Shown: positions 1-64,000 of the stretch, piece after piece
How the letters are laid out: each line of letters begins with the position of its first letter
Numbering within the stretch: position 1 is the stretch's first letter
Origin: Asterias rubens
Lineage: Eukaryota
Direction of reading: 5' to 3'
DNA: 64,000 nt
Assembly: GCF_902459465.1 (NCBI RefSeq)
Contig: NC_047066.1
Coordinates: 1,116,001-1,180,000 of the forward strand
Position numbers and translations under genes: made by a program
Notes under the pieces: generated by a model
What the model saw: the letters and a program-made list of their open reading frames with translations, nothing else
Databases searched by the model: none
What the model was told of the DNA's origin: nothing

Positions 1-1385
1 CTATATAGACATTGAGAACATTAGACAACAATAGAAAGATGCTAAAAAGCAATGATGCAAAATGAAGGGTTTTGTGAAATCAACGGCCGTAAAGTCTGAT
101 ACATAATGCAACTTGTGACGTCACTAGTGTGCCAAAGACCGTCCAGGTCAGATGTTTGTATAGGCACAACGTGTTTTAAAGTAGCTATTGAATGAATATA
201 GACCGCAAGGGAAACTGACTGGGTAAATAAAAAAATAAAAAAATTGGGTTCAATCTACAAACTAACCTGATGCCTATATAGCCCTATGTTGACGGTTACC
301 CTATTTTGTCAATATTATCTTTGTTCGGGTGCCAGTCAAAAGCCATCCGTCACAACATTTAAGTGCCGTGAAGCCAGGAATCGCACACAGGTTTGCGATA
401 CAACATTATACCAAGTATCACCAGTGGATGTATGGTAAATTAAAACGTTTGTAATAATGCTCCCAATAGTTCAATTGTCAAATAATACTAAAAGCCATAT
501 AAACAGAAGATACAACATTTTACAATGCATTATTATTATTATTTTTTTTTTAAATAGTTGGATCGGCGGCGGCGGATATGTTTAGGGACCTCTCGCACAA
601 GTATTATAGAGCGGGACTTGAATCAAGTCTAATCCCACCCCAGCACCGCCCACTCTCCCAATTGAGTTAAGAACGTTTTAAGGGCTTCCTAAAACTTTCC
701 TACAACGAAAATAATTTTTGAAGTAATTCCCATTTAATACATTCTTCCATTTTGGAAACAAATTTGTATATTTACATTTGATTATTTCTTTTTCGGTATG
801 GTAATGATTCAACGAGTCGAAATATTGCTACAGAAAGTACACACTGTCTATGAGTGTGATGGTCCATTAAAATACATAAATAAAAGTGTCGGGTTTTTGA
901 TCTAATCAAGGGAAATGTTTTGGTTTCTAGGAGACGAGATCGTTGAGAGTAAAACTCAAATAGAGAGGGGAAAATGTAGATTTACTGCATCAATGGGGTC
1001 GATAAGGATGCACTTTAATATGTACACAGTTAGCTGTGATTTTAAAGGGCCACCTAAGACTTCAAGGCAAATAATACATTTTTATTTTTGGAGCCGTTGA
1101 TATTTTTAATATATATAAATATTAAAAATATGATATATCAATAAAACCAAGCTTTGAAAAATTCATTTCAAAAGGTGGGTCCATTTATTTTAAGATAAAA
1201 TCAGCCTAACATCCGGACCAGTTAGGTCTATTCGTTGGACGTTAATGTTTTACTCATTTCTTCAAAACTACAGCATCCCAGAGTGAGTAATATTTGAAGG
1301 GAAGCTTTCTACTATCATTGTCTTCAAACGCTGTAAGTTTAATGTAAATCTGTGAAAATTTTGAAAAAGTACCCGAATCCTTTAA

Positions 1386-1773
1386 AGGCAGTGGACACTA
1401 TTGGTAAAATAATCAAAATACTCAAAATAATTATCACCATAAAACCTTTCTTGATTACGAGTAATGGGGAGAGGCGGATGATATAAAACATTGTGAGAAA
1501 CGGCTCCCTCTGAAGTGACGTAGTTTTCGAGAAAGAAGTAATTTTCCACGAATTTGATTTCGAGACCTCAAGTTTAGAATTTGAGGTCTAGAAATCAAGC
1601 GTCTGAAAGCACACAACTTCGTGTAACAAGGGTGCTTTTTCTTTCATTATTATCTCGAAGATTCGACGACCAATTGAGCTCAAATTTTCACAGGTTGGTT
1701 ATTTTATGCATATGTTGAGATACACCAACTGTGAAGACTAGTCTTTGACAATTACCAATAGTGTACATTGTCT
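1386..1773. mobile_element. Non-autonomous TTAA-flanked MITE, family A (Kolobok-like)
   Basis: TTAA|AGGCAGTGGACACTATTGGTAA ... TTACCAATAGTGTACATTGTCT|TTAA. Shares its left TTAA with the right end of a family-B copy. Superfamily inferred from TTAA target and RR..YY termini. Confidence 0.8.
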
Positions 1774-1912
1774 TTAAATGGATATGTTATTGATTCGATT
1801 CTCAAACTAGTAGTGTTTGTGGGTTCTGTCAAGAGTCTTTCTCAATATTCAATTCAGAGTCTATTCCATCAAAGCCACCATTGGTAGTGCAAACATTCAG
1901 ACTGAATATTGT

Positions 1913-2123
1913 TACATACATAGTAATGTACATACATAGTAAAGTACATACATAGTAAGGTACATACATAGTAAGGTACATGCATAGTAAGGTACATACA
2001 TAGTAAGGTACATACATATTAAGGTACATACGTAGTAAGGTACATACATAGTAAGGTACATACATAGTAAGGTACATACATAGTAAGGTACATACATAGT
2101 AAGGTACATACATAGTAAGGTAC
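1913..2123. repeat. 16-bp minisatellite (TACATACATAGTAAGG), about 13 copies
   Basis: Directly visible tandem array; explains the repetitive ORFs at 1829-2113 and 1912-2109. Confidence 0.95.
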
Positions 2124-2726
2124 GTTAGTCATGGGTTTGTAATGGGCTCATGCCTTTGAATAGAATTTTTACAGACACTCAGAATATGTCATGAGAAATA
2201 TATTTGGCTATTAGGGACATCGCAGATTTACCCAATGAAAACAACATAGCCACATTAAACAATTTGAAAATTGCTCATACATCTGTATTGTTTCAAATAA
2301 CAAATCTGCGATGATCCTTTAGTAAAATACCTTTTGTCAAAATTGCTTATACCAACTAAAAGTACTTATGGTATAAATGCACTCAATAGTTAATGGCCTG
2401 ACGTTTTGACCCTAACCTAGTCTTAATACCTAGCTGGGATCGAAACCTCAGACCATTAACTATCAACTTAATATGAGAGAGAAAGAAAACGATAACACCG
2501 AGTTATTAAATAATTATAATAAAACGCACGTATTCTACAGTAGCTAGAGTGTTTACATCAATAATATCCCGGTTCATTAAGCATACCTTTAGAATTTTTT
2601 TTGACCAATCTCAACTCCTTGGGAGTTTACAGCCCCAAGGTGATTAAAGTTGCTCTAAATGGGTTAATCCAACAAAATACTGACTTAGCCCTCTCAGACT
2701 CCACCTATGTTAAGAGAAGCAATAAT

Positions 2727-2800
2727 TGTTAAGTGCCTTGCTCAACAACACAAGTATCATGCATGGGAATCGAACCCACACTCCGATCTTTAGACATCAG
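2727..2800 (-). mobile_element. tRNA-derived SINE fragment
   Basis: Reverse complement contains B-box GTGGGTTCGATTCCC followed by ...ACTTGTGTTGTTGAGCAAGGCACTTAAC; similar to the copy at 47097. Confidence 0.55.
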
Positions 2801-2818
2801 AACATTATTTATAGAAGT

Positions 2819-4030
2819 TTATAATCTTGTCAATTGTGAGTATTGTGAACTTCTGTCAGGAGTCGTTTCATTCAAGTTGAATTGAACATTCTCTTCACCA
2901 TGTCTCTTGACGCTACGGCCAGCTTCCACCAAGCTGTCATTGACCGTCACGAATCTAGAGCGAGCCCGGGGTCCACCCTTACCCCGGGTCGAACACGTAA
3001 ACGCCCGTATGAACGCCCTCCGGTAACGGGAATTAGTTGCGTTATAGACAATCGGGTTAGCCGCCGAATTTATCGAGACAAGAATCCGAAAGACCAAGAG
3101 AATAAAAGTCTCAGTGACTGGATTGGAGAAAAGTTGCTGTCCAGCTAGATTCGCTATCAACCCACACATGTTGAGGAACTGGAACGGGGCGTGGCAAATG
3201 AAGAACACAACCACGTTGGCCACCAGCATTGTTGTAACTTGGTGGGTTGTGCGGGAGGTACGTCGAGTGTGAACGGACTCTCTCTCAAACGCACTCCGTC
3301 CTCTGAGATTACGGATAATCTTAGTAAAGAACACGGCATTGCAGATGAGAGCAGAGAAGAATGGAACTGTCTGCAAGGCATCGAATAATAACAAATTCCA
3401 TAAAGCTGATGGTCTGCAACGTCCTACATGCTCGGGGAAGTTACTAAACTCATCAGTTCCAGGCCATTCAATGCAGACCTTTTGGTGAACAGATTGAATA
3501 GGAATTGCCCAAATGCTGAATAGGACAGCGACAGCCCAAGCACCGACCAAAAGTTTAGAAGCTCTGCTCTTGGTGTTAATCGAGAGATGCTTCAATGGGT
3601 GACATACTGCTAGGTATCTCTCGGTCGATATAAGACAAACTAAAGTAATGGAGGCAAAGTAACCCAAGTAGGCGAAGAAGTTATTAGCAATACAGCCTGG
3701 AGCACCAATGTAATGTCCGCTCGAAGGCACCCCTATCCCGAAGTAATACACTATCGGTATAGCTGCATTTTCCACGAGTAAAATCAAGTCTGCAAAGGCT
3801 AAGTTCACCAAATAGAAGTTGACGAGGGTCTGCATTGTCCGCACTCTGGCAATGACGAACAGAAAAGCACAGTTTCCCAATAACCCTACAGTGAGGACAA
3901 TGATGATGCTGATGATTTTAACTTGTATAGTTACACCAGAGAAGGTGTAACGTTGTATAACAGAGTCATCTGCAACAGTAAGATTCACAAAAGAATCACA
4001 TGCAGCAGCTACCTGATTGTTTGCCCCCAT
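2819..4030 (-). CDS. Class A (rhodopsin-like) GPCR, 403 aa, peptide-receptor-like orphan
   Basis: Seven hydrophobic segments; GN (TM1), LAFAD (TM2), ERYLAVCHP (TM3), ANPIVY (TM7); single coding exon; splice acceptor TGTCAG 2 nt before ATG. Confidence 0.93.
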   Translation of the reverse strand: MGANNQVAAACDSFVNLTVADDSVIQRYTFSGVTIQVKIISIIIVLTVGLLGNCAFLFVIARVRTMQTLVNFYLVNLAFADLILLVENAAIPIVYYFGIGVPSSGHYIGAPGCIANNFFAYLGYFASITLVCLISTERYLAVCHPLKHLSINTKSRASKLLVGAWAVAVLFSIWAIPIQSVHQKVCIEWPGTDEFSNFPEHVGRCRPSALWNLLLFDALQTVPFFSALICNAVFFTKIIRNLRGRSAFERESVHTRRTSRTTHQVTTMLVANVVVFFICHAPFQFLNMCGLIANLAGQQLFSNPVTETFILLVFRILVSINSAANPIVYNATNSRYRRAFIRAFTCSTRGKGGPRARSRFVTVNDSLVEAGRSVKRHGEENVQFNLNETTPDRSSQYSQLTRL

Positions 4031-4608
4031 GGCTGACAGTCAGAGTTACGACAAAAAGAGTTGAGTCACACTGTTTAGAATTCTCAGAAGTTTAACGCAC
4101 GTTCTCGCCTATCAGTTTCAATTCACCGTGTGTACAGACAGATCTCTGTCCTCTCTCACTGGATTGAGATCTAACTTAGACACGTTACAGGAAACTTAAG
4201 TCTTTATCAAGATGGAGTACAGCCTCATCAACAAGGCAAGAAGACATGTAGACCAGGGTGGGTTTCATGACAACGAGTGAGTAGATACAGACGGTTGCTA
4301 CGTGCTGTCTCTGCGGTAAACTCATTATGCGGCACACCATAGATGAAGTCTTAACAAACAATTACACAAAGTAGTGTACTTCAAATCCCCTTAAGAGCAC
4401 ACCGAACTGAATCCAACATCAATTTTGCTATTAATATTGTTTTGCAGTTCATAACAAATGACTGGTGAGATTTTATTTGAAAGAGTATGCGCAACGATGT
4501 TTAATGCTACAATGCGTGTGCTAATAGCACGCTCAATGTACTCCACCCAACCGACTGTATAGTGCGTGTTTCGGATTGAGTAGAACGAAACCCCACACAT
4601 TGATTTAA

Positions 4609-4971
4609 AGGCAGTGGACACTATTGGTAGTTACTCAAAATAATTATTATCATAAAACCTTTCTTGGTTACGAGTAATGGGGAGAGGTTGATAATATAAA
4701 ACATGAAGTCTGAAGTGACGTAGTTTTCAAGAAAGAACCAAATTTCCACGAATTTGATTTCGAGACCCGAGATTTAGAATTTGAGGTCTCGAAATCAAGC
4801 ATCTGAAAGCACACAACTTCGTGTGAAAAGGGTGTTTTTTCCCCATTAATATCTCGCAACTTCGACGACTGATTGAGCTCAAATTTTCAGAGGTTTGTTA
4901 TTTTATGAATCTGTTGAGATACAGCAAGTGAGAAGACTGGTCTTTGACAATTACCAATAGTGTCGGTGTCT
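4609..4971. mobile_element. MITE family A
   Basis: TTAA|AGGCAGTGGACACTATTGGTA ... TTACCAATAGTGTCGGTGTCT|TTAA. Confidence 0.8.
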
Positions 4972-5261
4972 TTAAATGACGCACTTTACTGACATCTTAA
5001 TATAATACATTTAGTAACGCCCAGACACTTGATGGACAAGCAACTCGACGATAATGGCAGCTAATATAAAAACAATCATGTTTGGACGACGCTGTGAGTT
5101 TTAAATCATGATCATTAATCACTTTCTCTCCCTGATTTCGAATGTTTATAGTTGTGCATGCATGTTGTGGTGCTTCTGTTAGTAAAGCTTTGGTTATTTA
5201 TCATTTCCCTTGTCATTGAACTTTTTTAAAGCAATTTACATTAAAATGTAAATTGCTTTAA

Positions 5262-5622
5262 AGCAATCGCACAACATCGGTAAGCAGTATTGTCCAAAGG
5301 CCCACACTTCGTGTATCACAACTTATATATAAACCTTTGAAAATTAAGGCCCAGTCGGTCATCGGAGTCGCGAGAAAATAACGGGAAAACCAACCCTTGT
5401 TTCCCGCACGTTTCGCCGTGTCATGACATGTGTTTAAAGTAAATCCGTTATTCTCGATATCGAGTATTGATAATTGTTTTAATGTTTTCTCAAAAAGTAA
5501 AGCATTTCATGGAATAATACTTTAAGTGAAGTCTTTCACCATTACCTTATGTAAACCCTGTAAGTTATTTGTAAATATGTGAACTTTTAATTTTTGTTCT
5601 ATTCAGAAAGTGTCCAATGGCT
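5262..5622. mobile_element. TTAA-flanked MITE, family C
   Basis: TTAA|AGCAATCGCACAACATCGGTAA ... GAAAGTGTCCAATGGCT|TTAA; body similar to copies at 12413, 47661, 49876 and 59297. Confidence 0.8.
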
Positions 5623-7360
5623 TTAAAAAAAATTATTTTAATAAACCATCAATATTAATAATAATTGCATTGTCTGCAATAATTGATGAATCGTGCAACT
5701 TGAAAGGATATCATTGGCTGTGAGTTGTGCGCAGTGCATACGATATTTTTCATCAACAAAGATGGCGGCTAATGACGTCACGTGCAATCTGCGCACTTAG
5801 CGTCAATGTTGTGAATGTGTGAGTTTTACGAGAGACAATTAAACAGTTTAAACAGCGGATCATCGCAATCGTCTTATTGCTTTATTTCCAAGTTATTTAC
5901 ATCGATATTTGAATATTTCAGACAGCCGTTTCGTTCGAAGTGCCATTTAAGGGAAAAGTTAACTTTTTGTTTTTTTTTACCCAATAAAAACATAAAAATA
6001 AATACTTCGAAGTAAGCTGTGAAAATTTCAGAGCAGAAATATTTCCCATTAACAAATAACTGTATGAACTTCATAACCAGTAAGCTCTCATACTAAAGTT
6101 GGGCAACGGTGTTTTTGTATCCTTACAAATTTCATACATTAATTTGTTCTCCTTCTTAATTTAAATCTTGCCTAACCTTTTGAGCATTAAATCTGCCACC
6201 GACTGAGATTTACGAAAAGTTGTCAAACTATTTCGGTCATTATTTGTGTTGATGAAGAGTACGAGGCTAAGTTTCAATCCTAAAAACCCCAAACCCCAAA
6301 CTTGCAACCTCGTTTTCAGTTTAGAGTTTCTTGTGACAAAGTGCGGGGACTCGTCGCAAAACTTTGTCAAAAGAATTTCTTAACATACAGTTTGTGAGCA
6401 GACCTCTTATTGACATTCTTCACAAGTTTTCTAAAGCAAAAACATTACTTCTGACAGAAGCAAAGGTCTGGCAGAAAGCTACTTCGGACTTCGACGTAAA
6501 CTCTCTTCATATACAGCATAATTTCTCAATAAGATATGTGGTTGATCGACAAAGATCGAGCGGTGTTTAAAGTTTGCGCACAATCTATCCTGCACAAATT
6601 TTGAAAACATGCAAGAAAACAAAGTTTGTTTACGTAAAAATATGGCACACCGCGCCAATTTCAAAAACGGCCATAACACGCGCCTAACACTGCAATGTTT
6701 GTTTGCTAACTACCAAAATGTTATTCTCCAGCAATAACTCTGCTAAAAACAGCAGAGTTCTCTTAGACCCATGGGGTTAGGATGGGATGAGAAGTTATAT
6801 GTCCAGCCCGTACGGCCCATTGAGACTTACTGACCATACAACGGTCCAAAGACAAAAACAAAAGCAGCTGGTCTCTGATTCAACCAGAATGACACTTTCA
6901 ATGATGAATGTGAATGTATTTACTCCTCTCTCAGATGACCATATCTAATTGACACGCCGTCCACTCCCAATCTGGCCGGCCCCCATCTTTGAAAATTCTT
7001 GCAGGACAGTTATTATTTCCCGCACTGACTGTAGAAAGTGTAGCCACAACGGACGGATCTAAATGAAAAGTAAACAATTCAATTTCAATAAAACAAACAG
7101 CATCGTACAATGAACCCAAAGTTCACACGGTCTGTAAATGAAGACGTGGTTTTGCATTTAATCAGACTCGGATAAGGTTTTTTCATTCCCGCTTTTTTTA
7201 ATTACTGCCCATCACCACAAACAAATTCCGACCTCATCACAGTGACCAGTCCAACAGAACAAACAACTCACCAAGAGTCTCTCTGTAATTGGTTTAAAAC
7301 CCTAAGTTGAGTTTGTCAAACCAAAATTTTTAAATAGTGGTTTGTTTACAAATGCCTTAA

Positions 7361-7620
7361 AGAGACACGTTGTCATGGAACAGTCGAGTTGGTAATATGA
7401 AAAGCGTTTTGTAACCGTTTGTTATATAACGCATATGGTTGAAAGATGTTTTAAAAGTGGATTTATTAACGAGCTCACAAACATGATTTGAACTGGCATG
7501 GTGTTCCTTACACGTCGTGAACAAACACGGCATGCCATTTGTGGAGTCAAGTTTTTTACTCAATAAAATGACCGCAAAGTAAAAGGAAAACCATCAATTT
7601 CGAGGCATGTTTGTATGCTC
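7361..7620. mobile_element. Truncated MITE, family D
   Basis: TTAA|AGAGACACGTTGTCATGGAACAGTCGAGTTGG resembles the left end of full copies at 43408 and 60157; no right end seen. Confidence 0.6.
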
Positions 7621-8836
7621 GTTAATATTTTTGAGTAAGGGGATTCGAACGTGGGTGTGAATCCAGACACATGAACTTCATTCTGTAATAGAACCGAGTT
7701 GAGTATATATATATATAGAGTCTGAAATCGCGGTTATTTCTCTGCATCAGCCACGAAAAACGCCCAACAGCACGCGCCCCAACTCGCAGTAGACTAATGA
7801 CGGAAGTTAACCTGCAAGAAATAAATGTGTGCAAATACAAATACAAATACAATACAAGAGGGCGCTACTTCAGGCAATAGTGTATTTGGCTATTTCGGGT
7901 AAACTTAAAGCTATACGATGGTAGACTTGGAACCAAGTCTAGAGTATGCGGAGCTGAGCTACAAAGCGTATGAGGGTAAAACCAAAATGATGTTGTTTTC
8001 CAGTCGCTTTATAATTACTGTGACTGAATACTATTTGTGGATACCTTTAAAGTAGCCAGCGTACGTGGCTGGGTATTTTTGATGAAGTGAGAACGTGCAC
8101 TAACGCCTCAATTTTGTTAATTAGTTTCTGTTTACCTTGGTCTTAGACGGGTTTAAAATCAAATCTAAAAAACAGAAGAAGCACTATTCTAAGAAGGGGT
8201 TATGTAAATTCCTCTCTTTTTTTGGGAGAGTAATAGAACGCCTTTGTCTTATGTGTCACATCTTATGAGAGGAGCACAGTTTATTTGTAATATTTTCATT
8301 TATTTAGTCAAATTTTAACTTTTGTTTGTGTGATGAGGGGTTCGGCCATTGTTAATTATAGTTTGACAACAATTTGTTTACTTTATTTCATCAAAATCCC
8401 GTCTTCACTTTTGGCCATTGACCAATCCTCTTCATTCAGCAAATAAATATAAAAGTTCTCTACATGTCTAGGCGAGTCTTAAAGCTATAGCAACCCAATA
8501 ATGGACAGACTCTATGGAATCCAAAGTTCACTCGGACCTTTATATGTTTTAATTAACTTTAAAATACTGTAGTAATTGAAAGTGGGCGAGGCAGGTTGGT
8601 GCCTGCATTAAAGTTTGACCGCGCTTCTTTCTGCACGGTTCGAAGTCAACGCATCCAATTTATTTACAGTGTAAATTCTTGCACATCTAAGGAGCAGTAT
8701 TTATCATCACGCAGCCATAATGTCTGGGCCGGAAGTAGACATAGATGTAAAATGAATATTCTAACACGTGCATCTACACTGAGCTGTTAATTATTAAATT
8801 CCAAGTATTATATGTGGGGATTTTTACGTGACTTAA

Positions 8837-9180
8837 GGGGTCACTTTTGTAGGACAACAAACACAATGTCCACAGATTTACACTAAACTTACACAGTTTG
8901 AAGATAATGATAGAAGAAAGCTTCCCTGAAAATATTACGTGCTGAGGTGCTTGAGTTTTTGGGAAATGAGTAAAACAATGTCATGAAAATAATTTTCTTC
9001 TCATGAGACGAACATGATTTTAATCATTTGCAAACACATTTTCATGACATTGTTTTACTCATTTCTCAAAAACTACAGCATCTCAGGAAGTAATATTTGA
9101 ATGGAAGCTTTCCACTATCAATATCTTCAAACCCTGTTTAATGTTAATCTATGGACATTTTGAAAAAGTACCCAAATCCT
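8837..9180. mobile_element. TTAA-flanked MITE, family B
   Basis: Body CACAATGTCCACAGATTTACACTAAACTTAC...; right end AAAAGTACCCAAATCCT|TTAA. Confidence 0.75.
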
Positions 9181-9184
9181 TTAA

Positions 9185-9555
9185 AGCCACTGGACACTTT
9201 TGGTATTCAGTCTAATCACTTGGTGTATCTCAACATAGGCCTATGCATAAAATAACAAACCTGTTAAAATTTGAGCTCAATATTGGTCGTCGAGGTTGGG
9301 AGATAACAATGAAAGAAAAACACCCTTGTCACACGAAGTTGTGTGCGTTTAGATGGTTGATTTCGAAACCTCAAATTCTAAATCTGAGGTCTCGAAATCA
9401 AAGTCGTTGAAAATAACTTCTTACTCGAAAACTACGTTACTTCAGAGGGAGCTGTTTCTAAAAATGTGTTATTATTATCCACCTCTCCCCATTACTCGTT
9501 ACCAAGTAAGGTTTTATGCCAATAAATTGAGTAGTTACCAATAGTGTCCAATGCT
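9185..9555. mobile_element. MITE family A, abutting the family-B copy
   Basis: TTAA|AGCCACTGGACAC ... TTACCAATAGTGTCCAATGCT|TTAA; the left TTAA is shared with 8837-9180. Confidence 0.8.
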
Positions 9556-10846
9556 TTAACGCTCCCGAGATAAAGCATTGAATAAAGATTTGTAATTTTG
9601 TACGAAAAGCTTTCAGTAATCCAAAAATCCCTATTAAATTCAATCTGCCAGCACCATTAGACTTTCACCTGCGAAACAAATAAGCCCAGACTGTTCTGAG
9701 CTTCACTGTATTTCACTCTGTTACTACTCATTACATTTTGTTAATAATTGATAGAACTTCATGCATTGAAGTCACTGGGCCGCCATCTTAAAGGTAAAGC
9801 GGCGACGCAATATTGAAAAATGATTCTATTATGTACGCGCAGCGCGAAGGATGGGCCAATGAGCAACCTTCTTTTAGACTCTAGCTGAGGGCGCCCTACT
9901 CAAATGACGTTTTGTCCTCGAGGTTGATGCGGCTTTTTTTCGGACCGAATGAAATCTCCGTTGTAACATATTCGTCGTTGTACTAACTTGATTAGCCTTA
10001 ACTCCAAACACACAAAATTTAAGTGATAAATGCACTGTCATCTATTGGGGCATTGTGTGCCTTTCCAGAGATTCGCAATAATAATACGTAATGGGAGCAC
10101 GTTCGGGTTGGAAGGGACCGCTGACAAAATGGATGATGATTTCAACATCGTATGACGTGTTTCGGTACCCTCTTCAAAGGGCATATAAATTGATGCAATT
10201 CCATGTTAATATTTACAAGGCGTTTCAAGAGAGAAACGGTGAGAAATAGAGAGAGCTTTGAGGAGAAAGCAATCAAACGCACAGAGAGTCGTGAAGTGCA
10301 AAGATTTGTAATATTCATATTCGAAGGTGTTGAGAACAACCCGGGTATTCCGAGCAGCGTATATTCAGGGGATATCGTTGCCGTGTTGCGTCGTGGAAAC
10401 CCCCACTGCCATCACCAGGGCGTGACTCTTAATTCGCCGTACTTCAGATACCGCGGTAACTTATCACCGTCGAACACCATCGTGTTGCTCATTACTTCTA
10501 TGTGTTTTTTGTTTCGCTCGATTGTGTTTTGACATCGAAGCTTCTGTGGCATTAAACATCAATCACAAATTGCTATATCGCTTGGATAATTTTGTAGACC
10601 GTCAAGCTCAAACTATACGTACAGAACAACAACATCGTGTACGTGGGAGATGGGAGATTTTGAGGGGATGTTATCTCTAGAGGTTCCACTGGTACTTTAG
10701 TGATCGTCAATTTTTGTGAAACAGTCTGTGCTTTCTGAATGGATAGATCCTGATTAAACACTTGAGTCCAGAACTTGAGATTGTTATGTGATTTATGAAA
10801 AGTTGACATTGTATTATCGTCTGATATTCAGCTGCAACATTCAACA

Positions 10847-12145
10847 ATGGGTTCAGATACGAGTAAAACACACTGCTCTGTAGAAAACAGTCTCAATCTC
10901 ACCACGCATTCCGAAGCTAGAGATTTCATTCTTGACCCACTGGTCATCACCCTGACTCAGTACCTGCTACCAGTCATCTTACTCGTTGGTCTGGTAGGCA
11001 ATGCCGCGTTCCTCTTCGTAGTTTACCGCATCCCGAGCATGAGGACGGTGACCAACTATTACCTTGCTAACCTTGCCGTTGCGGACTCAGTGTTCCTATC
11101 CATTGTGGTTGTCACAAGGATCTATCAGCTGGGAGTTTACGGTGAAGTTCCCACTGCTCACCTGGGATTGGCTGGTTGTATTTCAAATACTATCTTCAAC
11201 TACTCGTTCCATTTTGCGGGGATGATCCTTATAACATTGATGTCACTGGAGCGTTTTCTAGCCGTATGTCATCCTCTTCGACACCGTTTGATCAGTGGGC
11301 GTAGACGCACTATCAGGATGATTGTAGCCTGCTGGATTCTGGCAGTATTTCTAACATCATTCCAGATTCCAACTTCCATGATCTTCGACCGTCTTTGCAT
11401 CCAATGGCCTGCCTCTGAAGAGTACGCTAACCTCCCTGATGTTATTGGAAAATGTTCGGCTCTAGACAAGCCATGGGTTATCCCTATGTTCCACTCGGCT
11501 CAGACTCTTCCATTCTTCGTGGCATTCTTTGGGAGTTTTTATTTCTACGTCTCAATCGTCATCAGATTGAATAAGAGAAACTCATCAAGCGACCGTCAGC
11601 AGGTAATACGTACCCGTAACCACGTGGCCTTCATGCTGATCGTTAATGGGACAGTCTTCTTTTTGACACTCTCTCCTTTTGAAGTCACCTCCATGATACT
11701 CTTCGTCGAAGGGTTCATGGATGACGTCATTCTGATCCCTTACGATATCAGGGGGTTGTTATTTGAGGTAAATCGCATTTTGTTGTTCATCAATTCTGCC
11801 ATTAATCCCATAGTGTACACGGTTACCAACGCTAGATATAGACGTGCCTTCAAGAGAGCCTTTACGCCGGCTTCATGGAGCAACGGACGGCCGCGCCATT
11901 CCACGATTTTCAGTACTTTCCCGGAGTATTGCTCTAAATACCACATGCATATGGGAGGTTTATCGCATGGTCCCCCATCCCCACCACCATCAAAGAGCCC
12001 AATGGTTGCTAGACCCGCTACATACTCTAACACATGTTTCAATGATGACTTTTCAATTGATATCTTAAACAATGATATTCAAGGAACAATGGAAACGTTA
12101 CAAGAAAGTCAACTCGACAATTCAGAGCTTCAACAAGTCAAATAA
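10847..12145 (+). CDS. Class A GPCR, 432 aa, peptide-receptor-like orphan
   Basis: GN, LAVAD, ERFLAVCHP, INPIVY motifs; seven TM segments; Pro-rich C-tail; close paralogue of 16493-17752. Confidence 0.93.
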   Translation: MGSDTSKTHCSVENSLNLTTHSEARDFILDPLVITLTQYLLPVILLVGLVGNAAFLFVVYRIPSMRTVTNYYLANLAVADSVFLSIVVVTRIYQLGVYGEVPTAHLGLAGCISNTIFNYSFHFAGMILITLMSLERFLAVCHPLRHRLISGRRRTIRMIVACWILAVFLTSFQIPTSMIFDRLCIQWPASEEYANLPDVIGKCSALDKPWVIPMFHSAQTLPFFVAFFGSFYFYVSIVIRLNKRNSSSDRQQVIRTRNHVAFMLIVNGTVFFLTLSPFEVTSMILFVEGFMDDVILIPYDIRGLLFEVNRILLFINSAINPIVYTVTNARYRRAFKRAFTPASWSNGRPRHSTIFSTFPEYCSKYHMHMGGLSHGPPSPPPSKSPMVARPATYSNTCFNDDFSIDILNNDIQGTMETLQESQLDNSELQQVK

Positions 12146-12412
12146 TAAGCTGTAATCATCGAAATCTATACTGACGAATTCTATTTGTTTATTATAAGTA
12201 TAGCATCGTGAAAAAAGGACTTCATAATAAACTCGAATTTAATTTGCTGGATGTTTAAAAATGAAACTACAACTATAATTGTTTTAATGTTTGATTATTT
12301 CACTTATATAATGGTGTTTAATAGGCACCATATTGTGTTGATTTTTGGTTTATGAAAGGCTTTCCATAGGGGGCCGATAATGTGACGACGAGCTAAGATC
12401 AATTGGTCTTAA

Positions 12413-13125
12413 AGCAATCGCACAACATCGGTAAACAGTATTGTCCAAAGGCCCACACTTCTTGTATCACAATTTATATATAAAAATAACAAACCTGTGA
12501 ACATTTAGGCTCTATTGGTCATCGGATTCGTTTCGGGAGAAACACACGGGAAAACCCATCCTTGTTTCCGCACGTTTCGCCGTGTCTTGACATGTGTTTA
12601 AAACAATCCGTTATTTCGTCATCGAAAATAAATATTTGTTTTAAAGACATTGGTAATTGTCAAAGACCAGTCTTCTCACTATCAACATATACATAAAATA
12701 ACACCGCCTGTGAACAATTGAGCTCGATTGGTCGTTGGAGTTGCGAGATACCTATGAAAGAAAAAAAACACCCTTGTCACACAAAGTTGTGTGCTTTCAG
12801 ATGCTTGATTTCGGGACCTCAAATTCTAAACTTGAGGTGGAAAATTACTTCTTTCTCGAAAACTACGTCACTTCAGAGGGAGCCGTTTCGTACAATGTTT
12901 TATACTATCAACCTCTCCCCATTACTCGTCACCAATTAAGGTTTTATGCTAATAATTATTTTGAGTATATACCAATAGTGTCCACTGCCTTTAATGTTTT
13001 CTCAAAAAGTAAAGCAGTTCATGAAATAATATTTCAAGAGAAGTCTTTCACCATTACCTTCTGTAAACCCTGTAAGTTTAAATCTGTGACCTTTTAATGT
13101 TTTTGCTGTTCAGAAAGTGTCCAAT
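12413..13125. mobile_element. Family C MITE with a nested family A MITE (12645-12990)
   Basis: The family A copy is flanked by TTAA at 12641 and 12991 and interrupts the GTTTTAATGTTTTCTC segment that is uninterrupted in other family C copies. Confidence 0.8.
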
Positions 13126-13389
13126 ACGCCGCTCTTAATATTTATGCATGAGGTACGTCACAATGCTAACTAAAAACGAGGCGATGGGCGCAGCCACTGC
13201 AAGTGATGGGGAACGTGCGCCCATAGCCTCATTTTGGGTAAGAATGATGACGTCATGCATAAGTATTAAGAGGGGCGTATGGCTTGCACTGCAACTCAAT
13301 CGTAGTTGCTTAGTAAATTGTGATGTCAAAATACAAATCACTAATGGTGATACTGACATTTTGTATCACGATGGAATAGTGTCAACAGC

Positions 13390-13575
13390 TCCCCAGCCGT
13401 CAGTTTCACCAAACTCTTCCTAACTTATGATTAATCTAAGGACTTATGACGGGTTAAGTTCCGTATCCATAGAAGTTAGGACATAATTGAACCCATCCTA
13501 AGTTAGGACGAGTTACTCGTCCTAACTCCTAACGTAGGATTAATCCTATAAATATAGCGTTTCGTGAAATAGCAT
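13390..13575. mobile_element. Degenerate MITE, possibly Harbinger-type
   Basis: TTTCACCAAACTC ... TTTCGTGAAAT ends resemble the TTTCACGAA core of the autonomous TIR; internal TCCTAAC/GTTAGGA repeats. Confidence 0.4.
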
Positions 13576-16492
13576 TTATTTAGGTGTTCCTCCCTTTAAG
13601 TTTGATTCGTATGTTTGTTGCAGTTGTGTTTGTTAAGGGGTGTTGGTGTGTTGGTTTAGTGGTTTGCTTGTTTGTTTGTTGGTTGGTCCGGATCCGGAGC
13701 ATCAATTTTTATTTGGACCCAGTTTTTCTGATCCAGTCAATATTTAACCGATTCATCAAATTGAATTGTTTTTCTGCTAAAACTCAATCGTGGTTCGAGT
13801 TACCCCCATGTAATCGACCAGCCTAACTATATATACGAGACACACTCACAACTTCTATGCCAAGTGTTACCAATACAACGGCATGTATTGCCATTGTGAT
13901 GTTCACAAAATGTAATTATCCCATTATCATGAATTTATGAAGAGGGCGAAATATTAAAAGTATTATGTCAAGTTCTTTGAAAAAGGTGCTAGGTTTGATT
14001 TGTAACTGATCTGGTCTAGACATTTAGGTTGAGATTTTAAATATCTTTTAAATATTTTGTTTATAGATTCGAGGACTCAGGTATAAGGTACTAATTAAAG
14101 TATCATAATCATACAAAATATTCGCCAATGATAAAAGGTAATTATTTAAAAGCTTGAAGTTAATTATCATTGAGACCCGACATCATCTCACGCCAATAAG
14201 CCATGAACAAACAATTATTGCATGCAACATGTATTAATTTCGACAATATTATTATTATCCGCATCTTTCGGCCAAAAGCTGACCGTAGCAACGATTATTT
14301 CTTGTTGTTTGTAAGTTTGGTTGTTGGTTTGTTGTTGTTGGCTTTTAAACACATTTTTTTTAATGATCTTTCTGTCAAGGGAACTCGGCAAACTTCCAAA
14401 AGGGACTCATAAACGCCAAGCTGGCAACAACCAATCTCTCTCATTCGAACATTGATCTATGAATTGCCAAAGCAAAACATTGCGATTCAGTAGAAAACGA
14501 CAGTACTTATTGTAGTCATTGTGAAATCAATTGTGCTTGGTAGGATTTAAAACTTGTGATATCAAATCATCCAGTCTAACCGTTTGACCACAGTGAGTTT
14601 TCAGCTATAACTAAAATTATGTTGTGTATACCCATTGAGAGAGACTTTGATGTGGAGTTTAAAAGCGATACCAACTGTGTGCATTTTAAAAGCAGGATAA
14701 CGCTACCAAGTTCTAAATTTTTAATCAGATTCACACTCTGTTTTTGCGGATTCGTAACAAGTTGACATTTTTTGTTTGTGCTATAAAGGGTTTAAAATTT
14801 TCATTTTTAATAGACCTAAATGATAAGCAAAGGCCCCTCAGCCTGAAGGAATATGTCTTAAATAATTTCACTTAAATAACTGCAGAACCTGACTATTCGA
14901 TGATTCGGGAATGTGATTATGGTTCCCTGATTTTGCTGTAAGTTTGAAATTCCACGGAACATAACAAAAAAATAATAATATTGGAGACTTGTAACATTGG
15001 TCCGCTATTTTTATTGCTTACTGTTGTTTATTCCCTTCATCCCAAGTATAACTAAACCGATGTTGGGAGGGAAAGGGTCGAATAAAATACAAGCAAAATG
15101 TACTCAAATGTTGTCAAATTCAGTTTTTTAGTCCTTATAAAAGTGAGGAAATGTTGAAGTCTCTTGTGTTACACCTTCAAGTGCAAATTGTTTTGTCTGC
15201 ACCATACGAAAACCATCTGATGACGTCACACTTCTGCTTCCGTTATGGTTTGTATACAGTTAATCTACGGTGATTTTATTTAGTTCATTCCTGAATTCAT
15301 TCCTGAATTTAAATGTTATCCAATCAAAAATTCGTTGATTAAGTTTTTCACCAACGAACAATTCTTGGTGTGGAATTTGCAGATCGCGTACAATTTTCTT
15401 GTTATTCCATTGTCGCCATGTTAACAGTTGTGCTCTAAAAGAAACTCCCATAAACTAACCCTTCATGCATCAACTTCAGATGAATTCAGGGACTTTAACC
15501 TTATAAGAACTTATCTATTTGAAAATAAGCTCATCACAAAACTGATTTTGACCTCAGAGCCCCCCCCCCCCCCCCCCCCCGTTGAATTTGTGGCCGCTCA
15601 ATAAAGTCTGGTCTGATAACTGTTGGCATTTTCAATTTCAATCTTTCCAAAACGGACCCTCAACACCACTCAACAATCACATTGAAGTCAGTGAAATGTC
15701 AATGAATCTGTCTGTATTTTCGAGAGTCATGGCAATGATAAAAGAAGAAGAGAAATAGATAAAGTTGAGTTTTCATTTAGATGCTGCCGCAAAACCATCT
15801 TTTCCATTTGGCCGTTTGTTTGCACTTTGTCCATCAAAATAACGAATACGTATTCACTTTATTGGACAACGGCCCAAAATATGGTTGCTATATTTAGGTG
15901 CTAATTCAATTTCATCGGGCAAATTCAATTTAAGCGTTGGCAATGACACCGGGGTTTACTTTCAACAACCCAAGAGTCCTGCATGGTTTAATTGGAAAGA
16001 CTATAACATCCGTGGTCTATACATCAAACAGTGAGATGTTTTATAAAGACAATTAAGATGTGGATTCAGTCAGCGATCGCCACGACAGAAGAACCATTTC
16101 AAAGTTGTCTTCCTGTTACTGCAAGAATCGGTGGAGGATACTGGGTGCATATCTGCTTCTTCATACCGGTGTTCCGTCTCCGTTGCCGGGGCACCACCGC
16201 ATCCTTAAAAACTCCTCATAAATTAAAAACCACCATCAGTTACCCATGCTTGAAAACAAATATTTGAGAAGACATGTTGTGATCATCGTCCACCGACAAC
16301 GCTGGAATTATCTCCATGCAAACCATTTAAATGCCGGTCGACGGTTGGTTCGTAACGTGCCCTATTTCTTGTTTTGTTTTTCACGAAATATTGAGAGCGA
16401 ATTTACCTTGACCGCTTTTATTAAACGGAGCACATCTGCTCACAAAGCACATGTTTATTGCGAACAGTTTCTATCAATAATTATTTGCAAAG

Positions 16493-17752
16493 ATGGGATC
16501 GGACGTGAGTACTGCTGAAGACTGCAATTTGAACAACACCGGTAATTTGTCAACAGCCGAGGTTGCCCAATTTTTGTTATTTAGCCCATTTGAGAAGGTC
16601 ACACGAGTGTCCGTCCTTCCAATGATTCTTGCGATTGGACTGATTGGGAATGCTGCCTTTCTCTTCACCATCGCCCAAGTCCGGAGCATGAGAACGGCAA
16701 CCAACTTTTATCTGTCGAATCTTGCTGTGTCAGACTCAGTGTTTCTGTCCATCGCTATCGTATCAAAGCTGCGAGAGTTTTCCATCTACGGGGTACCGAA
16801 CAGCGCGCCGCTACTCGGTATGCTGGGCTGCGTGCTCGGAGAGGTCACAAAGTACTTGTTCAGCTTCGCCGGTATGATTTTCATAACTTTTATATCTTTG
16901 GAGCGTTACATCGCCGTGTGTCATCCACTTCGACACCGACTCATCAACGGTTCAGGCCGGTCTGTAAAGCTCATCACACTCTGCTGGTTGGTAGCTCTAC
17001 TACTCGCTTTGTTTGTGGTACCTGCTAATCTCAAGTTCATACAGTTTTGCCTCTCATGGCCTGAAGATGAACCCGAACTGTACTCTGAGTATCCAACCAT
17101 TATTGGAAGATGTGCTGGATTAGGAGAGTGGGCTTACCAACTCTTCCATCTGACGCAGACCATACCCTTCTTCGTTGCTTTCTTTGGTAACGCCTTCTTC
17201 TACACCCGGATCCTACTCAAACTTCATCAGCGAGACACCGATGAGGACCGTAAGAGGGTGATCCGTACCCGGAACCAAGTAGCCACCATGTTGGTCGCCA
17301 ACGGAACAGTCTTCTTCTTTACCACAACCCCATTCGAAGTGACTTCATTCCTCCTCTTCGTGGAAGGATTCCTAGACTCCGAAATCATCCCACAAAACAT
17401 CAGACCATTCTTATTTGAAGTGAACCGTATCTTGTTGTACATCAACTCTGCTATCAACCCCATCGTGTACACCGTCACCAATGCTAGGTATAGACGCGCG
17501 TTTAGGAAGGCATTCATGCTGAACAAGTGCAGTAGCAGACGACTCAGGAATACAACGTTATCAAGTGTTACCCCTGCTCAAAACGCATACCAACTCAATG
17601 GTGTTGACCCGTCGATACCAATTCCGGCTTCCGAAGCTAATCGTTCAGGTGGACCGTTTCTGAATCACGGCTTTGACTTCAACGAACACACGGGAACTAA
17701 AGAGAACGAAAATGCGGCTGGCGTGTTTCACGTACCTCATCAAACTGAGTGA
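16493..17752 (+). CDS. Class A GPCR, 419 aa, tandem paralogue of 10847-12145
   Basis: GN, LAVSD, ERYIAVCHP, INPIVY motifs; TM6-TM7 nearly collinear with the upstream paralogue (RTRNQVATMLVANGTVFF vs RTRNHVAFMLIVNGTVFF). Confidence 0.93.
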   Translation: MGSDVSTAEDCNLNNTGNLSTAEVAQFLLFSPFEKVTRVSVLPMILAIGLIGNAAFLFTIAQVRSMRTATNFYLSNLAVSDSVFLSIAIVSKLREFSIYGVPNSAPLLGMLGCVLGEVTKYLFSFAGMIFITFISLERYIAVCHPLRHRLINGSGRSVKLITLCWLVALLLALFVVPANLKFIQFCLSWPEDEPELYSEYPTIIGRCAGLGEWAYQLFHLTQTIPFFVAFFGNAFFYTRILLKLHQRDTDEDRKRVIRTRNQVATMLVANGTVFFFTTTPFEVTSFLLFVEGFLDSEIIPQNIRPFLFEVNRILLYINSAINPIVYTVTNARYRRAFRKAFMLNKCSSRRLRNTTLSSVTPAQNAYQLNGVDPSIPIPASEANRSGGPFLNHGFDFNEHTGTKENENAAGVFHVPHQTE

Positions 17753-17785
17753 ATAGACAAAACCCAATCTTATTTAGAGCCTGCT

Positions 17786-18137
17786 TGCACTGGACACTAT
17801 TGGTAATTACTTCAAATAATGTTAGCATAAAACTTACTTGGTAATTAGCAATGGCGAGCTGTTTATATGAAACATCGTGAGAAACGGCTCCCTCTGAAGT
17901 AAAATAGTTTTTGAGAAAAAGGTTATTTCTCACTAAAATATTAGGCCTAAAGCATTTTGTAAGGCATCTTGAAGCACACAAAGTAATTCAACAAGGGTGT
18001 ATTTTCTTTTATGAATCTCATGCAACTTTGATGATCAATTGATGCAAAATATTTACAGATTTGTTATTTTATGCATGTCGGGATACATCAATTGAGAATA
18101 CTGGCTTTGTCAAACACCAAACGTGTCCAGTGCCTCT
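17786..18137. mobile_element. Degenerate MITE family A just downstream of the GPCR stop codon
   Basis: CACTGGACACTATTGGTAATT ... GTGTCCAGTGCCT. Confidence 0.7.
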
Positions 18138-18746
18138 AAGTAGGATTTGAATCTTTGTATGGACGGTGGGGGTCAACCTCGTCCCCATGGTTTACTTTAT
18201 TTTCAACTATTGTATGTAACCGCTCGACACACCCTGGGGACGAGTTTGGGGGGTATACTCAGGTTAGGTTTTGCAGTATCACCATGTGAAAAGCTCTTTT
18301 GAGCAGTGTTGGTTCTAAGAAGAACAGTGGTTGACAACTTAACGTTTCGATCAGTCTGCTCTTTAAAATTTCTACCGCGGTTAATTTGTAATCCTTTATA
18401 GCCTAATTTGATGTACATATGAAAATGAAAAGTGTGTAAATATAATATGTCGTTTTAAAGGTGACATTATTGTAAAATTTAGCAGAACAAAATACTATGT
18501 TGTTGATTATAGCACGTATCTATACTCGATGTTATAAAGTATTTTTCTATTTACGTGTAATACTTCCCCCATCAGATTGTCTTCAGATTATCTTATATAA
18601 TATAAACAAGAGCGCTGAGAATCCGTGTAAATAAGGAAAGGCAAACCTTACTGCAGTTTTATTATTGGCCAGAAATTCCTCGTAGAAACGACGTTACATG
18701 CCTTAAAATATCGCCATAAGTGTTCCGAACCCGCATAAGAACTTAA

Positions 18747-19051
18747 AGGATTTGGGTACTTTTTGTATCACAAAACACAATGTCCACAGATTACAATACC
18801 TTACACCATTTGAAGATAATGATAGTAGAAAGCGTACCTTAAAATATTAGATGCTGAGGCCCTGTAATTTTTTTACATGCTAAAATTATTTTCGTCTCAT
18901 GATCAGTGAGACGAAAATTATTTTCATGACATTGTTTTACTCATTTCTCAAAAAATAAAGTACCTCAGAAAGTAATATTTTCTGGGAAGCTCTCTACTAT
19001 CATTATCTTCGAACTGTGTAAGTTTAGTGTAACCAAAAAGTACATCGACCC
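18747..19051. mobile_element. MITE family B
   Basis: TTAA|AGGATTTGGGTACTTTTT ... AAAAAGTACATCGACCC|TTAA. Confidence 0.75.
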
Positions 19052-19086
19052 TTAATACGTTTTCTCAAACCCGGCTCCACACTCGG

Positions 19087-19550
19087 CCGGTGTCGCATGC
19101 AATTATGTCCTCTATGCAATGCTATCTGGAGGACACTATTGTATATGAAATAATGTGCTTCGGACGGTTTTGCATATGCAATCGTGTCCGCCCGGACGCT
19201 GCTGCATAATGCAAAGTTGTGTCCGTTAGGACACATTTGCATATGCAGTTGTGTCCACCCCGTGCAAAACCGTCCTTGCAGTAAATTAAACGCCCTTGGT
19301 CGACGGAACACGTCCGCCATTTTTTACAAACTGAGTGCATGTGTCATGAATGACATGGGAAATGTTCGGCCGTTGGTATTCGCTGAAATCATAAAACGTG
19401 AGTATTCATGCTGCATATACGAAGTTCAGTGCATATGCACGATCGCTTACGTGCGCACACTTTTTTGCATAGCCCCGGATACGATTGCCTATGCAAAAGT
19501 GTCCGGAGCGGACAATATTGCATGGCGGACACAACTGCATCTTACACCGG
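19087..19550. mobile_element. Inverted-repeat element built from palindromic GGACA..TGCATATGCA..TGTCC units
   Basis: Ends CCGGTGTCGCATGCAATTATGTCC / GGACACAACTGCATCTTACACCGG; the internal unit recurs near both ends. Confidence 0.65.
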
Positions 19551-20848
19551 CAGAGGTTTGTATCCCAATCCCAAACTAAGACTTACACATTTTAAAGATT
19601 AATTTCTTTTCACATAATAATTTCAGGCTCCCTCATGGTATGCTTGTGGTGATTATTGTCAAAGACCCCAGTTACTTCGTGTGCCCCAATGCAAAACATA
19701 ACAAACCTGTCAACATTTGGGCTCAATTTTGGTTAGTAATCGAAATTGCAAGAAAGTGTTCAATGAAAATACACTCTTGTTGCATATGCCTACTGTGTTT
19801 TCAGAAGTCGAAGAAAGGCCCCATGTCTGAAGCCTTTTTCAGATGCAACATTGTTGGGTGAAGTGTGACCCTCCAAAGCTGCCCTACTTCAATAGGTAAT
19901 GTTTCTCAGAAGTGTTTTTATATCGACAGCTCTACAGTGCTCTCTTTACTGGTAAGTTTATAACATTATTAAGGTAATTAATTTTGGAGTAATTACCGCA
20001 TATATACCCCCCATCTGTAGTCACAACGTCTATGTTTTTTGATAAACCATTTTACATTAAATTAATATCAAACTTGTGAAAATGTGTGCTTATTTCGTTG
20101 TAAGTCAGGATAAAATAGTGGTGGGCTCTTTAGATTCCTATTAATTTCAGAATGAATCTTTCCCAGAAAGTTACTCCAGTATGAATTTTCTAATTAGTAA
20201 GTTTACAAAAAAATGATAATCCTTCTGATCTGTTTAATTACCTTTAAAATTTATGTTGTGTTAAAGTAATAACTTTTTCCAGTGTTTTCAACAAAATTGA
20301 TAACGAAAGCAAGAGCAGCTTGCAGAATTCAAAGTGAGGTGATTCTGCACCCCCCCCCCCCCGCCCTCCTTTACGGCGAACTGTATAAAAAGTACTTCTG
20401 GTAGCGCCCTCAAGTTTGAAATAGATCTACGGCGGACAGATTTCCCTGGGACGCCGATCTCTTTGGAATTCAATTTACCCTCTGAAATGTTTTATTCAGT
20501 TTTTACACGTGGGGGGGGGGGGGGGGGGGGATATTTCAAATTAAGATAAATTACTAAAGTCAATGTCAATTAAAGATATAGAAAGCCATTTGTTTTGAGT
20601 GTGCATGTTTTTCTTTGATGGACCAACTCAGTTCCTTCCTCGTTTAAACATTAAACATATTAAAAATTAAAAATTTGACAGGTCTATAATTGATCCGTGT
20701 AGACCCTTGTACTCTTTAAAAACTTGGGTGTTCAAATTGTGCTGTCACTTTTAGATACTGAAGAGAACATCTAAATTAACATGATCATATGGTGTTATAT
20801 AGTTACACAAAAATGTTTATTGTTTTTGCAGAAATAAGTGTTTTTTAA

Positions 20849-21096
20849 AGGGAAGGTACACGTTTGGTAATTACTCAAAACAAATATTAAAAGACTTCTA
20901 CTAGCTATAAGTTTTTTTATTCCTATCTGAAAGCACACAAATCCGTCCAACAAGGGTGTTTCTTCTTTCATCATTTTCTCGCTAGTCCGATGACCAATTG
21001 AGCTCAAATTTTCACAGGTTTATGTTATGCTTATGATGGGATAGACCAAGGGTGAGGACACTGGTTTTTGACAGTTACCAAATGTGTACCTTCCCT
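20849..21096. mobile_element. TTAA-flanked MITE, family A-related
   Basis: TTAA|AGGGAAGGTACACGTTTGGTAA ... TTACCAAATGTGTACCTTCCCT|TTAA. Confidence 0.85.
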
Positions 21097-22964
21097 TTAA
21101 ACACACTGTTGTGTACAATTTGATTATTTTTCTGCATCAACTGAAAAGCTTTGGGTCAGTGGAAATGGGGTTGGTTGAAGGGGAACGTTGTAGGCCGGCT
21201 ATGTGGTAGTCTCTAAATCAAGTCGGTAAATGTTAAGCGCCGTGTAGTTACGGGGGCTACAACCTCGATCCCAGTATGTGTGTGGGCCAGTCTGCCACGT
21301 GCGACCTATGACCATTGCATGAATGTAAAAATCACACTGTGTCTGTTGCATGAACGTCATAATGTGTGCTTGTAACAGGCAGCGCTGACGACTTGTCGTC
21401 AAGTCTAGCTATTTGGGTGAAGTTAGAGAAATTGAGTTCAATTGAGATGAAGTAATGATAAATAACTGTGGTTGAAGGGGGGGGGGGGGGGGTGTCGTCA
21501 GTGCCAGGACATTTCAAAGTCCAAAAGTGGAAGAACTGTGTCTGTGCATCGTGCATTAACAATCTATTGCTTGCTGTTCCTTAGCCATACATCAGAGTAA
21601 TACACGGTTCTATTTCATTAAATGTATTTTAATAAGTTCACAACTTCACACAATAGTTTTTCAATCTGCCTATCGAGAGCTTCCACAAGCCACAAATGAC
21701 ATATTTCAGATTCTTACAACAGAAGGAATCATTGATAAAAAAAAACTATTTAGAAATCACTTTTCATTCACAAACAAATAGATTTAATCACACAAAAGAA
21801 ATGGCATTTTCTTAAATGCACTTGAAATTATACGTTATTGACAGCCAAATCCTTCCCAAGATATAAGGATGTTATACTTTTAATTAAAGGTATTGGACAG
21901 GATTGTTAGAAACAGACAATGTTTGAGAATTTTGTGAGAAACCGTAATGTGCACATGTAACTGTGCAAGTTTGGACCAAGTCTGTTGTGCGAGTCAAAAG
22001 GAAACGCACTGTTCATAATTTTGGTTGGAACAACTGAAATCAACTATTGCATTTTTGTGCAGGCTTTAGATACAGTTTTGTACAATAAATGACTTCATTT
22101 CAGAGGGAAATATTTCACAGAAAGAAAATGGTTCTAGTATGAAATTCATAATCAGTAAGGTTTCAGAAAATAATGAAAATAGGAATGAGGTCAAGATGGT
22201 ACGTTGAGAGAAAACAAGAGTTTTTTTTTAACAAGTCTTACATTAAATATTTTCAAGACTAGGTAAATTTTTTAAAGGGTGTTTCTATGAATCACCCCAT
22301 GCAATTCTTTTATTCTCTTATTTCTTTTGTGGCAGGAAGTCACTTTAACGCATGCAGACAACAACAGTGGTAATTGTCAAAGACCAGTATTGGCATTTCG
22401 TGTAACCCAAATATATACACATGAAACAGCAAACCTGTGACAGTTTTAGCTCAATTGGTCACGAAAGACACAAGAAAATAGTGAAAAACCCCATAAAACA
22501 TTTTCACCGTTATCAATTGAGCTTTGGACCGACAAGATTAAAACTAATTACTTATAAATATAATTTCTCAGACAAGTCCATAGCATTGCAGGCAAACATA
22601 TTCAAAGAAAAGTTGTTCACATCATCATCTTTATATCATGTGCAAATCTGTGAACATTTATATTTTCAATAATAGCAAGGTTTAGCTGCATGCTACGTGA
22701 GTAAATACATGAATCTGAACAGAAAAAAAATTATGTAGTTTCTGGGTGACGTCGCCACTTTAGGCTTATTGCATGCTCACATACGACATCAGTGCGCACA
22801 GACGTACCTGATGTGAAAAATGGAAACTTCACGAATGCTAAAATTGCAGAACGTACAGCTAAACCTCCCTATTTCCAACGCACTCTTTGACTATTTTTTC
22901 CAGACTGAGCTTCCACAGTGCATCTACTGCTCACTTCTTTTGAACAATGACATACATCTGATGA

Positions 22965-23219
22965 GGTTTGCGGTAGCACCATGTGTTTATTTCTTTAGAG
23001 GAGTGTTGGTTCTGAGAAGAACTGGTGGTTGACAAGTCATTATTTCAACATTCTCTGCTCGTCTTCGTTGTTTTGATCAGTATGCTCTGATCAGCATTTT
23101 GATCAGTATTCTCTGCTCGTCTTCGTGAAGATGATCATAGCATACTGAAATGTATTTCTCAGTGCTTCTCAGAACCAACTCTACGCAAAAGAGATTTACA
23201 CATGGTGCTACCACAAACC
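22965..23219. mobile_element. Long inverted-repeat interspersed element
   Basis: GGTTTGCGGTAGCACCATGTG..GTTGGTTCTGAGAAG / CTTCTCAGAACCAAC..CACATGGTGCTACCACAAACC; related partial copies near 18272, 37487 and 50714. Confidence 0.7.
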
Positions 23220-23384
23220 CCACCTGATTATAACCCCACCGTGCAAAGTTTCAAATCCTACTTAATGACCTACATGTCTAACTGTATTCTTTGGTTAATT
23301 TTCTACACACCTTTTAGCGATGTGCATCCATCTTTGATGAGTAAAGCGCTCTATAAATGTATGTATTGCATTTGCTGAGATGTA

Positions 23385-23540
23385 GAACGATGAGCCATTC
23401 CAACAGCTTTATTCCATGTACATGTACTGCATCTCTTTGGAACTCTTGGCCTGGTACATGTTTCCTTCCATCCTACAATCCAGACTGTTTTAAGAGGAAT
23501 ATCAATTCCTACCTTCAGCTCCCCGAGCTCTTTTCACATT
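23385..23540 (+). mobile_element. CR1-type LINE 3' ORF2 relic
   Basis: Translation RTMSHSNSFIP..ASLWNSWP..F.PSYNPDCFKRNINSYLQ matches the recognisable C-terminus of CR1-clade ORF2. Confidence 0.65.
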
Positions 23541-23644
23541 GAAGAGTTTTTCTTCTAGTAGCCCCTTTACCAAGAGTGGCTTTGAACCTTGTTTTGGGCG
23601 AACATGCATACAAAAAATATTTAAAAACCTTCAGAGCAGTTGTC

Positions 23645-26600
23645 TTAAACCCTATCCTTGTTCTTGGGCGAATCAGCAAGTCCAGGAATATCGGAGAGGT
23701 TAAAGGGTGAGGTTAAACCCAACTCCTGCTGTACGGCCATCATGTCATCCACGTTCATGTCACGGACTTCTAACCAATCAGAGAGCAGCGATGCAGACAG
23801 TGGCCCAGAATCCAACTTACTGAATAAAACAGAATAAAGCATCATCAGTTTAGTAAGTTCACTTATAAGTTACTCGCTCATAAATGCAGTCCTTTGTACA
23901 AAAAGCCAGTTGCAAGTTAGATTTGAATAATGTCTGGTACAATGACTGGCTATGTCACACCTTTCTGCATGAATTTGAGTTCCTCAAACTGACAGTTTCC
24001 ATGTTTGGGGCAAACCTGGTCCAGGGCAACACCCAGTCTGGGTGTTTGTGTTGCCTCATATACAATTTTGAATTAATGTGTATGGTAAAAAAATAGTGCC
24101 TGGGTTTGCTCATCTGGAGGTTACTAAATACCAGAACAGATAAACACATTGTAGATGCTAAAATAATTATTTTTGTGAAAATGTTTTACGCTTTTCTAAA
24201 AAATTACAGCACCTCGGCAAATTAAATTGTATGGGAAGCTTTCTACCAATATTATCTTCAAACCCTGTAATTTTAATGTAAATCTGTGGACATTGTGTTT
24301 TGTGTTACAAAAAGTACCGAAGCCCTTGAGGTCTAACAAAATAGGTACATGTAATAAAATTGATTGGGTTGTGGATGGTTAGTTATTAGATATAATAATA
24401 ACTATAATAATGCATAATGCGCCATCTATCTAGTGTTAGTGTACAAGACCCTATTCCGAGGCGCAGAACAAAACACAAACATACGTATACAACAAAAGAG
24501 AAATACAGAATACAATGAAAATTATACAATGAATAACCTGAATAATCTGCCCCCGATTTCACGAAACTCATCGCAAGTAGCGAAGCATCGTAGGGTTTGC
24601 GATGCGTCGCAGACTTAGACACGTCGCGGCTGCGACGAGTTCCACAATCCATTTCACCAAACACGTCGTAAGCGCGACGAGTTGCAACTCAAACCATTTT
24701 CACTCTTAATAAAAACAACCCTTTGGACGAGGATGAACTATTAAAGTTGTACGGCTGTTTCGTGTTGTTGCAACTTGGGTCATGGAACAGTCGTATATAA
24801 TTCATTCAAGATGGCAGACACTCAGTACCGTTCCACGCACACATGGACGCACTGGCGAGAAATCGTGGAAAATGATTGGAGTAGAGTGAAAAGCGAGTGA
24901 AATGTCGTCTGCTGAAGTTGTGAAAGGCGCTGAAAGTACTCACTCAAAGTAAGTATTGTTGTTGAGTAGAATTGTGTCGATCTTTTGGGTGTCATTCTTA
25001 GAGACTACATTCAAGTATTCCGAGTGCAAATTATTACATTACAGTTACACAGTCAGTCAGTCGCTACGATAAAAAGGTCAACTGTTCGTTGTTGTTACTG
25101 AACCAAGTATCAGCCCGCTGCAGCAAAAACATGAAAAAAGCGTACGTACATGTAACTTTGTTTAACGTTATGTATCGTTTAGCGTGTTGTTCTCGTTTTT
25201 GTTTTGTGGAGCGAGGAAACGATTTACAACATTCGACAGCAACTTCAATCAAGTGAAACAATTTGGTTCTTGCAGAATATAACAATCTGCTACACTGAGT
25301 GTCAGACTCACTGTCCTGACAGTTATTTTATTTATTTAAAATAATATGTCAATAATTACAATTTACATGACATGAAATGAATCTTTGTAGAGCACCGACT
25401 GACCAGAGCCTGAGGGTAGCACACAAAAAATGTGTTGGGCATCAATCAATTCATTCATGACAATCAAAAACTGTCACAAAACGAGTCACTATCATCATCA
25501 GAATATGCTATAATAAAAATACCATAAATTATTGCTCTAGAATTGCCAGCGTCAGGAGGGTTGTGTGGGTTCCAATCCCACCCGAGTAACATGCCTGTGA
25601 TATTTTTTCACAGGACTCAGGGGAAAGTACTGAGTATACAGTGCTAACTAACACACATCGGTGTGTGGGTAAAAACCAAAATTAATATAAATTATTTATA
25701 AATATATAATTATAGCCTTATAAAATACCATATAAAATTTATTACTTAGTCATGTTAGTAGAGAAAACTCAGCAATGCTTGCGACTTACTTGGTTTTTAT
25801 TTACATTTGATGACTGTCATGACTGTAGTAGGCTAATGTAACTTTGTGCACTTTTTTGCCGATATAAACAAAATGTGTGCAGAAACACTAAAACGTCTGA
25901 CCGCTCACCAAACTGGGAGCATGAAGAAGTGGCGGTTTTGTGTGCCTTTGTGAAAGCAAATACAGCCGCGTTATTTGGAACGAACACGAAGGGAAAGAAG
26001 GCCGATGCAGGTGTGGAGAGTGTGAAGACTGAACACTGGAAACAGTTATCAGAAGTTCTTGTTGCGAGTGGGGGACGCAAGCGTGATCATGATAAGATCC
26101 GTCATAAGTGGTCAGATGTGGCCAGCAAGGCCAAGGCTTACCACCGAGAGTTTTCCAAGACAGGTGAGTAAGTTTTCCTTTTTCGGGGTACTTATTTATC
26201 CCTATTTACCGTGCAATGTATTTCATTCCATTTTATCCATCTCAGCTCTGCTCTGTGGGGATTTGCGGGGGGGGGGGGGGAGGGGGGCTTACAACCTGTT
26301 CTGCAAATATACATGTGAAGTAACACACACCAAGCTCATCATTCACAAAAACCATCTCTGCCCTCAGCCAATTACATAAACCACACTGGGTTTACAGAAG
26401 CACCTTAAAAGTATAACTCGGTCTTCGCCTCATTTAATATGAGACGCGCAAGCACAATATTTTTTGAATTCCACTCGTGCTCGTGTAATAACCAACGTTA
26501 TCCACCAATCAGATGCTCGAACTGGAGGGTGGTATAAAAACCTTTACTTACTTCCAGTGTTTTTATTAGACAGTGCGTATTGCAAGTGTCATGAAAGTGG

Positions 26601-29600
26601 GTGATGAACTGCTCTGAAATAATTTACTTGTTTTTGCTTTCAGGAGGGGGTCCGAAGCCCAAACCAAACAAGACGTATGATATTGTACTGGATGTGTTGG
26701 ACCCCATTGCCAAGGATGGCATTGTTAACCATGAAGATGGTGAGACGGACCTTAATGAGGACGTGGCCATGATCAACAATGTGGCATATGGTAACTACAT
26801 TTTCTTTTTAACTAACTATTCATGAGGATAATATTTTTTTCAACTATAAAATTTGCTGCCATGGTATTGAACTTGCACGTAATTTGTCTAATTCTTCACT
26901 TTACAACTTCCACAGTAATAGCTGCCGAAGATGCAAGACAGGCGGTTGTTGAAGATGGTGGAGAAGATGAGTGTGAGCTGGAGGGGGAGGAAGAGGAAGA
27001 GGGGGAGGAAGAGGATATGCCTGTGGTGGCAAAGAAACCAAAGCTGACCACCAAACTCAGTACATGTACAAGGATACCTAATAATGCCATATATAATGTT
27101 GAAAAGGAAAGGTTGGTAGTAGCAAAGGAACAGTTAGGCGTCTCTAAACAGATTGCAGAAGCTTTGGCTAATATCAGCCAAACCTTAAGTGTCTTGTTAA
27201 ATGTGAAGCTGCAGGAAAATGGGATGACACTAGTGAATGAGGGTTAATTGTTTTATTTGAAGATGTTTGTGTTGGTCTACCTTGTTTTGGACAGAGCCTT
27301 GCCATATTTTAATGGATAATTGTTGACTTAGCTAGAAATAAACAAAATTGTTAAATAATATAAATAAATTATTTAATTGATAAATTATTAAAGTAATATA
27401 TTATTAAATAATATAAATAAGTTGTTTCTTCATTTATATTTTTATTTTTTTCTTGGGGGGTGGGGGGGAGGTTTCGTTTAACATCCTCTTAATTTGCCCA
27501 TAATTATTGCGGGAATTACTTTATAGTTTCAGTCAAAGCTTTAAAGGCAGTGGACACTATTGGTAATTACTCAAAATATTTATTAGCATAAAACCTTACT
27601 TGGTAACGTATAATGGGGAGAGGTTGGTTGTTACCAGACATTTTTGTTTTGGGTTTGGGGGGGGGGGGGCAGCGGGTGCAAAAGGCCATTTCTAGACATC
27701 CTAGTTCATGTATTTGATAAAAATAACTGAGTGTGCCAATTGGATGATGTCAATACAACATTTTATTCAAACTTCAACACTTTATATTCTCCTAACGTTG
27801 CATTTCAAATCTTAAAGTACACAACTTATTCTAATGCTCATGTTGAGATACACCAAGTGAGAAGACTGGTCTTTAACAATTACCAATAGTGTCCAGTGTC
27901 TTTAACAGAGGTTCTGAAGCTTTCCTTTTTGATTAGTAATTTCAGTTGTACATGTAATTTATAACAACAAAATATCATGGTCTGTTTACTGTATACCTAT
28001 TTACATAATTGTATAAAAAGAATTGTGTTTGTTCTTAAAAGAAAATCATTAAAAGACACATTCAGTCTCAAGGAAAAGAGAACACAATAATGAATCATGT
28101 ATGTGCATTTTTTTGTGTTGTTATTAATTTTAGTGCCAAAGAATTCGAAAAAAAACCGAACAGTGTGTCAAATTCAGCTCCTTGACCCCTCTCCCCTAGG
28201 CCAAGTCTGGGGATTATACATGTTATCACACAAGCTCGAGTGGAACAGCGAAAAATATAGCGCGTCTGCGTCCCATATTCAAATTTACTTCTGCCCGGGT
28301 GCACATAGTGTACTGCAATTAAATTTGGTAGTTGCAAGCTTGCTTTTGACAAATTTGAAGGAGAAATATAGTAATTTTCTGCCAATATCAGAATAATGCG
28401 CAAGGGTTGAGAAAATGTGAACTGCAAATAAAAAATGTGGGGGTGTTTAAACCTTTAATAATGACCAGTGTTTATAACCGGTTGTGAGTGGATACTCTGG
28501 GCTAGTCTTGGTGCAAGACGTTTCTTGTTACGGGCGATGCGGGCGCTGTTGGTTAGTTGGCCGTGCTGTGTGTGAAAGGAAAATGAGACACCTTGCACCA
28601 AGACTATGTGCGCACGAACAGATTCGCAAACTGTTGTCTCAGTCATAACAATGCAACACACGGAGCTCAAGCACGTCGGAAATGGATAAGCTTAACAGAG
28701 TTTCTTACTTTATGATTTATTATGCTTTTTTAAACAAAAAAGGTATTTATGAATGGGAATAAAAGACTAGTGACTTGTTCTTAAACGGCCGTTTAAAACC
28801 TTGCATGTTTTTTTGCCGTGCAAAAAAGGCCCTCGTCGAACACATGCCATGACCCTGCCGGTTTTAACTGCCGTTTAAGAACTCGTCGCTACCCTTTTAA
28901 TCGCTTATTTACAACCCCCTGACAAATCTTGTTCTCTCTCTTAGAAATAGCGATTGATTAGTTCGTTCCTCTTGACTGTGCCATCATGCAAAGGGCCGTT
29001 GTACTGAATGCCTTCATCTTCATAGTTGTCGTCTGCATCTTCATCAAGATCACCATCAAATTCAGGCTCCCTGAGACTCTTGGAGATGTTAAAGAGTACA
29101 CAACAAGCTTTTATGATGAAGCATGCCCTTTCTGGGGATACCCTCATTCCAAGGGAAAGGCAAGGAAATCTTCTCTTGAGCTGTCCAAAGGTTTGCTCAA
29201 TGACAACCCGTGTTCGTCTATGACTCCTGAGGCAAAAAAATGCACGATAATTTGAAACAAGTATGTTATGTATTGTTTATCTTTCTTTAATATTGCAATT
29301 TATTTATTTATGTCATAACATTGCGATAATAATTTAAACCTGCCACATGAACTCACTATCAATTATATTGTAACTGATAGTTTGTTAATAGTAATGGAGG
29401 CTTAAATCAATATTAAACTACTATACCTATTGTATCTTCTTTCAGCATTTGTTGCTGGATCTTGTACAGGGGTCATCAGCCATGGACGAAGGGCATACCC
29501 TGTGTCGCCAATGAGAACTCCATGGAATCTGGTTGCAGGTAGATAAATATGTATTACTTTTTTGTGATTAGGTAAAGCTAAGGATTTATAAAGATGATTG

Positions 29601-32600
29601 AAACTTTGTTACTTTGTTTGGTTCAGTGTTGACAAAAAACAAAAAAACAAAGTTTGGCTTAATCTGTTGTTTGAGTCACGAGAAAATAGTTGAAAACCTT
29701 GCACATTTGTACTATATAGACACATTATTTCAATTTGAGTTGTGTCAACAAACTATATATCTTCATCTTCTGTTTTTTTCGCCTTTGACAGGATTTCAGA
29801 AGGAAACATCCCATGAAGACTGGTACTGGCATGATCTTCAGAAACAGTGAGCTTACAAACTGATAAAATTGTGAATACTGTACCAATACAATCGGACATT
29901 TGATTTTTAAGTTTTATTTTATGTTTATTCCTATTAAAATTTTTGTAATGTTCAATATAAAAAGGCATGGTGATGTTAGCTAATTTCTGCAAACAATTTC
30001 CCTCACTTTGTGCAAATTTCAGATGTTTAATTTGGATGAAATTGTTTTTCTTTTTCTTTTGTACACCAGGTAGAAAGAAAATTTCTGACAAACCTCCCAT
30101 TTTCAAATCTGTCACTGATACGGCTTCCATGAAAAATAGCACTGTCATGCATACTCCCCGGCCATCTGGCAACCACATTTATGATGTTAAACTTCGCATC
30201 ACAGATCACTTGGGCGTTTATGCTGTGGAACCCTTTTCTGTTGACAAACAGATGTTCATTATCACCTAATGGTGCTCCATAGAGGCGAATGTGGCTGCAG
30301 TCAACTGCTCCAATCACATCAGGGAAGTTGGCCAGTGCAAAAAATTCTCTTTTTTTTTGCATTTCCTCTTGCAAGTTTGCAGGAAACCTGATGACTACGT
30401 TTGCCAGTCTGCAAAATGCCCGTGTTACTCCATGTACTATCCTGCACACTGATGGTACACTGACGGTATGAAGGTCTCCATGCACAGTGTAAAATGAACT
30501 TGTGGCATAAAACCTTAATGCTGTCAGTACCTGCATGTGAGCTGGAATTGCATTGCTACGCTGTGAAAAGAAAAACACTTTCAGCATTTCATTTCATAGT
30601 TTTGTAGGACAAAAAACACAATGTCCGCAGATTTACACTAAACTTACACAGTTTGAAGATAATGATAGTAGAAAGCTTCCCTGAAAATATTACGTGCTGA
30701 GGTGCTGTAGTTTAGGGAAATGAGTAAAACAGTGGCATGCAAATAATGGGAGACTTTCTGGGACGATAGAGGGCAGCAGACTTACCGGGTAAATCCATTG
30801 TTCTCAGAATTATGCGCATGTTCAGAACTACGTAAACAATGGAAATTTACCCGGTATGTCTGCTGCCACCTAGCGTTGGAAAGTCTCCTATTGTCGTCTC
30901 ATGAGACGAAAATTATTTTAATCATTTACCAACGTATTTTTATGACATTGTTTTACTCATTTCTCAAAAACTGCAGCACCTCAGTAAGTATTATTTGAAG
31001 GGGAGCTTTCCACTATCATTATCTTCAAACCCTGTAAGTTTAATGTAAATCTATGGACATTTTGAAAAGGTACCCAAATCCTTTATGGCAAGTTTATATT
31101 ACTCTCCATGTTGCAAGGGTTTACCAATATTTCATGTGATATTTCATGTGATAGAAATAATAGAGAACTTATCATGCCCTTTTACTATAAAATAAACAAA
31201 TTTTTAAGCAGTAAAATATTTTGTGTGTTATAATAAAGTGTATTTTTTGTTTCATGTTTGAAAAAGCTGGTCAAATTTAATATAAACAGTCTGTGAAGAG
31301 TAGTCAAAACTAGTTGTTTGTATTAGAATAAGCTTATTTCTGGTGTAAATAAAGAAACTTATTTTCATATGTCTATCTGACTTAATTTCTTTGTGTCAGT
31401 AATATACATTGGTATAGGACATTATATGCTGGCCCAATGTTCCCTATTGGGGGTTTCCTCTAATCATAAACTGGTATTTCTTAGTTTTCTCTCGTGTATC
31501 TATGTGCTCTATGCTTTTTAGGATCCTTTGTGTTTCATAACCAGATATAACTTTATATAATTCATTTTGATTGGCCAACTTTGTTTGGATTGGACATAGT
31601 GTGGAAGAGTTTTGTGGGTTGGTTTATTAGTAGTTTTACTTTACAAAAAAAAGAAGAAAAAAGGAAATTGATAAATAAATAAAAACTTGAAGGGAATAAT
31701 TATAAACAAATCAGGATATTTTTTTAAAGAGAGCTACAATGTATTGGTATTTAACAATAATATTTCAGAAACTTGAGTTTGCTGCCCAAACCAACAGCGC
31801 CACCACTGTCTAGAACGAAAAAAAAGATGGGGGAGTTCCCCGCTGGTACCAGTCTTGTTCGTGCTGAGAAGTGTGGTTGCGCTCTGGGCGGCAGCTGGGC
31901 CTTGACTGAAGGCTAAAGATCATTGTGTGTGGGTTGGTTAATGATCAGTCGGCAGTCATCAGCCGCCGCCGCGTGAGGGTCAATCCACAAGAGGGCGGCA
32001 TTGTAAAAATAGACGTAAAATCACGTTGTCTCTCATCAGACAACGATTAGTTTGTTGCACCCCCCCCCCCCTCATATCACCCAAACATTATTTTATTTAG
32101 GCCTATAGTTCTATATGGAAATTTAAAAAACAAACTAAAAGGGGCCAGCCGTCATTGGACGTTTAAAAGCTTACCCTTGTGACACGTTCAATGTCTCCAC
32201 GAACCATTTCGACGATGTGATAAATACCCCGTCTGGTAAATCTATACCGACGGAATATTTCATCGTCAGTTAGACTGTCGAGAGGGTTAGTTCTGTCGCG
32301 AAAAAGTCTTTCTCTCCGCAACGCTCTTCCGGCTTCTCGATTTGCAAGCAGCATTAACGCCATTTTGCATGTATTTGTGCGCTATCAATGAGATATCGCA
32401 TCGTAAGACGACCCTTTGGGTAGTCGCAACTTACGACGTGTTCTTCCTCGTTGTCAAGGAACTTGCGACGTATCCGACGCATCGTAACTTTCATGAAATC
32501 GATTTATACGCATCGCAACTTACGACGTGTAACCGGTCGCAACTTGCACTTGCGACGCGTCGCAGCGCTTCGTGAAATCGGGGGCAGGTATGATAGGATA

Positions 32601-35600
32601 GAATGACAACATGAGTTTTAATCCTCATTCTTTACCTTGCTCCTCTTGGAGAACCTAAAGAATTTTCTTCAAACCAATCTTCAATATCCAGGCTGAGTCC
32701 GTACCCTGTTCCATTCCCCTTAGGCGTAACTTGAAGGATTGGTGGTAGACTGTCTTCCATAGCTGACTTAGATAGCTGGTGGATAACATGAGCTAGCTCT
32801 GGAGGGGAGGCGGTGGTACGAGGGTTTAGTGGGAGAGCTTGAGTCATTAGAGTCTGCCGGTTGTTGCTCAAGTAGTGGGTGTTGTGCTTGTAAGGATAGC
32901 TTGTTTGCAATCCTGTTTAAACAACAAATTAATATCAATTTCAATTTGTGTTACACCATGTCAGTAAATTTGTTCCTTTTTAAACATGTATTTTACAGAT
33001 GGGTTTATACCAAAAGGCGTCGCTCTGCGAAGCTCTATTTTTAGGTTTGGTAAAAACGAAGATACAACAAATGGGCAACTAACCTGTTGGGCTCGTATAA
33101 CTTGTTGTATACTTTGATTTCATGGCATCTTCATAAGCTGGTGGAGACTGCTGAATGTTGTGAGGTGGTGATGGAGTCTCCCGATCTGAGTAGTGGCGTG
33201 ATCGATACTGCTGGAAGCTATTGTCCATCTTACTGGCCTGGGAGTCTGCAGAGGGTGACGTCATTGCTGGTGGACACCCACTAAGGTATTGAGTAGTTAA
33301 ACTACTGGTGGACATGGAGGCTTTACTCGACAGCGCTTCAACAGCTGATGAGTGTGGTTGATCTCTTGTGTTCACATTGTTAGAGTTATTCCCTTCGCTC
33401 CCGGTGTAGGGAACCTGGGTAGGGTTACAAGCGAGAGATTGGCTGAAAAAAGGTGTTGTACCTCCAACGGTGAAGTTCCCCGATCCAGCCAAAGACTGCA
33501 TCTTGTAAGACGTCTGCTGATGGCGTTGCCCTTGCGATGACGTAGGGAGAGAAAATGACGATGATGGGAATGTACCGCTGTAACTGGACACTAAGTGAGT
33601 GTTCTGTGGTTGGGACAGTAAGCTATTTGTATCCATTTCTCTTTGAGACTGGATTTCTCCCTTTGAGACCATCTCACTTTGGGCTGCATCTTGTTCCTTA
33701 CTTTCGCTTGAGAGGGGCTCCTGTGGAAGTTGGGCACTCTGGAAAACCCCTACGGAAGTCACGGCATTAATGGAGTCAACATGAGTGTTGGAATCCTTCC
33801 CTGGTTCGGTCACAATCACTGAAGGTTCTGCGATACTCTGTGGAGCATTCATGACATCTACGTTGGACTCTTGCTCCTTGTTTTTACCCTGCATCTTGTT
33901 CCATCTCTCAAGCATACTCCTGTCTTCTTCGGTAAGCAAGACAGACTTGGCTTCATCATCGTTTTGTGCGTTCTTCTTACCCTTTCCCTTCCCTTTCTTC
34001 TGACGCTCCTGAGATCGACGGAGCTTCTGGCGTCTTTTCTGTTCACGTTCTCGTTGGCGTGCTAGGGCAGTTATTGGCATCTTACCTCCACCTTTTTCGC
34101 CCTCGGAATCTGAAAGTTGTTAATAAAAAATATATTAGAAATCACAATATATGACAGAATGAAAATCTGTTGGTAAACTTAGATTTTAAAACATCCTGAG
34201 TGTGGGTTTTTGGTCTGGTATGGCTTGCCAAAAACAACTGTTTGTTTGCTGTAATCTGACTAGCTAATCACACCCTATCAAGCTACATGTTGCCCTATAT
34301 AGGACTCTTCCTCTGTACACAGCAGAAAAATATATGCTGCCATGGAATGTGAATCTGTTGAAATTGGTGCTTTCTTGCAGGTAAGATTTGAGTTATAAAA
34401 TGAAGCTTTGAAAATTTTCCGCCCCAGAAATGGACCCTGATATCCAGGACGTCACTGTAGTACAATACGAAAGTGTAAAGCCGCCAGGGCTACCTATCAA
34501 GCATACAAATTGTATACATGAATTTAAAAGTTTCCTGGCTGCATGTTTCAACTCTTAAATGTCACAAGAATTAAAGATTTAACTAAACAAGTTTTTAAAT
34601 CTGATTCATTAAAAAAAAGACTCCACTTCATATTTTTAGTACTTAAAAATATTTCTTCAAATATACCTTTTTTTTCTAGCATTTTAAACGACCACAGAAA
34701 TTTATTTGTCAGGCCTAATTGACAGGATGTTGAAACCCAAGTTTAATATAAAGAAATGAAAATCTAATACACAGTGTAATAATAACAAAACAACACAATC
34801 AAATAAGATGAGAAAAGAAAAGGTTAGTCTATCTTTTTTAGGCTCGGAGAAATACTCTGATAGAGTTTAAACTTCAGGACATTAACAAATGGCAAGATGA
34901 AAAAAGCTGACACTTTCTTAATACACAGCAGCTTCACATACAGTACATATACCACAGAGAACAGACTTTCTGATCCAACAAGTTTTAGCAAGAATTACAA
35001 AGCACTGAATGTTTATGTCAACACTTCAGGAATGATTGCAACAAAATGGATCATACGTCTCGCCAAAAATTATAATTTTCAGAACTCCAGATGACATGAA
35101 AAAGCTGCCAACTGTTGCATCTTGCAATCAGGAAGATGTTGAACAACAAACAATCAGGGAGATATTTACAATTACAATCAAATAAAAGGGGAAAAGTTCC
35201 CATAATAATCAGGGAGATTTTCCAAATGTGTCAATCTAAACATTTAGAATAGTTTATCTTCAGGGAACTATTTGCAGAGTCAAGGAGAGTTGGCAGCTCT
35301 GTGTGATTGGAGTACAACTAAATTACCTGACCTGGGTCAATAAAAAGAAATCACACTTTACGACTTCATGTTCATTCTGCAGAGTGACACAGAGTAAAAC
35401 AATCAATTCTACACACTGAATTAATATCTCACCTTTTCTCATTTTGTTCTTCAAAGCAGAGTTAAGCAGGGCAGCTTTGATGAGTTTCTTAGTGTCATCT
35501 GAAATTGTTTTCTGTCCTGCGTTTTCATAAACCAGAGCCTGCTCTACAGATTTGCCGACAGCTTCTTCAACGGGTGCAGCTATACGTGAAGAATCCGCAA

Positions 35601-37851
35601 CAGAACCAGTCTCTTCTTGCTGACCTCTTGCACTCTTCATATCAATGTCCAGAGACTCTGATGAGCTGGTACTGGAAGGTGTGATACTAGACTCAGTTAG
35701 GGGTTGTTTCGCCTCACCGTGGGCACTTTTCATCTCAACATCTCCTGAACTTCTTGGGATGGAAGGAGCAGTCAGATGCTCAAGCGTTGACGCATCTCCT
35801 GAAAGTTCTTGTGTTTTAGCAATTGCATTGTTTTGTGCTGAGCTTCTTGCACTTTTCATGTCGACATCTTCTGTGACTGACAAGGAAGGCATTGCCACGA
35901 CAGTTAAAGTCTCCACTGACGAAAGAGAATCTTTGTCTGAATTTGATTCAGAGGCTACGACCTTCTTTTCATCAACAGGGCGGGACGGAACTTTAAAGAC
36001 AACGTCTTCAGTTGAACTTTTGGTTTCTGAGTTTGGAATGCTCTCTTCACGATTGGCAGTTGGCAAGTTTTTGGCAGGATCAATCGATGCAGCGACTGTT
36101 TGTGCAGTAGCTCCTTTGGTTTCCTGTCTAGCTGCAGAAGTGACCGTAACTGCAGTTGATGGTTTCAAGATAGGAGCAGAGCTGGGAAATTTCTTTCCGG
36201 CAAAGAGCTTGGTTCTCTGGTACTTCAAGATCATCTTGCCAACATTCTGCCTCATCTGCTGGGCATTCAGATCATCTTGCTCAAAAGAAAAATCAAACAC
36301 AGGATAACAATTCGGCTCATCCTCCGGATCGTGATATTTGGAAAGAAAAGGATGAGCGAGGGCGTCAGTGACTGAGATTCGGTCCTCTGGGTTGAAGACT
36401 AACATCTTAGATAACAAGTCCAACCCATTATCATCAACCTTTGGGTATTTCTCTCTCAGATTGACACATCTTCTACCACCGAAATTCCGATGAAAGAAAT
36501 TAAAGATCTGATCACTGTTTGACGATCGGAGCAGTTTGTCTGGTGGCATACCGAGCACCTCGATGATGAGAGTCAACTGATGCATGGGATTTCTTCCTGG
36601 AAAGATCTGTCGACGTCCAAGCATCTCAGCAAAGATGCAACCTACTGACCACATATCTATTGCATACGAGTAGTCATCGTTTGAAAACAGTAACTCTGGC
36701 GCACGATACCAACGTGTGGCAACGTATACAGTCATAAACATCTTACGTTTGGAGTCAACATTACCTGACAGCCCCCTAGCCATTCCGAAATCTCCAATCT
36801 TCAATTCACAGTTCTCGTTCACTAAGAGGTTACTGGGTTTTAGATCACGGTGGACGACATTGGCAGAGTGGATATACTTCAGCCCTCTGAGGATCTGGTA
36901 GAGGAAATAGCGAATATGCTCCATGCTGACTGACTGCTGAGAGTGGATAATCTGATGAAGATCGCTTTCCATCAAATCAAGAACCACGTACACATCCTTG
37001 AAATCATTCAATGGTTCTCTTGGCATTAGAATCTCTCGGATTCCGATAACGTTCTCATGACGGAAGTGCCGCATAATCTTCAGTTCCCGGTAGGTTCTCT
37101 TGGCTGTTGTGAGTTCCTCAAAGGCATTTGGTATTTTCTTAATGGCTACCTTCTCAGAGTTTTTCTTGTGTGCGGCTGAACAAACAACTCCATATGCACC
37201 TGTGGTAAGAAGAACAGTTTCAAAAGACTTTAAAATTTAGCATGGATAATAAAGACTGTTTTAAATTCAAGGTAAACTGGGTGTAAAAATGCCACTTGAC
37301 TTGTTTCAATGCTAGTGAAAAATGACAGAATGAATTATCAAATCAAATGGAATGTGCAGTTTTTTAAAAAGTACAATGTATGAAAATTAATTAGCAATTA
37401 TTTAATTCGTTACCATTTTTAAGGGTACATAAGTGCTCTTGAAAAAAACCAAAAAAACCAAAAAAAAAACATTTCAATAATAATATAGAAGAGTTTGCGG
37501 TAACACCATGTAATAATAATCTCTAAATGAGTTGGGGTGGTTCTGAAAAGAACCACTTCACTTCAGAGCGAGCCGTTTCTCACACAATGATCAACCTTTC
37601 CCCATTGCTTGTTACCAAGTAAGGTTTGTGCTTATTATTATTTTGAGTAATTACCAATAGTGTCCACTGCCTTTAATAACAAATTTCAAGCCAGCCCCTG
37701 CTTGATCTCCTTCAGGGATGATTTCATAGAAGTTGCACTGACCTGTTCCAATGTTCTGGATGGCTCTGTATTCCGAGTTCTCAAGGTCAAAGTTCACATC
37801 CAAACATTTTGATTTGAATGCCATGGCATTCTTTGCTGCTGCTTGCTGCAT
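23645..37851 (-). CDS. MAPK7: Mitogen-activated protein kinase 7 (ERK5), 1117 aa, 5 coding exons
   Basis: Exons complement(37743-37851, 35433-37199, 33084-34109, 32636-32912, 23645-23819), all GT-AG with matching phases, 3354 nt. Kinase motifs [33 protein letters not shown]5 hallmarks: AAKN..F..DVNFD N-terminus, [13 protein letters not shown] region, [10 protein letters not shown] and [15 protein letters not shown]-terminal activation domain. In-frame TGA upstream of the ATG. Confidence 0.93.
24902..27247 (+). CDS. Harbinger Myb/SANT-like (trihelix) DNA-binding protein, 268 aa, 4 exons
   Basis: Exons 24902-24948, 25883-26163, 26644-26790, 26916-27247 (phases 2,1,1; 807 nt). Three Trp helices (PNWEHEE, HWKQL, KWSD), TGGG motif across a junction, acidic tract, KKPKL, coiled C-terminus. 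Exon 1 is the least certain. Confidence 0.85.
25545..25690 (+). mobile_element. tRNA-derived SINE in Myb gene intron 1
   Basis: B-box-like GTGGGTTCCAATCCCACC followed by a conserved-looking body ending in an A/T-rich tail. Confidence 0.55.
27545..27901. mobile_element. MITE family A nested in the Harbinger intergenic spacer
   Basis: TTAA|AGGCAGTGGACACTATTGGTAA ... TACCAATAGTGTCCAGTGTCT|TTAA. Confidence 0.8.
28745..28912. mobile_element. Short inverted-repeat element with asymmetric termini, same family as 45854-46617
   Basis: TTTATGAATGGGAATAAAAG..GTTCTTAAACGGCCGTTTAAAACC / GGTTTTAACTGCCGTTTAAGAACTCG..CTTTT..CTTATTTAC. Confidence 0.6.
28941..32363 (-). CDS. Harbinger (HARBI1-like) DDE transposase, 347 aa, 4 exons
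   Basis: Exons complement(32175-32363, 30094-30560, 29427-29528, 28941-29226), phases 0,2,2; 1044 nt with no stops. Motifs [64 protein letters not shown]. Confidence 0.92.
30600..31083. mobile_element. Family B MITE in transposase intron 1, interrupted by a 150-bp hairpin MITE (30744-30893)
   Basis: Family B body and right end AAAAGGTACCCAAATCC; the insert has arms AATGGGAGACTTTC..GCAGCAGACTTACCGGGTAAAT / ATTTACCCGGTATGTCTGCTGC..GAAAGTCTCCTATT. Confidence 0.7.
35101..35300. mobile_element. Degenerate hAT-like MITE in a MAPK7 intron
   Basis: AGCTGCCAACT ... AGTTGGCAGCTCTG inverted ends with internal CAGGGAGA repeats. Confidence 0.5.
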
Positions 37852-38105
37852 TGTGAAGTCTATCTCTGGGTCAACAAGTCAAATCTGAAACAGGATGAAT
37901 ATATTAAAATATTATTAAGACATGATTAAAAATCTAATTTTCAAGCACATTGCTTGTCACAATAAAATGAAAGAAATTCAAAAAAAACGAAATGGCTCAA
38001 ATAGACTGGAACCAGAAGTGCATGCTATGCAGCGAGGGTTAAAATTTTGAGACAGTTAAAACCTAATGTCAGCTAATTGAGTGCGCATCAAAAGAGGGCG
38101 GTATG

Positions 38106-39457
38106 TTGTAAACTGAAAGTGGCTGTTACTGTACCAACATCCACACAGAACAAGGTTTACACTAGACCTTGTAAACTGAAAGTGGCTGTACCAACATCCA
38201 CACAGAACAAGGTTTACACTAGACCTTGTAAACTGAAAGTGGCTGTACCAACATCCACACAGAACAAGGTTTACACTAGACCTTGTAAACTGAAAGTGGC
38301 TGTACCAACATCCACACAGAACAAGGTTTACACTGAAAGTGGCTGTACCAACATCCACACAGAACAAGGTTTACACTAGACCTTGTAAACTGAAAGTGGC
38401 TGTACCAACATCCACACAGAACAAGGTTTACACTGAAAGTGGCTGTACCAACATCCACACAGAACAAGGTTTACACTGAAAGTGGCTGTACCAACATCCA
38501 CACAGAACAAGGTTTACACTGAAAGTGGCTGTACCAACATCCACACAGAACAAGGTTTACACTGAAAGTGGCTGTACCAACATCCACACAGAACAAGGTT
38601 TACACTAGACCTTGTAAACTGAAAGTGGCTGTACCAACATCCACACAGAACAAGGTTTACACTGAAAGTGGCTGTACCAACATCCACACAGAACAAGGTT
38701 TACACTGAAAGTGGCTGTACCAACATCCACACAGAACAAGGTTTACACTGAAAGTGGCTGTACCAACATCCACACAGAACAAGGTTTACACTGAAAGTGG
38801 CTGTACCAACATCCACACAGAACAAGGTTTACACTGAAAGTGGCTGTACCAACATCCACACAGAACAAGGTTTACACTAGACCTTGTAAACTGAAAGTGG
38901 CTGTACCAACATCCACACAGAACAAGGTTTACACTGAAAGTGGCTGTACCAACATCCACACAGAACAAGGTTTACACTGAAAGTGGCTGTACCAACATCC
39001 ACACAGAACAAGGTTTACACTAGACCTTGTAAACTGAAAGTGGCTGTACCAACATCCACACAGAACAAGGTTTACACTAGACCTTGTAAACTGAAAGTGG
39101 CTGTACCAACATCCACACAGAACAAGGTTTACACTGAAAGTGGCTGTACCAACATCCACACAGAACAAGGTTTACACTGAAAGTGGCTGTACCAACATCC
39201 ACACAGAACAAGGTTTACACTGAAAGTGGCTGTACCAACATCCACACAGAACAAGGTTTACACTGAAAGTGGCTGTACCAACATCCACACAGAACAAGGT
39301 TTACACTGAAAGTGGCTGTACCAACATCCACACAGAACAAGGTTTACACTGAAAGTGGCTGTACCAACATCCACACAGAACAAGGTTTACACTAGACCTT
39401 GTAAACTGAAAGTGGCTGTACCAACATCCACACAGAACAAGGTTTACACTAGACCTT
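38106..39457. repeat. Two-variant minisatellite (43-bp and 57-bp units), about 28 units, upstream of the first MAPK7 coding exon
   Basis: Core ACTGAAAGTGGCTGTACCAACATCCACACAGAACAAGGTTTAC with an optional extra ACTAGACCTTGTAA. Confidence 0.95.
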
Positions 39458-40371
39458 TTATTATGGATTTTGTTTCTATTGTAAAGTTGTAAAATTTTGA
39501 CCCATTCATGGTTAATCATGCCTAGTTCATCGCAAGCCTCCACTACATGTATGTATATATATGTGAACCTTTTTTAGCCCTAAAAATTTGCAATCTTGCC
39601 AACAATCAAAAGACTCGCAGACTGTTGCTAAAATTAAAAGCCAAATACCCGGATCTCAAACAAAAGGGTCAAATTTCTGCGTAATCTCACAGTCTGCCTT
39701 GTATACGCAAGACACACAACGCGCATATCTTGCGTTGCGTTTGTGTGTTAACGCTGAGCAGTCAAGAATACATAAGTTTATGTCTTGTTACACTGTGAGG
39801 ATATGATCAAAACAGGAATTTCTTTAACGTTGGGACTCTGAGAGCTGCATTATTTCACGAAAATTATGGATTTGTGAGAAATATATGACGACAAAAACCC
39901 ACCGTAGAAAAATAAATGTTGCCATTGAATGTGAATCTGTTGAAATTAGTGGCTTTGATTTGAGTTATGAAGAAACGGGCCCTAATACATGTATGCAGGA
40001 CTCTGAATCTGTGGACAGCACAGAGGGCTACCCTCTACCCTACTCCTAGAACTACAGTATGAGGTTCCTTCGGCTATCGTCTCCACGAGTACCCCTACCC
40101 TAGCCTAGGCAGCCCCCTGATGCAGTTTTAACTTGTCGATGATGCAGTGAGTGATTGTGTGTGGCATGTTTGCCCATTTTGTATGAGAGCTGGGTACTTT
40201 ACGCAACAGTGATGTCATGAGTGCGGGGCGAATCAAATTCATTTGGTACTAAATACAGTATTACCCCAAAACAAAACTGAAAATATCATTAATTGTGTAG
40301 AAAAAAATGCACAATATTTGTAAATTTCTTTCAATTCAAAAGAATTAAGCTAGATACATGTATGTAGATTG

Positions 40372-41008
40372 CTGGTCCCAATTTCATGGCTCTGCTTACA
40401 CTACAGCTGGATTCTGCGGTCCTGCTGTACTCGATTGTGCCGTCATCCCACCGTCAACTTAGTCTTGACACAAGACGTCAGCGATCAATTTACACAATGT
40501 GCAGTACATAATAAATACACTATGCAGTATCGATCATTGACATCTTGAGCCAAGACTATTCCATATGCTGGAAAGCGCCCTCTGTTGTCCATGTTGTGCA
40601 TGCACTGGGAAAAGGCAAGATGACGGCCAACGGTTTTGCTGCTTAGAGATAATTTTCACGAGAAAAATCTAAATTTTTATACCGAAAATTATCTTTTAGC
40701 GATCACTTAACAATTATATGCATCTATGGTGGATTTTAAATCTGTAGTGGAGGAGTTGACGGCGAGTTGACAGTGACATGGCGGCAAGTAGTAGGAACCG
40801 AATTCTGCGCTAATACGTTCAAGCGCCGAATTTCTGCGCTAGCCCTGTAAGCATAGAATGCCTAGTAACTTTGAGTTTTACATACGTGCTGAAGCCGAAT
40901 GAAATACGCATGAAATACGCTTACTGTAAGCACAGAATTCCCTGCTTCCATAAGCACCGATTCTGTGCTTACGGTATACGGTAAGCAGACCTATCAATTT
41001 AGGCCCAG
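40372..41008. mobile_element. Harbinger-type MITE
   Basis: CTGGTCCCAATTTCATGGCTCTGCTTAC / GTAAGCAGACCTATCAATTTAGGCCCAG imperfect TIRs; core CCC.ATTTCA is shared with the autonomous TIR. Confidence 0.65.
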
Positions 41009-42319
41009 TTGAACTCTTATTTCTCTTGATGTTTCTATAATACTATTATTAAAACAACAAGAGAAAGAAGAGTTTATTAACTATAAGTATTGTTTATTAA
41101 TGATTAATAAATCATATTCATAAATAAAGCTATGTAATTGTAATGTAATTGAGACATTGATGTTATTTGTTAATATTACTAATTAGGCCTATTTTTATAT
41201 ATTTTGTCATTGATAAAACTGTTAGTTAGGAGCAAAACGAAAGTAACCCTTAACATTCACAATTACGGACGACTTGGTTTGTCTAAAACAAAACTTAAAA
41301 GCATGGAGGAAGGAAATGGTCTTTTTGGCTTTATAAACACGTAAAAATCATCCATATCATAACTGGTGAATGGGATTCAGTAATGTTAAAACACAGGATG
41401 TGCTTCGAAAACAACCACCCAGTTTTCAGAGAAATGCGATTTTAATATAAATTATTTCCAGTTTTTCTTTTAACATTATACAAGAATGTCATCTATCTTG
41501 AGATGAATTTACAAGAAATCTTCAGTCACACTCACGATATGATATCCGCAGGTCTGTCCCAGTCAAAATTGGTGTTTCCATGGGGCACTTTGAAGAAAGT
41601 CCACCATTTTATACGCGCGGCTGTGAAGATCTAAAAATAGATTGAGTTATGTCGTAATCTTCTTCCACCAATGAAATGACGACATCGCCCAACCTCATGA
41701 ATGATTCATGACATCTACCCAGAGTGCACTACGATTTATGTTGTATTCGCTGTTTTTTTTAATATCAAATCGATCATCATCAACAATCAACAAGTTTGTA
41801 CATGTGTTCCTCCTTTTGAGTCCAGCTTGGTAAACTTTGTAATAAAAGTGCATGGTAAGTGTAAAGGTGATGATTGGAAAAAGATGATAATTAATTGATT
41901 GATTTCACCATGGAGGTAGGATCACATTTTTATGTTGAGATATTTGACGGGATGAGACAAGGAAGAGAGGATTTTCCCTTTGGCTTTTGTCACTTGTGAC
42001 TTTGTGAAGTTTTGAACGGAATAAGTTGATGGTATGCCTGTGGTCGATCCATAAATCAAGAAATGAATGGATGGACGAAGAAAATGTTCCTTCCTTCCTC
42101 CATGATCATGATGTAGTGTTGGTGTGATAATCTTTCATAGACGTCATAGGTCATCTTCGAGCCCGACAGTTACAAAGTGGGGAACACTGCAACTTCAACT
42201 TGAAGAGTAGTCCAGACTTACTCTATGGATAGAGCAAGGGATCCAGAGCAAGCTCTGTGGATGGAGCCTCCATCTATGGTATGGTGTTTTGTATGGAGGC
42301 ATGGCTATACCTCCATGGT

Positions 42320-42350
<31 letters not shown>

Positions 42351-42462
42351 TGGGTACTATACAAACAAAGGTTGGAAATCTATTTATTATCTTTCTTTAA
42401 TTTTGTCCCTTCCTACAACAACAAGGCTTTTATATGTTGAGTTGTAAATCATTTATTTCATC

Positions 42463-42573
42463 ATGGCTCTCTTTTGTTTTACATCTGTCTCATCACAGTC
42501 GCCATTATTACACTTTACAGCCCACCACTCTCCAGGCGACTGTGTGATGAGACAGATGTTAAAAGAGAGCCAT
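42463..42573. repeat. About 40-bp-arm hairpin (small MITE-like)
   Basis: ATGGCTCTCTTTT..ACATCTGTCTCATCACAGTCGCC / GGCGACTGTGTGATGAGACAGATGT.AAAAGAGAGCCAT. Confidence 0.75.
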
Positions 42574-43168
42574 TTATAGCTCAACAAGGTGGGCCAATCC
42601 ATGCATGTGTGTTAAAAAATAAAATCTAGTTAATAACGGGCGAGGGTCGAAGAGATCCGTCTTCGACCTCGCCGCAGCGTTTACAAATTGTAAAAATTTT
42701 TCCACATTTTGGTGAGGGTCGAAGATCTCAGTCTCTGACCTCGCCACGGAGTGTACAAATTGTATCTATTTTGTTGACATATTATCGGTGTTCCCAAACA
42801 AAACAAAGTTTTAACAGTGGAAGTTTACTGTTAATATGATATTGACCTGTGCGATAAGAATACGTTGGGTACATGCGACTTTTAAAGGTGTTTTAAAAAT
42901 ATTTAAACATGTAGTATCAGACCCCTTTGTTATATAACTGTCTGAAGGATCAATGATTATGATTTTTGCAATTTTCATTTAACAACAGCTGTCCTTTTCC
43001 CCAGATACAAAAAGAGAATCCAACTTACAGCTCAAACAATGGTGTGTCTTCTAAAAGTGCCTTCAGGCACTGAATCTTCATCCTCACAAAATGCAAAGTG
43101 GCGTCTGCTGCCCAGCCTTTAAGAAAAGATGACAACAACAGTTGGAAAGGAACATTGGGGAGAGAACA

Positions 43169-46100
43169 ATGGACTCAGATTTAGTACGATTGCCAGTTAG
43201 TCGTGGCGGAATCGCAAATGAAAGCTACGATGCCACCCAATCGAGATGTGACAGCAATAACAACCGCAATGGAAGTCCGGCCATCACAGATGATCTTCTC
43301 TTGTACTCACCTTCGACCTCAAGCAGCGATAAGGATTCCCAGTTTTCACCAGAAAATTACCAAGATGAGGAGTTCTATGGAAAGTTAAAGGTCCGAAAAT
43401 AAATGAAAGGAACATGTTGCCTTGGATCGGTCGAGTTGGTCTTTGAAAAGTGTTCTGTAACTGTAGAAAGATTTTGTCAAAGTAGAATACGATGATCTAC
43501 AAATAAGCCTCGAACATGCATGGTTTTCTTTTTACCTCGTCGACTAACACGGTCGACCATTTATGTGAGTCAATGGTTTGACTCCCTTTAATGGACGACC
43601 ATGTTAGTTTGCGACGTAAAATGAAAACTGTGCAATTTTGAGTGATACTTGTGTGGATCATTATATTCTACTTTTAGAAACATCTTTCTAACCATATGCA
43701 TTTCAACACAAATGGTTTTAAATGCTTTTTATAGACCAACTCGTCCAATCCAAGGCAACGTGTTCCCTTAACAATCAGACTTGGTCTATCGTTTTGATCA
43801 GGGCACCAAGCAAGGCATTTCCTCCTTACTAAAGGGGGCTTCGGATGGGGAAACTGATTTCTATTGGAACTTCATGGGGCACCGAGGCAATGACCAGAGA
43901 GTATCAGGCCTGAGTAATTAAACTTCAAGTAACTACATGTTGTCGTGATGGTATTGTGATGATCTTAAAGGGTCTATGTACTTTTTCCTCACACAAGACA
44001 CAATGTCCATGGATTTCCATTAAACTTACACAAATTGAAGGTAGTTATAGTGGAAAGCTTCCCTTGAAATTTGTCTTACTGAGGTGCTGCAGTGTTTTAG
44101 AAATGAGTAAAACAAATGATTTTTGTCTCAGTTTTAGCATGTAAGAACCCATATACCAGTTATGCTATTGCTATGTTTATGGCATATTATCATAACTGGT
44201 TAATGAGTTTTTACATGGTGAAATATTTTTCGTCTCACTAAGACGAAAATTATTTTGTGACTTGTCTTACTCATTTCTCAATAACTACAGAACCTTAGTT
44301 AGATTTGAAGGGAAGCTTCTTCAATAAGTTTAATGTAAATCTGTGGACATTTTGAAAAAGTACCCAAATCCTTTAACACTCTGTGGTCCTTACCATAGGT
44401 TGTGATATAATCACATCCTATTGCTAGATTTATGGAACTCCTTTCATATCTTAATAGTAAAGGTGTTCATTTGAATAATTCCAGTTCATGAATGAAAACA
44501 AATTTTCACTTTACAGTGCAATCCACCACAACACCAGTGGCTTCATCAGACTGGCGACTCACCACTCGTGGTTTTCTCCTTTAGTTATCAGAGACAACTG
44601 TTTATAAGAGCTAGTTCTAAATGTTGTGAAGTTTCATATCCTTAGTTAAAGATTCTGTGTTGTCAGACTTGACATAAACAGTTCATTGCAAATGGCTATC
44701 ACATCGACCTTCAACCTTTGACCTGCTTTAGCTCAAAGCTAGCCCTTGTTTGTTTCAATGCGCTGTATATCTTTTTAATATTAATAATAACGATAATAAC
44801 TATGTGACTTACACAAGTTCTTTCAATTATTTGTCATGTAGGTCAAAGTTAGGAAAGACGGCAAAAAGCTTGTTGAGAAGAAACGGCGTCAGGATCTTCA
44901 GCAGCAGTATTCTAATTTAAGGATGATGGTGCCAGGGTTGCAGGATATTGAGGGCCGTACGCCATTCTCCAGGAATTTTATTCTCAAAAACAGTACGTTG
45001 ACAGTGTTTCCCCATAAGCCTGGAATAAACATGTACTTCCAGCGAATGCGAATGGGAAGCGAATTTTGACGACACAGGGCAGTTTTGCATGGAATGTTTT
45101 GCAGGAATTGAACAATTTCAACCGAAAAAAACTTTGACGTTTCAAATTCCAACGTATAAGGAAAACCATGCAATTTCGAGGCATATTTGTGACATGTGAG
45201 GATCAATATATTCTACTCTTAAAACAAATTTCTTCTACTATATTCTACTATAAAATGCAATTTTTAACAAATGGTTTGAAACGCTTTTCATGGACCAAAT
45301 CGCCCGATCCAAGGCAACGTGTCCCTTTAAGTCTTAAAATTTAAGTTCTTGGTGGACCTTAGGGACAACCAAACCATAAATCAAGGATGCCCCAGCCATC
45401 CTATAGTACAAATGAACTCTTTTCAACAACTGTTTATATTATTTTCTAATAACTATTGCTTCTTTGAATAAAGTTAAACAATTAGTCAGCTAATTTCTTT
45501 GCTTTGAGTTGATTTCAGATTTGACCGTCAACTTTCACAATGGTTACAAAAAAATGATTTTCGTGTCTCAAAAGTTGCAAGCTTTCTCGTTCATTTTCTT
45601 TTATTTTCAGCCTTTAACTACATTGAGCAGTTGAAAACCTCGGTACGTTCATCTCTGTACTTGGCCAATGAGCTGCGACGAGAACAAGAATACAGCCTGA
45701 GATTGGAGAGAGAACTTCTGATGTGGCAAAGGAGAGTTGCTGATTTGAGGTAAAACATTGGAATCCCAAGTTTACTGAAAGCTGTTCACTGAATGCCCTA
45801 GTTTTGGTCTTGATGGTGATGAGTGTCCAGCTGGAATATCTTTACAGTGTTTAGTAAATAAGGGAACAAAAGAGTAGACGGCGAGTTTTTAAACGGCCGT
45901 GTAAAACCTTGCAGGGTGGTTGCAGTGCGATAAAGCCACGAACTGTAAAACCGACAGGGTCGTGGCCTTGTGATAAAGGCCCGAGCTGTAAAACCTTGCA
46001 GGGTCGTGGCCTTGTGATAAAGGCCCGAGCTGTAAAACCGACAGGGTCGTGGCCTTGTGATAAAGGCCCGAGCTGTAAAACCTTGCAGGGTCGTGGCCTT

Positions 46101-48200
46101 GTGATAAAGGCCCGAGCTGTAAAACCGACAGGGTCGTGGCCTTGTGATAAAGGCCCGAGTCGAAGGCAAGGGCTTTTATCACACGGCCACCACCCTGCAA
46201 GGTTTTTAAAGGCAGTGGACACTATTGGTAATTGTCAAAGACTAGCCTTCACAGTTGGTGTACCTCAACATATGCATAATAAAACAAACCTGTAAAAATT
46301 TGAACTTGCGAGATAATAATGAAAGAAAAAAACACCTGTCACACGAAGTTGTGTGCGTTTAGATGGTTGATTTCGAGACCTCAAATTCTAAATCCGAGGT
46401 CTCGAAATCAAATTCGTGGAAAATTACTTCTTTCTCGAAAACTAAGGCACTTCAGAGGGAGCCGTTTTTTAAAATGTTTTAAACCCTCAACCTCCCCAAT
46501 TACTCGTCACCAACAAAGGTTCTATGCTAATAATTATTTTGAGTAATTACCAATAGTGTCCACTGCCTTTAACAGCCGTTTAAGAACGAGTCACGACTCT
46601 TTTATCCCCATTCATAAAAATGCCCATATGTTAAAAAGCGAAACAATCTCACAATTATAGTGACACTGTTTCTTTTGCAAATTTTGTGAAGTTTGCGATT
46701 TTTCAACAACTTTTGTACAAATCTTTTGTGCGCATCTGTCTGTGTTCATCGCGTGTACACACATATTAGGCGCTATTACTAATACCTATGAATTGCGTTG
46801 CGCGTAACTGTAATTGGCGTACATTAGCTTGTGCGCTCACCGACCGAAGCCAGGCGAACTTAAACAGCTTTAGCTCTAGCCACCAAAAGGAAGTGAAAAA
46901 CTTACCAGGGTGTTTATAAATAAGGAATAATAATATAGACTTGTAATGTGCACATTTCCAACATTTTTGCTGCAAAAGAAAGAAAACAGACACAGCAAAA
47001 TTAGTCTTCGAAAACCTGTGACATTAGAAGTTTTGAGAAGAGATTTGAATTGTGTGGTACAAAGACAAGATCTAGTAAAAAAAAATTTGCGGCGTATCCT
47101 GGCCGAGTAATGGTCTAGGCATCGAACTCAAAACCTGATGGCCTAGTAATCTGAGTGTGGGTTCGAATCCTGGTCATGACACTTATCAGCAAATTTGTTC
47201 TTTTATCCAGGATAACGGGTCATATTAACCTCCTTAGCGCTATAAGCAGTTTGAGGTTATATGTTTACCAGGAACCTGAGGAAGTTTGGATTAACTATAC
47301 CTGATGAAGGGGATAATATATATAAAAATATTTAATAGTGCCTTGGTCTAACAATATTTGGCATCAAGTTGGTTCAGTGTTTTCTTTTCCTGCCTTTCAC
47401 CTCTGTGGATTCTGGTTCAAATCCCACCTTGGACCAGAGCCTTGCATGTGGATCAGGTTTTCAGTCCAAACCTAATAACGTGTCTTACCCCCCACTTGGA
47501 TTTTCCTCCCACATTTAAAATTGAACATTTCTTGTAGTTTCCTTTTCACAACCCTGTTATTGGCACTTGCACTGTTTGATGTATTATGAAAGAGATATGT
47601 GTGCTATGTAAGAAGCAACTATTACAATTTACCTGTGTCTTATTTTGTATGAGCAGTTAAAGCCATTGGACACTTTCTGAACAGAACAAAAATTAAAAGC
47701 TCACAGATTTACAAATAACTTACAGGGTTTACAGAAGGTAATGGTGAAAGACTTCCCTTGAAATATTATTCCATGAAATGCTTTCCTTTTTGAGAAAACA
47801 TTAAAACAATTATTGATTCTCGATATTGAGAATAACGGATTTATTTTTAAACACATATCATGACACGGCGAAACGTGCGGAAACAAAGGGCGGTTTTTCC
47901 TGTTATTTTCTCCCGACTCCGATGACCGATTGAGCCTAAATTTTCTCAGGTTTGTTATTTTATATATAAGTTGTGATACATGAAGTGTGGTCCTTTGGAC
48001 AAAACTGTTTACCGATGTTGTGTGTTTGCTTTAAGCTGTGTTTTTTTTTATGACAAGTGGAGCACAAATTTAATAACTGACAGATTGTTTTTATTCTGGT
48101 TAATTGCAGAGAGAAGCGGAAATCCAAAGATATGAAACCCTCTATGCCCGGACAAGGAGGTATTGTTAACAGCATGGCATCTTCCTATAGTCATTCATGA
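43169..48200 (+). CDS. Divergent bHLH-leucine zipper transcription factor (Myc/Max/Mad-Mnt-like), 200 aa, 4 coding exons
   Basis: Exons 43169-43390, 44842-44992, 45611-45749, 48110-48200 (phases 0,1,2 all consistent). Spliced domain: KKLVEKKRRQDLQQQYSNLRMMVPGLQDIEGRTPFSRNFILKNTFNYIEQLKTSVRSSLYLANELRREQEYSLRLERELLMWQRRVADLR. The first donor (GTCCGA) is weak and the terminal exon is less certain. Confidence 0.8.
43408..43767. mobile_element. MITE family D
   Basis: AGGAACATGTTGCCTTGGATCGGTCGAGTTGGTC / GACCAACTCGTCCAATCCAAGGCAACGTGTTCCC|TTAA. Confidence 0.8.
43969..44372. mobile_element. MITE family B
   Basis: TTAA|AGGGTCTATGTACTTTTT ... AAAAAGTACCCAAATCCT|TTAA. Confidence 0.75.
45854..46617. 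mobile_element. Inverted-repeat element with internal alternating 44/43-bp tandem array, right arm interrupted by a family A MITE (46210-46568)
   Basis: Units GTAAAACC(TTG/GA)CAGGGTCGTGGCCTTGTGATAAAGGCCCGAGCT; arms TAAACGGCCGTGTAAAACCTTGCAGGGTGG / CCACCCTGCAAGGTTTTTAA[MITE]CAGCCGTTTA. Confidence 0.75.
47097..47185 (+). mobile_element. tRNA-derived SINE head
   Basis: A-box-like TGGCCGAGTAATGG and B-box GGTTCGAATCC followed by GGTCATGACACTT. Confidence 0.6.
47365..47530 (+). mobile_element. Degenerate tRNA-derived SINE
   Basis: B-box GGTTCAAATCCC and downstream GGATTTTCCTCCCAC, resembling the core of the 49248 copy. Confidence 0.5.
47661..48030. mobile_element. MITE family C (reverse orientation)
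   Basis: TTAA|AGCCATTGGACACTTTC ... TTACCGATGTTGTGTGTTTGCT|TTAA. Confidence 0.8.
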
Positions 48201-48364
48201 ACTTTGAACCTACACAATCTACACAATCCAGCAACATCAAAATAAGGCCCGGTCAAGGTGTTTATGAATCTGGCATCAGCCATGGCCACATAACTAAAAT
48301 GACCCATGGTCCTTTTCGCTTCAGCCAATGAAAAAAAACTTACAAAAATTTGTACTTTCTGTAT

Positions 48365-48860
48365 GTATCAATCATTCAATCAAATCAATCATTGAGCATT
48401 TGAAGAGCGCCGCCTTTCTAGTTGCCTATTCTGAGGCCCTTATAGTAAAGTGGCGAAAAAACTAAGACAAAAGAGTTGACAGAATTTCATGTGGAGATGA
48501 AAAGTGCAATGAGCTAAAAAGCAGGTTTGACGAGATGTGTATGGAGTTGATATGGGAGATCATTGCATAGCTTTGGTGCACATGAAACAAAACTCACATC
48601 ACCTGATGAAGAATGCGATCTAGGTTTGTTCAACTGTGGTTTGTTTGAAGACCTCATATTTGGCCTATGATAGTACATTTATGTTAATAACATGTCTCTT
48701 GTATAAACTGAGAATGGACTAGGAAGTGCCTTTCAAGTCAAAAGTAGGACTTTTTAATTAATTATTTGGGTAACCAAAGCAATGCTGTAAGTGTTGGATT
48801 AATGGTCAAGTTTCTAGTAGTTTATGAAATTGGTCTGTTTTGAGGAGAGTTGCTGAGGTT
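48365..48860 (-). mobile_element. Decayed L2-type LINE 3' fragment
   Basis: Minus-strand translation gives broken L2 ORF2 C-terminal motifs (LHWLPK, IKK.LLLT, GD.SF..CAPKL.NDLP) followed by a (TGAT)n-like tail. Confidence 0.55.
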
Positions 48861-49247
48861 AAAGACTTCACAATATTAACCAGCAAATTGTTATCATTTC
48901 TTCTACTCGAAGCAAGGAGTAGTAGGTGATAACAAAATGAACAAAAATTCCTTTGCAAGTACAACTGAAATAAAAGCTGCAAATTATAAAAGGAAATTTC
49001 TTGTGGAATGTGTTAAATAAACACATCAACTATGCAAAATGTTAACATTCTCAGTAGAACAGATACTATCGAAAATAATAGCTATGTAAGTTCTTCCAAA
49101 AAACTGTTTCTTCGTTGTGGTGCTGTAAATGACAGGAGTCATTTCTTTATTGTGTGGAAGTCTTCTCCACTAGTCAAGTTAATTTCGTTTACAAATGTTT
49201 ATAATTTTTCTAACTAAGATTAATTGTTAACAGATTTCACAGATTTC

Positions 49248-49584
49248 GGTGGCACGGTTGGCTTGTGCGTAAAGCGCTCGCCTCTCACCAAGGTGACCCC
49301 GGTTCGATTCCCGGTCGGGGCCATATGTGAGTTGAGTTGTGCGTTGGTTCTCTGCTGTGCCACGAGGGTTTTCAAGACTATCCGGTTTTCCTCCCTCAGG
49401 AAAAAATCAAACACTTTCGAACTTGGCTGTGCTCCGTGGTCATAATGGGTTGATGTTGCTGGCAGCTGAATGCGCCCTTGCATGCCTGCTTCTCGAACAC
49501 GTTGTAGCCGCGTCCTTCGCAATTCAGCTCTTAGCTGCGAGTAAGGACGATTAGCCCCCCAAATTATTATTATTATTATTATTA
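49248..49584 (+). mobile_element. Apparently complete tRNA-derived SINE with central core and (ATT)n tail
   Basis: Perfect B-box GGTTCGATTCC, A-box-like TGGCTTGTGCG, core GAGGGTTTT..TCCGGTTTTCCTCCC resembling the Meta/V-type SINE domain, (ATT)n tail. Confidence 0.75.
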
Positions 49585-49875
49585 CTAACATTATTTACAA
49601 TCAAAAGTCACTTTTCTATGCAAGTTCTAACATCACAAATGCGTATTTTACATTTGAACATGGAATTGCAAGGTTAAAATACTTACCCAACATTACCAAA
49701 TTATTTTTGAGGAGGGGACAACAAGCAAGAGTGTTAATTGAAGTTCCAATGGTCAATTGACTGTTAACTTGGCTTGTGTTTTAACCTTGATTTCCTATTT
49801 TCTTTGAGGAAATAAAATAATAAAGCCAGGGCTCATAACATTCCAATATATTGAAAATGTACACATTGTATTTAA

Positions 49876-50241
49876 AGCCATTGGACACTTTCGGTAAACA
49901 GTATTGTCCAAGGTCCACACTTCGTGTATCACAACTTCTATATAAAGTAACAAACCTGTGAAAATTTAGGCTCAATCGGTCATCGGAGTAGGAAGGAAGT
50001 AATGGGAAAATTCACCCTTGTTTCCGCCTGTTTCGCCGTGTCATGACATGTGTTTAAAATAAATCCGTAATTCTCGATATCGAGAATTGATATTGTTTTA
50101 ATGTTTTCTCAAAAAGTAAAGCATTTCATGGAATAATATTTCAAGAGAAGTCTTTTATCATTACCTTCTGTAAACCCTGTAAGTTATTTGTAAATCTGTG
50201 AACTTTTATTTTTGTTTCTGTACCGAAAGTGTCCAATGGCT
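49876..50241. mobile_element. MITE family C
   Basis: TTAA|AGCCATTGGACACTTTCGGTA ... TACCGAAAGTGTCCAATGGCT|TTAA (perfect 21-bp TIR). Confidence 0.85.
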
Positions 50242-51800
50242 TTAAAGGAAGTGATACACCTTTACAGATTGTTTCCAAAACCCAATAAGTACTATTTCTT
50301 TTGTATACAAGTCAGGGTTAGATAAACTAAGCATTTTGTTAAAATTGTATTACCCTTGTATCTTGTAAAACTAAAAAGAAAAACTCTGAAGACCCTCTCA
50401 TACTTTTTTACTTACGTACTGGAGTTTTTTTCACACAAGGTTTGTATGTTCTTACTTATGTGAAAGGTTTTCTTATAATATTATTGTATTCTTCATTTCT
50501 GAAATAACCATGTCTTTCTTGTTGGTGTGTGAAGTTGTTTAGTTTAAATAAGTGTTTCTACTTTTTAGTTTAGTATTTAAATTTATTAGATAGATTTATG
50601 TGGTTGTGTTAGTAATGTAGTATTCGGATTACATAAAGAAGTTTTCTTTGTTGTACAAATTTACAAAAAATCAAAAGGTTGGTAAAACAAATGTACTTAA
50701 TAGTTATCTAGTAAGGTTTTACGGTAACACTGTGTGCATGGGGAGTGAAATCTCTCTATGAGTTGGGGTTCTGGAAATAACTGTTGGTGGAACAATTACT
50801 CATTTTAAGAATTGCCACAACTTGAGAGGGATTTCATTCTCATGGTGGTTCCACAACCCTGGGGTTGTATTCTCCACTATGCAAAGTTTCAAATCCCACT
50901 AAGTTAATATGAAATGTGGCCTTACAGCCATAATTGGTGCCTCAGAAGAAATTTGTAAAAATAGTACTTAAATTTGTTATAATTTTGTGCTACTTGTTGT
51001 ATATTTTGTTATTGAAGAAACATATTCCTTGTGAGACTTTATGGGTTAGATTAAAACATGCTTACTTTGTAGAATTTGTGTTGTTTGAACATTATTTGGT
51101 AGTTAGTGATGAAGGGTTTTGTTGAGGAAAAGACGGAGGCTAATAGTTTTGGTCAGAGATGAGGCACTTCACAGGTGTTGCATGCTTCCATCTTTCAGCT
51201 GAAAAAAGGCTATTGTTTCCCTAAAAAAGTACCCCTAAAACATGCTCTTTGATCTACAGCTATAGTTCTCTCAGTTACTGTTCCAATAATTATGTGGTTG
51301 AAGTGCCATCATTCTTGTGAACTAAACTTGGGTCAATTTTTTTTGCCAGAGGTTTCTGTCAGAAACTCTCGTGCCTGTATTAGTGTATTTACAGAGTTGT
51401 TTTTTTGTGGGGGAAAATCGCGTCATATTGTAACTGGTTTGTTGGAATTTAAACTGCCTTTTAAACTCTCTTTTATAAAGTTATTGTAAACATCGTGTTG
51501 TTATTTGGAGCAGCTGGCTAGCAGGTGGCTTACGATTATTATTTATCGATCAATAAATTTGGTATTGTGGCTATTTTTCAATCCCATTCGACAATTGAGG
51601 GCGCTACTCCACTTCTTAAAAACACACGTGTACAATCGTATTGTTGTGTACATACACAATGTGCACTGTTGATCTTGTGCAACCAGACACAAAACAACGG
51701 ACGACGAGCGATCGCGCGCGGTTGTCAGATAAAGAGTCGAGTGTAAATTCAAGCATTGGTAGGCCCACCCTCTTCATTTGGCGTGGTAGTTTTTCTCAAA

Positions 51801-54800
51801 ATGACGGCTTCAAGCACATCTAGAATCCGTATTCCCAGATCCCATATGTTATCATCATGGGTACTTTGTGCATTAGGAATTGTGCTCTCTGTTTATGCAC
51901 TGTACGTAGAAACATCAAAGGAATCGAACCCTGATTTTACGGCGATGTGTGACATTGGTCAAAGCGTTAGCTGTTCCAAAGTGTTTACATCTAGGTAAGT
52001 AACTGTTGTGGTTAGCGGAGTTTCACAAATACTATCAGTATCATCCAGTCAGTAGCTTGTGTTAAAACGAATTAATCTACATATTATATATGAAGTTATA
52101 GTCTTTCTGTGCAACAAGTAGGCGTTTTAATTATAAGCAAATAAATATTTTGTTTAGGGTTGGCCTTTCATCAAGGCCAACCCAAGGGCAACCTCGTTAA
52201 ATGTCTGTCGCGGTGATATGATAGATAGCGTTCTGACTCTATTCCTAATTGAGTTCCCCGTGATTCCCATGGTATTTTCGTCGCTAGACTGCTGGCTCCA
52301 CGAAACTACTGCTCTCACGACTACCGTCCCATGTAAATGGGGAGTAGAACTATAGTTAGAAGTTGACAACCAGCAGTTGCGCGAGAGCAGTGTTCTCGCG
52401 AGAGCACCGCCACAACTTGACTATCTTACCGCGGCAGACCATTAACAACCTGTGCGCAACCCTGCCTTGTGGTGTAAATTGTTCTTAATCTTACCATGTA
52501 GAGCATGCAATAAACACTATGATCTTTAACTATACTCGCACTAGTACTATAATACACTAGTCTACCGGGTAGGCTAGTTAGTGTTCAGACAACTCGTCCA
52601 TAGGACAACTCGACCATTACAACTCGACGGTTGAGACAGCTCGACCATTCGGACAACTCGACAGACTTTTTTTTCAACTGTCAGACAAGTCGACGGATTG
52701 CCGTGACGGGGGCCTCACCACAACAATGACCACCTATGTACTCAATAAATTATGCACCCATCTTTGTAGTCTTTATTCGGTTTATGCTCTTTAAGTTTTT
52801 TGCGAAGATTTCAAATGAATAAACGAAGGCTTAATTTTCCCTGATTATGGCAGGTACGGAAGAGGGTTTGGAATTATTGGGCGAGTTCTAGGAGAACATC
52901 ATATATTGAATCAACCTAACAGCATATTTGGTATTCTTTTCTACTTTCTTCAAGTTTTAATTGGTAAGTACTTTAAACTAACTAACTGTTTCCCTTTTTC
53001 TTCTGAAATTGTGACCAGTTATTTTTTTTAACACAACAAATAGGCTAAATAATGTTTTTGTGTTGCGCGCTCTCAGTATCTCATAAGAGAAAAAGAAGTA
53101 AAGTACCCCCTGCAACAAGCAGAGAAAGGGCCTTGGTGCCCTTGCCCATGAAGAATGAAGAATCGGCAGGGTAGGAGTGGGATGTCTGATCATCAGGTAG
53201 AGAAAGGGCCTTGGTGCCCTTGCCCATGAAGAATGAAGAATCGGCAGGGTAGGAGTGGGATGTCTGATCATCGTAGAGAAAGAGCCTTGGTGCCCTTGCC
53301 CATGAAGAATGAAGAATCGGCAGGGTAGGAGTGGGATGTCTGATCATCAGGTAGAGAGAGAGCCTTGGTGCCCTTGCCCATGAAGAATGAAGAATCGGCA
53401 GGGTAGGAGTGGGATGTCTGATCATCAGGTAGAGAGAGAGCCTTGGTGCCCTTGCCCATGAAGAATGAAGAATCGGCAGGGTAGGAGTGGGATGTCTGAT
53501 CATCAGGTAGAGAGAGAGCCTTGGTGCCCTTGCCCATGAAGAATGAAGATTCGGCAGGGTAGGAGTGGGATGTCTGATCATCAGGTAGAGAGAGAGCCTT
53601 GGTGCCCTTGCCCATGAAGAATGAAGAATCGGCAGGGTAGGAGTGGGATGTCTGATCATCAGGTAGAGAGAGAGCCTTGGTGCCCTTGCCCATGAAGAAT
53701 GAAGAATCGGCAGGGTAGGAGTGGGATGTCTGATCATCAGGTAGAGAGAGAGCCTTGGTGCCCTTGCCCATGAAGAATGAAGAATCGGCAGGGTAGGAGT
53801 GGGATGTCTGATCATCAGGTAGAGAGAGAGCCTTGGTGCCCTTGCCCATGAAGAATGAAGAATCGGCAGGGTAGGAGTGGGATGTCTGATCATCAGGTAG
53901 AGAGAGAGCCTTGGTGCCCTTGCCCATGAAGAATGAAGAATCGGCAGGGTAGGAGTGGGATGTCTGATCATCAGGTAGAGAGAGAGCCTTGGTGCCCTTG
54001 CCCATGAAGAATGAAGAATCGGCAGGGTAGGAGTGGGATGTCTGATCATCAGGTAGAGAGAGAGCCTTGGTGCCCTTGCCCATGAAGAATGAAGAATCGG
54101 CAGGGTAGGAGTGGGATGTCTGATCATCAGGTAGAGAGAGAGCCTTGGTGCCCTTGCCCATGAAGAATGAAGAATCGGCAGGGTAGGAGTGGGATGTCTG
54201 ATCATCAGGTAGAGAGAGAGCCTTGGTGCCCTTGCCCATGAAGAATGAAGAATCGGCAGGGTAGGAGTGGGATGTCTGATCATCAGGTAGAGAGAGAGCC
54301 TTGGTGCCCTTGCCCATGAAGAATGAAAAATCGGGCCTGGAGTAGGCTATGCAAAAAAAGTTTTTTCATCAACATTTTTTAGGACATCTTTGCTTTATTG
54401 AAATCATTGCATTATGTTTAATCAGCCACAACATTGTGAACATTTGTTTAGGATAAGGACTTTAGGCTTGATTTAGGACAAGGTAACTTTACGCTCTGCC
54501 TGTTCATAATTCCTGGCAGTTCATACCGCAGGGGAAAAAAAGGTTTGAAATTCATTAAGTTTGTAGTGATTCCTTCAGTTGTTTCTGACAAGGTGTATAG
54601 TAATTAACAATCCAGGTTAAAATACCATCTTTTTAATCCAGGATATACTTTATAGATTAAAAAATAAAGAATTAAAACAACTATTATCAAATTTATCAAC
54701 TCAAGCATTGTGGTACAATGTATGTGTGTCAGCGTTGTAAAAGAGACTAAAGTTCAAGACTAAGATCTTCCGTCTGAGACCAAGACATTAATGTCCGAGT

Positions 54801-56492
54801 TCAGAGGGAGACCTGGAAACAGCCGAGACCTCAACAGTCTGCTGGAGTCGGGTTTCTATACAGGTGTCCCAGGGAACTCTGTCTGCCGACGATTCTGTCC
54901 CCTGTTTAGGAAATTAACATGGGCTGGAGGAGGAATGTTCAAAAGAGGGCGCTTTCAGAATAAGTTTGTGCACAGTTCGCTGTATGGGGGGACAGAGTCT
55001 CCGGGGGAACAGAATCTCCGGTCAGGCCGGGACCTGTCCCCAGACCTACAACACTGATGTGTGTGCTGTTTGTGAGTTCAAACAGCGGACATATAACAAA
55101 ACAGGACCATAGAGTCCAATGATTGGGAATGGTCCTCAGTTGGAAAACATGTGTAAAACCAATGGGAGCTGTTGCAACAAAGAGGGACAATAGGAGGTTC
55201 GCAGTTTGCAGGGGTAGACAAGCTTGGTTGTGTTGTTAATTATGTACAACGTGTCACAATGTGTTTCAAGTATTACCAGGACTAGAACCTGAAGGGTGCT
55301 TTAGTAAAAACTGAATGCACAAAATACCAGCAACTTCTACATTTCAATTAAAACTTTAATTCAATTTTAGCTTCACTTGTTACAATTTGTCCCAGTTTGT
55401 TTAATATTCTAGATTGAGAGAGTGAGGGTTGTGTGCCATCTGTTGCTGGTTTAATCTCATGTTATCAACACAAAATATCAAATAATTTAGCAACCATAAA
55501 TTTTTATTTTTTATCAATAAAAATGTTTATTTTACATATCTTTTGTAATAAATTTACTGAGAAGCAATTTCTGTTTTCAAAGTCCAAGGTCCAAGCATGA
55601 TTTTTGTTCTAGTTTAGAGCAGCATTACTGCTCTTAAATGTTAGGCTAATGCTTGTAGATTAGAATAAAGTGAAACAATGGTCATAGGCTTTATTATGAA
55701 CATTCCAAAACCAAAAGGATGTGCTGAATCACTTCAGCACCTTGCATGTAGCCATCATAGCCTGGATCCCACTCAAGGCCATTTGATTACACTGTAAGCT
55801 AGACTGATAACTATTAATAAGGCTACAGTATCTATTATTTAGGCCAAATAGAAACAAACAAAGACAGTCATTGTGATGTAAATGGAGTACTGACTGGAAA
55901 AGAGTAAAAGTCAAGTTCTGGCAGGCTGGCAGGCCGGACTAAAAATAAATAGGCTACATGTAAATTTGACAGAGGGCGCTGTCTTAAATTGGCATTGCAT
56001 GTACTAAGTGCGCCAGTTGGGCTGAGTTTGGCTGTTTCTCTCTGGCAACATTGAAGATTAAAAAGAGCAAAAAAATTAAAAGTCAGAAAAGAGCAAAAAA
56101 ATTAAGAGATAGATTTTGGAAATTTAGCCTTTTTTTTTGGGGGGGGGGAGGTGGTTTTGTGGGAGGAATCTTCTTTTGAATTTGAAGTTTCAGTTCAGTC
56201 AAAAAAATTGCACTTTTAAATATATTTTACAGTGTAATATTGTTACAACTCATCTATTTTGCTTGTTTGTTTTTCAGGTCAGATTCACACATTGTCTGCC
56301 TGTAACTTCCTGATCATGACTTCCATCCTGGCCAATCTTGGCTCTGTCTATCTCGGCTACATCCTCTACTTCATCTTAGAAGATGCTTGCATCGTTTGTA
56401 TCTCAACCTACATCGTCAATGCCCTGTTGCTAGGCGTCAACATTCTCAAGTGGACATACTTAAAGAGGAACCTTTCAAAAAAGAAAGAATGA
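51801..56492 (+). CDS. VKORC1: Vitamin K epoxide reductase (VKORC1/VKORC1L1 family), 172 aa, 3 exons
   Basis: Exons 51801-51994, 52854-52963, 56278-56492 (phases 2,1). Motifs [38 protein letters not shown] and the CIVC redox site. Confidence 0.93.
53121..54333. repeat. 78-bp minisatellite, about 15.5 near-identical copies, in VKORC1 intron 2
   Basis: Unit AGAGAGAGCCTTGGTGCCCTTGCCCATGAAGAATGAAGAATCGGCAGGGTAGGAGTGGGATGTCTGATCATCAGGTAG; explains the 400-aa and 349-aa repetitive ORFs. Confidence 0.97.
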
Positions 56493-56583
56493 AGATATTG
56501 TGTGACAGTTACAATCCTTGGTAGACTTCACCTAGCCCTCTGATGAGATTACCCCCCCCCCCCCGACTGCAGCATTGGAGGGG

Positions 56584-56808
56584 TATAGACCGTATTGAAT
56601 ATGATGTCACCATTCAAATATCTGACCTACAAGATGGCATCTGTGAGTGTGTGCGTGCAAGTGTGCGTGCATGTGCCGTATAAATCAAACCGATAAGCTG
56701 CGCTCTGGGTGCTTTTCTGATGTACGCGTTTGGACGCCTAGACATGTACAGTTCTCCCTACAAGATGGCGACTTTCATAGCAAAGTAGGGGTTATTCAAT
56801 ATGGTCTA
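56584..56808. mobile_element. MITE downstream of the VKORC1 stop codon
   Basis: ATAGACCGTATTGAATA / TATTCAATATGGTCTAT inverted ends. Confidence 0.65.
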
Positions 56809-56826
56809 TTGTTGTCAGGACCTTAG

Positions 56827-56934
56827 CTGGGCCCAAATTTATGGCTCTACTTACACTGTAGGGAATTCCAAGCCAAGAATGGTGATCGCAAGCGTAGAAT
56901 TCGGTGGTAAGCAGAGCCCTGAAATTTGGCCCAG
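56827..56934. mobile_element. 108-bp Harbinger-type MITE
   Basis: CTGGGCCCAAATTTATGGCTCTACTTAC / GTAAGCAGAGCCCTGAAATTTGGCCCAG; same TIR family as 40372-41008. Confidence 0.65.
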
Positions 56935-58209
56935 ATCTGTGGCTGTACATGGAATTATGAACAGTGCAATAATGACAGCGCCTTTTTTTGATGTGACAGT
57001 CAACATGTGCGCAGGAATATAGTTACAGGTCATTAATCTATAAACATCCTAAGGCCTGCACTGCACTCCCAGTTAATGGTGCATACACAATTATTCGGAA
57101 TCCCCATATTTTATAATCTATGAATATATATAAAAATTGAAATAATCCTGTGTATATAAAGAATGTTTTAAAATGAGAAAGGATTTTTCTATCTTTCGAT
57201 CGTAGATATTAAATGTTTTCCCAAAAGATCCTTTGTAGCGGTCCCAAGAAGTGCCCCCAGAGTTCTGTCTAGCTACGTAACCTTTTTAAGACAAATTAAG
57301 TTCTTTAAAGCAAAGTTACTTCATACTTAAGACATACTTGTAGGAGGTTGTGTTTTTCTTTAAAAATCTCCAAGTATTCTTAAAGAAGTGTAGTTTTTTG
57401 TTTTTATAAAGGACCAGACAACCTTCCTCGGGCTCATTTTATGAATCAAATGAAAAATAATAGTTTATAACATAATTATTAATGACATAAGGGGATTTTA
57501 TTGTAGCAATGTATGTACAAAATAAACACATTTACTGCCTTTATTTAAAATCATACTTTCTTTTTTTAAAGTTTTACTCCACAGTTTTGTTTTTGGAACA
57601 AAGCAACCAAAGAAAAATAATGCTTTTCTTGTTCTCATTTCAGCAATAATATATTGTTTTCAATAATGTGCAATTCACTGCTTGATTCAATCACAATTCA
57701 TAACTTTTAGGGTCTGTGAGACGAGTTTTTACAGACCATTTTTACAAGAGCCACAAAGCATGGTACTCACCCAAGCACAAAATTGTACACAGCCTAATTG
57801 AAGAACGGATTCATCTTGCATTTGATAGAGATCGCACCATACAATTTGTATCAACGACTGTGATGAAGAAAGGGGCACTACAAAAAAAATGTAACAATGG
57901 CTAATGTTATACTTATATAATTCAGAAAATAGAATTAGCTTTTCTCAAACTGCTTACCAGTCAATAACAAATTGTGGTATAAAATGATTTGTTTTTAAAA
58001 CTCTTTAATTTATGTGATACGTGTTAAATCAAATACAATCTTTCCAATATATGACCAGTGCAGTATCTTGGCTGCAAGGAAGTGTCCTGGATGAACAAGA
58101 TCACTCCTTTGTGGTAGGCCTACAGTATCTGTTGCATTTTCATCAATGCGGTCTTTAGAAACACACACAAGTCGGGTAACATTTATACCTTATGTAATTA
58201 TGCTATTAA

Positions 58210-58690
58210 CATATAACATAACATAACATAACATAACATAACAATTAACATTTATAATGCGCTATTCCATCAAGATCATAGCGCACTAGAAATAAATTAA
58301 CTTGGAAAACGGTGAGTCTTAAGGACTTTACGAAAAGCAGATAGAGTATTAGATTCCCTAATGGCAGTTGGGAGATTGTTCCAAATCATGGACGCAGCCA
58401 CACTGAAAGCCTTCCGACTTAGAACTTTGTTTGCTCAGGGAACATTCAAGCGAGTGATGTCAAGTGTGGACCGAAGAAATCGCGGAGGAGTGTAATGTGA
58501 CAGTAAAGTGTTAATATAATGAGGTGTAGTTTTGTTAAAGCATTTAAATACAAGAAGAGCAATCTTGAAATGGATTCGTTCTCTAATTGTTAGCCAATGA
58601 AGTTCCCTAAGTGATGAAGTAATATGTTCTCTCAAGGGTGTGGAACATATTAAACGAGCTGCCTTATTTTGATCTTTGAACTATTGTAGA
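58210..58690 (-). mobile_element. L2-type LINE 3' fragment
   Basis: REHITSSLRELHWLTIRERIHFKIALLVFKC...YTPPRFLRS is typical L2 ORF2 C-terminus; (ATAAC)n tail at 58210-58240. Confidence 0.8.
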
Positions 58691-59296
58691 GAAAAATAGT
58701 TAACGGTGTCAAGAATTGTCAAAATTGACTTGTTTGTTTTCGTGTAAAACCATAGATGTATAAAAAAGGTTCTAGCTAGATGTCTTTATTGTTTGTCATT
58801 TTATGTTGTGAAATATCACTTTAACCTATTCATGATAGTCTTATGCCTCGGTAAGACGGAAGTGATTTGGTAAAGGCCACCTCTCATCCCATTAAAAACG
58901 GTAAAACGCATAACAACGTGATGCCTTCAAGTAATTGGTGGGGGGGGGGGGGGGCAACAAGGTGATTTGGTGGTCGTCCTGAACAAATACACTTCTTTGT
59001 TATTTTTATTATTGTGTAATAGTGTTTAAATGATGTTCTTATTGTATCTTGGTAAAGGGTATTGTTAAAGATTTCCTTATGTTAACGTTCCTTTAGTCAT
59101 GACTTATTAACTAATAAAACATAATTTAACAACTATAATGTTTTACTGGCTTTAGTGCAATTTAATATGGGTTTAATATGGGTTTAAAAGGGGATCAGAA
59201 GTGATCAAAATCCGATAGTGAAATCCCCTAGATTTATAACTTCTTCCGTTTGGGCTGTACAAATTGTGCATTGTTGGCAGGCTCTGTGGTTCTTCA

Positions 59297-59990
59297 AGCC
59301 ATTGGACCCTTTCGGTACAGGAAAAAAAAAATCACATATTTACAAATAACTTACAGGGTTTACAGAAGGTAGTGGAGAAAGACTTCTCTTAAAATATTAT
59401 TCCATGAAATGCTTTACTTTTTTAGAAAACAGTAAAACAATATTAATTCTCGATATCGACAATTACGGATTTCTTTTAAACACATGTCATGACACGGCGA
59501 AACGTTTTCCCATTATTTTCTCCCGACTCCGATGACCGATTGAGCCTAAATTTTCACAGGTTTGATTGAGCCTAAATTTTCACAGGTTTGTTATTTTATA
59601 TATTAGTTGTGATACACGATGTGTGGGCCTTGGACAATACTGTTTACCGAAAGGGTCCAATAGCTTTAATTAAAGGCATTGGACACTATTGGTAATTACT
59701 CAAAATAATTATTAGCATATAACCTTACTTGGTAACGAGTAATGAAGAAATGTTGATAGTATAAGACTTTGTGAGAAACGGCTCCCTCTTTCGAGAAAAA
59801 AAAGTAATTTTCCACGACTTTAATTTTGAGACCTCAGAATTAGATTTTGTGGTGGAGAAGTCAACACAACTTCTTGTAACAAGATTTTATCTCGCAACTT
59901 GGACGACCAGTTGAGCTCAAATTTTCTGCATATGTTGTATACCAAGTGAGAAGACTGGTTTTTGACAATTACCAATAGTGTCCATTGTCT
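59297..59990. mobile_element. Adjacent family C (59297-59665) and family A (59674-59990) MITEs
   Basis: Two complete TIR pairs joined by TTAATTAA. Confidence 0.8.
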
Positions 59991-60156
59991 TTAAAGTCAA
60001 CACTGTGGCTTCGAAGGTCGCAACGTCAATGTGTTTACGATGCGATAATAATTAAAAAGCGTTGATGCGCTCTGTAATAATTATAAAATAATAATAGTAT
60101 AATAAAAGTAATACAATGCCCGATGAAACGTGATTATATGAAACGTGCCTTATTAA

Positions 60157-60527
60157 AGGAACACGTTGCCTTGGATCGGTCGAGTTGGTCTTTGAAAAGC
60201 GTTTGTAACCGTCTGTTACAAAATGCAAGATGTTTAACAAGTAGAATACAATGATCCACACACATTTGCCTCGAAATTGCGTGGTTTTCCTGTTACTCCG
60301 CGAACTAACACGGTCGGCCATTTATGGGAGTCAAAAATTTGACTCCCATAAATGGCCGATCGTGTTTGTCGACGAGGTAAAAGGAAAACCACGCAATTTC
60401 GAGTGATACTTGTGTGGATCATTATATTCTACTTTAAAAATATCTTTCTAATCATAGGCATTGTATAACAAACGATTACATACACTTTTCAAAGACCAAC
60501 TCGACCGATCCAAGGCAACGTGTTCCT
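60157..60527. mobile_element. MITE family D
   Basis: TTAA|AGGAACACGTTGCCTTGGATCGGTCGAGTTGGTC / GACCAACTCGACCGATCCAAGGCAACGTGTTCCT, with an internal hairpin. Confidence 0.85.
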
Positions 60528-61887
60528 TTACAATTGGAGCTTAAAGGCAGTGACCTTTTGGTTTTGTAACCGTTCGATTGTTTTAATCCTATATAGGCTT
60601 AGGCACCTGTGACAATTTCAATTCAGGTGGTAATTAATGCGATATCGCTGAAAACATGAAGAACTGTAAAACGGAATACACATTCTCAGAAACATTCGAC
60701 GCCTCAAATTTGTTTCAGATTAACTTTGTTAAAACTCCGATTCTTTAAAACCACATTACTAAAAGCAGAATAGTGTCTTTAAGACACTAATAAGATTAAT
60801 AATCTTATAATAGTTATCAACAGCATGCAGTGCAACTCACCTATAGCCGGGTATACGTTTAAATTATGGTTATTAATATTACTAAATAATTACTAAAGCT
60901 ATACCCGCCCTTTAATTCCCCCACCACGTCACGACCGTTCTTCTCCACTAAACATCAATAACTAGCCAATTAAAGTGTTTAATCCAAAAACTGTTGCTAT
61001 GGCTTCAGGTTCAAACAGAGGGTCAAAACAGATGGTTTAAGTGGTGTACGCAAGCCCTATAATTCAGTAGCCTCAACATTCACGATTCACGGAGGCGATG
61101 TAGGTTCTTCTGCAATACTTATCTGAAATTGCTTTAAATACAAACTAAACTATTGCTTCGAATCTTCTTGTATTGAACTGGAAGGATCCCTCGATCCGTA
61201 CCTATTGGAACACAGTCAGCAAGGTAAGACATGCTACCATGCAAAATATGCATTAAATAACAAACTGTGTGAAAATTTTGACTCGTTTGGTTCATCGAGA
61301 TTGCAAGAGAATAATGAAGAAAAACTAGACATAGTGCTTTTTGTTAATTACAAAAACACGGTGTTCGGTTGGACGTTACGTGATGACGTGGTTCAAAAAC
61401 ATTGAACCATAAAGATGTTTTTTATACAATGTGTCGTTATTTTATAGTTAAATGTGCATTACAGATTTGAGAATCCCCTTAAAATGTTTTAGAAAAGTGT
61501 GCCATAATGCGATCGTTAATGCAAAGCCACTCCGGATTTTTAGGTTTAGTTTTTCAACTGAAAATCTTATGTCACGATAAAAAGCCGGTTCTAAACGAAA
61601 GCAAGGTCAAACATTAACAAAAAAATGTTGTCGTGGTAGCATTTGTGATTCTCAAGATATAAATTGTCTAGCTATTTAATGTAATGACTTCATCAATGAC
61701 GTCATCAATTCAAAAAAGGTTGTGGTTTTGGTGCGAGACGTTATCACTCAACTATTGCGATTTTCCGCTCTTCACATAGCGCTCAATGTTTCTAAAATCT
61801 TTATACCCAACAGCGCCCTCTTTCGTTGGAACAAAGAGAGCGCCGTTGGATATTCCCCCCAAATTGCGCGCCATATGATTTTTACAA

Positions 61888-64000
61888 ATTTTAAACTTTG
61901 ATTTATTGTAGTTTAATGCCCGATGACGTCATTATGACATAGTTAGGTCAGTGGTGTCTTGATACCAAGGTTCACCTATCTGTTGAGTTTCAACGTTCAA
62001 ATCAATCTCAATCTTGAGTTATTCCGTAGATAAGCTCGAAAGTTTTTTTTTTATAAAAAAAACACGAAGGCGAACTTTGATCTAGGGTAACGACCCGGAA
62101 GTTAACGTCGTACGATTTTTTTTTGCGTTAATTTTTCAAATGTTGTCCAAGTCTTTATCTATTCGATGCCTAAGTATGAACATCATAGCTTTTATATTCG
62201 TTGAGATACAGCAACAAGCAAATGGTAATTTTTCAACATTAAAAACCTTGTCATGACGTCATTAATGTCGTCATCATTCCAAAACAGTGGCGGTTTCATC
62301 TACTCACTAATGCCGATGTACACAGTAAGTTTTAAGTTTGTACAAGCTTTACTTTTGTTTAAAATTGCTTGGGAAGGTTCAGAGGTAAAGAAGAACACGA
62401 GGAAAATTAAATCTATGAACAGATTGTTGATAGCTTTTTAATTTTCACAAAAAGTAAAAGTGTAAATCTATTACATTTATACCTTTCTTTGCACAGAAAA
62501 CAAATGCTAAGGTTAATACTTATAGAGCGATGTATTTTATTAGTAAAGAGCTAACTATGTGCAAAGTTTGAAGGTTTTGTGATCCTTGTGATGTTTAACT
62601 CAAGAGTAAACTTCTTAAAAGGTTAACTGGATTTGGGGAAACTTTATACGAAACAACAGTTTACTAATTGTAGACTTGTGAAGTAAATAACTGTAAAAGA
62701 CTTATTTTATGAAGTATTACAGAGGTTTCGCAAGTGTACGACACGGGTACAGATACAACTAAGATAACTGGGATGCACATTAGATTTTGTTAGGCATTAA
62801 ATAAACCCTTATTTTGAAAAGCAATGATTTGTACACAAAGCTTTACCGTGTAGCGCGCTAAACACTGCCGTGAGTGCCGGATAGAAACACCCTTCACGAG
62901 TCGATGTCACGAATCCGCTTCCCGGTGTTTGATCAAAACATAACCAATGTTCGTCTTTTTCTGGTTGCATTTTCTCACATAATTAAAAGTCATACGAATC
63001 GCTGCAGTAGGTGGCCATCTCAGCGAAGCTTCGTCTTTAATTCCGTTTTGATAATTAAGCCATGAGAAGGGCGAACAGGGGAACAATTTGACGCCGAATA
63101 TGATATGAGCGGACTTCAATTGTAAAATGTTGGTACACCATTAAACCATAGAGTAAGGATTAAACTAGCGCTACGTTGTAAGTACAATGACCTGAGACTT
63201 GTCAAAACATGAATCGAAATCACGCGTACAGTCAAACGATGCACTATTCCGAGCAGAACACACAGGCCTCGTGGACTGATAAAGGTGTGATCAATGGAGC
63301 GGAACGGCCAGCCAAAGCGCTTTTGCAGTGTACGCAGTTATCACGCGGGTCAACACATCCGTGGGCTTTATCGTCCGATTTCGACCAGAGTTTCAGGTCA
63401 AATTGGTATCATCTCTGTGGGAAAGTTTGAGCAGGATCACTCATCTATAACGGGATGCAAAATTTATGTTGAAATGTTACGTAGTTTTAGAGATCAAAAA
63501 TTGTAAAATTGTTCAACCTTTGGTTTGAACCGGAAGTCAAGGTCAAATGGGGTCATTTTGTGTGTAGCGTTTTTTGAGGTTTGATCGACCTGTCCGATGA
63601 TATATAGATTGTCAAAATCCACCATGTGGTTCAGGAGTTATGATTTCTTTAAAATATTTAACTTTGATTTGTTGTAATTCAAAACCTGATGACGTCATCA
63701 TGACATCATTAAGTTTGTGTGGTCTTATTATTAAGGTTCAATTGTCTGATGAGTTTCAATGTTAAATTCCATATCAATCTTGAGTTATGACAACAAATTG
63801 TCTTTTTTTATAAAAAACACAAAAAACACAAAGGCAGAGTTTGACCTTCCGGTACGACCGGAAGATGAGGTCATACGATTTTGGCGTTAACTTTTCAAAT
63901 GTTGTCCAAGTCTTTATCTGTGTGATGCCCAAGTATGAACATCATAGCAATAATATTCGTTGAGATACAGCGAAAAGCAAATGTCGTTTTTTAACTTTAA
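61888..64000. repeat. Unclassified large repeat with two diverged ~350-bp direct copies (61888-62235, 63655-64000)
   Basis: Shared ordered blocks AACTTTGATTT, GATGACGTCAT, TCAATCTTGAGTTAT, CCGGAAG, TCAAATGTTGTCCAAGTCTTTATCT, AAGTATGAACATCATAGC, TATTCGTTGAGATACAGC; runs off the window. Confidence 0.7.

Follow-up and report, generated by a model that had tools for sequence, protein, structure and literature searches.

A structurally intact two-gene PIF/Harbinger element in the last intron of a MAPK7-like gene of Asterias rubens

The element and its host gene

The window analysed here, a stretch of 64,000 nucleotides of Asterias rubens (contig NC_047066.1), contains a two-gene PIF/Harbinger (PHIS) element of 8.0 kb at positions 24547-32587. 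Its interior holds two convergent genes, a Myb/SANT gene on the plus strand and a DDE transposase gene on the minus strand, and both frames are open. The features of the element and of the host gene around it are as follows.

23648..23821, minus strand: final host-gene coding exon, encoding residues 1060-1117 of XP_033627623.1 (protein mapping)
24547..24549: left TSD copy, CTG (CWG varies beside a constant TIR in other copies)
24550..24565, plus strand: left 16-bp TIR (at most one mismatch at 170 genomic ends)
24550..24832, plus strand: 5' subterminal non-coding region, CpG-rich and upstream of the Myb ATG; about 85-91% shared with the 715-bp MITEs
24619-24626 and 24661-24668 (span 24619..24668), plus strand: two copies of the subterminal motif ACACGTCG, putative binding sites
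24902..27247, plus strand: Myb/SANT-like partner, 268 aa; exons 24902-24948, 25883-26163, 26644-26790 and 26916-27247 (open frame, Pfam)
27541..27905: nested short repeat in the intergenic stretch, with 28-nt inverted arms; in all three full copies
28941..32363, minus strand: DDE transposase, 347 aa; exons 32363-32175, 30560-30094, 29528-29427 and 29226-28941 (open frame, Pfam, homologues)
30601..31064: nested MITE-like repeat with 97-nt inverted arms, within transposase intron 1; in all three full copies
32365..32584, plus strand: 3' subterminal non-coding region, abutting the transposase ATG; about 86-93% shared with MITEs over the full 220 bp
32434-32441 and 32523-32530 (span 32434..32530), minus strand: two inverted copies of ACACGTCG (motif search and MITE comparison)
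32569..32584, minus strand: right 16-bp TIR, complement of the left TIR
32585..32587: right TSD copy, CAG rather than CTG, differing from the left copy in its middle base
32636..34110, minus strand: upstream coding stretch of the host gene, residues 626-1059 (protein mapping 34110-32638); the match is 87%, so an intron still lies inside this stretch

A sequence-only reading of this DNA had described perfect 19-bp TIRs. The inverted repeat is indeed perfect, with 19 of 19 positions complementary between 24547-24565 and 32569-32587, but comparison with both remaining full copies and some 30 short relatives revealed a true TIR of 16 bp, CCCCCGATTTCACGAA, the outermost three bases being a CWG TSD. 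The match reaches 19 bp only because the left flank of the window copy is CTG and its right flank CAG. The 8-mer ACACGTCG occurs four times, all within the outermost 300 bp at either end and none internally; the motifs are paired, and inverted relative to each other between the ends. The MITEs hold its core, CACGTCG, at the same offsets.

The transposase coding sequence comprises 1044 nt in four exons with no stop codons, and every intron runs from GT to AG, as expected of the uninterrupted 347-aa protein with three canonical introns that had been read from the sequence. Homology and family searches were carried out exon by exon, or starting from database proteins. DDE_Tnp_4 (PF13359) matched exons 2, 3 and 4 individually (Pfam, E 2e-12, 6e-3 and 7e-9), and the catalytic residues named at the outset correspond to D150, D227 and E263, which sit in invariant columns among 20 homologues from several phyla. 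The exon 2/3 and 3/4 joins are identical in the NCBI model of another full copy (C24; P0125), while a 343-aa protein of Patiria miniata (P0162) is collinear across the exon 1/2 junction. When the NCBI fragment P0125 was used as a query, over a length range spanning 347 aa, no 347-aa database entry for the window copy was found. The Myb/SANT partner was likewise confirmed as uninterrupted, with an open coding sequence of 807 nt in four exons, three GT..AG introns and a match of exon 2 to Myb_DNA-bind_5 (Pfam, per exon, E 1e-12); its exon joins are predicted solely from the open frame and the GT-AG sites. Together with the TIRs and TSD, these open frames and Pfam domains, on exons of opposite strands, bear out the initial view of a convergent, structurally intact two-gene Harbinger element.

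The host gene, annotated by NCBI on the minus strand, encodes a MAPK7-like (ERK5) protein, XP_033627623.1 (P0277). Since residues 626-1059 and 1060-1117 of this protein map either side of the element, the element lies within the last intron, in keeping with its reported position inside the ERK5 gene. The upstream host exon stops at 32636, its donor GT occupies 32635-32634, and the TSD begins 48 nt into the intron. In A. amurensis, where presence or absence in a sister species could be checked as the sequence-only reading had proposed, the orthologous site lacks the element and has just one CTG; the last intron measures about 783 bp there versus 8,814 bp in A. rubens. Insertion, at a CTG within the last MAPK7-like intron, thus postdates the divergence of the two species. 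The element lengthens this intron roughly elevenfold, 48 bp from the splice donor, and may alter transcript processing.

Copies, short relatives and discordant flanks

A genome-wide check of copy number and identity, also proposed beforehand, found three full copies in the assembly (C5, C10 and C24) at separate loci, 98.1-99.5% alike, with unrelated flanks and a TSD of their own in each case. The non-coding flanks are only 88.6-93.2% identical between A. rubens and A. amurensis, which makes the copies far more recent than the divergence of the two species. Both frames are open in just one of the three, the window copy. In the C10 copy, 2 bp are deleted from transposase exon 3 and the donor of Myb intron 2 is gone; the C24 copy has deletions of 5 bp and 14 bp in transposase exons. 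Coding differences between the copies amount to five non-synonymous and no synonymous changes in the transposase, and to two distinct non-synonymous sites (one common to C10 and C24) and one synonymous site in the Myb gene.

The 16-mer TIR was found at 170 genomic places with at most one mismatch, versus seven for a reversed control. About 85 elements carry this TIR, the majority of them 715-bp MITEs, which lie 1.4-5% from their own majority state and are some 9-10% diverged from the ends of the window element. At 115 ends, CTG or CAG adjoins an exact TIR. The C24 copy is flanked by a repeat, and the four paralogous empty sites that this repeat provides hold a single CAG each. Given a single CWG at both paralogous and orthologous empty sites, the TSD is a genuine duplication of 3 bp; a model with no TSD, in which an element ending in G...C inserts bluntly into CWWG, was ruled out on the same grounds.

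The left and right flanks of an element need not agree. Their middle bases differ in 16 of 39 elements and are nearly independent of each other. Two young MITEs at unrelated loci both have the odd right flank CAT.

Discordance at this frequency is far above what mutation gives. Point mutation was rejected as its source on three grounds: divergence of the copies is just 1.4-5%, CCG and CGG flanks are absent, and elements with discordant flanks showed no difference in age from those with concordant ones (Mann-Whitney p 0.26). The idea that one given end always carries the flank was also unsupported, there being neither an end bias nor a tree signal for either flank. A diverged paralogue of the L005 site holds a single CAG; for the discordant MITE L047, the search for a paralogous empty site returned only short repeats ending ahead of the insertion point.

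There are hints that the flank may travel with the element. In a tentative model, which we regard as possible but doubtful, the excised element would keep the 3-nt strands of its old TSD in the manner of piggyBac, pair them with a CWG target and be ligated there, leaving a TSD partly inherited from the donor site. PIF/Harbinger elements excise precisely, a process modelled as a staggered cut at the TSD (PMC4561436). The likeness to piggyBac is a hypothetical mechanistic parallel: ends that retain TSD-derived overhangs would fit the behaviour of the flanks, although the piggyBac transposase belongs to an unrelated family and its TSD is TTAA. If donor-derived, the discordant flanks would bear on how the superfamily cuts and joins DNA, and the family, through its single intact autonomous copy, would offer both natural evidence and a direct test system for the geometry of PIF/Harbinger cleavage.

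Mobility and alternative explanations

The element is young and is probably still capable of moving. The earlier description of it as potentially active gains indirect support from its structure and from the copy population, activity itself being read from sequence: it is the sole full copy with both frames open, its sister copies have reached different loci with their own TSDs while remaining 98.1-99.5% alike, the A. amurensis site is empty, and two MITEs with the same TIR at unrelated loci (L015 and L016) differ at one of 713 bases. Transposition of Harbinger elements is known to depend on both proteins. By analogy with Harbinger3_DR and Ping/Pong, the Myb-like protein would bind the subterminal repeats and recruit the transposase, which would then cleave at the TIR/TSD boundary and insert the element at CWG with a 3-nt stagger.

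As the only copy in which both frames are open, the window copy would be the leading candidate to have supplied the proteins behind the movement of the approximately 85 elements sharing its TIR. The recent mobiliser of the MITEs could also have been another source, lost or unassembled, because the 715-bp MITEs are diverged from the element's ends to the extent given above. Mobility may also have been lowered by nested repeats totalling about 1 kb and by a length nearly twice the NuwaI average of about 4.5 kb (PMC4482050), and the open frames of so young a copy could have persisted by chance.

An unlikely alternative, in our judgement, is that the window holds a recently dead or silenced copy, one that moved not long ago but is no longer expressed or competent, its open frames being a mark of youth. 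In its favour, two of the three equally young copies are already frameshifted, the between-copy differences show no purifying selection, and the CpG-rich termini (observed/expected 1.4-1.9) are possible targets of methylation. However, wherever the three copies differ in their coding sites, the state seen in the window transposase also occurs in at least one other copy, the element's TIRs are perfect, and MITEs with identical TIRs moved very recently.

The sequence-only reading had also raised an early stage of domestication, in which, as with HARBI1/NAIF1, the gene pair would be kept for a host function in the MAPK7 locus. We consider this highly improbable. The open frames of both genes, a transposase co-directional with the host gene, and the name 'putative nuclease HARBI1' that NCBI gives to sea-star relatives, including a sister copy, would all be compatible with it, but the TIRs and TSD are intact, the family is multi-copy with decaying, frameshifted paralogues, and the locus is empty in A. 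amurensis. The proposed check on selection, applied to the coding differences between copies, also went against domestication, almost all of these being non-synonymous (five to none in the transposase). Finally, the notion that assembly duplication or haplotigs turned a single locus into three apparent copies, to which the location of the C24 copy on an unplaced 829-kb scaffold might lend itself, is rejected outright by flank alignment, which showed unrelated flanks and separate TSDs in all three and, for C24, a flanking repeat with four further copies, all free of the element.

To our knowledge, few animal PIF/Harbinger elements are naturally intact, and experimental work has mostly concerned rice Ping/Pong or a reconstructed fish element. 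The present family provides a structurally complete echinoderm element of the CWG type (NuwaI), very young MITE partners, and a dated insertion that is absent from a sister species. It is thus a usable candidate for transposition assays and a marker of recent change in the Asterias genome. The question of the flanks aside, the finding is one of ordinary transposon annotation, a sister copy having already received its HARBI1 label from NCBI.

Comparison with known systems

The combination of DDE_Tnp_4 with a D-D-E triad, a separate Myb/SANT gene, and TIRs with a 3-bp TSD identifies an element of a known kind, likely an autonomous-type PIF/Harbinger DNA transposon of the CWG-targeting NuwaI group. 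NuwaI is defined by a CWG TSD and a DDE/Myb gene pair, the groups being set by TSD composition (PMC4482050), and the CWG TSD therefore places the window element in this group; the assignment is by TSD composition and gene pair. Shared with NuwaI elements (e.g., NuwaI-4_DRer; Han et al. 2015, Mob DNA 6:12, PMC4482050) are the 3-bp 5'-CWG-3' TSD and the two ORFs, one for a DDE transposase without any other domain and one for a Myb/SANT protein. The 16-bp TIR falls within the NuwaI range of 12-61 bp, and NuwaI is confined to animals (PMC4482050). On the other hand, the TIR begins with CCCCC where NuwaI usually has GGG, a typical rather than defining feature, and the element is 8.0 kb long against the NuwaI average of about 4.5 kb, partly owing to its nested repeats (PMC4482050). 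The hosts in the NuwaI survey were 12 fish, one beetle, one crustacean, one mollusc and one anthozoan, with no echinoderm (PMC4482050).

Canonical PIF/Harbinger elements, such as maize PIF, rice Ping/Pong with mPing, zebrafish Harbinger3_DR and Harbinger-1M_cIno of C. inopinata, likewise have two genes, DDE_Tnp_4 and a 3-bp TSD. The reconstructed Harbinger3_DR was reportedly active in the experiments of Sinzelle et al. in 2008. Further common traits are an extended palindromic target preference and Tourist-like MITEs that keep the ends only (PMC2836001, PMC13668399). Their TSD is TWA, however, whereas that of the window family is CWG, and the activity of Ping/Pong and of the C. inopinata element is experimental, whereas that of the window element is deduced. 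The vertebrate domesticated genes HARBI1 and NAIF1, along with the MSANTD2 family (PMC9392472), belong to protein families homologous to those of the two genes described here. Unlike the window element, to which none of this applies, they lack TIRs and TSDs, are single-copy and orthologous across species, and evolve under purifying selection.

Host gene, element boundaries and coding capacity

The two-gene PIF/Harbinger transposon at 24547-32587 is an ordinary, structurally complete autonomous element that was inserted recently. Its proposed position inside the ERK5 gene was borne out by the MAPK7-like protein P0277 (XP_033627623.1, 1117 aa), residues of which align on both sides of the element and place it in the last intron. 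The window lies at C5:1116001-1180000 of the 417.6 Mb Asterias rubens assembly, and crinoid, brachiopod and annelid MAPK7 proteins have the same placement on it.

Features of the window (window positions)
34110-32638, minus strand: P0277 residues 626-1059
23821-23648, minus strand: P0277 residues 1060-1117
24547-32587: the element, 8,041 bp
32363-32175, 30560-30094, 29528-29427, 29226-28941, minus strand: transposase exons (GT..AG introns, open 347 aa)
24902-24948, 25883-26163, 26644-26790, 26916-27247, plus strand: Myb partner exons (open 268 aa)
27541-27905, 28757-28902, 30601-31064: nested short inverted-repeat elements
24201-24305: related copy of the nested repeats, just outside the element
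2819-4030 (minus), 10847-12145 (plus), 16493-17752 (plus): upstream of the MAPK7 region, three ORFs without introns (403-432 aa) that resemble paralogous seven-transmembrane receptors
53081-54317 (minus), 38056-39543: long ORFs of tandem, minisatellite-like repeats with several open frames, unlikely to be genes

The preceding host exon stops at 32636 and is followed by GTAAAG, and the target site duplication (TSD) starts 48 nt into the intron. This last intron measures 8,814 bp in A. rubens, as against some 783 bp in A. amurensis. In the annotated host protein the exons on either side of the element are joined, and the last one is 100% identical to its A. amurensis counterpart. MAPK7 and the transposase gene are read in the same direction. 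Since the host exon ends after codon base 2 and transposase exon 3 (29528, minus strand) begins at codon base 3, a MAPK7-transposase splice is predicted to be in frame.

A perfect 19-nt inverted repeat marks both boundaries. The sequence-only reading took all of it as the TIR; the repeat stands, but its length has to be corrected, as in other copies only the 16-bp CCCCCGATTTCACGAA is constant, with CTG or CAG preceding and following, so that each 19-bp side comprises a 16-bp TIR and a CWG triplet. The triplet is a real 3-bp duplication, because both paralogous and orthologous empty sites hold it singly. The copy on contig C24 lies inside a repeat and reads CAG-element-CAG, while in four further copies of the repeat the site is ...GGA-CAG-GTG..., with one CAG only; similarly, the orthologous A. 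amurensis site is empty (...AATAAT-CTG-ATATGA...), while the window reads ...AATAAT-CTG-element-CAG-GTATGA.... The preference of the flanks extends palindromically beyond the CWG, to a preceding c and a following g; such extended palindromic targets are typical of the superfamily (PMC2836001). Base 32588, which directly follows the right TSD, differs between the species (G in A. rubens; A in A. amurensis, at position 8619 of the orthologous region L048); this may be an ordinary substitution or may be linked to the insertion, G being the preferred base at that target position.

Two copies of the motif ACACGTCG lie near each end, inverted between the ends; the 8-mer is absent from the element interior, and its core CACGTCG is found at identical offsets in the MITEs that share the TIR. 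The motif copies are probable protein-binding sites. The ends are also CpG-rich (observed/expected 1.4-1.9 versus 0.6 inside). The nested repeats occupy the spacer between the two genes and transposase intron 1, and explain part of the unusual 8-kb length. The two larger ones (27541-27905 and 30601-31064) are common to all three full copies and were thus already in the common ancestor, acquired before the last transposition rounds.

Homology and domain searches, with single exons or database proteins as queries, agreed with the two convergent genes first described, namely a 347-aa transposase with a D, D, E triad and a 268-aa Myb/SANT partner. Both frames are open; Pfam DDE_Tnp_4 matches transposase exons 2, 3 and 4 (E 2e-12, 6e-3 and 7e-9) and Myb_DNA-bind_5 matches Myb exon 2 (E 1e-12). 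The catalytic residues correspond to D150, D227 and E263, in columns that are invariant across 20 aligned homologues from echinoderms, molluscs, insects, fish, a coral and a nemertean. The transposase model is well supported, because P0125 (NCBI 'putative nuclease HARBI1 [Asterias rubens]', 218 aa), an annotated remnant of the sister copy on C24, shares its exon 2/3 and exon 3/4 junctions, and P0162 (Patiria miniata, 343 aa, 62-67% identical) is collinear without gaps, exon 1 matching residues 1-63 and exon 2 starting from residue 64. The Myb gene is predicted from its open frame, its canonical splice sites and its retention in the C24 copy save for an in-frame 12-bp deletion.

Copy number, age and potential activity

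Three full-length two-gene copies were found in the genome, each with unrelated flanks and its own TSD.

Full-length copies
C5 (window): transposase open; Myb open
C10:12389244-12397244, 99.3-99.5% identical to the window copy: transposase with a 2-bp deletion in exon 3 and a stop at codon 247; Myb with a 3-bp deletion, intron-2 donor lost
C24:313207-321212, 98.1% identical to the window copy: transposase with 14-bp and 5-bp deletions in exons 1 and 2; Myb open, with the in-frame 12-bp deletion

Coding substitutions among the copies comprise five non-synonymous and no synonymous changes in the transposase, and two distinct non-synonymous sites (one common to C10 and C24) and one synonymous change in Myb, a pattern that gives no sign of selection on the copies. 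Older fragments, 91-96% identical, lie on C15.

With at most one mismatch, the 16-bp TIR occurs at 170 places in the genome (7 for the control), which corresponds to about 85 elements. Most are MITEs of about 715 bp that retain 283 bp from the start of the element and 220 bp from its end, exactly the non-coding parts outside both start codons, with ends about 85-93% identical to it. A family of 159-160-bp mini-MITEs and a single form of 340 bp are built solely from the two ends and are closer to the element than the abundant 715-bp MITEs (93-99%).

Loci of the mini-MITE and 340-bp forms
C6:8458994-8459159
C10:1951603-1951767
C10:15997929-15998093
C7:11502090-11502254
C82:9600-9764
C6:18480125-18480470

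The 715-bp MITEs lie 1.4-5% from their own majority state, and a pair from unrelated loci (C6:15016939, C3:18232511) is separated by a single substitution in 713 bp. Flanking non-coding DNA is 88.6-93.2% identical between A. rubens and A. amurensis; against this, the divergence among copies and MITEs is small, so both the autonomous copies and the MITE burst postdate the species split by a wide margin.

The identity of the element as a two-gene Harbinger and its potential activity, both put forward earlier, are upheld by its structure and copies. Judged from sequence, potential activity is a fair reading because this is the only intact copy of three, it has perfect TIRs, and there was very recent movement of elements that share its TIR. 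The wording stays conditional because the abundant MITEs differ from the element ends by about 9-10%, and because so young a copy can keep open frames by chance. The alternative of an early domestication stage failed every test run: TIRs and TSD are present, the orthologous site is empty and the differences between copies are mostly non-synonymous. The potentially active transposon is a candidate transposition assay system.

Discordant CWG flanks

The window copy is flanked by CTG on the left (24547-24549) and CAG on the right (32585-32587). The pattern is not peculiar to this copy. Of 39 elements whose exact TIRs are bordered by CWG at either end, 23 had the same middle base left and right and 16 did not, with left and right bases unassociated (Fisher p 0.33), although the empty sites show a true 3-bp duplication. 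Plain duplication with ≤10% later change is rejected as the source of these flanks (p 4e-7). Mutation is also rejected as the cause of discordance: the copies are only 1-5% diverged, one member of the near-identical MITE pair L015/L016 is discordant, CCG and CGG flanks are absent among the elements, and the discordant set is no older than the concordant one.

The sister-species site shows that the target of the window copy was CTG, which the left flank kept; the right flank reads CAG. For L027, a discordant MITE (CAG/CTG), a diverged paralogous site holds one CAG. A published model for these transposases has them excise by cutting the TSD in a staggered way (PMC4561436). An excised element might then keep its 3-nt TSD strands, which would base-pair with the CWG of a target before ligation; repair or replication would then resolve the mismatch at W. 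Two MITEs of the youngest clade at unrelated loci (L017 and L039) have CAG on the left and CAT on the right, an end found nowhere else in the genome, and the CAT looks inherited from the donor. However, of 46 mPing insertions launched from TCA/TCA flanks, 45 had TTA or TAA at the new site (PMC4561436), and neither a bias by end nor a tree signal is seen in this family. We consider retained TSD strands a possible but rather doubtful explanation.

Relatives and family placement

The closest protein outside the species is an unnamed ENA ORF (81% identical). Relatives in Patiria miniata and Asterias amurensis (58-67%) are all labelled 'putative nuclease HARBI1', followed by those of a brittle star (50-64%) and of sea urchins, a sea cucumber, molluscs, insects and fish (about 38-55%). 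Other Harbinger-like families of A. rubens have transposase identities of 63%, 50% and 44-47%, and at least two (C5:3155453/3158933 and C58) carry a Myb-like ORF in the same convergent layout. Their loci include C5:3155453-3159397, C58:47773-54391 and C15:12195961-12196425, with transposases 63%, 50% and 47% identical. Many transposase-like matches cluster at 12-14.6 Mb of C15, and at C15:13663734-13683318 four Myb-like matches (38% identical, one TGA each, single strand, about 4.8-9.7 kb apart) look like a tandemly repeated unit.

Within the PHIS superfamily, the NuwaI group is defined by a CWG TSD, a DDE transposase and a Myb/SANT ORF (Han et al. 2015, PMC4482050), and the element has all three. 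Its TIR begins CCCCC, whereas NuwaI TIRs usually begin GGG (PMC4482050). Of the 16 animal genomes in which the 2015 survey detected NuwaI, none was that of an echinoderm (PMC4482050). The element is a new member of this known NuwaI-type group, in a host phylum that is new relative to that survey.

What the first reader, a model, noticed from the sequence alone, without database searches (positions are those of the whole stretch)
43169..48200. Hidden Myc/Max/Mad-like bHLH-ZIP gene with a non-canonical basic region
Seen: four phase-consistent exons; the three carrying the domain are missed by the ORF track. Together they give basic EKKRR, helix 1 ending LRMMVP, helix 2 ILKNTFNYIEQL and a heptad zipper. 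Established: group B E-box binders use H-x3-E-x3-R; here Lys replaces His and the helix 2 Lys is Arg (FSRNFIL). No Myc box I/II or Mad SID is recognisable, though YSPSTSSSD..QDEE faintly recalls Myc's central acidic region. Inference: a lineage-specific or undescribed member of the Max network with altered DNA specificity or a dominant-negative role.
Basis: partly seen in the sequence, partly recalled or inferred. Interest (0 to 1): 0.72.

Follow-up and report, generated by a model that had tools for sequence, protein, structure and literature searches.

The report
Sea-star-only orphan bHLH-zipper gene
This is a real, expressed four-exon gene of the starfish Asterias rubens for a small DNA-binding protein of the helix-loop-helix-zipper type; public annotation lists it only as "uncharacterized", it is found only in sea stars, and it fits no named subfamily.

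Summary
The four exons (43169-43390, 44842-44992, 45611-45749, 48110-48200, + strand) give a 200-aa protein. It is letter for letter RefSeq XP_033626992.1, "uncharacterized protein LOC117289901" of Asterias rubens. Transcript contigs from four runs and two species labels join exactly these exons. Pfam finds one HLH domain and nothing else.

Relatives were found only in sea stars: A. amurensis, a third forcipulatid-like species, Patiria miniata and Acanthaster planci. Synteny with Patiria is kept (ERK5-like kinase | bHLH | VKOR), and the gene is single-copy.

- Lys at basic-region site 5 lies within the published group B signature (K/H-x-R), and Max itself has Arg at the helix 2 position, so the basic region is not non-canonical.
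- Myc, Max, Mad, Mnt, Mondo, Mitf, USF, SREBP and AP4 all exist elsewhere in the genome.
- A bHLH tree leaves this gene an orphan on a long branch.
- The only significant remote match is TFEB.
- The zipper runs three residues out of phase with helix 2, as in MiT/TFE proteins and unlike Max or Myc.
- Intron positions do not match the sea star's Mitf gene.

Most likely it is a lineage-restricted, E-box-binding dimeric factor with an unknown partner. It is a new member of a known kind and of moderate interest.

The parts
43005..43168 (+). 5' untranslated part of the first coding exon. It follows an acceptor AG at 43003-43004. At least 83 nt more of leader come from an upstream exon outside the stretch laid. 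It holds two short upstream ORFs (43039-43122 and 43091-43132).
   Evidence: Transcript contigs X1 record 1, X2 record 6 and X4 record 16 start matching at 43004; X1 record 1 has 83 more letters 5' of this (table 8). ORFs and the sequence.
43169..43390 (+). Coding exon 1, residues 1-74. It comprises a disordered N-terminus and a conserved Ser-rich/acidic stretch, SPSTSSSDKDSQFSPENYQDEEFYGKLK, which runs into the pre-basic helix.
   Evidence: AF2 pLDDT is below 50 for residues 1-61 and a helix starts at 61. Residues 47-74 are 71-100% identical among sea stars.
44842..44992 (+). Coding exon 2, residues 75-124 plus the first base of T125. It carries the basic region (K82 at site 5, E86 at site 9, R90 at site 13), helix 1, the loop and the first half of helix 2 (SRNFILKN). 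It ends in a phase-1 intron inside helix 2.
   Evidence: Pfam HLH at 23 bits on this exon alone; splice junctions in transcripts; 94% nucleotide identity to the third species' cDNA-like contig L063.
45611..45749 (+). Coding exon 3, residues 125-171: the rest of helix 2 (TFNYIEQL) and the leucine zipper. The heptad phase shifts by three residues around T134-V136 (45637-45645). Core positions are d = L142, E149, L156, W163, L170 and a = L146, S153, L160, V167.
   Evidence: Heptad scoring; self-contacts in the dimer model; continuous helix 115-178 in the AF2 model.
48110..48200 (+). Coding exon 4, residues 171-200: a basic end of the zipper helix (EKRKSK), a poorly conserved disordered tail and the stop codon TGA at 48198-48200.
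   Evidence: The C-tail is 23-38% identical to the valvatid orthologues.
48201..48750 (+). 3' untranslated region. It continues at least about 527 nt beyond 48750.
   Evidence: X1 record 1 matches 48108-48750 at record positions 528-1170, with 527 further letters (table 8).

Best explanation
LOC117289901 of Asterias rubens encodes a small (200 aa) transcription factor of the bHLH-leucine-zipper class. It belongs to an orphan family found so far only in sea stars (Asteroidea). Its build is a disordered N-terminus, a conserved Ser/acidic patch, a group-B-type basic region (K82, E86, R90), helix 1, an unusually conserved 11-residue loop, and helix 2 running without a break into a zipper of about five heptads.

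Shown:
- The gene is spliced and transcribed as modelled.
- It is single-copy and syntenic across sea-star orders.
- The bHLH-ZIP part is under strong constraint.

Inferred:
- It binds a class B/C E-box (CACGTG/CACGCG-like) as a parallel dimer. Glu86 and Arg90 would read the CAC/G half-site and Lys82 would take the place of the usual His.
- Its zipper is three residues out of phase with helix 2, so its partners should be itself or other phase-shifted zippers (Mitf/TFE, perhaps USF), not Max, Myc, Mad or Mlx.
- It has no recognisable activation or repression domain. It therefore most likely acts by site occupancy or as a partner subunit, as Max does.
For: Gene reality: GT-AG exons in one frame, spliced transcript contigs in 4 runs under two species labels, and identity to RefSeq XP_033626992.1.

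Domain: PF00010 at 29.7 bits against a 20.7 cut-off, with no other Pfam family even at E<=10. AF2 gives helices 61-103 and 115-178 with pLDDT up to 97.

Distribution:
- phmmer of exon 2 against 1.84 billion representatives of any length found only the sea-star cluster, plus one short stretch (query residues 29-44, E 8.2e-4) in a 928-aa protein that was not examined.
- Word-indexed searches with the protein, the profile and the domain alone found only four sea-star proteins.
- There is one copy in the 417.6-Mb genome.

Orthology: kinase(-) | bHLH(+) | VKOR(+) is collinear with Patiria, and the four-exon structure is the same.

Constraint:
- Basic region 88-100%, helix 1 79-100% and loop 82-100% identical, against 39-43% for the N-terminus and 23-38% for the tail in valvatids.
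- Organism B contigs show 4 differences in 599 nt of exons 1-3, against 27 other letters plus 28 gap letters in the stretches covering exon 4 and the 3' UTR (table 8).

Group B signature K/H-x-R: PMC2258200.

Dimer: the homodimer model of residues 66-178 scores 0.56 against a best control of 0.00. That mark was reached by 21 of 30 proteins solved as pairs and 0 of 23 solved as single chains; on animals, 7 of 16. Runs agree in at least 95% of contacts and pLDDT is 83.

Zipper phase:
- The best heptad frame is 3 in all five orthologues, as in TFEB, MITF and USF. Max, Myc, Mondo, L048, SREBP and AP4 are in frame 0.
- The self-contacts of the dimer model (129, 132, 135, 142, 146, 149, 153, 156, 160, 167) use that shifted frame.
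Against: - No DNA-binding or dimerisation experiment exists.
- The dimer pass may come from the model's memory of solved bHLH-ZIP dimers. On eukaryotes the mark was reached by only 1 of 7 proteins with no older solved relative.
- Invariant Glu149 and Trp163 at core d positions, and Ser/Asn153 at an a position, are poor homodimer core residues. They may mean an obligate heteropartner that was not identified.
- 'Sea stars only' rests on annotated proteins and on a 50-residue phmmer query. Unannotated genomes of brittle stars, crinoids or sea cucumbers could not be searched.
- The heptad score is a simple hydrophobicity count of my own.
Confidence: 0.62

Rival explanations
1. It is a strongly diverged offshoot of the MiT/TFE family (Mitf/TFEB/TFE3). 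It has kept the family's stammer-type zipper and heterodimerises with the sea star's single Mitf/TFE protein, changing or blocking that protein's DNA binding.
For: - TFEB is the only significant remote match: 7ux2, E 2.5e-6 with the single sequence and 1.8e-5 with the profile. The profile alignment is gapless from helix 2 into the zipper; both alignments have a 2-residue gap in the loop. A local phmmer gives TFEB 27.9 bits, MITF 17.9, A. rubens Myc 16.0, Max 12.4 and Mondo 7.9.
- The basic region RKDGKKLVEKKRR resembles [13 protein letters not shown], and FSRNFILK resembles WNKGTILK. Loop length differs by 2.
- The phase shift sits at T134-V136, the same place as the MITF stammer R259-Q261 (PMC6954422). 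That paper reports that MITF pairs only with zippers carrying the same insert.
- The A. rubens Mitf zipper is itself in frame 3 by my reading of its sequence.
Against: - The tree does not place it with the well-supported MiT/TFE clade (95/99), although the AU test does not reject that placement (p 0.197).
- The helix 1 hallmark [13 protein letters not shown] is absent.
- None of the three A. rubens Mitf introns is shared: they lie in the basic region, in the loop and after LRIQ.
- No MITF_TFEB_C_3_N or DUF3371 domain is present.
- A. rubens USF also scores best in frame 3, so the phase is not unique to MiT/TFE.
Confidence: 0.18
2. One reading: it is a lineage-specific member of the Myc/Max/Mad/Mlx network that pairs with Max or Mlx.
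For: - In the bHLH tree it falls in an open polytomy with Myc, Max, Mad, Mnt and the Mlx-like L049.
- The phase-1 intron inside helix 2 (IL-xx|) is shared with the three Mlx/Mondo-type genes L048, L049 and L050. It is not shared with Max, USF, SREBP or Mitf (loop introns) or with Mad and Mnt.
- A. rubens Myc is the best-scoring paralogue in its own genome: 16.0 bits with the single sequence, 18.8 with the profile.
- Like Max, it is short and has little besides the bHLH-ZIP.
Against: - The polytomy has 42/82 support on a stem of 1.97 changes per site. AU p-values for Myc, Max and Mondo/Mlx placements (0.18-0.39) are no better than for Hey or MiT/TFE.
- The zipper is three residues out of phase with Max, Myc, Mondo and L048. 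By the rule in PMC6954422 that should forbid pairing.
- Scores against the Mlx/Mondo-type genes are the lowest of the candidates, 7.9-12.9 bits.
- There is no Myc box, SID or Mlx/Mondo C-terminal domain (the protein ends 25 residues after the zipper).
Confidence: 0.1
3. It does not bind DNA itself. It acts as a dominant-negative (Id-like) trap for other bHLH-ZIP proteins, because His at site 5 is replaced.
For: It is short, has no effector domain, and has atypical core residues (E149, W163) that suit heterodimers.
Against: - Glu at site 9 and Arg at site 13 are present, and Lys at site 5 is within the group B definition.
- The basic region is 88-100% identical across sea-star orders and forms a confident helix. 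True HLH inhibitors lack or degrade the basic region.
Confidence: 0.05

Closest known systems
MiT/TFE family (MITF, TFEB, TFE3, TFEC; PDB 7ux2, 4ati)
   Same: It gives the only significant remote sequence match. Also similar are the basic-region pattern [RK]KDx[HK]xL[IV]E[RK][RK]RR, the loop length and the aromatic-x-basic-x-x-ILK entry to helix 2. The zipper is shifted by three residues at the same place as the MiT/TFE stammer.
   Different: Lys replaces His at site 5 and helix 1 is unrelated to [11 protein letters not shown]. There are no MiT/TFE N- or C-terminal domains, and no intron position is shared with the A. rubens Mitf gene. It is not placed in the MiT/TFE clade in the tree. It is 200 aa, whereas the solved TFEB chain is 476 aa.
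Max (and the Myc/Mad/Mnt/Mlx/Mondo network)
   Same: The architecture is small and consists of little more than the bHLH-ZIP. Arg sits at the helix 2 position (SRNFIL against SRAQIL). The tree gives a loose grouping. The helix 2 phase-1 intron is shared with Mlx/Mondo-type genes.
   Different: Canonical Max, Myc, Mad, Mnt and Mondo genes exist elsewhere in the genome. The zipper is out of phase with theirs. Sequence scores are not significant.
Hairy/E(spl)/Hey (the RefSeq name given to the Acanthaster orthologue)
   Same: Lys at site 5 with Glu at site 9 and Arg at site 13, in an EK[KR]RR core. A fish Hey1-like protein was the best non-asteroid hit, but at E 4.7.
   Different: There is no Pro or Gly at site 6, no Orange domain and no WRPW/YRPW ending, and it has a leucine zipper instead (the C-terminus is ...SSYSHS). 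The 'Hey-like' name is an automatic misnomer.
'Orphan' bHLH genes as defined by Simionato et al. 2007 (PMC1828162)
   Same: It meets their operational definition: it cannot be assigned confidently to any family of orthologues.
   Different: Here the orphan is a family conserved across at least two sea-star orders with conserved synteny, not a single unplaced sequence.

Membership tests
bHLH superfamily (Pfam PF00010) | HLH profile match above the curated cut-off | tested here: met
   29.7 bits against 20.7, residues 80-133 on profile positions 3-53. Exon 2 alone gives 23 bits.
bHLH group B | Sites 5-8-13 = K/H-x-R, with Glu at site 9 | tested here: met
   K82-V85-R90 with E86. The definition is quoted in PMC2258200.
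bHLH-ZIP subclass | Helix 2 continues into a heptad-repeat coiled coil that dimerises | tested here: met
   Continuous helix 115-178. Hydrophobic a/d pattern in five orthologues. The dimer model passes its controls, 0.56 against 0.00. This is prediction, not measurement.
Max network (Myc/Max/Mad/Mnt/Mlx/Mondo) | Orthology to one of the families in a phylogeny | tested here: inconclusive
   Open polytomy at 42/82 on a long stem. AU p is 0.18 (Myc), 0.39 (Max) and 0.19 (Mlx/Mondo), no better than other placements.
Max network (Myc/Max/Mad/Mnt/Mlx/Mondo) | Uninterrupted zipper in phase with Max | tested here: not met
   Frame 3 here, against frame 0 for A. rubens Max, Myc, Mondo and L048. The dimer-model contacts agree.
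Max network (Myc/Max/Mad/Mnt/Mlx/Mondo) | Family-specific extra regions (Myc boxes, Mad SID, Mlx/Mondo C-terminal dimerisation domain) | tested here: not met
   Only PF00010 is found at E<=10. The protein ends 25 residues after the zipper.
Max network (Myc/Max/Mad/Mnt/Mlx/Mondo) | Physical heterodimer with Max or Mlx | not testable with these tools
MiT/TFE | Three-residue stammer between heptad 0 and heptad I of the zipper | tested here: met
   The phase shift falls at about T134-V136, aligned with MITF R259-Q261. A. rubens USF shows the same overall phase, so the feature is not exclusive.
MiT/TFE | Conserved basic region and helix 1, [20 protein letters not shown] | tested here: not met
   Here the sequence is KKLVEKKRRQDLQQQYSNLR. 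A. rubens Mitf keeps [17 protein letters not shown].
MiT/TFE | Clade membership and shared gene structure | tested here: not met
   It lies outside the 95/99 MiT/TFE clade, though AU p is 0.197 so that placement is not excluded. None of the Mitf introns is shared.
Hairy/E(spl)/Hey | Pro or Gly at site 6, an Orange domain and a C-terminal WRPW/YRPW | tested here: not met
   K83 is at site 6, there is no PF07527 and the C-terminus is SSYSHS.
Id/Emc-type HLH inhibitors | Basic region missing or degenerate | tested here: not met
   The basic region is intact, helical and 88-100% conserved.

The most novel reading that the evidence does not exclude
This would be the first bHLH-ZIP protein outside the MiT/TFE family to carry a MiT/TFE-type three-residue stammer. 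It would have evolved in sea stars as a dedicated small partner or antagonist of Mitf/TFE, a 'Max for Mitf'. It would retune E-box/CLEAR-box recognition through Lys82, with the invariant core residues Glu149 and Trp163 enforcing heterodimer choice.
Probability: 0.15. Interest if true: 0.65.

Novelty: new member of a known kind. Interest (0 to 1): 0.38.

Why it matters
Metazoan bHLH families are ancient and stable, and genes outside them are set aside as 'orphans' (PMC1828162). This orphan bHLH-ZIP is conserved across at least two sea-star orders, with fixed synteny and a nearly invariant DNA-reading head, so it is a candidate asteroid-specific node in echinoderm gene-regulatory networks. Patiria miniata is a standard model for such networks. 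Its zipper phase gives a testable prediction: it should pair with itself or with Mitf/TFE-type zippers and be excluded from Max and Myc. That would extend the stammer-based partner-selection rule, so far documented only for MiT/TFE (PMC6954422). It also corrects a misleading RefSeq name, 'Hey-like', in Acanthaster.

Tried and rejected
- Foldseek of the AF2 monomer against the PDB gave no match at E<=0.001. The top rows were USF2, Ino2/Ino4 and MITF at E>1. A two-helix monomer does not discriminate, so this was dropped.
- The ESM Atlas feature search gave only generic HLH clusters at 0.81-0.87 (an SREBP2 fragment, fungal HLH). These are leads below the 0.9 level and were not used.
- Paper searches for LOC117289901 and LOC119728188 found nothing.
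Those rows are therefore partial in the tree, and the second half of helix 2 in L049 is unknown.
- The look-up of encoding contigs holds no record for the window's own protein.
- No tRNA genes lie in the locus.
- Pseudogene or chance ORF was considered and rejected, because of the transcripts, synteny and conservation.
- A Hey or Hes identity was considered and rejected, because there is no Pro at site 6, no Orange domain and no WRPW.
- A retro-copy origin from Mitf cannot be tested with these data.


Full report
**1. What is in the sequence**

The window is Asterias rubens, G000:C5:1116001-1180000. They have GT-AG borders and join into a 603-nt frame of 200 codons. Intron phases are 0, 1 and 2.

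An in-frame TGA at 43130-43132 lies upstream of the ATG in the same exon. Pfam's HLH model matches exon 2 alone (23 bits) and the whole protein (29.7 bits; cut-off 20.7). No other family appears even at E<=10.

**2. Is it expressed and spliced that way?**

Yes. Contigs of four public runs under two species labels were laid on 42800-48750.
- One 1928-nt contig (X1 record 1) runs 43004-43388 | 44840-44992 | 45611-45747 | 48108-48750 without interruption.
- X2 record 7 and X3 record 12 show the same joints as far as they reach; X4 record 18 shows the exon 3-exon 4 joint (table 8).
- The 2-nt offsets are alignment ambiguity at repeated AG.
- The runs are only guessed to be RNA, but genomic DNA could not give intron-less contigs.
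- Exon 1 starts at an acceptor at about 43005. At least 83 nt of leader come from further upstream, and the 3' UTR runs at least 527 nt past 48750.
- The organism-B contig differs at 4 of 599 positions in exons 1-3. Its two pieces covering exon 4 and the 3' UTR carry 27 other letters plus 28 gap letters.

**3. Is it known?**

The protein is letter for letter RefSeq XP_033626992.1-995.1, 'uncharacterized protein LOC117289901'. It was hidden only from an ORF track. No paper in the library mentions this locus or the Patiria one.

**4. Relatives**

- phmmer with exon 2 against 1.84 billion representatives of any length found only the sea-star cluster, plus one short stretch (query residues 29-44, E 8.2e-4) in a 928-aa protein that I did not examine.
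- Searches with the protein, with a four-species profile and with residues 66-178 alone found four proteins.
- These are A. amurensis XP_071790932, an unnamed 203-aa protein, Patiria miniata LOC119728188 (63%) and Acanthaster planci XP_022107363 (59%, auto-named 'Hey-like').
- The 203-aa protein sits on a 1670-nt intron-less, cDNA-like contig. That contig joins the same four exons.
- In Patiria the gene has the same four exons.
- The A. rubens genome has one copy.
- Identity to the valvatid orthologues is 88-94% in the basic region, 79-86% in helix 1, 82-91% in the loop, 76% in helix 2 and 63% in the zipper. It is 39-43% in the N-terminus and 23-38% in the tail.

**5. Which bHLH family?**

An HLH scan of the genome, with translation of the hits, shows that the canonical group B genes are all elsewhere. 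My family labels for these loci rest on motif recognition.
- Myc (L032), Max (L036), USF (L037) and SREBP (L041).
- AP4 (L033), Mad (L045), Mnt (L039) and Mitf (L046/L060/L062).
- Mondo (L050) and two further Mlx/Mondo-type genes (L048, L049).

Four tests were then applied.

(a) Sequence.
- TFEB is the only significant remote hit: E 2.5e-6 with the single sequence and 1.8e-5 with the profile.
- MITF, Myc and Max follow at E 0.005-0.1.
- On one scale the scores are TFEB 27.9 bits, MITF 17.9, A. rubens Myc 16.0, Max 12.4, Mlx-like L049 11.7 and Mondo 7.9.

(b) Tree.
- It has 33 rows and 57 columns.
- The sea-star clade (100/98) sits on a stem of 1.97 changes per site, in an open polytomy with Myc, Max, Mad, Mnt, L049 and L038 (42/82).
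- MiT/TFE forms its own 95/99 clade.
- AU tests reject no placement: MiT/TFE 0.197, Mlx/Mondo 0.194, Myc 0.178, Max 0.392, Hey 0.30 and USF 0.112. Group A is borderline at 0.057.
- By the criterion of PMC1828162 this is an orphan.

(c) Introns.
- The phase-1 intron after IL-xx in helix 2 is shared with L048, L049 and L050.
- Max, USF, SREBP, L044 and Mitf have loop introns. AP4's intron lies at the loop-helix 2 border (after LSK). Mad and Mnt have an intron after helix 2.
- A. rubens Mitf has introns in the basic region, in the loop and after LRIQ. None is shared.

(d) Zipper phase.
- Index 0 was anchored on the helix 2 Ile, and a simple a/d hydrophobicity score was computed.
- Frame 3 scores best for all five orthologues, with d = L142, E149, L156, W163, L170 and a = L146, S153, L160, V167.
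- Frame 3 also scores best for TFEB, MITF and A. rubens USF.
- Frame 0 scores best for Max, Myc, Mondo, L048, SREBP and AP4.
- The shift falls at about T134-V136, aligned with the MITF stammer R259-Q261.
- PMC6954422 reports that stammer as conserved in all MiT/TFE members. It also reports that MITF pairs only with zippers of the same phase.

The characters therefore disagree. Sequence and zipper phase point to MiT/TFE, the intron points to Mlx/Mondo, and the tree points weakly to Myc/Max. I file the gene under none of them.

**6.

Sites 5-8-13 are K82-V85-R90 with E86 at site 9. Group B is defined as K/H-x-R (PMC2258200), so Lys is allowed. From general knowledge, not tested here, Hairy/E(spl) proteins carry the same K5/E9/R13 combination, with Pro at site 6.

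Arg in FSRNFIL matches Max ASRAQIL, seen in A. rubens Max and in the PDB alignments. The A. rubens Phe120 is Val in all the other sea stars.

**7. Structure and dimer**

- AF2 with five sequences gives helix 61-103 (pre-basic, basic and helix 1), a loop at 104-114 and helix 115-178.
- pLDDT is 73-97 through residues 71-180, except 59 for 61-70. Both ends are disordered.
- A two-copy model of residues 66-178 scored 0.56 in three runs, against a best control of 0.00.
- That mark was reached by 21 of 30 proteins solved as pairs and 0 of 23 solved as single chains. On animals it was reached by 7 of 16, and by only 1 of 7 eukaryotic proteins with no older solved relative.
- The runs agree in at least 95% of contacts and pLDDT is 83.
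- This supports a parallel dimer but may reflect memory of solved bHLH-ZIP dimers.
- Lowest-error self-contacts are at 129, 132, 135, 142, 146, 149, 153, 156, 160 and 167. That is the shifted frame.
- Invariant Glu149 and Trp163 at d positions are poor homodimer core residues, so an unidentified heteropartner is plausible. This is inference.

**8. Mechanism proposed**

Shown: the gene is real, spliced, transcribed, single-copy, syntenic and constrained, and it encodes a bHLH-ZIP with a group B signature.

Inferred: it binds CACGTG/CACGCG-like E-boxes as a dimer. Its partners are limited to itself or to phase-shifted zippers. It has no effector domain, so it acts by occupancy or as a partner subunit. 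The conserved Ser/acidic patch before the basic helix may be a phospho-regulated modulator of DNA binding; this last point is speculation by analogy with Max.

**9. Verdict**

This is a new, uncharacterised member of a known kind. The zipper-phase prediction is the most interesting testable point.

Noticed in passing
window 43039-43132: The 5' leader, which is covered by the transcript contigs, holds two short upstream ORFs. One is 43039-43122 (27 aa). The other is 43091-43132 (13 codons), in frame with the main ATG but closed by TGA at 43130-43132. They may mean translational control.
   Followed up: no
window 45900-46159 and 46183-46580: Intron 3 carries a tandem array (43-nt unit, 87-nt higher-order unit, 3-6 copies, 89-95% matches). 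It creates the spurious 103-128-aa ORFs on both strands. Next to it lies an interspersed repeat with enormous summed contig depth in all four runs (up to about 3 million). Similar high-copy elements sit at 43397-43794 and 47576-47973.
   Followed up: partly
L049 (G000:C5:20163698-20163793): This is another atypical group B bHLH exon on the same chromosome: RRTQNKLLEQKRRDSLKNSIDNLKNALP. It is Mlx-like but has Asn instead of His at site 5, and it has the same helix 2 phase-1 intron. Its second exon was not recovered.
   Followed up: partly
L038 (G000:C8:19282246-19282392) and L044 (G000:C18:1445779-1445877): Two further A. rubens bHLH genes that I could not assign to a family by eye. L038 reads KQMHLIKERQRREDQRSLF... 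and has a very long branch in the tree. L044 reads KRDSHNEIERRRKCKINIG... and looks USF-like.
   Followed up: no
L037 (A. rubens USF, G000:C18:2265997-2266101 and its next exon): By the same heptad score the USF zipper is also three residues out of phase with helix 2. PMC6954422 describes all non-MiT/TFE bHLH-ZIP structures it compared as uninterrupted. The shift in USF appears to lie further from helix 2.
   Followed up: no
P0005 (Acanthaster planci XP_022107363): The RefSeq and UniProt name 'hairy/enhancer-of-split related with YRPW motif protein-like' is an automatic misnomer. The protein has no Orange domain and no YRPW, and it is the orthologue of this zipper protein.
   Followed up: yes
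window 23648-37851 (- strand) and 51783-56489 (+ strand): The flanking genes are a large protein-kinase gene (ERK5-like, 1127 aa in Patiria) and a VKOR-family gene. They are collinear with Patiria miniata scaffold JADOBP010000011.1.
   Followed up: partly
L063 (GCA_014845345.1 JACSEG010017100.1): A 1670-nt contig in a genome-assembly accession carries the gene without introns. Its 5' part also matches window 42901-43004, upstream of the exon-1 acceptor. It may be a cDNA-derived contig, an alternative unspliced leader or a retro-copy.
   Followed up: partly
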